Shown here: positions 1 to 64,000 of the stretch, in pieces
Position numbering within the stretch: position 1 is the first letter of the stretch
How the letters are laid out: every line of letters begins with the position of its first letter
Assembly (NCBI RefSeq): GCF_004010195.1
Contig: NC_057733.1
Coordinates: 34,494,021 to 34,558,020, forward strand
Reading direction: 5' to 3'
Source: Chiloscyllium plagiosum
Lineage: Eukaryota
Length of the DNA stretch: 64,000 nucleotides
Program-made: the position numbers and the translations under genes
The notes under the pieces: generated by a model
The model's database searches: none
Told to the model about the DNA's origin: nothing
The model's input: only the letters and a program-made list of their open reading frames with translations

Positions 1-445
1 GTCCCAAGATTCCATGGCACTCCAGAGTTACAGCTTCTCAAACCTGAAAACGACCCAATTATCTCAGCTCCAAGTTGGCAATGTAATCCTTATTTTATGC
101 TAATATGTTACCTCTTGCACCATGTGCTCTTATCTTATGTAGCATCCTTTCAAATGGAACCTCATGAAATGTCTTCAGAAAATAAGTAAGGCACAGGTAG
201 AGTTGCCCCTTTATTCATCTTGCCTGTTGCTTCAAGAACTAGTTGGTAGATAAATAGAACATCTTTCACAAAGCCATATCAATTCTGCCCAATTCCTGAG
301 TATCCTCCTATAACCTCCTTAATAATGGATTCTAGTAAATTCCTGAAATATCTACAGGTTACGCATCAATAGCAATATTCTAACTGATAATAGGAAACCT
401 GTATAAGAGAACATAACAGCTTTGTTCTAAGGGACACCAAAACTC

Positions 446-1689
446 TTGAATGCAATAGGACACAAATAGCTACACTGTGTTGATGTCACAAGGTAATTCA
501 AACAGTCAATGCTGTTGGTCCCGCCCAAGCATCAGAGAATCAGGCAGCATCCATGGTTTGATTTGGCATGCATTTATTTTCAGACTATACATCTTTGAAA
601 TACTTGTAGCTTTGTTTTTGCATTAATGGCATTTTATAAATGCAAGTTAAAGATGTCTGTAATAAAACATTCTAACTACAACATAAACCATAAGGACAAT
701 GGTAGCAATGGAGTTGTGCTACACTGTCAGAGGTACTGTACAGTGAGATTTTGAATTAAGGCTCGTCTGTTCGGTCCAGTGGACACAAACTATCCCATTG
801 GATTCAAGGGGAAACAGGTGAGATTCTACTCACCCTTCAACTTCTATGTCTTAAGCATGAAATGTTATTGAATTATCCTTTCAACAACTAACCAGAGTTT
901 TTTTACAATAGCTTAGTGGTCACTACAGAGATCATGACATTGGTATAATCTTGGCATATGAACCTATCACCGATTAATATAATCGGAGAGTGTGCATAGC
1001 TTGAATCTTTTGGAAAAATAAATCTGACTGGGTGAGTATGCCTCAGTGATTAGCTGTATGATTTGCTGTCAAGTTGAGTCTGCAGCAACAATTCATAGAA
1101 ATTCATTGGAAAACTACTTTTCTCGAACTAGCAAGCCACTTATTACATGCTGCTTATACCATTGATCAAATGAGGAGCAACCACTTCCACTACCCATTTG
1201 AAGGGAATCAGAGTCCCTACAGTGTGAATGCAGCTATTATTTTCAGTCTAATTTTTTCCCAGACGTACAGGTTTGTCAAGGGATCAGAAAGTATCTGCAT
1301 CAACTAACTCAAATCAGCTTTTAGAAGGAGTGGTACTCAAACCTGCAACATTGATGATTGCTAATTTATCAACAGTGACCCTTAACATGTCATTCCATTG
1401 TTGTTTGGGGATAGTGGAGAAATACATCTTCCATAATACATACTATGAATTTATCAGATTGCATAAATTTGGCAGAAGGGATGAAAGTCCTTAAGCCAAA
1501 AGTATTCCCAGCCCTTTTGTCTCAAACTTTAAAATTTAAGAGAACACCCCTTCAAACAAAACTATTGAATGCAATGGGACACAAATAGCTACACTGTGCT
1601 GATGTCACAAGGCAATTCAAGCAGTCAATGTGAAGATAGTTGGCTGCTTGGTCCCTCCCAAGCATCACAGAATCAGGCAGCATCCATGG
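446..1689 (+). repeat. Local direct duplication of ~110-125 bp (446-556 and 1565-1689)
   Basis: ttgaatgcaat(a/g)ggacacaaatagctacactgtg...gaatcaggcagcatccatgg occurs twice, with a few substitutions and one indel. Confidence 0.85.
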
Positions 1690-2331
1690 AGAGAGAAAAG
1701 AAAATTAATATTTCTGGTTGATAGCCTTTCATCAGAACATTTCTGATGATTTGAAAAATTAATTTGGTTTCTGTCTCCACGGTTGATGTCAGACCTGTAG
1801 AGTATTTCCAAAATTTTCTGGCTTTATAATATATTTCTAGCATCCACAGTATTTTACTGGTATGCCTTCAAGGAAGTTTGTTTTAGAGGCCAACTAACAA
1901 ACAAGGAGAAAACACCAGAATAAGACTTAAAAATGTGATATTGGCTCCACAAACACAGGAATTATGCTTATTATTAGTTCAGAAGTGAAATGGGTGATAG
2001 ATTTGGAAAACAACTAGCTATAAATTTTAGTTTACAAATGGGTTACAAAATGAGATTAATAGCCAGAATCAATCTGCCTCTAATTTTTAACAACTTTCTT
2101 TTTGATAACTACTGATGACACCACAGAAAAATGTTGCAATTTCTCCATTAAGTCTTGCATTATTGAGCCAAAAATCAGTCACATTCAACATGATACCAGG
2201 GTTTATACCATTGGTTTATCCAGTTTTCACTTTTAGAATTTTTCAGAAATCACTGCAAAGTTAATCTTGCTAAGCTGCAAAATGTAGGTCTAGTCCTGGA
2301 GAGAAATGTTACTGACCACAGTAGTGAAGTA

Positions 2332-2660
2332 CAGGTACACAATCCTTTATCAGAAATTCTGAAATCCGAAAAGCTCCGAAATATGAAACTTTTTCGTGGA
2401 ATGTCACTTTAGTGTACGAACAGGTAACCCAACTCCATACCCACTCGAACTATGTCACTCAGATGTAACAGGGTGGCATGGCCCAGCACTGGTAGGCATC
2501 AATTGTGTCTTAGTGCTCGTAATATTCACATGTGCGTCTGTTGTTAGGTAATTTTTTAAATTTCACTGTGAAAATATCATTTATTCCAAAATCTGAAATA
2601 TGCTGAATTTGAAAAAAAACCAGTGGCCCCAAGGATTTCAGATAAAGGATTGCGTATCCG
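2332..2660. mobile_element. Tc1/mariner-pogo (Tigger-like) MITE
   Basis: TIRs CAGGTACACAATCCTTTATC / GATAAAGGATTGCGTATCCG, flanked by TA (2330-2331, 2661-2662); subterminal CYGAAA repeats; no ORF. Confidence 0.85.
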
Positions 2661-4439
2661 TATTATAGTGAAGACAACCTGGTTAAAATGACATAGTTGC
2701 AATCCATGTGAAATTCTGATTAAATGGATTTTTTTTTTCTGTTTAGTTTTAATGGTACTGATATTCTTACCAGAAAAATCAGATACCTGACTACAACCTG
2801 GTTTGGCAGATGATTATTTTGAACTTTTTTGGTTTTAACCAGGTGATCTCTCACAGAAACAAAATGCAATGATGCATATTTAGTATTAACAATAAAACAG
2901 AAGTTTATTGTGCAGAAGAAATGAAAATAAAATAAGCCAAACTATCTTTTTGTGTATTTTTGATAGTGGACTAAAATAGACAAAGACTTTAAAAGCAAGT
3001 TAGTGGAACGCACTGCAAGTGGTATTTTCCCAGCTGCTTTGTTCAAATAGTGGCGACGGTTGGTTGGCAGATGGACTAGCAACAGGCTGTTAACACAATG
3101 AGAGATTCAGCCAGCAATAAGTAGCTGTTTGATTTGGAGTGGTTAACTCGTTGTTGATGATAAAAAGAAAAATCAGTCTGCCAATAATTATGACTCCAGG
3201 GTAAACAAACAACTTGTGTATGGGAATTACACTGCTAGAAGCCTTTGACTTCCAAAGTAGGAGGCAGTGTCCTTCTCCCTGCAGTCGGGAAATATTAAAG
3301 CCTGAATTCTGGTCTGTATTTTCTAGGTCTACAAAGACTGCTAAAATTGGAGAGTGTGTACGCTTTGACAAATCTCTCACTTTTGAGAGGGTTCTGGGAA
3401 CAGTAGGACTTTACTTCCACCATGTTACACCAGTGAGATGTGACAATTTACAAATAACACAAGTTCAAAGATTTTGAAAGATGTAGTAAACTACAACCCC
3501 AGTAACTCCAAAGGCACGGCTTTACAGGACTCAAATCATCAGAGAATAATCAGCGTGTGACTTAACAGATATTTCAATTCCCAGTCACAAGAATTCGATA
3601 GCCTTTGCCATAAGCCTTTATACAACTGAGCATTCGTATCCTATCCGACCGTGTCTGTCTGTAGTCGTGAGCATAGACTTTGCCAATTTCAAATAACCTC
3701 TTCAGGATTTTAACCAACCCTTGGGACTGTTTTATGCATTCTGCTTCTGCCAAGAAGTCCACAAACCTAACAAAAATCCAAAAGCTTTTTCCAATCTGAG
3801 TTACACTCTCAAGTCAGAAGAAAAAAAAAAGTCTGACCTTCTAAACTGAACTCTTAATGCACAACAGTTTACTTTGTTCCTGGTACAAACTCTCCCAAAG
3901 TAAATAAATTCCCATGAGCATCCAACAACTTTCTTCGATGGCTTTAAAAGAAATCACCATGACTACAGAAATAAATGCAAGTTAACCATGCCCTTCAGAC
4001 ATGGACCAAAATTCACATATCACTAGCTCAAATCATATCATTTTAGTTTGGAAGTTACAGGTAAATCACAAACCTTGTATAATATACAAGGTCTTTTAGT
4101 GCGATCATGAAAAATACATGATCATTAACTGTACTGCATTTTGCTCATCACTATCATTAAGTTAGGTTTTAGTACAGAACATGCACAAAGCAATGAATTT
4201 GTCAAGAGTAGCCATCTATATGAAAATGCTTTCAAATTAATTTTGCCCTCCAGCACATTTCAACCATTGCAAAGTATAAAGAAAATAATTTCTGAAGTAT
4301 AGTCTTATAATTCAAGGTCTGTTAATAAAATCAAGGCCTTTAATCTGAAAGTTTACATTGAGACTCCACAGAATAATCATACAAGACTGCAAGCACTGCA
4401 TTTGCAATCTTATGAAAGTAATGGATTAATAACAGAGAA

Positions 4440-4790
4440 AGTAATAGAGACATACAAGATAATCAGAGGGTTAAATAGGGTGGACAGGGAGAGCCTTTTT
4501 CCAAGTATGGGGACAGCAAACACGAGGAGATACAACTTTAAAGTGAGGGGAGATAGGTATAAGACAGATGTCAGAGGTAGTTTCTTTACTCAATAGTAAG
4601 AGTATGAAACGCTTTGCCTGCAGTGGTAGTAGATTCGCCACGTTTAAGCGCATTTAAGTCGTCATTGGACAGGCATATGGACGTACATGGAATTGTGTAG
4701 GTGGGATGGGCTTCAGATTAGTATGACAGGGTGGCGTAACATCGAGGGCTGAAGGGCCTGTACTGTGCTGTAATGTTCTATGTTCTATGA
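4440..4790 (+). mobile_element. CR1-clade LINE 3' fragment
   Basis: IETYKIIRGLNRVDRESLFP...FFTQ C-terminal ORF2 motif; ends in (ttctatg)n tail. Confidence 0.85.
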
Positions 4791-5007
4791 TAAGTAAATG
4801 ATCAAACTGTAGCAAATAGATGTTAATAAAGGTGAGAGGTTGTCCATGCTAGATAATAATGTAACTTAAAAAGGTCAATATTAAAATCAGAGCAGATCCA
4901 AAGAGATTTTAGATGCAAAAATGTCCAAGTACATGGCTCAGCAAAATGCCATGCACTAGCCCAGAAAACTAATCAAAAAAGCTAATTAAACATTGGTTTT
5001 CATCATC

Positions 5008-5350
5008 ATCGAATCCCTTGTGCGGAGGCAGGCCATTTGGCCCAACGAATTAACATCAATCCTCCAAAAAGCAGCCTAATCAGACCCACCCATATCACCA
5101 TAACCTTGCACTTTCCACGGCCAACCCATCTATTGTGCATATCCCTGGACACTATAGACAATTTAGCATTGCCAATCCACCTACCCTGTACATCTTTAGA
5201 CTGAGGTAAGAAACTGGAGCACCTGGAAGAAACCATTGGAGACACTGGGAGAATGTGCAAACTCCACACAGTGTCGCCCAAGGGTGGAATCGAATCTAGG
5301 TCCCCAGCGCTATGAGGAAGCAGTGCTGACCCCTGAGCCATCATGTCACC
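5008..5350 (-). mobile_element. HE1-like tRNA-derived SINE inserted into an older CR1 fragment (~4860-5900)
   Basis: Minus-strand head TGGCTCAGGGGTCAGCACTGCT...GATTCGATTCC (A/B boxes) and body TGTGTGGAGTTTGCACATTCTCCC; similar copies at 55.6 and 58.4 kb. Confidence 0.8.
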
Positions 5351-6273
5351 ATGATATTTAAAGGAATGATATACAAAGGGTGGAATTATTATTTATAGGT
5401 GTACAAAGCCCTTGGTTACTGGAATGCTCGGGGTGGGGGGGTTGCACATGTCGGCTAGGTTTAACAGAATACTCAACTGGGCTCTAAGGGATAAGTTACT
5501 TGGACAGACAGCACAAAGTAGGGGTATGGGCCTTGGGAGTTAGATGAGTATGGGATGATTTGATTGAAGTTTTCAAATTAATTAAGGGGAACATTCCTGT
5601 TGGTTGGGATGTCTCAGATTATGCCATAGTCTACAAGTTAGAGCCAGACTTTTCAGTAATATAGGGAATACTTCTACCTGAAAAAGGAGAGAGAAGTTTG
5701 GAACTCCCTTCTGCAAAATGCAATTGATGGCCAATCAATTGTTGAACTTAAAATGAGACTGAAAAACTATTTACTTTAATTATTAAGAATTATGGGACAA
5801 AAGCAGGTATATGGAGTTAGGTTACAGATTAACCACGGTCTTATCAAATAACAGAACAGACTCAAAGGGCTGCCTCAAATGGACCACTGATGCTCCAAGA
5901 ATTTTGTGTGTCTGTAAACTCAACTGAAGATATGCATTTATAGTTTCATGTGTTTTCTGGAAAATTCAGGCCTCAAAATGCATGACTATGAAAAACATTT
6001 TGCAAGATGGACATTACTATATTCAGGTGGTTCAAAATTACCAGGATCTTGCCCAATAAAAGATTGAAGTCGCTGCTGATGAACCTGTTGAAAACTATTT
6101 CAGCTGCCATTCCAAATACTTTTTTTTCATGATCAAGTGCGTTAGAAAAAGGATAGTTGGAAAAGTATGCGCTGCCACTGCCTGCAGTCCAGAGAGTGTA
6201 TGTTTTTTTTCCTCCAAAGCACAATATTTTTGCTTTAACAAAATAAGACTCATTAAATGTGAAGCAATCTTAC

Positions 6274-6385
6274 CATTAGGAATCAGAATTCCACCTAACA
6301 TGGTGCCAAACACTATTCCAGCTGTAATAAGTTTAAAACGTAAGGGTGGCATATATCCTCCTGCAGCGAAGGTACCGTCCTTCTG
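6274..6385 (-). CDS. SLC38A10: SLC38A10 coding exon 9 ([37 protein letters not shown]); later exons lie beyond the window start
   Basis: Acceptor tttcag|CAG, donor AATG|gtaaga; 112 nt; ORF 6095..6352. Confidence 0.95.
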
Positions 6386-7964
6386 CTGAAATCAAAAGGG
6401 AGGAGAAAGTTGGTAAATTGTTCAATATCTTCAATTAAGAAAACATGAAAATCTAGCTAAGTGGGATAAAATGAGAATTCAATTGTGAAATCAAATCTCA
6501 TCACTATTTAGCTTGGCCATAACCTCCATTACTCTAACTAAAATACACTTGATTGGTAAGGACATTATGCTCGATCACAGTTGTGCACCACCTACCAAAC
6601 AAACTATTGACTTTCTCAGGGTCATATATAAGGTTACCATCAAGAGCCATGAATATTCATTCTACTGAGTTGCTTTTACTAAGTAAGCCTGCGGTTGACA
6701 TTAGCTTAACATTGACAAAGGATTTCACTTCTCAAACAAGATTGAGTTTTTCTAAATTTCTCAACTTGCAGATATTTGTAAAGTAGGAAATATTAGTATA
6801 CTTCAGAAGATAGTGGCCCAGAAATACTAATGGCCAGACAGTAATTTCTGCAATGCTCGCTGGAGTTGCACATGAGGGCCATGTGAAAATTCCAACACAG
6901 CTGACTCCAAAAGAAATTGCCCTAGAAATGGCCCTACATCCCAAGCCTTCAAAAAAATCTCCTTAAAGTCAAAATTCAGTAAGTTCCAAATTCAGTTAAG
7001 TTTAATAGTTATCCAGGAAAGATTAGTAGATTAGACAAACAACTGTAATACTGGTTAACTATTAAACTAATCCCCAAATGCAACACTGACCCTTCTACTA
7101 AATTCAACACCCTCCACCACACTGAGAACCCCAATCCAAATCCCTGCTCTGACTTTCTGTACCACTGCCACAACCCCAGTGGAACCCATAGCTCCCTCCC
7201 AACACCAACCCCCGAACAGAAAGTCATTCCCTGGCCCTAACTGAACAGCCACCTGCCAGACCTAATGTCACTTCACCACCTCGATCGAACATTCTCGTTC
7301 TTCCACTCCCACAACCTCTTACCAGCACCTACATTAGGTACTCAAAAGTTCAACTGGCACCCTATGCACCTCAACCATTGAATATTATTCTCTTATCTAT
7401 AAACCCCCTCACTTCCACACTTAAAATGGAATGGGGTCTTTATATAACTTAAGTCCTAAAAGAGCACAGCAAGAGCCATGAATATGGAAAGTATTGCAAA
7501 CAATGCTGTTCCTGCACTGAATGCATTTCTCTCTGATTTTCACCGATGATGCACTTGGATCAGCCAGACTTGGAAATCGGGTCAGAAAAATAGTCAACAA
7601 CCCAATGAGGACGACAGTGACTCGAAGGCAGCCCACTGCCTCCATCTCCAGGTCAATTAGGGATATGCAATAAATGCTATTCTAGCCAGTGATGTCCATA
7701 CCCTATAAACAAATGTAGAAAACCCACTTGCCAGCCACAAATAATTAATCACAGTTGGGGTTCAATTTCTGTATCGAAATTAACCTTAAACGCTGCGGCC
7801 CAAACCACCAATGCTACGGAATGAACATGAGCAGACTGGAATATAGAAGTGAGTTTCAAGCTTAAAATAATTTTAAAAACTACTTACATTTAAAACTTAT
7901 TCTAACCCTCCCACAACCTGTACATTTATTACATACAGATAGCTTTTTTTTTCAATGTACTTAC

Positions 7965-8150
7965 TTGCAACTGTTCAAAGAGAAAAGTGTTCAGAGCTTG
8001 TCGGCAAGGAAGAATCATCATGGGGAACCCCACAGCAACAGACATCATAAATCCTACACGAATCATCTCTGTGACCAAGTTGGACGGAAAGTTCATCATA
8101 ACATTCCCAGCGATATTATCAGTGTAACCGATGTAACCAAAAGAACCAAC
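7965..8150 (-). CDS. SLC38A10: SLC38A10 coding exon 8 ([62 protein letters not shown])
   Basis: Acceptor caacag|GTT, donor CAA|gtaagt; 186 nt; ORF 7929..8225. Confidence 0.96.
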
Positions 8151-8199
8151 CTGTTGGGTGACGATGATAATAATAACAATAATCATCAAATAAGACCTT

Positions 8200-8740
8200 A
8201 AGACACAGCAGCAGAATGAGACCATTCAATCTAATGAATCTGCTCCACCATTTAATCATGGCTGATTTGTTTCTCAATCCATTCTCCTGCCTTCTCCCTG
8301 TAACTTTTGATTCTTTTACTAATCAAGGACCTATCTTTATCTTAAATACATTCAACGACTTGGCCTCCACTGTGTTCTGCGGCACTGAGTTCCACAGATT
8401 CACCACCCTCTGGCTGAAGAAATTTCTCTTATTAATTCTAAAGGGGTTTCCCTTCACCCTGGTCCAAGTCTCTTTTTTTAGTGGAAGCATCTTCTCCATG
8501 TCTCTCAGTGTTCCATAGGCTTCAATGATATCGCCCTGCATTCTTCCAAACTTGGAGTACAGATGCAGAGTTCTCAACCATTTCTCATGTGATAAGTCTT
8601 GGGAACAAAGGAGCATTCTTGTGAACTTCCTCTCCAAGGCAAGCACATCCTTCCTTAGAAATGGGGCCCATGACTGCTCACAATATGACCAGAGTTTTGT
8701 ACAGCCTTAGCAATGCATCCCTGCCTTGTATTCTATCCCA
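8200..8740 (-). mobile_element. CR1 LINE 3' fragment
   Basis: ORF 8323..8646: KFTRML...RNFFSQRVVNLWNS. Confidence 0.85.
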
Positions 8741-9106
8741 CAATTTTCCCTTCACGTTAATTGCCAAATACTCAAGCTATTATCCACCATTATCCATATC
8801 TACAAGCATTTTGAGGAGCCAGAAACTCCAGGTTCAAGCCCCAGCTCGGGACTGATAGACATGAAATGTGGGGCTCATAAGATGGACAAAAAGATTAATT
8901 ACTAGGCTATGAATCCTTCATAAGTGCATATGAATCTGGTCAGAGTGGGGAATTAGCTAGTCAATTATGCTATGATTCTCAGCTAATGAATAGAAATGTC
9001 TAGCATTAAGACGGACATTCAGCTGTAAAACCAACTGCCAAATCTAAAATTACTGTTGACATCAAGGTAATCAACCAGCATTATGGCAACTCCACATAAC
9101 AGGAAA

Positions 9107-9111
<5 letters not shown>

Positions 9112-9145
<34 letters not shown>
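9112..9145. repeat. (GA)n microsatellite
   Basis: About 17 GA units. Confidence 0.95.
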
Positions 9146-9147
<2 letters not shown>

Positions 9148-10535
9148 CTCATCTCCATGTTTACAATCTAAGCAATGTAGCCAGTGTAAAATATTGAAGT
9201 CTTAAGTAACTTTTCAAACTTGTATTTCAAAACCTTTTCTGATTTTACATAGCAGAAATAGTTCTTTTTTAGCACTGTATACTCAAAAAATTTTAAAGAA
9301 AACTAAACAAGATACATCATTTATCACCAAAATTCAAAAGAATGAGAAACAGTAAAGCAGTAACACAACAGGTATATTAAATTAAGACTCTTAATCCAAG
9401 TAGAAATTTAAACATTTTCTTGGGTTTATTTTTTATAGATAAAAATATTTAAACTAAGAATTCATTTTGAAATGTACAACTTAAACTACACACTTTAAAG
9501 TCTTTGCGGGTATTTGTCAGATGGCCATTGGATCTTTCAATATTTATCTTTAAACAGTCCTACTTACACAAATGTAAAACCAAATCTCTTTACACAAAAA
9601 AATTAAATGGTTTTCAAACAAATTGATAGGAAAAAAATTAGATACATATGTAAATGCTTGTAAGTTTTAAGGTTGCATTACTATACTAATTGACCAGATT
9701 TGTGAAGCATTAGATTTATCTGCTCCAATATATTATTCTATACTCTCCAATTTAATTACATCTTGGGAATTAATAAGGGATTTTGTTTTTGTTTCAAGAA
9801 TTATAAATATCAGAATGTGTTTTCTTCAATAATTAAAGTTACCCAACAAGACTTGTGTATTATTTCTAATGCTGTGACTCGGCTAAGCTCCCTCCCCCCC
9901 CCCCCCCCCACTCCAACAAGGCTTCATTGTCCCTTAAGCTGCCACAAGTTAATTAGATCTAAAGATCTAGCATATAAAAGTAAATATCAAACAAATATAT
10001 CTTTCTAAGCCTTCAGTCAGTATTATTTCAGGAATATTGATTGACAATAAAAACCAAACAACTGTTGATGTTAGAAACCAGAAGCAAAAACGGAAATTCT
10101 TGCAAAAACTCATCAGTTCTTGCAGCTTCTGTGGAGAGAAAGCAGTGTCAACATTTTGGGTTCAATACGTATTCCACAAACTCACTCGCCCAAACACTCG
10201 CCACCCTGTTTAGAACAGTTCTGAAGGCCAAATATGAACTCTACTTTCTCTTCGTAGATGCTGCCAGATTATTAGGAATTTTTTTTTAAAGTAATACCAA
10301 TGACACATCACACTTAAACAAATTCACCAAAGTGTGTTGCGTCAAATTATAGCTATTCAAAAGATTTTCTATTTTAAAAAGTCTAGCGTTGCCACTGTTC
10401 ACATCATTTAAGCTGAAATGTTGCAATACATATCATCTTCTATAATTTATCCCCAATACAAGCTGCTTCTATTAATTTTCAAAAGCTACTGCACAGTTAT
10501 CTAGTTACATGCAATATGAACCACCAGAGACTTAC

Positions 10536-10638
10536 AGTTATGTAAAACATATTAACCACATTCAGGGCTGATGAGAAGATTGTGCTCATCCGTTTAACAG
10601 AAGGTTCATCCAAGCTGTCATAGGTGGGCAACACTTGA
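10536..10638 (-). CDS. SLC38A10: SLC38A10 coding exon 7 ([34 protein letters not shown])
   Basis: Acceptor ctcatag|T, donor ACT|gtaagt; 103 nt; hand translation. Confidence 0.96.
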
Positions 10639-13627
10639 CTATGAGAAAATTATAAAAATAAACCCATCAGTTTGAGCAACACTTTTTTTAAAAAAATCAA
10701 AATGACATCTGAAATATCTCTAAAGCTCAAAAATTATTGACAATTAGAAAAGCAAAATACTGCAGGTGCTGGAGATCTGAGAAAGAAACAGAAATGCTTC
10801 AGAAACTCCAAGTTGGAAATATCTCTGGAAAGAGAAACAGAGTTTAGGTTTGCGTCAAATATATAATTTATTCAGAGCCAGACTTATTAAGTTTCTCTAG
10901 CAACTTGTTTTTTCACAATTAATCCATTAATGTTTCTTTATTAAATTTGGGTGTATGACTCAAAGCTCTTACTAAGTGCAAGTAGATAGAAATTGTTAAG
11001 ACTATCATAAGTAGATTTCCTCAAAGCACTACGAATCATCTTTAAAAAAATGCACAACTAAAAATGACTTAAGTCTAAGCCATAAGTCTCATTGTTCGGT
11101 GGTGAATCTATTTGTTATGCTGAGGTTAAACAATATATTGGTGTTACAATGCTACAAATTTGATTAATTGAAAAGAGCAACAGGAATATTCCTTGGAATA
11201 AAGGGATTGAGCCAAGAAAAAAACTATTACAGAAAACCATCTCGACAGCTTGGGAAGAAAATTTAGTAGTATAAAAAGGCATATTGAAATACAGGTGATT
11301 TTAAAGTCTAACAAATTTGAACAAAAGGTACAAAATTAAATTAGTGAAATTAAAAATTCAAATACTACAAAGCACTTCTGTACCTAATGTTCGATAACTG
11401 TTGAAAATAATCTGCCTAGCAATGCAATTGAGACAAAAGCCTTCGAGGAATTTGACATGCAGTTGAATGCCAAATTATTCAAGTTAAACTTATTGAAAAG
11501 ATAAGCTTCACTAGTCTAAATAATCTTAATTGTGATTGTTCTTAATTACTATAATAAAAATACAGCAAAATCATTTCAGGAATTTGAAGCTTTATACTCC
11601 AGTAAATAGACTTAACAGAGAAGTGCAAGTGCAAGTTTGTACCTGTGGATTTAGCTAGAGTAGACAAAAACTTGGGGCTCCCTCTCCATGATTAAACCAA
11701 AAATTGATAGGTAGCTGGAGAAAGAAAGAGGGCTAGATTCATCTGCAACTGGCTCCGATGTAGTGGTGGTAATGACAGCAAAATTGTCAGTGTGCAATTT
11801 CATTAGATAGCCAAAATTGATATTAACTTTGGCAGTGCACACACGCACAGAATAATGTGGAAATTCAGAAACTGCAGAGATTCTATGTTTCTCCAGAGGA
11901 TGCACTGCTGAAGTTCCTCAAAATAACCTGACCATTCATTGTGCTAATTGCACGATAATGTTGTTCACAAAATAGCTTTGCATTGGGCTACATTACTATG
12001 AGAGCAGTTAACAGTAAAATCACGATGTACAAAGTAATTTTGAAATGAAAGACATCTGATAGTAGAAATTCTCTTAGTGATAAACTCATTTTGCATTATA
12101 ATACAGTTGAATCTGAATATTCAATGACCTTAGATACAATCCAGATGAGTCAGGGTCAGAAGCAGATGTTTCAAATGTTTTGGAAATATGGCCAGCAAGA
12201 GGGATTTGTGGGAAAAATAGAAATTAACTTAAAAGATACAATCTGTTTGTGAAATTGATTTGACTATATTGCAAATTCAACTAGATTTAAAAATATAAAT
12301 TGTTATCTAACCGCTGATTACAACTTTAAAAAATTTCCCATGAACCTAAGCAGTAACATATTGAAGAGTATATAACTCAATGGCAGCTTCTCATTTTCAG
12401 TGGATGCATGTATATTTTGAAGTGCAATTTACCTGTTTTGGGAGCACAAGGAGATTTCCGCCTTAATACTTTTAGTAACAGTTTGTTAATTTTGTTTTTT
12501 CAGCACTTATGCAATAAAATGCATTTTAATGCTAAGCAATTTGCATATGGAGCACTGGCACAGAATTGCACTAAAGTAATGTTGTGAATATAAAAGAACT
12601 TCAATACCATGAATTTCAGTGTGGCCAGAGTTAAGGAATTTGCTTGTATGTTCTTTAACTGAAGCAGAATAACATGAATAAAATTTGGACAGCTTTCGGT
12701 TATTTGTAACTGTTCATTGGAGTTCAACTGCATCAGTTCTACCCAGGTTAATTACAAATTGATGGGTAACATTGAAGTTTAATAGATAGAATGGTATGGC
12801 ACATTTAAAACAAGCAATCCCTTGCGAAGGTGATATCAAACTCGAATTATCTTAAATAATTTGAATTTCACACAGCAGCTACATCAATAACTGAAACCAA
12901 CTAATAATGAGAATTTTATTTTGCTATATAAAATTAGTTCAACAAAATCTACAAGATAAGGGCGTCTTGTGTGGAGGACAGGTGCATCTTTATAGCCAAA
13001 TTACCTCCCTAAAGACTGAAAAAGTACTGGTCCTAAGAGAAAAGATGCATTTAGATGATGTAACAAATTTCACTTTCATTTCTTACCCTATTTCAAATCC
13101 CACTCTTCCAGTCAACACCCAATACTACCTAAACTGGATCCCAATTTTTCAACAACTCTAATTTACAATTTTTGTCTTTGTGATTAAAACATGTGTTTTG
13201 CCAAACACCTCTCTGAGTAATCACTTCTAGTTCTATAGTTCCAACAATATCCTTTTGCACATTCATCTCACTTTTCACCCCACTACAGGCAACCCTGCTT
13301 TCATCGAATTTGGATCAAAGCTGTTAGGCCAATCTGTACAACACTTCAACCTGCCACTTCCCTGTTCTTCAGTAATACCCTCCTGAAAACCCACCTCTAA
13401 ACAAGCTCTTGCTCGCCTCTTAATGTTCACGAAGTGTCTAGGGAAATTTTTCTAAAATTAAGACACTGTAAATGCACGTTGTTGCTCAATTCCAATTCCT
13501 CCTGTAAGATCACGCAGGTCTAATTAATCCACGTTTAATGAATAACAACTAGTAAGCTTTAAGGATGAAATGTTGTTGCTGTAGAAACAGCACAAAACAA
13601 TTTAGAAAAAGAAAACAAAGTACTTAC

Positions 13628-13752
13628 GATTGGCAAGCAAAAGACATGCCATAGATAGGAATGCACTGAAAAAAGCCTTCCCAGCGAACGTAACTGACTC
13701 GGCTAAGCCACTGACCATTGAAGAGGCCGTGTTTGAAGGAAGACAGCACAAT
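13628..13752 (-). CDS. SLC38A10: SLC38A10 coding exon 6 ([42 protein letters not shown])
   Basis: Acceptor cccacag|ATT, donor TC|gtaagt; 125 nt; hand translation. Confidence 0.96.
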
Positions 13753-13979
13753 CTGTGGGAAGAGAAATCACCAAGGTTATCAGTCAGTAAATAAATAGCT
13801 CTAAGCATCACCTTTTAAGGATTACAAAATTAACAGAGCATTGCAAATGAGGGGGACTATTTGGTCCACCTCAATTCATCCATCTGGACTGGCCCCAGAG
13901 ATCACTGCAGCGACTTATCCTTTTGAATGATTCTTGGATTTGTGTCTGATGTATCTGGAAATCTATTTTACACTATTAT

Positions 13980-15085
13980 GAAAGCAAAATACTTCAGATA
14001 TTTGAAATTGGAGACAAAACCAAACTTCTGGAAACACTCAGCAGGTCCAGCAGCATCTGTGGACAGAAACAGGGTTAACATTTCAGGTCAAAGGCCTTTC
14101 TTCATAATTCAAGATATATGGAAATGTAATAGGCAGAGCAAGTGAAAAGAACAAAAGAAATCTATTGTAGGTCGGTGAGCAGGAGAAATTAAATGGCAAA
14201 AGATTTCACAATGAGCGAAGACAGTGGTAATGGTTATGGCAAAGAAATAAAATATTTGTTCAGGGTGGCATGAATGCCAGAATAACAAAATCATATCTGA
14301 TAGCAGAGGCAAGGTTAGGACTGACATATGCAAATCAAAGTGAAAATACAACAGGAGAGTTTACTGTATGTTGAACACAATGTTGAATCTAAGTGACCAA
14401 ATTGAAAAATGGGACCCTGTTTCACGAGCTTGAATTGAGCTTCACAGAAACTACACAGACAGAAGACAGAGATGTCAGTGTGAGAACAAGAGGGAGAATT
14501 AAAACGGCAAGATACTGGAAACTCAGGACCGTGCTTATGAACTCAGCAGAGATGTTCCATAAAGTGGCCAGGAACCCCCATTTGATTTGAATGTAGAGAC
14601 CATATTACAAACGGTGAACACATTAAGTTAAAAAAAATTAATTTCAAGCATTGGACAGCGAGAAGGTGAAGGTACTGTGGAAAACCTTCTTGGGAGAGTA
14701 ACTGGACCAGAGTTAGAGGAAAAGATCCTTCGGAATGCAAACGGAAAGGCTTAAGGTGTGCTTGATAGTAGCATTATGCTGCAGGTGAAAGAAAAGGCTA
14801 GAGATGAAATTTTGGATGTTGAAGTTAATTGAGGTGAAAGGCAAGGACAAGGGAAACCATATTGCTGTTCTGTAAGGGATGTTGTGTGAGGAGGAGTGAA
14901 GGAACAAGAGTGGATACAGTACAGATTCCTGACAATCATTGCGGGGGAGGGGAAGCCTTCAGGAAAGATCTATAGATGTAAATTCTAAATTGAAACTTTA
15001 TTGCTGGAACAGCACAGCAGGTCAGGCAGCATCCAGGGAACAGGAGATTCGACATTTCGGGCACAGGCCCTTCTTCAGGAATGAG
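13980..15085 (-). mobile_element. Penelope-like element remnants (old fragment plus younger terminal piece 14985-15085)
   Basis: Terminal motif cagcaggtc(a/c)(g/a)gcagcatc shared with many copies; hammerhead core at 15047-15082. Confidence 0.65.
15047..15082 (-). ncRNA. Minimal type I hammerhead ribozyme motif (Penelope pLTR)
   Basis: AUUC-CUGAAGA-A-GGGC(CUGU)GCCC-GAAA-UG-UC-GAAU. Confidence 0.6.
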
Positions 15086-18000
15086 CAGAGAGTCAGAAAC
15101 ACAAGGTAGAACTGATTGAGAGACTGATTGAAGTTGACTCAATCCTACATGGTTTGAAAGCAAAAAAATGTATTAATCAATATGATGTCTCCAAAGTGTA
15201 GGCTTGCAGTACAATTGAGGATCAATTAAGGGAGTTAATGCCTTGTGTGATCAAGAAGGGGAATAACACAATGGACTTTTGTCATGACCTTCTTCACAAT
15301 TACCATACAGATTTAGTGACAGAGCTGAAATAAAGAAAAGCAGCAGAATACAGCTGTTCAACTTAGAACATATCAAGATCAGACTTAGAATCTCAAATGC
15401 TTTTCTCTCAAAGACTTGATTTTCAACAATTCTTGGAATGTTTCTTTTTTTCCTTCGACTGTGAAGATGGATACAGAGTACTTGTTCAAATCTTCTGCTA
15501 TTTCCTCATTTTCCATTATTAATTCTTCAGTCTCGCCCTTTAAGAGTGCTCATTTTCATTTTGCTTACCTTTTTATACTTGTAGAATATTTACTGTCTGT
15601 TTTTACAATTTTGTTAGTTTTCTCTCATACTCCAATTTCCCCACCTTTAATAATACTGAAGAAAGACATATTTTGTACAAACTTTTTGTCATCCACTCAA
15701 GATAATTTGCAAGAAATACTAGTATAAAGAGAAAACAAGATTTTACTGTGTGACAGACATTCTTCTATTCATTTCTCAGGGTAATGCCTTGAATAATCAG
15801 AGTCAACCTGTCTGATCTAAAATTTAAACAAAGCTGGGCAGTTAACTGTAAGTCATCATCTACCTGGTGCATTTTCCATGGCAATGCCTCTACTAATTAG
15901 ACTCCACTTGAAAATTAATTAGCCCTTGCCGCTCACACAGAATATTTTTCCCCTTTAGTGTGGCATTTCTTGTAGATTCTCCTGATGAGTGCAAGGTCTT
16001 TGCCACATGTGTCTTTTTTCCAGCAATAATCAAGTTCTGTCGTACTAAATGGCAGGTTCTCTGTTTTATTACTTTAGGCATCCTTTGCTGATTCTTAAAA
16101 CTGTCTCAGCTTTCTGCCTTATCACTAATCCTGTACACTTACTCTTTCAACTTAATACCACCCTTTAACTTCCTTAAATAATTATGAATAGTATATCTTT
16201 CTGGTAGAATCTTTCTTCCATCAAGGACTAAATATTTTTTGAGAGTAGTATTTCCCTAAAATACCTGCCACTACATCCTCACCATTTCACCATTTAACCT
16301 ATTTCCCCAGTCCAGTTTAGCTAACTCTATCTCCATACCCTTGTCATTGTCTTTGTTTTAAGTTTAAGCCATTAGTTATGGACCCACATTTCTCACTCAA
16401 ATTGAATATGAAACTTTATCATGTTATGAATGCAATTGCTGAGAGGATCCTTTACTATGAGGTCCTTATTATTCCCACCTCATTAATATTCCCAGGGTCC
16501 AAAATAACCTTGTTCCTGGTAGGTTCCAGGAAACTGTCTTAAATACATTGAAGGAACTCACCTTTCAGATAACTGTTGTTGATTTGCTTTGTCCTGTGTG
16601 CGGGGTTGTGGGACTATGAGGTTGGAGACGGTGGATGGGAGGTCCCCTGAGGTGATGAGGTTATGGATGGTCTGGGAGATGATGGTTTGGTAAATTCTAA
16701 AACAAAGCAGCTTGAAATATAAATATTCATAGTCAACTTTTTTTCATCATTTCAAATTTATAGAAATACAAACAAATATTTTTGATCAAAAGTAGGCAAA
16801 GTGTAAAAGGCAGACATTTGAAATCTTAATTTGCAGATAGATGCCCTTGTGTTATCAAGCACACAAATCCTTGCAAGTTTCCCTTGCAACAGAAATTCCT
16901 CAACTTGGACGAATTTTGAGGAGGACCACAACCAGGGGAAAATAAGCCTGAAGAGATCTTTAATCCAGGGTATATGGGGCCATGAAGTGAAATTTTAGGG
17001 TCCAAGAGCACATTATACCAGCTGTGCTCCCACTCCTGCTCGGCCTCTGTACTCTATTCCCTCTGTTCTCACTGAGGAATTGAGACAATTTAAAAGCCTG
17101 AACACTGGGTCAAAATGGGAAAACAATCTGGAAAGCACTGCCCTTGCCTCTCCACATGGCAGTTATGGGAAGATTCACCAAACAGCAACTTTCATCCAAT
17201 GAATGGATTACCATGATCATACTGAGTGGCAGAGTGGACTTGCAGGGCTGAATGAATGGCCTGTTTCTGGGACTACTTGCTGTACCTGGAGTTGTCAAGA
17301 CTCAACAGTCCCACTCTCAACTGAAGACAACACTATAAATTTATGGAACTAATTTGTGGAAACTCAGAAGAGATTTTTAAAAAATAATAGTACATATTGT
17401 TCTTACCCTCAAGGAATTCTAAGAAAAATATAGCATTTTTGGTATTTCACCAAATTTCAAGTCATTTGGTCAAAGCAAATAGGTTTTATATAAAATTGTG
17501 TTACATTCATTTGTGCCACAATGCCAGGGGAGCACTGACTGTTGATGCAGTGTTGGTCTCACTGTCACTGTCTGAGTTAGTTGCTGCATTAAAACAAACC
17601 TGTTGGCTTGTCACAAACTAATGTTACATTTGCAGTCCTTAACTACTTGCAACTTCTTGTATTCATTTTATCTAACATGTACAACTGCTCCCCTATAAAA
17701 TACACTTTTGATGCTTCAACAAGTACAGAATATAATCAAGATATATTATTTCAGCAATCAAACTTCTCAACTTCCAATAAGCTCAGCTTGTAATATTGTT
17801 TGGTAAAACTCAAATGAAATTGAATAAAGTACGTTACAAATGTATTCTGTTGTTGGATTCGAAATAATGCCTCTGGGTTTAAACATCCCAACTAAGTTCC
17901 AACTCAGCTATTAGACAGGACTGAAGGGGTTTCCTGCACAGTCTTTTTTTGTGGGTGGTTGGGGGGGTACAGGCTGTAGGGTGAGGGAAGTATGGCATTT

Positions 18001-19129
18001 AATTTAGCTAATTTATTTTGTTATGTGCTTATAACTGCGACAAGTAAATCAGTGCTGTGTGGGAGATTCGATGTCTCGGTAAGTGTAGTACTTTCTCTCC
18101 CTAGAGTTTACTGCAGGGCCTTTATAATAAATCCACAGCCAGTCATTGTCACCAAATAAGTGTTAGACTATGTAAACAGACAGCTTTACTACACAATTTC
18201 GTATGGTAGTTCTGATTCCAACTTGCAAGATTCCAACTTGCCATTTTCTATCACACTTCCAATTGGTAATAGAAGTTGCACTGTTTTTATAAATACTGCA
18301 TGCTGGAAATGAAAGTTTTACATTCATGGTCATCTAAATTGTGGTAATTCAGAATAGCAAAAAATGCTAGAATCTTATCTATGGTTCCACTTCTCACAGT
18401 TAACAAACAGCAACATAGATTATTGATTTGTTTTTCAAATTTCATTGCTTGCAATAGGCACAACTCAATGATTGGGAAGAAGTTCTAAAACATTTTAGCT
18501 TTTTTAAAAAAAGTAAATCTGCACTCTAAATATTAATGTAGCATTTTGTTTGAATAAAGTCACTTTATAGACTGTACCATGTGGAGGCTCATAAATTATG
18601 ATCTTGTAAATCACTGAGGCTAATAATGATCCTTCTTAGTGTATTCTATTAATCTAAATGGATCAGGTAAGCAAGGACATGGTTTGATCCGCCCGAAATC
18701 TGTCATTTCTTATTTGTGACCTTTTAGATGAAACTTATGATCTATTAAATTCAGCACCAAAGCAAACCAGAAGCAGAAATTAATAGCACTGGATCAGAGC
18801 ATTGCAATTGTGGTCATAAATGTAGAGTTTGCCAATTAGTCAGGAAGTTTACACTTGCATGTTAAATTGTCATCACCTTCAAAACATAATGCATGCTTTT
18901 CAATCCTTCCTCTAATTGCACTTCCTTTCCATATTTCAGAGTTTTGGAAGATTCTCATAACATCAAAAGGAAAATTAGACAAATGCATTCTTCTAATTTA
19001 CATCTATTTATTGCAATGATATCCATGGGCAAGTCCTGAGGTGTGGAGTCATTCCTTTGGAAATGCTTCACTGTTATCTCCTAACTGACTGGATGGAGAA
19101 TATCCAATCAAAATTCTATTGGTATATTG

Positions 19130-20220
19130 GAAAAAGTATGTAAAGTAGCAGAGAGATCCTTCAAAGATGTTACTGGAAATTGATAACAGCAACAGGGAAA
19201 TGGCAGATAGTTTAAACCAATATTCTGCAGTCTTCATGATGGAGAGCTCTGAAAGCATCTCAAAGGTATCAGATAAGCAAGATGCTAAGGAAGGTAAATT
19301 TCTAAGAGGCATTCATTAAGTTACTGCAAAAGATAGGTATTTTATTTGCATGGACTGAGGATTGGTTAATACACAGAATACAAAAATTGGGATTAATAGT
19401 TCTTTTTCAGGTTAGAAATATATAACTGGTGAAGTGCCCTAAGGATTAGTCCTAGTGCCTCAATTATTTACTACCTATAAAAAGATGATAATTGGAATTC
19501 TGACGTTTCTTGCTAGGCGATTAGAGTTGAAAAAAAGAAGAAATGTTAAAACATGGAGAACTGCATATAGTTTTGGCTTAAAAAAGGAGAGACAGACTTC
19601 GGACGTATCGCCAGAGGGTTCATGTGGTCGATTTCTGGGAAGGGGTTGGCATATCAAGAATAGTTGAACAGATTAGGCTTTCATTCATTTCAGTTTAGAA
19701 GAATGAATGGTGCTCTTATTGAAAAAAAATTTTGAGGGGGCTTGACAGGTTAGCTGTTTTGAAAATACTTCCATTAGTGGGGCATCTCAAGCTGGAGGAC
19801 ACAATTACAGTCATTTAAAATTGAGACACAAAGGAATTTCTTTTCTCAGGAGGGTAATAAATGTCTGGAATTCTCTACCCAGAAAGTTATGGAGGCGAGA
19901 TCATGGACAGTATTAAACAGATAGACAATCTTATTTTTAATAAAGTTAAAAATCACACAACACCAGGTTATAGTCCAACAGGTTTAATTGGACTATAACC
20001 TGGTGTTTTGTGACTTTTAACTTTGTACACCCCAGTCCAAGACCAGCATCTCCAAATCATGACTATTATTTTTAATAAATAGAGGAACTGAAGAATATGA
20101 AGGAATTGGCACAAAAGAGGAGTGAGACCTGGGGCAGATCAGCCATGAGATTGTAAATTGATGGTGCAGGTTTGAGATAAATGTCCTACTCCTGTTCCCA
20201 ATTCTCAGGTCATATGTTCT
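19130..20220 (+). mobile_element. Degenerate CR1 LINE fragments with a nested fold-back insertion
   Basis: CR1 ORF2 motifs (LNQYSAVF, FFSQ...VWNSLP); interrupted at 19945-20065. Confidence 0.7.
19942..20065. mobile_element. Penelope-terminus-derived fold-back (37-bp inverted arms)
   Basis: Arms 19942-19978 and 19988-20024; 14-bp flanking direct repeat ttatttttaataaa (19931-19944, 20066-20079); same terminus at 57070-57106. Confidence 0.75.
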
Positions 20221-21647
20221 AACATCTGAACCCACATTTTATTCCTGATTTTTGACCCATTTATACTACATCATTTTAGTACTACTGAACCCAAATGAGA
20301 ACACATGCGCCTGAGGCAATTACTGTCTTTCAAGAAGGGACGGAAATAATACATGTTTGAAATGACATTTGAAATTGTTTTCATTATGCAATTTGTTTCT
20401 CTGCTCAGAAATAGAAATAAGGTCAAACTTAAATTGCTAAAGTTAATGTACATCAATATGCATTTATTTTTCCTTTTAAAAGTGAAACATTTACTACATT
20501 TTTAAAACAACTGAAAATAAAGTCCAGTAATCACTGCACTTCGTATAAACTTTCAACAAATGACCAAATCTGACCTAAAGCAGCTTGTGATCGTGTATAA
20601 TAAATATCAGACAAAACAATTACCTGCAGATATTATGAGGATTGAAAAAAAAAGTAGTACCTCATATACATATTTATTACTCTCGTATGAGTGAGCAATT
20701 GATGAATACAACGTATTACTTTACTATGTCTACAGTACAGCATTATAAACGGTTCCACTGTGGCAATAACCGCAATATGTTCCTCAACTGTGTCCATCCC
20801 AGAGTACATTCACACATCTTAACAACATAACGATAAAGATTACCTCAACATACATTTACTTTAATGCTTATCCAACAAATATTGCAGTTACTCCGAAAAT
20901 ACTACTACAGCATTTTATTGGAGAAATTAAAATTAAATATTTACTAACCTGAATTTAAATCCCTGTTTTATTTGCGCTTTGCGCATGGCTATTAACAGAA
21001 GTAAAATTAAAACGGGAACGCTGTAGATGCTACAAATCTGAAATAAAGCCCAATACATAAACCTGGCTTTTACATAAGTGCATTTTAAGAATTTCCTACT
21101 GTTGACTTAATTTGAACTTTGCAAGCTTCTTCTAATTATCTTTTGATAACATTAAGTGATGAGAGGGACAGTGAATTCTAAGTGTTCTTTAAAAATTAGC
21201 TTCGCTACTAGAAGTACTTAAGTATTCGATTCCATTGTGATCTGTTATCCAAAATTTAATGTTGATTTAAAAATGTGGAAATATTGCAAAGTTTTAATTT
21301 TACACTAAAAATTTGTTCGGGATTGTTTTTTGATTTGAGATGATCAAACATTTTGCAAACAATCATAATTCCACAGTCAAGACAACTTTCTACTTTGCTA
21401 ACATGTACAAATTTAGTTCCAACACATTTATTAATTTCACATTCAATTTTATCCTACTTTAAACAACATATTTATAGCTTTAATTCTAGAAATTGGCAAT
21501 ATACAGCATTACTAGTGAAAGTCTGAAGTTCCAATAAATACCACACTTTAAAAGAATAGTTACACGGATGCTGAAAACCTGCAGTGGAAATGAGAAATGA
21601 AAGATTTTGAAGAATTGACAGTCAAATATGAAAGGTAGGGTACTCAC

Positions 21648-21791
21648 GACAAACATGAAGAGTGTGTAAAATATGAGAGCCATAGCACTGAAGGACTGGA
21701 TAGAGGCCATCATGTTCCGTTGCAAACTCAGTGGCAGCACTATAAATACAGAGACTGCAAATAGCAAGAATGCTCGAAATCCTGGAGTTAC
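21648..21791 (-). CDS. SLC38A10: SLC38A10 coding exon 5 ([48 protein letters not shown])
   Basis: Acceptor ttctttag|GTA, donor GTC|gtgagt; 144 nt; ORF 21486..21767. Confidence 0.96.
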
Positions 21792-22719
21792 CTAAAGAAA
21801 AAAAAAAGATAGTGAAAGTGCAAAATGATGTTAGAACTCCATCGTGCCAACAGGTTACTGCACAAGTTCATTTCTTATAACAAGGTATGGTCCTCCAGTA
21901 AACAGATTACATGAACAAAAAATGCAATATACCTAAAAATATAAATCATTGGAGTAATAATATTATAATTTAATCAGAGCGTTCAAACAAGGTCAGAACT
22001 AAGCAACATGAATCTTGAAGGGTTTATGGTTGTCACTTGAAACTCAAGATTAAATTGTAGTCTTCTATTCTTCGTTTATCATCTATTTTTATAAAAAAAA
22101 TTCAGATTTGCTCAAGGGAGTACAATAATAATGTCAGTTATAGGCAGCATCAAAAATATAACAGCAGCAGTTGGTGTAAGGTCATTGTAAGGTCATCATA
22201 GAAGATTATTACTGTCAGAAAATTCAAAAGAATAATAGAACACTATAGAAATCAGGGAGTGAGTTACAAAGCTGTCAATCTGTTGAGGACTTAACTGACT
22301 TCACAAGCATTCAGAATGAAACTCAGACTTTGGTAGATACTTGCACCCCAAAATGAAAATATTGCCAGAAAGATTTGGCAGCTCATTTATATGCATGATT
22401 TTAGAGTGCTTTAATTATAGTGCAGCTTAAGAATTGAAATCAAAATGACAAAAGAAAGATGGAGTACAAATCAAATGTTTCCAAGTTTATGATCTGCATA
22501 ACATATATTATTTAGCCACTTCAGGAAGATCACCCCCCGACCGCCACCGCCCCATAAATGGATAATACTTCTATTAGCTCATTGCTTGGAATAACTAGAT
22601 CATAAAACGTTGCATATTTTATTTGGCTGAGGGGTGCAACTTCATAATTGCATTTGTGTGCCACTCTTGAAAGTAAACCTTTTTGAACTCAATTTATACT
22701 CTATGCAAAATCCACTTAC

Positions 22720-22813
22720 CTGAAGTCCAAGCAATTGAGCAAAGAAATTGGATCCTAAATCAGCAATAACGACGTAAAAAGCGATACAGGTACCTAACAT
22801 CAAACCAATCAAG
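22720..22813 (-). CDS. SLC38A10: SLC38A10 coding exon 4 ([31 protein letters not shown])
   Basis: Acceptor tttctag|C, donor CAG|gtaagt; 94 nt; ORF 22642..22872. Confidence 0.96.
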
Positions 22814-23141
22814 CTAGAAAGTAAACAGAAGCCCATAATTAATAGCCTGAAATAAAATTTAACCCTCACCATTTACCCTAAGCCATAGCAAGCTTAGAGG
22901 TAGCTGCACCACATCATGATATAAACTCACAGAGACCAGCGCATATCTTGAGTTTTATATTCCATCTGCAGGGTTTTATAGATTATTTCAGCTGGAATGA
23001 TTGCAGAAACCTTCAACAGACCTCAATAAAATGAGCTAAATGGAAAAATACAAACAAAAATATATAATGTCTCTTAGCTCATACATTTGATCACTATCTA
23101 GGAACCTTTGGAGGAAATTTGAGGGTGGTGGAGGAGGGCTG

Positions 23142-23364
23142 TTTTTCAGACTGGAGGCCTGTGACCAGTGGAGTGCCACAATGATCGGTGCTGGGTCTGC
23201 TACTTTTTGTCATTTACATAAATGATTTGGATGCGAGCATGAGAGGTACAGTTAGTAAGTTTGCAGACGACACCAAAATTGGAGGGGTAGTGGACAGTGA
23301 AGAGGGTTACCTCCGATTACAACAGGATCTGGACCAGATGGGCCAATGGGCTGAGGAGTGGTAG
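23142..23364 (+). mobile_element. CR1 RT internal fragment
   Basis: Near-identical to 51190-51420 (VTSGVPQ.SVL..., SKFADDTKIGG). Confidence 0.9.
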
Positions 23365-24220
23365 AAATCACAAATGTGGAAGCTGCTACTGAAGAAAACT
23401 TTGTTACGTTGCTGTAGTGCATGTACTGCATGATAGACACTGCTAGCACTACATGGTGGTGATGGAGAGGAAATGAATCTTGAAGGTGGTGGATGGGGGC
23501 TACCAATGCAAGCAGGATGCTTTGTCCTGGATTGTTTGCGCTTCAATATATTCTTGGACCTTCATCCATCTAGGCAAGTGGAGAATAGTGCATTAACTCC
23601 TGCCTTGTTTCATCGACGGTGGGCAGGCATCAGAGAGGTAAGTGCTTACCAAAGAAATTTCTAGCATCTGACATGTGCATATGTGTGCGCACGCATCAGT
23701 GTGTGACTACTGCAACTCCAATTTTCTGCTCAATAATAACCCAAGGGCTGCTGATAGTGGTCAGTAATATTCATGCTACTGAATTTCGAGGTGGTTAATC
23801 AGATTTATTCTTTTTGGAAATGGTCAGTGACTGCAACTTGTGTCCCAAAAATGTTAGCAGCCCAAATCTGATTATTGTCCAGGTCTTGTCATTTGAACAG
23901 ACAGCCTTCATATTGGGAAAAAAACTCCAAATGGTGCTGGACATCATGCAATCATCAGTGAATGATCTTGTGGAGAAAGAAAAAGGTCATTGATGAAACA
24001 GCTGAAGATGGTTGGGCATAGAAACTCCTGGAGTGACAGGTCACATATATACAGAATAAACACTGATGTGGTTGTTATTAGGCTAGTTTATAATTTCAGA
24101 TTGTATTGAATTCAAACTTCACCATCTGCCATGAAAAGATTTGAATCCATGCCGCCAGAACCTTTGCCTGGGATTCCAGATTACTCATCCAGTTACAATA
24201 CCGCTTCTCCACCACCTCTC
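23365..24220 (-). mobile_element. Internally deleted copy of the tRNA-headed LINE (SINE head plus 3' half of RT)
   Basis: Reverse complement resembles 27500-28150; head resembling 28720-28820 at 24100-24220. Confidence 0.55.
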
Positions 24221-24913
24221 AAAAACTATTTAAAAGAAAATCTCCCTCTGAGGACACAGGCTAGAGTAGTCACTTACTTCGGCAATGAAAAAGTCACTGC
24301 TTCACAAAATCTCAAATTCTTAGGCCTTTCCAGAAGTAGATTCATATCAATTATAATGTACAACTTCAAAACTATAGGGTGAAGGTAAAGTCATCCAGTG
24401 GAGACAATTTCAAAATTAGGACAAAATACTTAGAAAAGTCAAATCACCAACCTAGCATTCAAGTTCGATTTACTGCAATACATTTATGTGGCAATGTAAA
24501 AGCAGCCCAGTACACAGTTACAAAGCAATTTGAAACACGTCTTTTCAGGAAGCATTTCACAATGCTGCATTTTAACCAAAGATGCAAAAAAGATGCCAAG
24601 CAGTAGAGGCCTGTCCTTTCAGTCCAAGTCAATTACACTCTAATTACTGAAGAAAGGAAGTCTATAATTAGTGAAGAACATTGCTCTACAATTATTTGGC
24701 TGCATGGATTAGTTGTCAAGACTGAAATATTACAGTTTAAATTGTAAACGACCTCTAGAGTAATGTGATAGCGTTCTAATAAGATACAAGTGTTAACTCT
24801 TAACAGTCTAAGATGAAAGTTATTTTGCTTTTATGTGCCTTAACATCCTACACTTATTTCACTTACTTATTTTGTCTTTTCTTATCTGTGGAGCACTCAA
24901 GGAATTATTTTTA

Positions 24914-27900
24914 GGGGAGGAGCTGGCCTTGTGCTATTATCCCTAAGCTTCTAATTCAGAAATTCAGATAACATTCTGGGGACTCAGGGTCAAATCCCAC
25001 CATGAGAGATAGTGGAATTTTAATTTAATAAAAAACATGGAATTAAGAATCTACTGATGATCACAGAACCACTGTCGATTGTTAGAAACACACATTTGGT
25101 TCATGAATGCCCTTCAGGAAAGGAAATCTGCCACACTCACCTGGTCTGGCCTACATGTGACTTCAGACCCATAGAAATATGGTGGAGTTGTATCAATTGT
25201 TACGAAGTCCCAATAAAGAAATGACGCTGGACAAACCACCTAGTGTTGCCCTAGGCACCAAAAAGACAGCAACAGAGGCAGCTCTGTCAACCCTTCAAAA
25301 TCCTCATCTTCTGAGGGCTAGTGGTGAAATTGGGAGCACTGTCTAGCAGACTTGTTAAGCAACAGCCTGACAGTTACACTCTCAGAATCATATCTTACAG
25401 AAAATGTCCCAGACATCATCCCTGGATATGTCCTATCCCATCAGCAGGATAGGTGGCAGAACAGTGGTACACAGCTGGGATGGAGCTGCACTGGGAGTCC
25501 TCGACATTGACTCCAGACAGCATTAAGTTTCATGGCTTCAGGTTAACGGAGAAAGGAACCTTTTGCTGGTTACCATAAACAGTCCTCCCTCGGCTGATGA
25601 ATCTGTACTCCTTAATATTGAACAACATTTGGTGGAGGCATCGAGGATGGCAAAGGCAAAGTGCAAAAGCACTGCTAATCATGCTGGTGAGGTCCTAAAG
25701 GGCATAGCAACTGGACTGCATCTGGTGAGGAAACCACCAACAGGGAAAAACATACTTGACCTCATCCTTACCAATCTGCTGGCTGCACATGCATCTGTCC
25801 ATGACAGTATCAGCAAGAGTGACCACTGAACCATCCTGATAGAGATGAAGTCTTGCCTTCACGTTGTTTGGCACTGCCACAAGGGTAAATGGCACAGACT
25901 TGAAACAGATCTAGCAACACAATGCTGGACATCCATGAAGTACTGTGGGCCATCAACCTCATGCCTAGCATATCCCCCACTCGACTACTAGCATCAAGCT
26001 AGGCAATCAACCCAAGACAGTACAAGACAGCATGCCAGGAACAGCACTAGGTAAATCTTAACATGAGGTTTAAACCTGGTCAAGCTACCAAACAGGACTA
26101 TTTACATACTAATCAGCACAAGCAGCAAGCGATAGACTCGGCTAAGCGATCCCACAGCCAACGGATCAGATCTAAGCTTTGCAGTCCTACCACATCAGTC
26201 ACGAATGGTGGCAGACATTTAACAACTCACTTGAAGGGACGGTTCCACAAATATTCTCAATGATGAAACAGCCCAAAATATCAATGCATCAGCCCAAAAC
26301 ATACGAGGTTGACGCATTCACACCAATTTTCAGTCAGAAGTGCCCAGCAGCTTCCTCTAGTGGTCCCCAGCATCACCGATACCAGGCTTCAGCCAATGGA
26401 GGCACTGGATACTGCAAAAGCTACAGGTCCAGAAATCATTCCAGCAATAACACGAAGACTTGTGCTCCAGAACTAGCCACTCCCCTAACTAATCTCTTCC
26501 AGTACAGCGACAACACTGGAATCTACCCAACAAGTGGATATTTGCCTAGGTATATCCTGTATACAAAAAGTAGGTGTGGTGTAAAATTATGTCCCAATAC
26601 ATGTGTGAATCATAATGTAACACATGTATTGGGCCAAGCAGTGGAATGTGGTGAAACGGTTAAAAAATTATGTCCCAATACATGTGTGAATCTAACCGGA
26701 ATGGAGGTGTTGCTTAGTCCCGTGTGAATCTTATTACACACCTCCCCGTGTGAATCTTCTTATCTGTATGTAACCAGAATGGAATGTGTTTTTTAGCCTT
26801 GCTCTGCTGTTCACATGAATGTTTATATCTGGAAAAGAGTATATCAGCTGGAAAAGTCTCCAGTTCGGGGAGTCTGCTCCGGGGTTACGTTTAACCGCCG
26901 AGCGTGGGTTGTTGGCAACCGCTCTACGAGAACTGACGGCTCCCAGTTCCGGTAACATGTAGAGTGAGTATAAGCCAGACCCGTTGGTTGTGGCGACGCT
27001 GCGGGGAATAAAATGCTCATATTCTAGCAGACTCGCCTCTTGGTCGTTTGTTCTGTGTCAGACTACTCTCCTACGAACCTGACCTTGAGAATTTTTTAAA
27101 ACAGTAGGACAATCCAGCCCAGCCAATTACCACTCCACCAGTCGACTCTTAATCCTCAGTAAAGTGATGGAATGTGTCACGAACAGTGCTACGAAGCTGC
27201 AACTGCTCAGCAATAACCTGCTCAATGATGCCCAGTTGGGTTCAGTCAGGTCCATTCAGCTCCTGATGTCATTACAGCCTTGGCTCAAATTCAGACAAAA
27301 AGAACTAAATTCCAGAGGTGAGAATGGCGGCCCTTGACATCAAGGCTGCAGTAATCCAAGCATGACATCAGGAAAGCATAGCAAAACTGGACAATGAGGC
27401 AAACTTTCCACTGGTTGGAGTCATGCTTGGCATAAAGAAACATAGTTGTAGTTGTTGAAGGTTAGTCACCTCAGCTCAGGACATGGCTGCTGAAATTCCT
27501 CTGGCCCAATGGTTTTCAGCTGTTCCATTAATGACCTTCCCTCAATCATAAGATCAGAATTGGGAAAGTTTGCCTCGGATTGTGCAATGTTCAGCAGTAT
27601 TCAAGACTCTTCAGATACCGAAGCAGTCCATGTTCAAATGCAGCAAGATCTGAACAATATCTATGCTGGAGTTCACAACTTGCAAGTAATATACGCACCA
27701 AAAAATGCTAGGCAATGACCATTACCACTAAGATACAATCTAACCACTCTGCCTGGACATTCAACAGTGTTGCCATCACTGAATCCCTCACTATCAACAT
27801 CCTGCACTTAGCAATGACCAGAAACTCAAGTGGGCTTGCCACATAAACACAGTGGCTACAAGAGCAAGTCAGAGGCTAGGAATACTGCGGCAAGAAATTC

Positions 27901-28430
27901 ACCTCCTGACTCTCCAAAGCCTGCCCAATTATAATTCACAAGTCAGGAGTATGATGGAATAATCCCTACTTTTCTAGCTGGATATAGTTCCAACAATACT
28001 CAAGAAGTTTGACACCATCCAGGACAAAGCAATTCGCTGGACAGGTACCACAAATGGCCACTTCCTCCACCACCTTCATTCAATAGAACGAGACGCACTA
28101 CAGAAATTCACCAAAGATTCTTAGCCAGCACCTTCTAAACCCAAAACCACTTCTATCAAGAAGGACAATGGATGCAGATACATGGGGATATTACCATCTG
28201 TAAGTTTCTTTTGAAGCCATTCGCCATCCTGATTTAGAAACAGATTATCATTCCTTCACGGTCACTGTCAAAACCTGGTATCTCCTCCCTAAGGAAATTG
28301 TGGGTCAACCTACAGCATGTGAAATACAACCATTCAAAAAAACCAGCTTCCCACCACCTTCTGAATGGCAATTAGGGGCCGACAATAAATGCTGACCAGT
28401 GACATCCATATCCCACAAATGAATAAAAAA
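24914..28430 (+). mobile_element. Near full-length decayed APE-RT LINE (CR1/L2 group) with tRNA-like 5' head; interrupted by a solo LTR
   Basis: APE motifs (QQPD..LSESYL, LDLILTN, SDH); RT motifs (ALDIKAA, FSCSINDLPS, KFASDC); 3' tail caataaatgctg...atcccacaaatgaataaaaaa; many stops and frameshifts. Confidence 0.8.
26575..27103 (+). mobile_element. Solo LTR, 529 bp
   Basis: TGT...ACA termini; perfect 5-bp TSD GTAGG (26570-74, 27104-08); TATAA 26969; AATAAA 27007; 29-bp direct repeats; host LINE sequence resumes across it. Confidence 0.9.
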
Positions 28431-28701
28431 CATCTTGCATAAGAGACAAGCTACTAGCTTTAATACAAAGCTATTAATGTTTCCTCCAGATTTTAGCACA
28501 TTGTTTGTAGTTCCTCCTGTAAGGAAATTTGTCATGGTATGTCATGCTGATCTATAACCCCCACACTATTTTGCATTCCACTACAATTAGGCCAAATTCC
28601 CTTTCTACTGCCCTTCTCCTTCCCTCCACAAGAGATTTCAGTAACTTTTCAGCTCGGGTCAAGTAGCTGAAGCAATAATACATCTTTCTGAAAGCCAATT
28701 C

Positions 28702-29037
28702 AGAGAAAGTGATGACCTTGTGGTATTATCACTGAACTGTTAATCCAGAGACCCAGGTAATGTTCTTAGGACCTGGGTCCAAATCCCACCACGGCAGATG
28801 GCAGAATTTGAATTCAATTTTAAAAAAGTCTAAACTAAGGTCTGAAGATGGTTCAAATTGTCAATAGTTGGAAAAACCCATCTGGTTCACTCATGTCTTT
28901 TAAGGGAAACTGCCATTATTCCCCAGTTTGGCTTACATGTGACTCCAGACCTGTAGCAATGTGGTTGACTGCCCTATGGACAATAAATGCTGGCCTCACC
29001 AGCAATGCCCTCATCCCATGAATGAATAAAAAAAAAA
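28702..29037 (+). mobile_element. LF-SINE-like tRNA-derived SINE
   Basis: A box 28713-23, B box 28775-87; tail caataaatgctggcctcaccagcaatgccctcatcccatgaatgaata(A)n; family name from recall. Confidence 0.75.
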
Positions 29038-30049
29038 TTCTTAAACACAGACAACCAAAGTAGTATCCCTAAAAAGCATGCTGTACCACCTACACAATAC
29101 ATCCCCAAAAAGGTTAAAACAGAGGAAAAGCAACTTGGATCAACACAGGAAACATATTTGTGGTAATTCCCCTCCAGCCTCTGAAGGCAATTAAAGGCAT
29201 TCCAGGAGACCACAATGACACAGTAGCACATCCCACAACAATCAGCTTATCTTCCACCTGCAATTATGTTGGCCACTCTAGAACTATTTCCAGACTCTCT
29301 TGGCCTTTCTTGCATTCTCCATCATCCTTAATAAAACTTCATCAAAAAATGCTACAGCCTGCATTATGATCTTCAAGAAATCCCTCTAACTCATCACTCC
29401 TGCTTTGCAACCTATACCGACTGCTGGTCCACAAAGCTTCCAATTTAACACCCTACATAGGCTAGCCTATCTCTAGCTCTAACATCTAAACTTGGAACAC
29501 TTCCAAGAAATCTGCAGCCTTCTAACTCTGGGATTGAGATTCCTCTACTGTCCTCATCACAATACATGCCTACAGTTAATGAAGCATTAAGCTACAGAAT
29601 TCCACCCTAAATGCCCTATATTTAGTTCCTTTCTCAAGGCTCTTTCTGATACTGATCAAACTTTTAAATAATACTAACTTCAGTTCATTTTTGTCTGAGC
29701 TTTTATGAAAAGTCTTGAAACATTTCTCTACGTTATAGGCTCTGTTTGCACAAACTTTTGTTTTTGAATTCATCCAGTACGGATTTGAATCACTGCAATT
29801 CTAAGAATGGTCACTCACTGTACACAAAGTACTTCCAATATATAACCCAAATCTATCTTGAGTGAATTTTAATTTCATATCCTCCCTAAACTATATCGCT
29901 CAGTAGACTATCCACTTTTCTGAAGCAAAGCCTATCATTAAATATTTTGAGAGTCTCCTCAAAGTTCTATGTTTTCAAAGTTTGTGCGAAGATTTGTAGC
30001 TCGGGTGCTCGTTGTTGTGGTTCTGTTCGCCGAGCTGGAAGTTTTTGTT

Positions 30050-30089
30050 GCAAACGTTTCGTCCCCTGGCTAGGCGACATCATCAGTGC
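30050..30089 (-). ncRNA. Minimal type I hammerhead ribozyme motif (identical inverted copy)
   Basis: Exact reverse complement of 30369-30408. Confidence 0.75.
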
Positions 30090-30368
30090 TTGGGAGCCTC
30101 ATGCGAAGCGCTTCCACACGCAGACAACAGCAACATGAATTCGACTGGGACAACACTACTATCGTAGGGCAAGCCAGACAGAGAACAGCCAGGGAATTCC
30201 TAGAGGCATGGCATTCATCCACAAACTTCATCAACAAACACATCAACCTGGACCCAATATACCAACCACTACAGCGGACAGCTGAAACTGACAACCGGAA
30301 GCGGCAGGGACAGACCACTATAAACACCAGAGGAAACATCAAAGAAGCGCTTCGCACAAGGCTCCCAA

Positions 30369-30408
30369 GCACTGATGATGTCGCCTAGCCAGGGGACGAA
30401 ACGTTTGC
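30369..30408 (+). ncRNA. Minimal type I hammerhead ribozyme motif
   Basis: GCA-CUGAUGA-U-GUC(GCCUAGCCAGGG)GAC-GAAA-CG-UU-UGC: intact core, stem I GCA/UGC, palindromic ACGU stem III. Confidence 0.75.
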
Positions 30409-32487
30409 AACAAAAACTTCCAGCTCGGCAAACAGAACCACAACAACGTTCTATGTTTTTCTAGGGATAAAAAGCGCCAATCCCTCACTCTATTGTAGTA
30501 ACTGAGGAATCTTAAAATAATTGTTCTACCAAAACCTTTTCCAAAGTCTATATTTCGACTTGATAAAGGAAACAAACCATATACAGCATTCTAGATTTAG
30601 CCAGATAAATAATATTTATTGTTTTATATTCATTAACTTGGCAGTAGACCCTAATACTCTATTCACTCTCACAACAGTCTTGCTACATTGTTCATGGGGC
30701 TTCCACAACTAGTGCATTAAAATGTCCAGGTCCACTTCCCACTCAGCAGCCTCAAGCAGGATACCAGCAGAGTTCATGTGCTTGACATCGCCCCTATCCA
30801 AGTGTATTATTTTGCTTTTATTCATCTCACAGTAAAAGACAAATGGCAAAACACAAGCCAATTGCTCCACAACCAATCCAAGATCTAAATACTAATCCAA
30901 TAACACTCAGCCTTGCTTACTTACAATTTGAGAATCTCTCTTTCCCATCAAACATCAGTTCAAGTCTAGAGCACTATGGGTAACATCCTGCAGAAAAAGC
31001 TTAAAACTGTCTTTAAAACTAAGGATTAAAACCTCAGATTGGCTAACAAACTAATCTTTTGCTAAGCAACTTACAAATAGCAAATTAGCATGATTTACAG
31101 TCCTGACTTTAATTTGAAATAAATATTTTTATTAGGCATTCAAGAAGGAATTGCATGATTAGTTGCTTAAAAATTGCATGCAAGGTATGGCAGAAAAGCA
31201 GGCAACTGGCACTAGATAATGATGCATATTTAATGACCAGGTCCAGACATGATGGGCCAAATGGCCTCCACCTGCACCAAAACAATTCAGCGATTCTGTA
31301 GAAAGTTGACCAGAAAATAGCAGTCCAACATCTTTATTAAGTTTCAAGTACTTCTGTTTTCAAAATTAGCACACAGAACATAGGTAGTTAAGACAACAAG
31401 TTTGATGAAAATCTAAACAAAGTTACAAAGAATACCTTTTTCACAGACATCCATGATCCCAAAAAGATATGCTCACTTAGAGAAGAGAACCAAAGTGCGT
31501 TTAAGACTGCCAAGAAATGATTTTAAGGCAATCAACAAACAATTTTGTACAATACTGAATGCCAGAGTGAATGCAGCTAATGTTTGAAAAAAGATTGACA
31601 GGTCTGACTAAATGAGAGAAAAGTATTCACTAAATATGTTTTAGATTCTGATGAAAACAGATTTAAGTTTTTGTAAATCGTGATTTTTAAAATCATGTTA
31701 GCTAAGGGAAATTTAAATTTTCCACTTTGGATATGTGTTAATAGCAAGCTCTCTTATGGGAGTCACAACAGTTAAATGTAGAGCGCGTCTAGCAGTCTTC
31801 TCCAATGCTTTGTTGTAGTTTCCCCAATATCAAAATCCCACCAAGTCAGCATGACATTTTTCATAACAACAACCGATTAAATCTGAATGCGTGCACTAAC
31901 TGACAGACTGAGTTCCAAGCTTGTGGTACTTTGAGCTTGAGGCCTTTACTCTAAAACGACAAAGGTGCACCTGCCTTCACTACTCATTGTTGTTAAAACT
32001 GAAAGCTACTCATCCTTTCAACTAGATTTGATCTTAACCCAAGTCAGTGTTAAGGCCAGCAAGCTACTCAACGGAATTAAATCACCCAGGTGACAGCTTC
32101 ACAAGAAAAACTGAATATTTCGATACAAATGGGTGGTGCCTTGGTAAACATCTGTAACCTCTTGATCTTTTTCTCTATTATGAACTGCATAATCCAGATA
32201 CTTCAGAATTACATGATTCTCAGTAATCATAGGTTGAACCTCATAAAAGACAGATTTTCCCAGTTGACCTCGTAACAGGTCTTCTTCAAAGAGACAATTA
32301 GCACAAGGTAAGGATTGGTGTGACAACCATTTCTTTGGTTCAATGTTAAGCGCAACGCTTGCTGTGGAATCATAGCTTGACAAGTTATCTAGGTTTTATG
32401 ATAGCTTTAAAGTGTAGTGCAAGTGTGCTTAATGAAAGAATATTATTGTTTAAAAAAACTACCTTGAATTGTGGAAGTCAAGCTTAC

Positions 32488-32533
32488 CTGGTCTCAACCA
32501 GCATTTTGCCTGCTTTTCCATAGGCATGAAAAG
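32488..32533 (-). CDS. SLC38A10: SLC38A10 coding exon 3 (AFHAYGKAGKMLVETS)
   Basis: Acceptor tttttag|CT, donor CAG|gtaagc; 46 nt; phase fits exons 2 and 4. Confidence 0.95.
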
Positions 32534-34375
32534 CTAAAAATTAAAAGTAACTGATTAGAACCGCACAGCAGTACAAGCACTTAGAATAGATTTGAACTTA
32601 TTTTCCATTACATTTCAGGATAAAATGTTATATAGCAAGTGAGATGCGACAGAAATAATTTGAATATATAAAAATTCCCAAAGTATACGATCAATCTTTG
32701 TTACATTTTGTACTATACAGAGAGCATTAGCTTCTACCATTGCTGAATTTTAGTGCAAGACATTAAAGCACTAAATACCATTTAATGGTGAGTGTAATTC
32801 CACAAGGATACATTATTGCTAATAGGTGCTCTTGGCTGCAAATAACATTTAAATGCTGGTTTCAAAATATTATTTCAAGGCAAAGAGGAAGAATTCTATC
32901 TAAAAATATCAATAATTGATGGTACTTCCTTATGGAACACATTCCCTTCGAAGAACAGTATATTAATAAATTCTAAAATACTGAAATATCAATTATGATT
33001 TGAACACCTGTCAGCAGAATTGTAGTAAAAATTCCAATGCCAGGTCAGCTATCTCAAGTTCAGTAACATAAGACTGATGGTTTCTATGAGATATCAGAAC
33101 ACCTAATATGTTGATAAAGTACTCGCACATATTGTATACTCAACTGCAATGACCATTCTTGCTTACATCAAGAATAGATTGACATAATGGTCAGATCATG
33201 AATTCAGAACTACTTTAAATAAAATGGCAGGGAAGTTGAAAAATTTCAGCTTGCTGGCTGCACATTATGAAGATTGCAATGTCTTCTCAAAAAGATAAGC
33301 CACCTACTGTTGCATGATATTTATATTACAGCAGTATTCAGTCAACATTACAGATATCAACAGCTATACAATTTAAATTGTTAAATTCTCAGCAGAGTGC
33401 AGCAAGAAAAAAATTAAAGTGGCCAGCAGAAAGGAAATTACAACATCAAGAAAACTCTATGGGTAAAGATTTATTAGTGATAATATGCACCTATGGAATC
33501 ACCTATCCTTAAAGAGCACACACTGATGTTTAAAAATAAAGCTGCTGGTGGAAATAAGGTCAAAAATAGAAATCAGGATTCAGGGTTATTTTACACACAG
33601 GCTGGATGAAAAGTCTGTACGAGACATCAAAGTGGTCAGAGTAGAACATGTTACACTTTCACCTCTTCACTTGCCCCTTCTGTAAAGTCCTTATTTACAA
33701 GTTTTCCCAAGTACCATTGTGATTTATTCAAAAATTAATCCATATGCTCTCCCACTAACCTTTAGGGCCAGTGGCTTATCTACTCGATCTCCTGAGCTTT
33801 CCCCACTTCCTTTTTCCTAGTCTTATCATCCTCACTTAACTGCAATCTGCCACAAAAACTCACTTTAACCTTTATTATCTTGGATTCTGAATTTTATTCT
33901 TGCTTGTGGTTCTCTTGGATAACCAGCTAAATTTAATCCTACCAGAATAATTGCTCTGTGACTTAGCCATATTCCCTCAGTCCTTGCCTAATTTCCTCAT
34001 TCAACTTCCCAACCCATTCCTTCAATAAATCTTGGCCTTCCCTTACTGATGGTGATCATCATGAAAATGGCTCTCTTTAGACAACCACTGTTGCCAAACC
34101 CCATCCAAATAGCTGTCAAATCTAACTCCATCTCCTCTTCAAAAAACTTCTCCAGTCCACCCAGATCAGTGGTCATCCATCCAAAACCATACTACCTACT
34201 TTTTTTAAAACCGATCTTTTAAAAAACTTCTTCAAAAAACAAATCATCAAACCATCTTTTTAAATTCTGTGTTATTTCACCGCAGTTTCTTACATTCCAT
34301 AAATGCAAACTGATATTGTATCTAGATTGATCATTCATTTTATCAGCAATACGAACACAGAGTAAATCCACTTAC

Positions 34376-35002
34376 GAGTCATAGAGTCAGAGATAGACAG
34401 CATGGAAACAGACCCTTCGGTCCAACCAGTCCATGTCAACCAGACATCCCAACCCAATCTAGTCACACCTGCCAGCACCTGGCCCATATCCCTCCAAACC
34501 CTTCCTATTCATATACCCATCCAAATGCCTTTTAAATGTTGCAATTGTATCAGCCTCCACCACTTTCTCTGGCAGCTCATTCCATACATATACCACCCTA
34601 TGAAAACGTTGCCCCTTAGGTCTCTTTTACATCTTTCCCCTCTCACCCTAAACCTATGCACTCTAGCTCTGGACTCTCCCACCCCAGGGAAAAGACTTTG
34701 TCTATTTATCCTATCCATGCCCCTCAGGATTTTGTAAACCTCTATAAGGTCACCCCTCAACCTCTGACACTCCAAGGAAAACAGCCCAAGCCTCTCCCTA
34801 TAGCTCAAATCCTTCAACCTTGGCAACATCCTTGTAAATGTTTTCTGAACCCTTTCAAGTTTCACAACATCTTTCTGATAGGAAGGAGACCAGAATTGCA
34901 TGCAATATTCCAACAGTGGCCAATGTCCTGTACAGCTGCAACATGACCTCCCAACTCCTGTAATCAATACTCTGACCAACAAAAGAAAGCATATCAAACG
35001 CC
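34376..35002 (-). mobile_element. CR1 (HER1-like) LINE 3' fragment, young
   Basis: LEYCMQFWSP...LERVQKTFTRML...RGDLIEVYKI; ctctatgact tail. Confidence 0.92.
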
Positions 35003-35556
35003 TAAAGCAGGAAACATTAAAGAGGGTGCAATGGATTACATATAGTGAAACAGTTTCAATCATACGCAAACAAATACCCAATCAGAACAAATATATCTTC
35101 CAGCTACTGAAATCAAGTGAAAGGCAATTCAATACTTCCACTGAATTAACAAGTTACTAAAAAATTAGAATACAGCCTAAATTGTTAGATTACCCAAGTT
35201 CTTAATGTTCTATAAGTCAACATTAGAACAGAATTGTAAAATGGAAATCAACTGCAACATCCCACCGCCTGGACAGTTAGTAACTTGGAACGAGTTGATT
35301 TCTGTGTGATTCAGCATCAGTGATACTGGAGGTTCATGTGAATGGGCAACAGTTCAAGACAGAACTGGGCTCAGTTATAATATTTCTCAACTGTAAGATA
35401 GACAGTTGACAGCACATTGGTAATAAACAGGAACTTGTCAACATATAACAGAGGAGGCAGTATTTGAAATTGCTGCATTTTAGTCTAATGGTGCAGAGGA
35501 TAATTTCAACATTTAGAAACACGTCTCTATTATTGCAGTCCCACAAAATATCTTAC

Positions 35557-35674
35557 CAAGGCCTGGGTATGTCCTGCGCTTGCTGGTGTTTGCTGACTTC
35601 ACCAAAAACATGCAGGACTGGTGAGTCATCCAGGAACAGAAGAGAAGTAGAACAACACCAAATGCGATTCCACA
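35557..35674 (-). CDS. SLC38A10: SLC38A10 coding exon 2 ([39 protein letters not shown])
   Basis: Acceptor ttgcag|TGT, donor CTTG|gtaaga; 118 nt; lies within ORF 35513..35776. Confidence 0.96.
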
Positions 35675-37479
35675 CTGCAAGGTAAAAGAAAAATCAGGAG
35701 ATAAGATATCCATGATAATTTGAAAGCAGCAACAAGAGTATGGACCAAGTAAGAACTGATCCCAAAGGTTGTACATTAGCAGTTTTAAAAGTACCTATCA
35801 ATAATTCAGTCCGGTGAAATTACCTGTGGTGTAGACTGGATTCAGAAATCTGAACCAGACAAAAAATTGCCTGCAAACAGTATTTGATAGGAATGTTAGA
35901 CTGTTAACTAAAACGAGAATTGAAAATGACTTTCAATTCAGTTTATCAAAACCTAAAAAAAAATTCTAATATAATTCTAGAACAGTTGTGTAATTCCCTA
36001 TTTACCAAAAATAACAGACCTCAAAGGGCAGTTATCCCATTTGCAATCTGCCCAGGTCCAGCTAAGAGTTCCATACTCAGGATTACAAACAAACTTTCAG
36101 TCAAAATGGTAGAGTAACTTAACCTTTGCAGAACAGCGATCCTTCAGTAAAAGCAGTTTAAGCATACAAGGAAACAACAAAAAACTAGAGACATTTTGGA
36201 TTGGATAGGTTGAAGAAACTAAATGACCTACCCTTGAGCTGATCATTACTACAATCTTACTTACCAAAATACAAAAGAATAAATAAGGCAAAGCCAACTT
36301 TGGCCAAAGCTCCACCACCTTATGGTAAGGATGTGTTTTTAGAGATTCAAGGTAGGATGGAACAAATTTTAAAGTGAAAGGAGGGGTCATTCATGATCTT
36401 TGTTGTTCTTCCCTGGACTAGCATTCATGGGATGCACCAATACAAAGGACTCCAATGTGCGAGGTTGTGCATCCTCAAGGAGTTGTTATAGTCCTTCCAG
36501 TCTGAGTAAACCTATTAATAAACCAAAGTGGAAGCAATATTTTAATTTGCTTGTTTTTGAACCTTGCACCATCCAATCTTTTTGGCTCTGGAATAATAAA
36601 GACAATTTGCTCAGGTGAGAATCAAGGCAAGCAATTTTAGGACTTCTCGACATGCTCCTGCACTCCTCCATTTCATACCCGAACAATATATTATGAGGAA
36701 CAGCCAATTTGCAGGTTTATGCTGGGACCATTAGTCCATCAAGAATGCACTTCACTTCTGGGCCTGGGTTGATGAGAAAGTAGCATGCACAGAGAAAGAA
36801 TTTTTTTTTTTTTTTTAAAACTCTTGCTTTTGTAAATTATGTAATTCTTCTATGGAATGCACCATCATCCCCATCATTTCACCTGAGTCTGCACAAATCT
36901 GACAGTCAGACAGTCAGGATGATCTTTGGGTTTTTTGGGTGGAGTTTGGTGACAATTGTTCAAAACTATAATTGAATCAACCATGTAAATCCTTGCAGGT
37001 ATAAGAGCAAATCAGAGGTTAGGAATTCTCTAATAAGTAACTCTCCAGCTGATTCCCTAAATGCTGTGCATTATCTATCCAGATAATACCAAGAATCATT
37101 CTGACTTTCAGGTCTGTGTAAATTCAGGGAAAAAAGTAAAAGTCCAAGAATGAGGTTCAAGGAGGCTGATGTTCAGATTTAAATCAACTTGGCATAGAAC
37201 AGCCACGGTGACATCTTCCAATGTGACGTTTGGAAATATAAACTCAATGCAAATAATGTGCAGTTGTCACTGAGTCTTGACAAAACATTGGCTGAATAAA
37301 AAGTAATTGAGGAATGACCATGACCCAAACCTCCCTCCGTCCCTCTACTGCTGGGATTGTAAAAACATGAAAATCACGATGATGCTTCAAGCTATTACTG
37401 AATGTAACTTTACCTAGCTAAATACAACAAGACCGCCTGTGTATACTAATAACTTTCCTAATTATCCACAATTATAATC

Positions 37480-38072
37480 TTTGAGGTTGGAGACGATTTG
37501 TAGCTCAGGTTGAGGTCCTGGATCTAAGTTTGCTCGCTGAGCTGAAAGGTTCATTTTCAGATGTTTTGTCACCATACGAAGTATCATCAGTGAGCCTCTG
37601 GTAAAGCACTAGTGTTATGGTCAGCTTTCTATTTGTGTTTAGGTTTCCTTGGGTTGGTGATGTCACTTACAAAACACCTTGCAAGAACTATAACAAACAC
37701 TAGATTGGACAAACAGGCAGAAAACTAGCCACCAGGATACATGAACATCAACCAGCCATAAAAAGACATGACCCACTATCATTGGCATCCTTACATACAA
37801 AAGAGGAAGGACACCACTTTGACCATCCTAGGACAAGCCAAACAGAGACATGCACGAGAATTCCTAGAAGCATGGCGTTTCAACTGAAACTATCAACAAA
37901 AACATCAATTTGGATCCCATCTATCACTCTCCGAGAAGAACAGAAAATGATGTCACCAACCCAAGGAAATCTAAACACAAGTAGAAAGCAGACCATAACA
38001 CCAATACTTCACAGGAGGCTTACTGAAGATGTTACCTCGTATCGTGAAATGTCTGAAAATGAACCTTCCAGT
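37480..38072 (+). mobile_element. Older Penelope remnant: GIY-YIG region with inverted terminal segments
   Basis: YKTPCKN..H*IGQTGRKLATRIHEHQ..IKRHDPLS, EFLEAW; inverted arms ~37540-37665 and ~37950-38072; decayed hammerhead actgaagatg...gtgaaatgtctg. Confidence 0.8.
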
Positions 38073-39787
38073 TACTTACATCCAGATATCTTTGAAATTG
38101 CTACAAATCATATAAGAAATATGCTGCTTGTCAGGCTAAAACGTGCTGACAAAACGCAGGCTGGGAAAGGAGATGAACAATCAATACATAATTCCTTTGA
38201 ATACTAAAACACCAGATTGCTGTTATTGAAACAAACAAAGAAAGTGTTTGCCATAAATTTCAACAGAACAATTATTTCCTGGATGTAAGAGAACATTTAT
38301 TATTTCTGAGCAAAATGCCCCCTTTTTGTCATATGAGCTGAAGCCAGGTGGCAAGACAGCAGCAATAATGTCAGATATACCAGAAGTAACAAACAAAAAG
38401 TTGTCAATAAGGAAAGATATAACCCTACTGGCAACAACCCTGGATCCATTATGAATGTACATCATGGCAGCAATAGTGGCCTGTAATATGATCTGTACAT
38501 ATGAACTGTGACAGCAGTTGTTATTGAAACTCCTGGATCATATTTCCAGAGAATTATTCACAAAACTATAGGCACTACACACAAATGTTCTCTAATTAAC
38601 AACTTTGGATTATTTCTTGATAAATCAGTCCGAGTGTAATCATGTCTTCTGATTATAGACATCACATATGAAGGTACCCAAGTACTGACAGTTTTTAACC
38701 ACACAGGCTGCACAAGATAAATACAGCTTCAGTTTGATGTTTTATGATAAACAATTTTACCAAGGAGGAGTTTCTAGGTTCCAATCTAATTCAGGGATTC
38801 AGATGATGTCAAAATGCAAGATAGCAGTCACTTATAACCACTGAACCTTCAGAGTCCTTTCTTGATAAGCCATTTTGAGTCTCCACAGTTTCAATCTTAT
38901 TACAGATTCCAAGGAGCATTTGCAAAACTATAAACTAACCTCATGATTGAGGTATAGAAGGAAATTGTATCACACTTCCCTAACATCATTACATCTCCAT
39001 CAGAAGTGGCCCAAAGCATTTTCTTACAATGAATTCCTACGAAGGACAGTCACTTTTGTGCAGGCGAATACAGGACCAGTTTTTTGGATACAAGTCTCCC
39101 AAAAATCAAAGAGACAAAAATCTGTGAATTTAGCATTGCCATCATCCAAACACCACAGAACTTCCTGTTATTTTATAACTAGTGCCATGAAATCTTTAAC
39201 ATTCAAGTGAATCACTTAAACAGGCCAGAATTTGCCCACAATTTAGATCATACAGCATCTCCTGCAACGTTACACTCCCTCAGTGTTACATTGAAATGTT
39301 TGCAGAGATTTTTCTTTCATCAAATTCTGGAGTGGAGTGGAGTTTTAGTGCACAGTCTCCTGGTTCAAAGCAAAATAAAGTTCTACAAAAAGTGAATTAA
39401 AGTGACAGTAAAATTATTTAAGATTACAAGTCAGATATGGATGATCCAGAGATTTCAGCACACCTTAGTAAATTTTTTAGAATCTACAATAGGAATATGG
39501 AGTTTTAAATGTAATATTCTGCAAAAATGAGCTTACTTGCTTAGTATTGCACTGATATTCTAATCTCAAAAATGTGTTTAATTCTCAGAGTGGGACATGA
39601 AACCATGGCCTTGTGACTCAAGGTACCTAATATGCCAGTGAGTCAAACTGAAACATATGTTAAACCACATTCGTTTAAAAATAAAACATCCACACGAAGG
39701 TAAAGATGTTATATTTGTAAAAAGACTTCCAACACTTAGTACAGCATTGCATTAGAGACACCTGTAGCCTGGCACATCTTCACTCAC

Positions 39788-39877
39788 CTGTTTGAAGCAG
39801 AACGGCATGGTGAGCACACTCACTCCCACGATACTGTTCACCACATTCATGATGAGGCCCCAGTTTGAAGTAGCCAT
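39788..39877 (-). CDS. SLC38A10: SLC38A10 coding exon 1 ([30 protein letters not shown])
   Basis: Hand translation matches the SLC38A10 N-terminus ([25 protein letters not shown]); ATG at 39877, donor CAG|GTGAGT; 90 nt. Confidence 0.96.
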
Positions 39878-40599
39878 GTTTGATCAGGTTTTTTTTTGGG
39901 GGGGGGGGGGGGGGAGATATCGCAGAATCTCAAAATGTGGTTACAAAACACGTTAGACTTCTTGGCTCATCTCTCTTCGACGTTGCGAATTAACAGTTAA
40001 TGAAGGACAGATACACATCATCAAACAGAAAACAGCTGCCTACTGAATCTTGTCCTCATTAGCGGACGAGTATCGAACATTATGTTCTCAACCCCAACTT
40101 GTCATTTGCGAACAGAAAACTGACCCTGCTAGTTTGTACGGTGTTGCAACTTTTAAAAATTCTGCAAGAGCTTGAAAGGGTGAAAATAGCTGGAGCATAA
40201 GGTAAACAATAGCACTGTACCAAACAAAACACTCCTGGGGCGGGATCGATTAAGTGATCCTGGAACATAAGTTATACATAGCAAAGGAAATTTACCATGT
40301 CAATTAGACTGAAATAAGGCAGATAGAGCTGGATAACAGAATAGAAATATTAGTTTAAAAATCAAAAGCTTATGAAGAGATAAAATGCAAGGATAAACAA
40401 CGCCCAAAAGAAAACAGGTCTGAAAATTCAGCGTGTATCGACAAAGAAAAACAAAGGGAAAAGACTGCAAATCAAAGTTTGCCTGCAGGTAAAAGCGTGA
40501 AAGATGCAGCAAGTGAAACGAGGCGTGGAAGGGTATTCAAAATAAATTCAAATGGGTGTTGGAAGAGTGAGGGAGAAAGTGGAGCAGCTCAGGAGATGG

Positions 40600-41200
40600 A
40601 GGTGAAAGCACCAGGACCGTGACGTGGCGTGTCTTCGAGCAAAAACTTTAGCGAAGGAGGGTTTGCTGGGGAGCGGCGACTCCTCGGGGAGGGGGTAGCT
40701 CTCACTCCCTGTCCACCGTGTCCGGCCTACCGGCCGCCAGCTCTCAAACTAGACCCTCCCCTGACCATCACCACCACAGCCAACCCCTAAATTAAAAGTA
40801 ACAGTCCGCCGCCTGATCGCCAACTTCTTGCCGTCGCGAGGTGAAGGATGCCACAGGCTGAGCACCCACTTCCTGCAACAATAACTTGCTGTTCTTTTTC
40901 TTTACTTCCTCTCTCCCTCCCCGTGGGGCTGCTGTCAACTCTCTGTCCTCCCCTCCCCCCACAAACACACACACACACACTCCTTTCACCGGCCCGTCTC
41001 CAGGAAGTTTCCGGCTTAACGACAAGTGTACCGCCGACCAACGGATCGCCTCCCGCTTGGGGTCCTCCGAGCGCAGCGCCGCCCCTCAGGCGAGGAGGTC
41101 TCACGACAGTTGTCAGTCTCTGAGGCGGGAGCCGGATTTGATTGTGGTTGCTAACCGACGCAGCAGAGAGAAACCCCAGCAGGAAGGAGACGCTTAAAGT
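40600..41200 (-). promoter_or_regulatory. CpG-island promoter / 5' region of SLC38A10
   Basis: Most GC/CpG-dense non-repeat stretch, 0.7-1.3 kb upstream of the ATG; ETS-like GGAAGT/TTCCGG (~41003-41014), CACTTCCTG (~40868), GGCGGGA (~41124), TGACGTGG (40620-40627). Confidence 0.75.
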
Positions 41201-41647
41201 TTCCAGTTAGGTGTGATTTTTTAAAAAATACCAAAAGATTTGCTGGAGATTTGAAACAAACAAAAATTGCTGGAGAATCACAGCAGATCTGGCATTTTTC
41301 GAATCTGATCTGATTCTTGCATAAAAATAACACTAAAGAATGCTGGAAATCTGAAAGAAACAGTCAGAAAATTGCTGGAGAGAGAACAGCGTTATCATTT
41401 CGAGTCCCAGTGACGAAGGGTCAATCGGAGCATGTTTTCTCTTTACTGGTGCTACCAGACCTGCTGGTTTATTCTAGCAATTTCTTTGTTGGTTTCAAGT
41501 GAGAATCTTCTTTGGAATTTGTTTCAGATTTTCATCATCTGTATTAATATGTCTGTATATCTGTAGCTGATGATACACCATCACCACCCCCTCTCAGAAA
41601 TAAAGACTATCTGTTTTATTGAAGGCTGTTGTGTTCCGACAGTCTGC

Positions 41648-42042
41648 TCCTGAAGAAGGGCCTGTGCCCGAAACGTCGAATCTCCTGTTCCCTGGATGCT
41701 GCCTGACCTGCTGTGCTGTTCCAGCAATAAAGTTTCAACTTTGATCTCCAGCATCTGCAGACCTCACTTTCTCCTGCAATAGTCTTAGAATCAAGTCCAG
41801 ATCAGCACTGTCCTCATGACCTATCCTACCTGCCAATATCCCTTCCCACCTATCCGATCCACCCTCCCGTCTGACCTATCACCTCCATCCCCACCCCATT
41901 CACCTATTGTACTCTTTGCTACCTTCCCCCATCCTCCTCTCTGACCTGTTCCTCCTCCTTGGATGCTGCCTGACCTGCTGTGCCTTTCCAGAACCACTCT
42001 GATCTAAACTCTGGTTTCCAGCATCTGCAGTCCTCACTTTTG
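41648..42042 (+). mobile_element. Two tandem Penelope-terminus fragments; the first carries an intact hammerhead core (41650-41677)
   Basis: CTGAAGA-A-GGGC(CTGT)GCCC-GAAACGTC; second fragment has 15-bp TSD cttagaatcaagtcc (41784-98, 42043-57). Confidence 0.8.
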
Positions 42043-42536
42043 CTTAGAATCAAGTCCCACTTGCTCCTAGATATGTGTCTGTGCAGGATAATTGACAATA
42101 TTTGATTTATTATTGTCACATGTGCCTAAATACAGTGAAAACTTCAGTTTTGTGAGCAGTACAGGCAGATCATAATGTACAAGGACATATAGTTCATAGG
42201 GTGTTTAGACAGATTGAGGCAGACAAGGTTACAGCTGCACAGGTAGTGCACAAAAGCAAGATCAACATTAGACATCAAGGAAATACTGAAGAAGGGTGAT
42301 AACACACTCAAGACTGTTTCTGACTCCACAGATGCAGGCAGTGCATTATGACAATAGGAGCAGTTGGAACTGTCTATCGGAGAAAATAAATCGAAGAGGA
42401 GATTTGTGAGCAGGCTGGACTGAATAAATAGGGAGATATTTCCCCTCATAAACGAAACAAGAACAAGAAGGCTTAGATTTAAATTGACATGTAAAAGAAA
42501 CAAGGGTGATATGAGAGAAACCTGCTTATACAACAA

Positions 42537-43910
42537 TCTGTGGGAAGCTAGGGAAGTGATTGCTGGGCCCCTTGCTGAGATATTTGTATCATCGATAGTC
42601 ACAGGTGAGGTGCCGGAAGACTGGAGGTTGGCTAACGTGGTGCCACTATTTAAGAAGGGTGGTAAGGACAAGCCATGGAACTATAGACCAGTCAGCCTGA
42701 CGTCAGTGGTGGGCAAGTTGTTGGAGGGAATCTTGAGGGATGGGATGAACGTGTATTAGAAAAGGGAAGGACTGATTAGGGATAGTCAACATGGCTTTGT
42801 ATGTGGAAAATCATGTCTCATGAACTTGGTTGAATTTTTTTGAAGAAGTAACAAAGAGGATTGATGAGGGCATGGCAGTAGATGTGATTTTTATGGACTT
42901 CAGTAAGACGTTTGACAAGGTTCCGCATGGGAGACTGGTTAACAAGGTTAAATCTCATGGAATACAGGCATAACTAGCTATTTGGATACAGACTGGCTCG
43001 AAGGTAGAAGACAGAAGGTAGAAGACATTTGTTTTCAGACTGGAGGCCTGTGACCAGTGGAATGCCACAAGGATCAGTGCTGAGTCCACTACTTTTGGTC
43101 ATTTATATAATTGATTTGGATGTGAGCATAAGTGGTATAGTTAGTAAGTTTGCAGATGACACCAAAATTGGAGGTGTAGTGGACAGCAAAGAAAGTTACC
43201 TTAGATTACAATGGGATCTTGATCAGATGGGCCAATGGGCTAAGAAGTGGCAGATGGAGTTTAATTTAGATAATTGCAAGGTGCTGCATTTTGCGCAAGC
43301 AAATCTTAGCAGGACATATGCACTTAATGGTAAGGTCCTGGTGAGTGTTGCTGAAGAAAGAGACTTTTGGAATATTGCGTGCAATTCGGGTCTCCTTCCT
43401 ATTGGAATGATGTTGCGAAACATGAAAGGGTTCAGAAAAGATTTACAAGGATGTTGCCAGGGTTGGAGCATTTGAGCTATAGGGAGAGGTTGAATAAACT
43501 GGGGCTGTTTCTCCTGGAGCGTCGGAGGTTGAGGGATGACTTTATAGAATTTTATAAAATCATGAGGGGCATGGATAAGATAAATAGACAAAGTCTTTTC
43601 CCTGGAGCAGGGAAGTCCAGAACTAGATGGCATAGATTTAGGATGAGAGGGGAAAGATATAAAAGAGGCCTACGGGGCAACTTTTTCACACAGAGGGTGG
43701 TACATGTGTGGAATGCGCTGCCAGAGGAAGTAGTGGAGGCTGGAACAATTGCAACATTTAAAAGGCATTCGGATAGGTATATGAATAGGAAGGGTTTGGA
43801 GGGATATGGGCCGGGTGCTGGGAAGTGGGACTGGATTAGGTTGGGATATCGGGTTGGCATGAACGAGTTGGACCAAAGGGTCTGTTTCCATGCTGTACAT
43901 CTCTATGACT
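42537..43910 (+). mobile_element. CR1 (HER1-like) LINE, 5'-truncated, nested in an older CR1 tail (42370-42536 / 43911-44105)
   Basis: VPEDWRLANVVPLFKKG, NYRPVSLTS, SKFADDTK, NFFTQRVVHVWNALP; ctctatgact tail. Confidence 0.93.
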
Positions 43911-46900
43911 AAGTAATTAGGGTATGGAATACATTATTTGGAAATGAGGCAGGTTCGGTTGAGGCATTCAAGAGGGCATTGGATGATAATTTGAATAGAA
44001 ATAGCGTGCAAGGGTATGGGGTAAAAGCAGGAGGTTGGCACAAGGGTGCAGGCACAATGAGCCAAATGGCCTCTATTTGTGCTGTGACACTTCTGTGATT
44101 CTGTGACCTGCTGAGTTACTCCAGCATTTTCTGAGTTTCAGATTTTCAGCATCCACTGCCTTTTGCTTTGATTTGGAATATTTATCGGTCCTTTCAGCAG
44201 CTTCTATGTCAACTTTTGCAGATGCTTTTTTTATTTGTAATTGTTCAAATTGTTTAAAAGAAACCCTTGTTACTTTTTCAGTTACTCCATAGCATGAACT
44301 GAATGTGTGACCATTGTCTGTTTTGCTGCTTCAGCATGAGGTAAAATTATTTGGCACTGAGTTTAACATTATTGTACTAACTGAATCAGGTAACAGTCAG
44401 GTAATCCGACCAGAAGTTCCCAAATGGTGGTCATCACAAGATTATTATTCAGGAGGAGGATGAAATTGAAATGCATTTGATAAATGGTTGCAATTCATAT
44501 TCCAGTGAACGGCAAATCTTGTAGCATTTTCTTCTGCTGGAGGAACCTTGTCAATGAAAGGTTGCCAACTCTGGTTGAACATATTCATCAGGTGACATGC
44601 TGTCTCCAACAGCTTGACCCTCACACTTCCATAACTTGACACTCAACATATTCCTTCTCGTGGTTTACTATCTTCCAAGGCCACTCAAGAAGTAAACACG
44701 AAATTTTTATCAGATTGGAAGGTTCTTGATCATTGCCTTCCATTTTGAATCTTTTTATGTGAATGATTTGTTTCTCTTTGCACTCAGCAATAACCTGGAA
44801 ATTATTTGCTAATTCCTGGATATGCCAGGCTAATCCTGGAAAGTTGACGATCCTATATCAGTGGGAGCCACGCAAACTCATTAAGACTCATTTTCCAATC
44901 GTACCAATCATGAGAGTCAAGCTGGATGGAATCTTTAGTATAGGATCATGCAATCTAGATTGTACCGGCAAGCCTCTCCCAATGGGCAAGATGACATCAG
45001 CCAGAGATAGAGCAACATTGACAAATTAAGGCACTCACAGAATAAAGTTGTGAAACTTGCTAGACTGGTACCACAAGAAACAACATTCTTGGTGATGTGT
45101 GCAACATTCCAGCTCTTATGCAGCAGCTGGTGACAGATCCCACGTACAACTGGAGAGGTCTCAATATGATCAGAGTAAGGTTAGCATTTGCAAATGTCTC
45201 AGGCACAATAAGACGTAGTGTCTAATTTCTAGGCTAAGGCTTAATCATATTTACTCCAGAAGACTGTTACTTTCACTAATAACGTCCATTTTATTGTGTC
45301 ATGACTGTCTTCTCACAAGGCATGGTTTGACTGATCTTCCATTGATACACTGTAGTTTAGCACTGTTACCATTCTTGCTGTACATGTTATGTCAGCCAAG
45401 GAAATTAGATCTTTTGTTCAAAACAAAAATATTGTACATCAGTTTCAACTGTAGTTGAGAGTGCAAAATAAGTGCAGATCAGCTGTCCATTATATACCCT
45501 GTCCAATTGTTTAAGAGGTAACTGTCTACTTTCCTCAAAGTCAATTTCAGTGTTCTTTCAACAAAGCAGACTGCAATGGTTCCTTTCTAAAGGAAATTCA
45601 TAAAAACATTGTTTAGAAATTTCTGTATCAGGTATTTTAGTTATTTTTATATTTGTTTAAGCTTTTTGTAGAGATGATAAGATTATAAAAAAGATTAATC
45701 AATGTTGATGCGAAGTATTTAATTCCTAAGTAAGCCCAGTTGTCACAAAAATAAATGAAATGGCGTAGTTTTGTTTTTTAAACTACAATCCGGTTACAAA
45801 GGTATGCCTTTCTGTGATTGAAGTAATAATTTCTGAAAAGCCCAGGACATTTAGGAATGGTTATAAACTCAAGAAGTGTATTAACACCGTGGCACGGTGC
45901 CCTCACTCATTAACTTTTCTCAATTTTCTAGAATACATATACATAAACTATTTATACTATATATAAACTGATTACCTTTTTCCAGGGAAGCTACACAATA
46001 ATTATAAGTAGAATGTATTGCAGCCAAGCACATGACACAATAAGTATCTCCGCTCATGAGGCTAATTATAACCAAGCCGTGACTGTGTCACACAAGTTAG
46101 CCAGTCAGTCTTTTCAAAAAAGCTACTTGTCATAGCATGTGGCAGGCCACTATATATCTTGCATCTTTTATATGGTGGTGTCAGAAATAGTTGCAGTAAC
46201 AGGGATTTGTCATTCAAAACACCACAATTAGAATCTAAAATATTCATGTCATTAAAGATTATAGACAGTATTTTCATAATAGCAACATTTGTTGCCAATA
46301 ATCAATAGGATGAGTTGCTCTTGTCCTAGAGCATTGTGTTTCCCATAATAATTTAATATATAAATTTCCTAAAAATATAATTATTATTAAAAGATGTAAG
46401 TATGTTAGTTTTGTCTTTTGGCCGCCACTGCTGTCAGAGTGTCCTAATTGTCACTTACCCCTTTAGATCCGTGTCATGTGTATCACTCGAGACTGAGGAT
46501 ACACAAAGTATTATAGAATGAACAGTAACATAAAAGACACTTGCAGTTTTGTCCTCAAAGTATTTGTTACCTCATCGACACAACTGCCACCTTTCCTAAG
46601 CTCATCATTTTTTTAATTCCAAAAACATTGCCACAGTCTTCCGTGATGCATATCCATCCCCAAGGCCAACATTGCCTACCACAGCTCTCCCAGGCAGAAA
46701 CAAAATGCCGACATCACCTGTTGTATTGTTGCCAATGACCCTTTTTTTTAATGTTTGGAAGATAAAAAGGCCAGAATTTTCACGGTGGATTTAAGCAGTC
46801 CGTGGGCTATTAAAGTAAATGCTAAGCCATCTATTACTGTTTTGTGAACTATAACAATCTGATATTGAAACATTTAAAAGACTAATCATCTTAATTGATT

Positions 46901-49193
46901 TGTCAGTCCAAATCAGTGTTTCTTTTGGAAGTAATATTGACAGTATTGTGTACATAGGTTAATGAATGTAATTTAGTGTACATGTAAGTATATGTTCAAA
47001 AGCCAGTCCATACCAAAGATCCAACCATAAGAGCCATCGTGTGATGCCACATAACAGTGAAAACCTCACCCAGCTGATGTTCAAGGTAAACCTAACAAAT
47101 TCCCCCTCCTAGTGCTCTTGGCATGGACCTGCACATGAATATGGTCTTGGGCTGCTTTCTAGCTACGGATCTTTCTAACATCTTTCTAATTACAGACAGA
47201 TGAAACAAGGGAACAAAGGAGTCAATGTGGTTTGGAACATTGGTACTGACTTTTTTATCCTTGTCAGAGGCACATAAATTATTAAAGAATAACGTAATCT
47301 CACTAAATGTAGCAAGGTTAGTTCACTTTTGTCAGGTGTGTGAGAATGATCTTTCTCATGATGATCCCATAAACTCTCCTCTAGGATCGATGAATCAAAC
47401 TTTGTATAACCTAAGGCACATAAAGTAAATAGACTTATGTTGCCATTTGTGCTGCTGCTCAAGTAAAAGAACAAAGCTGCAGGATTTTCATAAGATGTTT
47501 GTAATAACAAACTCACAATGAATGATCTCAAAATTCTTTTTATTTTAAAGTGACATTTGAATTAACCTGATGGTGGCCCCTACTTAGTGTTACTAAATCC
47601 TTCGAGCGGCCAGGTACTGAACTGCTGCTATGTTTCCTGGATATCCGTCCTTGCTTGTTTGCATGCTTGCAACAGGGAAAATTGATGATTTTGGAACTGT
47701 TAAGTATAAAACACTTGGCATCCATTCCTGCCAATCTGTTCAAATGTTATAAAAGAATTTAATTTAGTAAGCTGTGAAAATTTATAAAATAATAAAGGGA
47801 CGCTGAGCTGCCATGACATTTTGGATGGGAAATGGAAAATGGGCAACCTGGGACTAAAAGTAAAAACCATGAAGCCAAAGTGAGGATTACAATACAAAGA
47901 GCTCGCTATTAGTCAAATAATGTTTAACACTACAGTCCACTCTGTTCTTTATGTTGACATTTTTATATAAAGCTCTCTAAATTTGTACATTTCTAACGCA
48001 TTTTGTTATCTTCAAATACAGTTGCATTTCACTACTTAACAAAGCCACAGAATGAGACACCATAAAATGAAAAGTTTATCTTGATTTTTATCTTCATGAA
48101 TACAAATAATAAATGTGTTTTCAGCTAATTTATTAACCTAAAATTATCCTCTTACCAGTGAATTACTATTTATGCTTTTATTGAATTTTCTGAGAAGTCC
48201 ACTTCACGTTTATAATTTATGAAGAAAATTGACATTTTGATTGCACAGAGCTCATGGGAAATGCACTGATGCGTTCAGATTTCTGGATATGACTGTTTGT
48301 AATAGGAACAAAATGAATCAAAAGGGCTGAGATAACTTGATTTTTCCAGAATACACGAGATACTTTTGAGCTGGAAACAAAGCAGTATCTCTACTTATCT
48401 CTGTGTCAGTTGGGATCTTCTCAGTGGGAAAGAGGAGAGATTACTATGCCTGAACAGTGGGGGACAAAAACTGTTGTAAGCCTCGAACAAGGAGATAGAA
48501 ATTTGGGCTGCAGTTGAGCGCTCTGTGCATTGAGTATGTGGGCAGGTGTCTTCAGGGGAAATTAATTCTATTTCCACCAGTGAGAAAACCTTCAGGATCA
48601 GGCACTGGTACTGTCTGGTAAGCTGCATGTCTAATGAAGTGGCATCACTGGAGTACGACTCCAGCTAAAGCACTTAGCAAGTTACCCTCACTTGTCTGTT
48701 AAGAAAACAACTACATTTCTTGTTTGTCAAAAAGTTAGATAATTGGGACGGTAGCGGATGAACACTTTACGTGGCTGTTACTTGACTACTTAAATGCCTT
48801 GATTGGGTGGTGGATCAAGAAAGTTGCCCGTGATCCTACATTCTTAAAAATGAATTGCCTTGAGGTGGGTAAAAGACAAGTAAATCTCCAGAGCTAATCC
48901 ACCCAAATATTTGCCATTAAACCTCATTTATTCTGTCTGACAAATAATCGTCATGCGTTTCAGCCCTGGGTTTGTTCGAAAAAAACCTGCAACTCACCAA
49001 AGAAAAAAGCATGCACACTCTAACTTCAAGCCGCAAGAGAAAGTATTAATTTTTGTCAACATGAAGAGATCACACCACACACTGTTGGAAACTCTATTCA
49101 CTGGAAAGCACCAAATTGGCCTGTTCCTATTACAATTGGAAGTCTTGAAAATGTTGTTGTAGAATGTCCAAATTGTTGGCTGTTTATTTAATA

Positions 49194-49380
49194 TGTGTCA
49201 AGAGTGTGGTGCTGGAAAAGCACAGCAGGTCAGGCAGCATCCGAGGAGCAGGAAAATCAACCTTTCGGGAATAAATCCACAAGCCTCATTCCTGAAACGT
49301 TGATTCTCCTGACCTGCTGTGCTTTTCTAGCACCACACTCTCGACTCTGATCTCCAGCATCTGCAGTCCTCACTTTCTCC
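49194..49380. mobile_element. Penelope-terminus fold-back element
   Basis: Inverted arms gagtgtggtgctggaaaagcacagcaggtcagg / cctgacctgctgtgcttttctagcaccacactc; TSD tgtttatt(t/a)aata (49181-93, 49381-93). Confidence 0.8.
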
Positions 49381-50184
49381 TGTTTATTAAATAAGCCACA
49401 ATTCAGCAGAATTACATTCTCCATTTACAGGGCATTAAAATAAAGGCAGATTAGTAATATAGTATCTTTAATCCTTACATCTATCAAAAAAGATTGTTAT
49501 TCCAAGTCTTTAATTCAGGTCTATACACTGTCCTTTGTTACGTGGAACAAATATATTATTCTGACCACACCTTCTTACACAGTCATGGCCCCCTTTACTC
49601 ATTCAAGAGCAAAGTATCATAACTCAATATCAGCAGTGGCAAATTGCAATTGCACATCACCTTTAGAATAATAAAATATCCCAAGGTACTTCACAGGAGC
49701 ATTATGAAACCACACAAGGAAATATTTGTGTAGATAGCTAGCTGCTTGGTCAGAGAGGTAGGGTTTAAAGGGTAAGTGAAAGGACAAGACAGAAGGTAGA
49801 GAGGCAGAAAGGTTCAGAGAGTGAATTTCAAGAGTTTAGTGCCAAGGAAGCTGAAAACATGGTCGTCTGAACTAAAATAGGGGAAGTGCACAAGGCCAGA
49901 ATTATTGGACCACAGAAAACTTGTGGTATTGGGCTGGAGGAGATAGAGAGGAGCAAGGCCATGGTAAGATTTGAAAACAAGGATGATAGTTTTTAACAGA
50001 AGATATTGTTAGATCAGGAGCCAATGCAGATCAATGAGCACAGGGGTGATGTGCAAAATGGACTTGGTGTGGATTATCTGACTGGATAGGCAAATATAAA
50101 ATCAGGCAAGGGCAGTTCTAACTTCTGTACAATGGGAGAGAGGTGTTGGGAAAAGAAGGGAATTCAACCATATCAATGATTACA

Positions 50185-52228
50185 AAAGGATAAGGCAGGG
50201 TGAAAGGGAAGGCTGGTAGGTATAGGGAGTGCTGGATGACTAAAGAAATTGAGGGTTTGGTTAAGAAAAAGAAGGAAGCATATGTCAGGTATAGACAGGT
50301 TAGATCGAGTGAATCTTTAGAAGAGTATAAAAAAAGTATGAGTATACTTAAGAGGGAAATCAGGAGGGCAAAAAGGGGACATGAGATAGCTTTGGCAAAT
50401 AGAATTAAGGAGAATCCAAAGGGTTTTTACAAATATATTATGGACAAATGGGTAACTAGGGAGAGAATAGGGCCCCTCAAAGATTAGCAAGGCGGCCTTT
50501 GTGTGGAGCCACAGAAAATGGGGGAGATACTAAATGAATATTTTGCATCAGTATTTACTGTGGAAAAGGATATGGAAGATATAGACTGTAGGGAAATAGA
50601 TGGTGACATCTTGCAAAATGTCCAGATTACAGAGGAGGAAGTGCTGGATGTCTTGAAACGGTTAAAGGTGGATAAATCCCCAGGACCTGATAATGTGTAG
50701 CTGAGAACTCTGGGGGAAGCTAGGGAAGTGATTGCTGGGCCTCTTGCTGAGATATTTGTATCATCGATAGTCACAGGTGAGATGCCGGAAGACTGGAGGT
50801 TGGCAAACGTGGTGCCACTGTTTAAGAAGGGTGGTAAAGACAAGCCAGGGAACTATAGACTGGTGAGCCTGACCTCAGTGGTGGGCAAGTTGTTGGAGGG
50901 AATCTTGGACAGGGTATACATGTATTTGGAAAGGCAAGGACTGATTAGGGATAGTCAACATGGCTTTGTTAGTGGGAAATCATATCTCACAAACTTGATT
51001 GAGTTTTTTGAAGAAGTAACAAAGAAGATTGATGAGGGCAGAGCAGTAGATGTGATCTATATGGACTTCAGTAAGGCGTTTGACAAGGTTCCCATGGGAG
51101 ACTGATTAGCAAGGTTAGATCTCATGGAATACAGGGAGAACTAGCCATTTGGATACAGAACTGGCTCAAAGGTAGAAGACAGAGGGTTGTGGTGGAGGGT
51201 TGTTTTTCACACTGGAGGCCTGTGACCAGTGGAGTGCCACAAGGATCGGTGCTGTGTCCTCTACTCTTTGTTATTTACATAAATGATTTGGATGCGAGCC
51301 TAAGAGGTACAGTTAGTAAATTTGCAGATGATACCAAAATTGGAGGTGTAGTGGACAGCGAAGTGGGTTACCTCAGATTACAACAGGATCTGGACCAGAT
51401 GGCCCAATGGGCTAAGTGGCAGATGGAGTTTAATTCAGATAAATGCGAGGTGCTGCATTTGGGGAAAGGAAATCTTAGCAGGACTTATACACTTAATGGT
51501 AAGGTCCTAGGGAGTGTTGCTGAACAAAGAGACCTTGGAGTGCAGATTCATAGCTCCTTGAAATCGAAGTCGCAGGTAGATAGGATAGTGAAGAAGACGT
51601 TTGGTATGCTTTCCTTTATTGGTCAGAGTATTGAGTACAGGAGTTGGGAGGTCATGTTGCGGCTGTACAGGACATTGGTTAGGCCACTGTTGGAATATTG
51701 CGTGCAATTCTGGTCTCCTTCCTATCGGAAAAATGTTGTGAAACTTGAAAGAGTTCAGAAAAGATTTACAAGGATGTTGCCAGGGTTGGAGGATTTGAGC
51801 TATGGGTAGAGGCTGAACAGGCTTGGGCTGTATTCCCTGGAGCGTCAGAGGCTGAGGGTGACCTTATAGAGGTTTACAAAATTATGAGGGGCATGGATAG
51901 GATAAATAGGCAAAGTCTTTTCCCTGGTGTCGGGGAGTCCAGAACTAGAGGACATAGGTTTAGGGGAAAAATATAAAAGTGACCTAAGGGGCAACCTTTT
52001 CATGCAGAGGGTGGTACGTGTATGGAATGAGCTGCCAGAAGATGTGATGGAGGCTGGTACAATTGTAACATTTAAGGCATTTGGATGGGTATGTGAATAG
52101 GAAGGGTTTGGAGGGATATGGGCCAGGTGCTGGCAGGTAGGTCTAGATTGGGTTGGGATATCTAGTCGACATGGATGGGTTGGACCGAAGGGTCTGTTTC
52201 CATGCTGTACATCTCTATGACTCTATGA
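50185..52228 (+). mobile_element. CR1 (HER1-like) LINE, ~2 kb 5'-truncated, RT pseudo-ORF
   Basis: ORFs 50200-51809 with DKSPGPD, QHGF, MDFSKAFDKVP, GVPQGSVL, FADD; broken by stops/frameshifts; ctctatgactctatg tail. Confidence 0.95.
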
Positions 52229-53344
52229 ATGATAGTCACAGTCAAGTTCTCTTGTTCAGAAGAGCTAAAGAAAGATATAATTTTATGTTCTATTTACTGA
52301 ATGTAATCTTAGAAATAAAAGCAGGAATCACTTATAATGCACCTAAAATGTTGGCTCATGCCTCTCTTCCGTTTGCTAATTTCTGGCACTTAGTGTTTTT
52401 GTTTGTGATTTGTTGTAAGGACCCTTTTCCTTTTTAGCTCATTAATGACATATAAATTGGTTATTATTGTAATACATTTTGATTACAAAGTAGGCTCCAT
52501 GTCATAGAGCTTGGTAACATGATCCGTTATTTGAGTTTTCCACTGCCTGCTATCCTGCTGAAATCCCAACAGCTTTCAGACTAAGGTCCTGAGATTGAGG
52601 CTATGCCAAAATCCATTTAGTGTGGCATTTTAACATGAATTGTACTATTTTTATTATTCAGCAATGAGCCAAAACTAAAAGCTAGCAGATTGTGGTGGGT
52701 TTTCTGGAGCATTTTACTTAGTCCCAAGTGACCTCCTTAGAAGTTAAAACAACAAAAAGACAGCAGTGTTAAAATCTTGAACATAACCTTTGTGTTTTCC
52801 CAGGGCTTTGCTCCTTACTTAGTAACAACATTATATAAAAATACAAATGCGATGAAGGCCCCTGTTTATAATGGCAGTTCACACAAGCATGATTATTGTG
52901 ATTCAAACTATTTTCATTCCAAATCAGAATGGTTATATCATGGAAAGAGGCTATTCAGCCCATTAATTCAATGCCTGCAATAGCAAGAACATTGTTGAAC
53001 AGAATGGTACCGATGTCTCTTGACTCGACACATGGTGATGTACTTAAACATCTTTTGTTGCACAAGGATAATCTGCATGTGCATAATAATCCTCTTGGCA
53101 AACGATTCTCTTTGAAACTTGTAGCATAATTCTAATGACAGCCCCTGCATCATTTAAACGCATCAGCTGTAAATTGAAGAATGCTCCTTATTACTTAATC
53201 CAGGTAAAGTATATATCATGTTTGTTTCCATTAATACATTGGTGGACTATAGTGGGGGAGTTGGAAGATAAAGTTCAGTCCATTTTCTGAAGGGATGGGC
53301 TCCACCTGAATCATGCTGGGACCAGGATGAAAGCTGTTGTTGTC

Positions 53345-53910
53345 AGTAATCACTAAATCAGTAATCACAAGCCTTAAGATTGTCCACTTAAGAAATTTTG
53401 TGTCATTGGTCCTGGGTTCTGTTGATCCTTGCATTGCTGATGAGTCCAATCCTAGAGCCACATCTCCCAACACACATTGGCAGGTGTTTCCAGCAGTTAA
53501 AGTTGGTCCTTGGCATTGAGATTGTTAGCATTCTTTCTCCGGATCCTTTTCTATCCTTTTGCCACTGAGTGTTCTCAAAGAATTGTAGCCCTCCATAAAG
53601 GAAATTCCACCAATTGGTTTCTTCTGAACAAGGGTCTCCCACATGTTAACATCTGCGTTGCATTTCTTGAACGAAGCCTTCAGGGAATCTTTGAAACCCA
53701 TCCTTTGTCCTCTTCACATTTGAGTGTATTCCTTGAACTGGGTGAAGATTTGCTTTCGCAATTGGATCCTAAGCATGTGGCTGGCCCAGCAGAATTGGTT
53801 TCAGATGATCATGGCCTTGATGTTGGTGTTGTTAGCTGCTTTGAGGACATTAGCATTAGTATGCCTGTCACCCCAGCTGATAGGAGAATCCATCTCAAAC
53901 AATGTTGATG
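53345..53910 (-). mobile_element. RTE-clade LINE 3' fragment
   Basis: Minus-strand WASHMLR...KQIFTQFKE...GQRMGFKDSLK resembles the RTE RT C-terminus. Confidence 0.6.
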
Positions 53911-53929
53911 GTATTTCTGAAGGGCCTTG

Positions 53930-55240
53930 AGTTACAGAGAGATATCGATAGGTTAAGTTAATGGGCAACAAATTGGCAAGTGAAGTATAATGTGGAAAAA
54001 TGTGAAGTTGTTCATTTTGGAAGGAAGCACAAAATAAAGGTATTACTTCAAAGAGGAAAAAGCTACAGAAGCTGCAATTCATAGGAAATTGAAGGTGTTT
54101 GTGCACAGAACACAGTAAGCGTGCACACAAATGCAGCAGGTAATCAGGAAGGCTAATGAAATATTAGCCCTTATTTCAAGGGAGTTGGAATAGAAGAGTA
54201 GGGAAATCTTACCACAGTTGTACTGATGAGACCACATCTGGAGTACTGTGAGAAGTTTTGGTCCCCTTATTTAAGAAAATGTATTATTTCATTGAAGGCA
54301 GTTCAGGGAATGTTCACTAGGTTGTTGACTGGTATGGAGGGGTTGTCTTATGAGCAAAGGTTGGGACTTTACTCATTAGAGTTTAGAAGAATGAGTGATG
54401 ACTTAATAGAAACGTTCAGGCTTCTTAAGGGGTTAGACAGGGTAAATGCTGAGAGTATATTTCCCCTCGTGGGAGAACCTAGGATCAGAGGGCATAGTCT
54501 CATAATTAAGGGGTGATAATTTAAGACTGAGATGAGGAGAAGTTTCTTCTCAGAAGATTCAGAATCTTTGAAACTCCTTGCCACAGAGGGCTGTGGGACA
54601 GAGACCTTGTGCATATTTAAGGCTGAGATAGACAGATTCTTGATTAGTCAGAAAATCAAGAGTTAAGCTGAAAGGGCAGGAAAATAGACATGCGGACTGT
54701 TGAATCAACCCAGATCCAATTGAATGGTGGAGCAGGTTTGAGGGGTCAAATGGTCCACTCCTATTTTTTTATGGTCTTATGGTATGGAAGTGTGATGTAA
54801 CACACTTTGGTACAAAGCGTACAGAGAGACAGTATAAAAGGTATTATTCTAAAGGCTGTAGAAGAAGTTTGGATTGTTTTTCTTGGAGAGGAGAAGGCTA
54901 AAAGAAGATTTGATATAAGTTTTCAAAATCTAGAGGGCCCTGGACAGTGTCGATAGGGAGAAACTATTTCCACTCGAAATGGAATGAGAACCAGAAAGCA
55001 CCGTTTTAAAAATGTTTTCCAAAAGAAGCAAATATGAGGTGAGAAGATTTTTTTCACTAGGTTTCAGATGACTCATGGTGGAGGCAGGTTCAGTTGAGGC
55101 ATGGGATGATTATTTAAATAGAAACAATATGCAGGGTTACTGGGAAAAGGCAAGAGATTGGCACTATTAAAATACTGAGAGATTCGGTAAAGATACAATA
55201 GGACTAATAGCTTCCTTCTGCACCATAACGATTCTGTGAT
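53930..55240 (+). mobile_element. Older CR1 3' fragments (two copies)
   Basis: RPHLEYCEKFWSPY..., DDLIETFRLLKGLDRV; second tail at 54870-55240. Confidence 0.8.
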
Positions 55241-55609
55241 AAAAATGACCATCATGATCCTTGTGAGCATGTATAGTTACACCCTGACATCATGCCATTA
55301 CTGAAATGCAGCCTGTGATGTAAAGGTTGCATAGCTTTGATGCACTTTCACAAAGCTGATGGACATTTAAACAGTTGTAAACCACAAGTTGTCTTTTTTG
55401 TATCTTAAGCCATTATCTTTCTGAAGTTGATGGAATTTACTGTCAATAATTTGCTAGAAAGATAGCCCGACTCATTTGAGCATAATTAAAATAAGGCCTT
55501 CTGCCAGAAAATTAAAGAGAAAATGCTGAGTGCCATTGAGTGTACATACTGCAAAATGTACAACCCTTCGAAGGAGATCAGAGTTGGGAAATTGACAATA
55601 AAGCATGTA

Positions 55610-55932
55610 GAATAGAATCCCTACAGTTTAGAAACAGGCCCTTCAGCCCAACAAGTCCACACTGATCCTCTGAAGAGTAACCTACCCTGACCCATTACTG
55701 TACATTTGCCCCTGACTAATGCACCTAACCCACACATCCCTGAACTTTATGGACAATGTAGCACAGCCAATTCACCTGACCTGCATATCTTTGGATTGTG
55801 GGAGGAAACCAGAGCACCCGGAGGAAACCCACGCAGACACTGGGAGAAGGTGCAAACTGCGTGCAAGGTTGGAATCTGGGTCCCTGGCGCTGTGAGGCAG
55901 CAGTGCTAACCACTGAGCCACCATCCTGGCCG
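55610..55932 (-). mobile_element. HE1-like SINE
   Basis: Minus head GGTGGCTCAGTGGTTAGCACTGCTGCCTCACAGCGCCAGGGACCCAGATTC. Confidence 0.85.
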
Positions 55933-56623
55933 ACGAATGTAGTTTCTGTTAAAACCTAGGAAACTAAATGTACAACATTCCAAATAAGAGTCAGCATTTT
56001 GGAGGCTATATACAAGCATTTTTCCCAAATGTACTTTAATTTATTTGGCCATTAATTGCATTTATTTATAACTCATTGATACTGGATGGGAGTTTAAAAG
56101 CTGCTTTCTGATATTGTGCATATGCAAGCAATGCTCCACCTAGTGGTGGTATGCCCCACAAATGCAGCCTTGATATATAGAGCAAACTGATGTAGTATTC
56201 CCCTAATTCCTGGAAGACAGCACCTGTCTGTTCACTCTCACCTTAGCAATTTCCTCTAAGGAGCGAGGTGGTGTCCACTTCAGCCAAGCTGATTTTTACT
56301 GCTCATGCCCCAGGCAAATAGGACATTAACACTCTGAAGACCTTGGGGATGTGGGGAGTGAATCTCTGAATCTGAGGAATGGGAAGAAGTGGTGGGTCCA
56401 ATGATGAACAGGGAGATGGATTAACTTGGAGAGCTTGGGGAACCACATTTACTTTTTCTAGCCCACAAACAATGGTTGGTTATCCACTGTCACCACACTA
56501 CCCCCACCCTTCCATGACCAACCAACCAGCAGTCCCCTCTCACCACCACTGCCTTCACTAAAACATGTAAGAATCAGAAGTCGGTGTATTGGGAGTGTCC
56601 ACCTGACTCAAGCCTATAGTGAT

Positions 56624-56804
56624 TGTTACAAAGTCAGCCTGTTGGACCACATAGAATATGGGTTCCTTGATTGGGGCTGTGTGGCTGACAGATATAAACA
56701 GGAGTGTCAGAAGTTCTGAGGGAGCAGGATCAGTGACAACAACTCTCTATATGTAAATTAAGGGTGACTTGTAATGGGATACTAGCTTCTGTGGAGTAAT
56801 TTCA
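56624..56804 (+). mobile_element. Possible short old solo LTR
   Basis: TGTTAC...TTTCA ends, GATTGG and TATAAA motifs; no TSD seen. Confidence 0.4.
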
Positions 56805-56925
56805 AAGCAGACTTTTTTGTGGTTAAAATTACTCTGTTGGTTTCTCTATTATTGCCCTTGTGAACTTTAATTTCCCTGAAATCCTCTACTACTATCTTTG
56901 AATCCTTGGAAGTTTATAAGAACAT

Positions 56926-57106
56926 TAACAGCAATCAAGGTTTGTTCAATGTCTTATTTCAGTTGCATGACACTGTGATCTTTTGCTATAAATTCTGTGT
57001 CTTATGATCCTGCTGCACAGCTACCTGATATAGCAGCAGCGCTCCGAAAGCTAGTACTTTCAAATAAACATGTTGGACTATAACCTGGTGTTGTGTAATG
57101 TTTAAC
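56926..57106 (+). mobile_element. Penelope terminus with decayed hammerhead
   Basis: tac-CTGATat...gctcc-GAAAGCTA-gta (57022-57056); TSD tataagaacat (56915-25, 57107-17). Confidence 0.7.
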
Positions 57107-58364
57107 TATAAGAACATAAGTAGCTGCCCAGAGTTTGCTGTGTTATTAAAGACTCTTGAGGCAATTGTCTGAACCAGGAGATTTGACTGGCTTCAGTACT
57201 TTAAAGATCTTGCCATTAAAACATTTCAGTTCAAGCTAATCGCAAAAAGCTTCACTAATCTCTTTTCTTCATAGCTCTGGCATTTTCTCTCCATTGTTCA
57301 CTGTGGAGACCAGAGTGAAAGCAAATCATTAATTTAACAGCTATACCCTGTTTTTGTTTATAACTGGGGTCATATTAAAATCTGATATGAATGCTCTCAG
57401 CTTCTCTCTTGATCTTTTTCTTGATGTACTCACACATAACATTCACTAGTAACCTTGATATCATCTGAAAATTTTATTTGTACTCCTTTGTCTTCACAAG
57501 TCTATCTCATAGCTGTCCATAATCCTCACAGTCCTCATTCTCACCATTTCCTTTGTTTATGGTTACATATAGGTGCACACTCGAAACAATAAGCTGTTTT
57601 TGTTGCTTTTCAGCTGTTGACGACTCTATGTTTCTCCAAAATTTTATGACTTGTTTTTATTTTTAATTACCAGCATTTGCAGTTTAATTTTACTTTTGTG
57701 TTTGAAACCACTTTGTGCCTGCTTCTTTGCACTATAGATATATGCTGGAGAACCACTTCCTGACTAATTTTTTCATTATTATATAAGAGTGCTAACTTGG
57801 GCTATTCCATTTTGCAGTCTAATGGCTCTGATGACTATATTGGTTTAAGATGCTTCACAGACGCATTATAGACACAGACACAGTCAAATAAAATGTGACA
57901 CTGAATAACGTAAGGAGGCATTAGGAAGAATAACAAAAACTCAATTGAAGATATGAGTTTTAAATAATATCTTAAAAGGGGAAATAGAAGTTGAGATACA
58001 GAAACATTGAAGGAGGAAATTTCTGTGTTTAAAAATGAAGGCACAGCTACTAACGGGTGGAGTGATTAAAATCAGGGATGCTCAAATGGCGATAATTGCA
58101 TTTTCACAAACACACTGAACCTCTCAAAGAGCTTTGCAGCCAATTAAGTACTTTTTGAAGTGTAGTCATTGTTGTAATGTAGGAAATGCAGCAACTAATT
58201 TAAATGCAGATAGCTTGGAGGTGATAGAACTGAATGAGGTTACGGGGGTAAGGAGGGTGAGAAGGCAGAGAATTTGAGAACTTGGATGAGAATTTTTGAA
58301 TTCAGACTTTGCTTAACCAGGAGTCAGTGTAGGTCAGAGAGCACAGAGATGGTGGAGGTGAATC

Positions 58365-58705
58365 GTTGAATCCCTACAAGAGTAGAAACAGGCCATTTGG
58401 CCCAACAAATCCGACTCTCTGAACAGCATCCACCCAGACTCACCCCCTTTCCTTAGCCCTGAATTTCACATGGCTTTTCCACCTAACCTACACGTCACTG
58501 GACTCTATTGGCAATTTAGCACAGCCAATTCACCTAACCTACATCTTTGGACCAAGAGAGAAAACCAGAGCACCCAGAGGAACCCATGCAGACAAAGGGA
58601 GAATGTGCAAATTCCACACTGACAGTCACCTCAGGCTGGAATTGAATCCAGGTCCCTGGCACTGTGAGGCAGCAGTGCTAACCACTGAGCCAGCATGCCA
58701 CCCCG
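58365..58705 (-). mobile_element. HE1-like SINE within L2/Deu-SINE-like older repeats (~58000-58880)
   Basis: Minus head TGGCTCAGTGGTTAGCACTGCTGCCTCACAGTGCCAGGGACCTGGATTCAATTCC. Confidence 0.85.
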
Positions 58706-58879
58706 GAAGGAAAGGACTGCCATGCATTGGTCTGAGGGTGGGGTCAAAAATTCTACCACTGAACCACCAATGCAACATTGTGAATGGGATTTGGTGAGAG
58801 TTAGGACAATGGGGAGCAGAGTTTTGGATGAACACAGGTTTATGAAAGGCAGAATGGGAAGGCCATTCAGGAGAGGATA

Positions 58880-59399
58880 TGATTTAATTTGATTTATTGC
58901 CACGTGCACCATGAATAGCATTGTTTGCGAGCAGTGCAGAAGATCATGGTAAGCAAGAAGATAAAGAAGTGAAAAAAACTTGGACAGAATGAGGCATACA
59001 GGTTACACCTCACTTAAGAAGCACAAGGCAAGATCAACATTATTTTCTCATCACCGCTGTCTTGAACTGTCCTACCTGGCCATCTACTTTCCCATCTATC
59101 AGCTCCAACCTCCATTCCGACCTATTGCCATCACCCCACACCTTCATCTACCTATCGCATCCATAGCTACCTTCCCCCTAGCCATTTATCTCTCTGCCCC
59201 ATTGCCCCCACACCTGCACATTCCTAACAAAGAGTTAATGCTCAAAACGTCAACTCTCCTGCTCCTCGGATGCTGCCTGACCTGCTGTGCTTCTCCAGCA
59301 CCATACGTTTTGACTCCAATCTCCAGCATCTGCAGCCCTCACTGATTGTCCATTCATAAATCTAATAACAGCAGGGAAGAAGCTGGTCTTGGTGCTGCT

Positions 59400-59448
<49 letters not shown>

Positions 59449-59832
59449 TCAAGCTTCTGTATCTGCTGCCTGATGGAAGAGGTTGTAGGAGAGCATTTGA
59501 TTATGTTAAGAGATAATGAGGACTGCAGATGCTGGAGAGTCAGAGTCAATAAAGCATGGCACTGGAAAAAGGACAGCAGGTCAGGCAACATCCGAGGAGC
59601 AAGAGAGTCAATGCTTCAGGCATAACCCTTCATCAGCACTCCTTGATGACTGGCAGCCTTTCCACAGCAATGAGAGGTTTAAATGGAGTCCATGGATTGA
59701 AGGTTGGCTTCCACAATGTACACACAACCTTCTGTAGTTTCTTATGGTCCTGGGCAGACCATTTGCCATACGAGGCCGTTACGCACCTGGACAGTTTGTT
59801 TTCTATAGTGCATCTGTAAATGTTGGTGAGGA
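58880..59832 (-). mobile_element. Rex1/Babar-like LINE 3' fragment interrupted by two Penelope termini (59050-59345, 59515-59637)
   Basis: Minus TNIYRCTIENKLSRCVTASYGKWSAQDHKKLQKVV and SFFPAVIRFMN; related tail at 42100-42270. Confidence 0.7.
59401..59447. repeat. (GT)n microsatellite
   Basis: About 23 GT units. Confidence 0.95.
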
Positions 59833-61009
59833 GTGCATTGGAATAGTCATCCTGAGATTATGGCATGGACAAAGGTTTCAATGGCAGATGAAATTCAGGC
59901 ACTTAATGTCATCTGTGTTACAGAAATAGAAATTGGTCATTTCTATTTAGTGATGATATGCCATTCTTAATAGCATGGAAATACAGTAATAGAAAACAAA
60001 GAATTATCAGTGTTGATTATGTTCTTCAGCCGCTCATTCCACCAGTGACCAGATTTTATTTTTGAAGCTTTTAGTTTGGGACAGGATGCTGCTAAATGAG
60101 GCAACTCTTATCAATTAGGCTGTGGCTCAAAACGTTGGCAACATGGGCCAACTCTACAAATATTTAAATTATTGGTGTGACAACAGCTGTCACATCAATG
60201 ATTAATTCCTAATAAAAATGCATATGAAAGATGTCAGGACTACTTGGAAATACAAATTTGTGAACCACATATAAATTTGTGAACTACATACTATCCAATT
60301 CTCCAAGATAGAAAGTATTAGACATGTGTATTAGCACATCACTCACTATCTATGATGAGAGTAGATAGGTGAGCATTTCAGACATAAAAATGCTTTCTCA
60401 GTCCTGACAACTGAAAGATAAGCAAGCAGGTGTGATGAATCTGAAACAAAGACAGCAAGTCTTGAAAACACATAAGAAGTTCATTTATTAAGCCTGAGAA
60501 AATGAACGGGCAGAAACTGCAAATAATCGAGTCACACAGAAGAAAATAATGGGTTGAGTAATCTGCAAAGAGCCTGCATAAATTACAGGAAATTATTGGA
60601 TGATGTAATGTGCCGCAGCAGGGAGACAGTTGAAAGATATCAGTGCAAGTAATTTTCTTAACCCCTTGCCAGATCACCCAAGGTGACTGTGCTGGAAGTT
60701 GAGAGCAATTGCTCAAGCAGGCACCTCTTTGGGGTTATGGTGATATTGGGCATCATTTGTGTGTAAATTAAATCCTTAAAGGATTAAGATAACAACAATA
60801 ACAATCCAAACTTATGGAAGCCCACAAAAAGACAAAAGTAAGATGATGCCATGACCTAAAAGGAAAGGTCGCTGCAGCTGCAGGAGATATGAAATAAGAA
60901 AAGTTTTAGAAACATCCATTGGTGTTAATTTTCATCATCATTACTTGGATGGTAAACCAGTTTAAGAAAAACTCACCTGATTTTAATTCTCCTGATTTCC
61001 CTTCTAAGC

Positions 61010-63901
61010 ATGATGTGGGAATTCATTCTTAGCCTGTCTGCTAATACCAAAGCAAGTAATTGCCCAGTATGCCCAGGAACCAGATAGAGTACTGGAGAAG
61101 CACACAGAGTGCTGGAGAACTTTTGGTTCAGAACCTCTAGCACTAGCTGGGTTACCTGGAGACAAAAACAAATTCAAATTCAGTCAATCAGTTTAAATTA
61201 TACCCCAAAATACCAATCTCCAAACAAGTTTGAATTTAGGATATTGACAATATTAAAAACCAATGAAATAATCCAATGCTTTGGGGTATAAGACCAGAGA
61301 AAAATTGGACAGTTGTGGGGGCGGGGAGAGAACTGCCAAGCCATCAGCATGTACAGACTGCCCAAAACACAGCTCTCTTAAAAGTATCTTTATCTATCAA
61401 TGACCTGTAAAACAGAAATCCCCAAAAAGAAGAAAATCTACACAGGAAGATACAAAGAGAAGACCTGACAACTGCCTGGTTTTGAAATTGGAACTTTTTC
61501 TAAATATTATTCAGGGTGGGGGGTGGTTTATCGGACTAGTATTATAGAAGGGAAAGTAAAAGATAGGTTAGAGGAAGGAGTTGTAAATATTGTTAATTAA
61601 TTATTTTCTGCTTTACTTTAAGAAATAAAGTTGTTTATTTTTACTTTAAATGGTTCTTGGCCTCTCAAATCTTCACAGATTACTGCACAGGATAAATCAT
61701 TTCTGTGTTGCTCGTTTAAATTAAGCAGGAGGGCTTACCCCGTGTCATAACAATTTGGGACTCGTCATCAGGATTTGAACTGGTTGAGACAGATCCAGTC
61801 TGAGATTTAGATAGATTTGAATAGATTTGGGGGCAGATTTTAACACTTGCAGGTTAGTGTCCTAGATCTTTAAATAAAACGTAGGTGAGACAATTTGTTT
61901 AATTTTGGTGACTTGTAGTTGATTAAATTAAAAGTGAGAGAAATGGCTCTTAAAATTGCTAAAGAGATTCTGGGATTTAAGAATGATTCTCAAATTTGCC
62001 AAGAAAGTTTAGAAGGAAAGAAAAAGGCTATACTTTTAGAAATAGCAAATAAGTTAGATTTGGGTTTAACTAAGGACAAAAGTAAAGCTGAAATTGTAAG
62101 GGAATTACTCAAGTACTTATTGTGTCAGAGAAACAGACAAGTGCAGTAGAGGTAGAAAAACTTAACTTATAATTGAGGAAAATGGAGTTAGAAGATAAAC
62201 AAAGAAAGAGGGAGAGAAGAAAAAGAGAGAGAAGAGAGGGAGAGAGAAAGAGAGAGGAAAAAGAGGAGAGAAAAGGTTCTTAGCTGAGCAAAGAGAGAGA
62301 AGAAAGGGAGAGAGAAAGAGAGAGGAAAAAGAAAGAGAGAAGATTCTTAGCTAAGCAAAAAGAGAGAGAATTTGAACTTGAGAAGTTGAGATTTAGTTAG
62401 CAAAGTTAAGTTAACAGGATGGAGATTAAAAGAGAAGGTAGTGATATATACAAATATATATGTATACAAATATGGACTTCACCAGTTTCCTTATTTCCCC
62501 TCCCCCCACTTTACCCCAGTTCCAAACTTCCAGCTCAGTGCCATTCTCATGATCTCTCCGACCTGTCAATCTTCCTTCTCACCTATCCGCTCCACCCTCC
62601 TCTCCGACCTATCACCTTTACCCCTTCCTCCATCCACCTATTGCACTCTCAACTACCTTCTCCCCAGCCCCTCCCATATATCTCTTCACCCCCGAGGCTT
62701 CCAGCCTCATTCCTGATGAAAGGCTCCTGCACAAAGTGTTGATTTTCCTGCTCCTCGGATGCTGCCTGACCTGCTGTGCTTTTACAGCACTACTCTAATC
62801 TTGACTCTAATCTCCAGCATCTACAGTCCTCACTTTCACCTATATACAAATATGTCAAAACTCTGCTACATTTTGATGAGAAAGATGTTGACACCTTCTT
62901 CATTTCATTTGAAAAGTTGGCTAGGCAGATGGAGTGGACCGAGGATTTATGGGTAATGCTAGTTCAGACTAAACTGGCAGGTAGAGCTAGTGAGGTTTGC
63001 CGCACTGTCAGATGAGGAGTCAAGAGATAAGAAAGAGGTTAAACAGGCTATTTTAAGTGCTTATGAATTGGTACCAGAAGCACACAGACAGCGGTTCAGA
63101 AATACAAAGAAGGAACTAGGTCAGACTTATATTGAGTTTGAAAGAATTAAACATAGTCATTTTGATAGATGGGTGCTGGCCTTAAAGATAGATAGGACCT
63201 TTCAGGCTCTAAGAGAGATTAATCTGCTGGAGGAGTTTAAAAACTCACTTCCAAGAGATGGTAAGAATTCATGTGGAGAAACAGAAAGTTCAGGAAGTTG
63301 AGAAGGGCAGCAGAGTTCGTGGGTGAATACATATTGGTGCATAAGTCAAGCTTCCGGCCAGAATTGTGTCCTGTGAGGGATAGAAGTTGGGAGAAGGGGA
63401 GAGTTTACCACAGGTTAAAAAAGAAGCCCAAGGGGGTGGAAAGAAGGTGAAAGGCCTCAGGTGTTTCCACTGTGGTAAGATGGAACACATAAAGACACAG
63501 TGCTGGTTGTTAAAGAAAGGCACTGTGGGAAAAGATGTGGTAAAAGAAGGTAGGCCAGTGGCACTAGTGAAAGTAGTAAAGGAGACGACAAGAAGAGCCG
63601 AGGAGCTGCAGTAGAGTGCACAGCCTAGGCAGCGGCTGGGTATGGAGTTAGTACCTGATCTCTACAAAGAATTTGCCTCTGCAGGTAACGTTTATTCAGA
63701 AAAAACAGGGGAAGAAGGATAGAAAGTTATAATTTTGAGAGATACAAGATCTCACCAGTCACTGATAGTAACGAATGAGCGAATATGCAATCTTCCTGAT
63801 CTGTTACCTGAGAGTGTGGTAATTTATGGGATAGTTGAAAATAAATTTAGTGTTCCCCTTTGTAAGATCAGGTTGGAGTGCCAACTCAAGACTGGGGAAG
63901 T
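61010..63901 (+). mobile_element. Decayed Ty3/Gypsy (Gmr1-like) LTR retrotransposon: 5' LTR (left edge approximate, ends 61752), PBS, gag, protease
   Basis: LTR end ...cataaCA, AATAAA ~61624, tRNA-Pro-like PBS at 61756; gag FDEKDVDTFFISFEKLA..W, AILSAYELVPEAHRQRFR, LLEEFKNSLP; zinc knuckle CFHCGKMEHIKTQC; protease LRDT(R)S. Confidence 0.85.
62475..62840 (+). mobile_element. Penelope-terminus fragment inserted in Gypsy gag
   Basis: Same terminus as 41.8 and 59.1 kb copies; TSD tatacaaatatg (62463-74, 62843-54). Confidence 0.8.
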
Positions 63902-64000
63902 GGGGGGATCCAAGATGGCGGCGACCCAGCAAGTCTGAGTCTATAGTGCTCCTCCCAAGGCTTGGGCAAAGTGGGTCACCCACCCCACCACACTCACCAA
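63902..64000 (+). mobile_element. Probable 5' end of an L1-clade LINE inserted in the Gypsy protease region
   Basis: Abrupt switch to GGGGGGATCCAAGATGGCGGC (G-run plus YY1 motif), as at L1 5' termini. Confidence 0.55.

Follow-up and report, generated by a model that had tools for sequence, protein, structure and literature searches.

The window (the whole 64,000-nt stretch of DNA analysed) carries, side by side, a LINE and a SINE that have both of their ends in common, and the question raised by this locus is whether the tRNA-like head of the LINE is part of the element and which of the two gave rise to the other. Sequence comparison identifies the LINE (24914..28430, + strand) as a dead, decayed copy of the elasmobranch (shark/ray) Zenon LINE, which belongs to the CR1 group. 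The main reading, to which we assign a probability of about 0.65, is that this dead Zenon copy bears a tRNA-like 5' head, that the SINE likely arose from the LINE by deletion of the coding middle, and that the head is the predicted Pol III promoter of both. The features of the locus are as follows.

24914..25005 (+): tRNA-like head of the LINE, with an A-box-like motif (24924-24934) and a B-box-like motif (24987-24997); by sequence comparison it opens 7/7 elasmobranch Zenon consensuses.
25006..25185 (+): SINE-shared body, the rest of the 5' UTR, ending at a copy-specific deletion; blastn, alignment.
25186..25300 (+): LINE-only leader, from the SINE-shared part to the APE, with a basic (Arg/Lys/Gln-rich) N-terminal stretch; P0024 match.
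25300..25870 (+): APE endonuclease region, degenerate, with stops, frameshifts and deletions; tblastn of shark relatives, lowest E 8e-30.
25871..28353 (+): remainder of the single ORF (linker, reverse transcriptase, C-terminal region), degenerate and split by an LTR; translated motifs, tblastn.
26575..27103 (+): solo LTR, a later insertion and not part of the LINE; TG..CA, 5-bp TSD (26570-26574 / 27104-27108).
28354..28430 (+): LINE 3' tail with short poly(A), common to the SINE; blastn, local alignment.
28699..29038 (+): SINE of ~340 nt, in which the LINE tail (28976-29038) directly follows the LINE head and body (28699-28975); alignments.
23366..24222 (-): second copy, more diverged, with a large internal deletion and its 3' end missing; alignments.
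7639..7731 (+): third copy, a 5'-truncated tail fragment of the same family; local alignment.

The elasmobranch lineage of Zenon, a member of the CR1 group, was described in 2026 as lacking ORF1 and carrying a poly(A) tail (Stuart et al. 2026, PMC13343379), and in the accessible text all surveyed Zenons lack ORF1 and have a single APE-RT ORF. Four words of the window match elasmobranch Zenon rows alone in the supplement text available (7, 6, 2 and 2 matches); the word at 25143 matches only the seven elasmobranch Zenon rows, and that at 25250 matches CarCar and RhiTyp Zenon. By eye, the window LINE is collinear with the published consensuses over the first 400 nt. It resembles the elasmobranch Zenons (CarCar_Zenon-1, RhiTyp_Zenon-1, ScyCan_Zenon-1, HypSab_Zenon-1 and SquAca_Zenon-1/2/3; PMC13343379) in this 5' region and in having no ORF1, one APE-RT ORF, poly(A) and a length of 2.9-3.3 kb. 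The first-pass annotation had described an LTR-free LINE of ~3 kb whose APE domain begins ~390 bp from the 5' end, leaving no room for ORF1. These measurements hold, as the computed length is 2985 nt and shark proteins match from 25318-25330 (~390-410 nt); the missing ORF1 is ordinary rather than novel, because the lineage has been published as ORF1-less. An A run closes the LINE (28425-28430, short) and the SINE (29028-29038).

Relative to the published elasmobranch Zenons, the window LINE has lost ~300 nt and carries the LTR, and its RT is frameshifted. Intact ORF2s number 0-3 per hundreds to thousands of Zenon copies (Table S3, PMC13343379, as far as available). With the window copy dead and intact ORF2s this rare, the autonomy proposed in the first-pass annotation is, for the present day, at most conjectural. 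A deletion of ~40 nt at 25183-25186 is specific to the window LINE when compared by eye with the Zenon consensuses. The copy also has many small deletions. The solo LTR has zero depth in the organism-B run; the LINE copy predates the split of organisms A and B, and the LTR, present in A only, arrived later.

Protein comparisons place the coding parts. Residues 38-75 of P0024 match 25261-25368 with a score of 80 (next, 45), and the RT protein P0021 matches 27503-27902 (tblastn E 6e-9). P0005, a relative, matches PF14529 above the cut-off (E 3e-8), and Pfam gave no match on nine raw frames of the window LINE. Among the relatives, those with a name are proteins from whale shark and horn shark, together with the elasmobranch consensuses. 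The first protein search yielded no long relative among 912 candidates and retrieved no close full-length one, the profile search returned only distant CR1-group proteins (25-34% where given), and metagenome, viral and prokaryote collections yielded no match at either the protein or the DNA level.

Both ends of the LINE recur in the SINE. At the 5' end, 24910-25186 aligns with 28699-28968 (191 identities, 75 mismatches), as had been claimed for the first ~270 bp; the first 275 nt are 72% identical to the adjoining SINE, blastn recovers 24924-25186 against 28713-28968 at 68.9% over 267 columns (E 2e-19), and nhmmer gives E 3e-29 for the two heads. The proposed sharing of tails is likewise borne out: 28381-28430 matches 28979-29033 at 74.5% (blastn E 1e-4), and the local score is 56, where 500 shuffles averaged 18 and never exceeded 31. 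Among 2130 window tiles, tail scores >31 come only from the SINE itself, the LINE tail and the third tail copy near 7620. Between its shared 5' part and its tail, the window SINE contains zero private sequence. The earlier description of the SINE as an internal-deletion derivative therefore stands as far as composition goes, since the alignments show it to be made of the two ends of the LINE, as in a SIDE or bipartite non-autonomous LINE. Because the SINE is head plus tail without sequence of its own, its derivation from the LINE by internal deletion is favoured; on these alignments that direction is probable, not proven. No convincing TSD was found in the window for the LINE, the SINE or the minus-strand copy. 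That copy had been reported to join the head to RT sequence, and it does carry ~120-140 nt of head (24213-24085) followed by RT (24033-23376, matching 27487-28133), but it does not repeat the head-to-APE junction.

The head also appears at the 5' end of the family. Table S2 of PMC13343379, in the part available, has seven elasmobranch Zenon rows among ten, from five species including one ray; these consensuses were automatically extended and then inspected, and were compared here by eye over their first 400 nt. All seven open with the head, and the same leader follows; the head-LINE junction is thus the same in seven separately built consensuses and not unique to this locus, in agreement with the proposal that the head is the LINE's own 5' end. 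In the first 400 nt of the three hagfish and coelacanth Zenon consensuses, the head is absent (0/3), the 5' end of the coelacanth consensus being poorly supported (lower case). Furthermore, in the whale-shark gene model P0025 a peptide from the SINE body (25107-25145) is joined to the APE start, which could be a predicted splice; the peptide scores 55 against 30 for the next match in six frames of the window. On this sequence evidence, we regard the head as a family trait and not a chance juxtaposition. In the window copy, SINE-body codons lie in frame with the APE start; because this frame link varies by eye among the published consensuses, we take it to be an indel accident and not a family feature. 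The accessible text of PMC13343379 and its preprint is silent on any tRNA likeness of the head, on a promoter and on a partner SINE, and neither titles nor abstracts dealing with a tRNA-headed Zenon or its SINE came up in a search that left Repbase Reports, Dfam and most subscription journals outside.

Sequence sets and reads bear on the junctions. Contigs departing from the window copy at 25183 number 547 (X1), 422 (X12) and 85 (X9). Their loose-end consensus, with an agreement of 0.6, begins with the next sequence of the Zenon consensuses, as far as these are available, and ends in a tail word that is present at 28370, consistent with read-through forms being mixed with head-to-tail ones. 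Among the listed 15 of 2136 joints and 24 of ~109,200 pieces, there is neither an independent contig over the head-to-APE junction nor a head-to-tail joint. The leader bin (25216-25344) has a depth of 346 against 15 in the flank, all of which the APE edge could account for, and depth in the head bin far exceeds that in the leader and APE bins. In a poly(A) single-cell RNA run, depth is 0-3 across most of the APE, and reads over the head run in both directions.

Whether the head acts as a promoter depends on its tRNA likeness. The LINE has 2 mismatches in its A-box-like motif and 1 in its B-box-like motif, and the SINE boxes at 28713 (A) and 28776 (B) likewise have 2 and 1. With these 5' boxes and a tail shared with a LINE, the SINE agrees with the tRNA-derived SINEs (SINE2). 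Because chance alone produces 2-mismatch A-box matches in this stretch, the support for the A box comes from where it lies and from the published consensuses. Inspected by eye, the available consensuses of CarCar, RhiTyp and ScyCan have near-perfect versions of both boxes, and stem-loops of anticodon-like, long variable and T type can be made out in the Zenon consensuses. The Zenon head may resemble a class II (Leu-type) tRNA. ARAGORN found no tRNA in the window, Rfam recognised none in the decayed heads, and five folded head and tail pieces of these decayed copies gave z from -1.8 to +1.5, the heads forming no cloverleaf. No run of four T is visible by eye in the seven 400-nt Zenon heads available. 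The window LINE, one decayed copy, has 6 such runs against 5.5 +/- 1.9 in 300 shuffles and thus no depletion; four of the six (25018, 25561, 27970 and 27513) were compared, and each of these is absent from other copies or from the available consensuses. No AUG is seen by eye in the open frame leading into the APE in the six available consensuses whose frame can be traced. Pol III transcription of the 3.3-kb element is suggested by the conserved A and B boxes.

A sequence of events can be proposed on this basis. Comparison shows the family layout to be a head, a 180-nt body, a leader of ~150 nt, one APE-RT ORF, a short tail and poly(A), ~3.3 kb in all. Since the head is present in the available Zenons of sharks and rays and missing from those of hagfish and coelacanth, it may have been acquired in an elasmobranch ancestor, probably through an RT template switch onto a tRNA or a tRNA-derived SINE RNA. 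Pol III would start ~10 nt before the A box and yield a full-length, uncapped RNA needing non-canonical initiation, which we consider slightly more probable than the contrary. Removal of everything between about nt 290 and the last ~65 nt would then, with good probability, have produced a short element that keeps the promoter and the RT-recognition tail, and this short element appears to outnumber the full-length 5' end. The strongest form of the proposal, that elasmobranch Zenon was an autonomous LINE which replaced its original 5' UTR by a tRNA-derived Pol III promoter and retained this promoter in sharks and rays alike, that it made its RT from an uncapped 3.3-kb Pol III transcript lacking an in-frame AUG, and that one deletion gave a highly abundant SINE, is rather doubtful when taken as a whole.

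The junction could in principle be an accident, with a SINE lying beside a 5'-truncated LINE or with consensus building having run into an abundant SINE. The great abundance of the SINE, the shallow leader bin, the lack of an independent spanning contig among those listed and the different junction of the minus copy would suit this explanation, but it is largely refuted by the shared junction of the seven consensuses available, which are collinear with the window copy, and P0025 joins the same parts, subject to the caveat on splicing. A reversed order of events is quite unlikely: a tRNA-headed SINE with a Zenon tail would have recombined its head and body onto a 5'-truncated Zenon ORF, the SINE being the donor. 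Bivalves have tRNA-headed SINEs with Zenon tails (PMC11481361, as available), module exchange between SINEs and LINEs is common (PMC5499810), the 180-nt body is without known origin and could be SINE-born, and the head bin greatly exceeds the leader and APE bins. Against this order, the shared 5' region ends exactly where the SINE tail starts, which a random switch point would not give, and Zenon is known to yield two-ended deletion derivatives (Persaeus, PMC6740152).

For the head itself, the alternative is that it was captured once and persists as a relic or passenger, the LINE being transcribed by Pol II (with the body as internal promoter, or by read-through) and the boxes serving the SINE only. 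A 3.3-kb protein-coding Pol III transcript would indeed be unusual, T runs are not depleted in the window copy, and the snRNA-headed Tx1 LINEs have heads without a recognised internal promoter in the accessible description (PMC4494074). In contrast, sharks and a ray share a 5' end placed ~10 nt ahead of a conserved A box, the stem-loops flanking the boxes seem by eye to be preserved despite changed letters in the available consensuses, and four of the six T4 runs in the window copy are private to it. A passive head is rather unlikely, and a promoter function of the head in the LINE is slightly favoured. The first-pass annotation had further called the SINE LF-SINE-like and suggested the LINE as the parent of LF-SINE. 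LF-SINE is ~480 nt long, with a tRNA-like head and a CR1-group tail; the likeness of head and tail is generic, and the window SINE is only ~340 nt long. An Rfam search gave no match to uc_338, the LF-SINE 3' region (E up to 5, uc_338 being assumed present in Rfam 15). The host range described for LF-SINE is confined to lobe-finned fishes (PMC2315648, in the part available), whereas the relatives found here are elasmobranch, and the coelacanth Zenon consensus shows no such head, with the reservation on its 5' end noted above. The neighbouring SINE is thus very probably not LF-SINE, and a parental role of the window LINE is highly improbable. The link to the exapted LF-SINE falls away, and with it much of the wider interest in the element as its parent. 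Other names fit no better: NSRE1/NSRE2 are set apart by their available description (PMC1513397), and SacSINE1/CmiSINE and HE1 by description only.

Precedents for headed or two-ended elements exist in snRNA-headed Tx1 LINEs, RTE-1_DAn and Zenon/Persaeus. In the Zenon/Persaeus SIDE of Lepidoptera, a single-ORF Zenon of ~3.3 kb is accompanied by a two-ended derivative of 260-390 nt, like the shark pair; Persaeus has a variable middle and neither tRNA homology nor a Pol III promoter, whereas the shark derivative has A and B boxes and no middle (PMC6740152). In the crocodilian U1/U2-headed Tx1-Mar LINEs and SINEU (Tx1-2_Crp, Tx1-4_AMi, Tx1-11_Crp), a 5' small-RNA head is common to LINE and SINE; unlike in the shark Zenon, these heads are snRNA and lack an internal promoter, the LINEs belong to the Tx1 clade, and the 3' end of SINEU-1 was not found in any LINE, according to the accessible text of that study (PMC4494074). 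RTE-1_DAn and the bipartite SINEs Bov-tA, AfroSINE and SINE2-1_ACar are further precedents (Kojima 2018, PMC5786205). In these three SINEs the tRNA head came after the deletion and the LINE does not have it, whereas in the shark Zenon it is in the LINE itself; 5' parts came from RTE and Vingi only in that survey, and the shark Zenon belongs to the CR1 group. HE1/HER1 (V-SINE) and SacSINE1 (Deu, 463 nt, L2 tail) are tRNA-headed shark SINEs with a LINE-shared tail, but by their available descriptions they share only the tail with their LINE and differ from the window SINE in partner and length (PMC3747384, PMC5499810, PMC2746220).

In the standard account of SINE birth, a small-RNA head joins either the tail of a LINE or a LINE that has already undergone deletion (PMC5786205). 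In sharks and a ray, the full-length LINE itself bears the head, and therefore one deletion would suffice for a complete SINE, whose promoter and tail are matched from the start. A practical consequence is that, in shark repeat libraries, this SINE and 5' fragments of the LINE will be mistaken for each other. If the head does drive the LINE, the element would offer a natural example of a protein-coding Pol III transcript, and transcription and translation of a single-ORF, ORF1-less LINE would be testable with a 400-nt fragment. If true, this would also be a way of forming SINEs in which the LINE acquires its head before anything is deleted.

The LINE in the window, which the first-pass annotation had described as ORF1-less and tRNA-headed, belongs, as judged from sequence comparison, to the elasmobranch Zenon elements, because seven Zenon consensuses share its head, body and leader and because short words taken from it match those consensuses exclusively. 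The elements concerned are as follows.

24914..28430, plus strand: decayed Zenon LINE
24914..25005, plus strand: tRNA-like head of the LINE
up to 25185, plus strand: body, the rest of the 5' part shared with the SINE
25186..25300, plus strand: leader preceding the APE (endonuclease) region
26575-27103: solo LTR with a 5-bp duplication, splitting the RT region of the LINE
~28699..29038, plus strand: neighbouring SINE
23366..24222, minus strand: second Zenon copy
7639-7731: Zenon-family fragment (tail)
36994-37074: Zenon-family fragment (C-terminal coding part)

Zenon LINEs are described in five elasmobranchs, coelacanth and hagfish in the available part of a 2026 survey (PMC13343379), all of them poly(A)-tailed and lacking ORF1. 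The window LINE does lack ORF1, but this is no novelty, since the absence is normal in the Zenon clade. Table S2 of the survey contains ten Zenon consensuses, the first 400 nt of which were compared. All seven shark and ray consensuses run from head to body to pre-APE leader as in the window, and hence the junction is not unique to this locus, the outcome that the first-pass annotation had named as refuting its reading. The two hagfish consensuses and the coelacanth one show no such start within these 400 nt. Four words from the window match only those seven elasmobranch Zenon rows in the accessible supplement, and the named relatives are whale-shark and horn-shark gene models. The probability that the tRNA-headed structure is a trait of the elasmobranch Zenon family is put at about 0.95. 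The available text of the survey and its preprint mentions no tRNA, promoter or polymerase.

The proposed sharing of both ends with the SINE is borne out. Positions 24924-25186 align with 28713-28968 at 69% (E 2e-19; first 275 nt), with 72% of aligned positions identical in a second alignment, and the last 50 nt of the LINE match the SINE tail (E 1e-4; score 56 versus a shuffle maximum of 31). An A-box-like motif lies at 24924 and a B-box-like motif at 24987. The LINE measures 2985 nt without the LTR, and about 40 nt are missing at 25183-25186, as seen by eye against the consensuses. Because many stops and frameshifts break the coding region, Pfam gave no match to it directly; shark protein fragments align from 25318 onward, one of which matches the LINE endonuclease model PF14529 above the cut-off. 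Target site duplications were not found at the LINE, the SINE or the minus-strand copy. In the latter, the reported join of head to RT-region sequence is real, but its head is only ~130 nt long and the junction is other than head-to-APE, and so this copy is internally deleted with a different junction.

Canonical CR1-type LINE fragments, younger and 85-91% alike, lie at 23121-23365 (adjoining the minus-strand Zenon copy where its 3' end is truncated), 34379-35003, 42537-43910 and 50137-52228. Another short repeat family, which is abundant, has no relation to the Zenon SINE and may at a guess be shark V-SINE HE1, has many copies on both strands (14984-15104, 41648-42057, 49197-49407, 59060-59636 and 62529-62866). 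A MITE-like inverted repeat is located at 30010-30114 and 30344-30448 (105 nt, 97% identity, 229-nt spacer). The solo LTR, which carries a 29-nt direct repeat and a 47-nt palindrome, is a member of a high-copy, recently expanded, transcribed family. Its contig depth is ~183,000-205,000 in organism A and 0 in organism B; poly(A) RNA reads cover it with a maximum depth of 305, and their poly(A) ends lie at 27024-27029, shortly after AATAAA at ~27007.

The whale-shark gene model P0025 opens with a peptide from the body that LINE and SINE have in common (25107-25145; score 55 against 30 for the next best) and continues into the APE start, a join that could be a predicted intron; the basic leader is present in P0024. 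Contigs from organisms A and B were aligned to the window at 80% likeness, and the values are summed contig depth, not copy number. Against a flank value of 15, the SINE-body bin has a depth of 135,000-161,000 and APE one of 2,000-3,400, while the maximum towards the 3' end is 204,000; these values show that the Zenon family is abundant in the two organisms. Contigs diverge from the window copy at 25183 (547, 422 and 85), where the loose-end consensus is mixed (agreement 0.6), starting with the Zenon-consensus continuation and ending in the 28370 tail word, the pattern expected of a mixture in which some contigs continue into the LINE and others pass straight from body to tail. Depth in the leader bin is only 346, which was counted against the head-to-leader reading, and no independent copy crosses the head-to-APE junction among the 24 pieces and 15 joints displayed. 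An organism-B contig spanning 25145-25452 with 6 differences is an orthologous insertion and shows only that the insertion is older than the A/B split. Most of the family appears to be dead because few intact ORF2s are given in the accessible Table S3 of PMC13343379 (0/2313, 1/1419, 3/612, 0/59, 1/294 and 0/396; one cell garbled).

Transcription of the full-length LINE by Pol III is predicted at slightly better than even odds, because a conserved A box follows ~10 nt after the 5' end, the B boxes are near-perfect and the seven visible heads contain no T4 runs by eye. The window copy has 6 T4 runs versus 5.5 expected, that is, no depletion, but four of these runs do not occur in other copies. 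By eye, within the first 400 nt, the open frame leading into APE has no AUG in any of the six consensuses with a traceable frame, so initiation would be non-canonical, which, speculatively, would be in keeping with an uncapped RNA. Six of the seven visible consensus starts have, shortly after the point where SINE and LINE part, a conserved AUG with a UAG two codons later. By eye, this AUG shares the frame of the APE leader in three species but not in two; the site falls in the stretch lost from the window copy (compare 25183-25300).

The suggested link to LF-SINE is very improbable: there is no match to uc_338, the host range described for LF-SINE in the available part of PMC2315648 is lobe-finned, and the coelacanth Zenon start lacks the head. 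The literature yielded no tRNA-headed CR1-group LINE with a two-ends-only SINE, with Repbase, Dfam and subscription journals outside the scope. The SINE probably derives from the LINE by deletion, because it has no private sequence between the two shared blocks and because Zenon is known to yield two-ended derivatives (Persaeus; PMC6740152, in the part available). The reverse order, in which a truncated LINE acquired its 5' part from the SINE, is rather unlikely. The presence of the head on the LINE itself sets this case apart from Bov-tA and like bipartite SINEs, in which the head was added after the deletion (PMC5786205). In the likeliest history, Zenon of an elasmobranch ancestor would have gained the tRNA-derived head by template switching and kept it, and a deletion that brought ~nt 290 of the LINE up against its last ~65 nt would then have produced the SINE.
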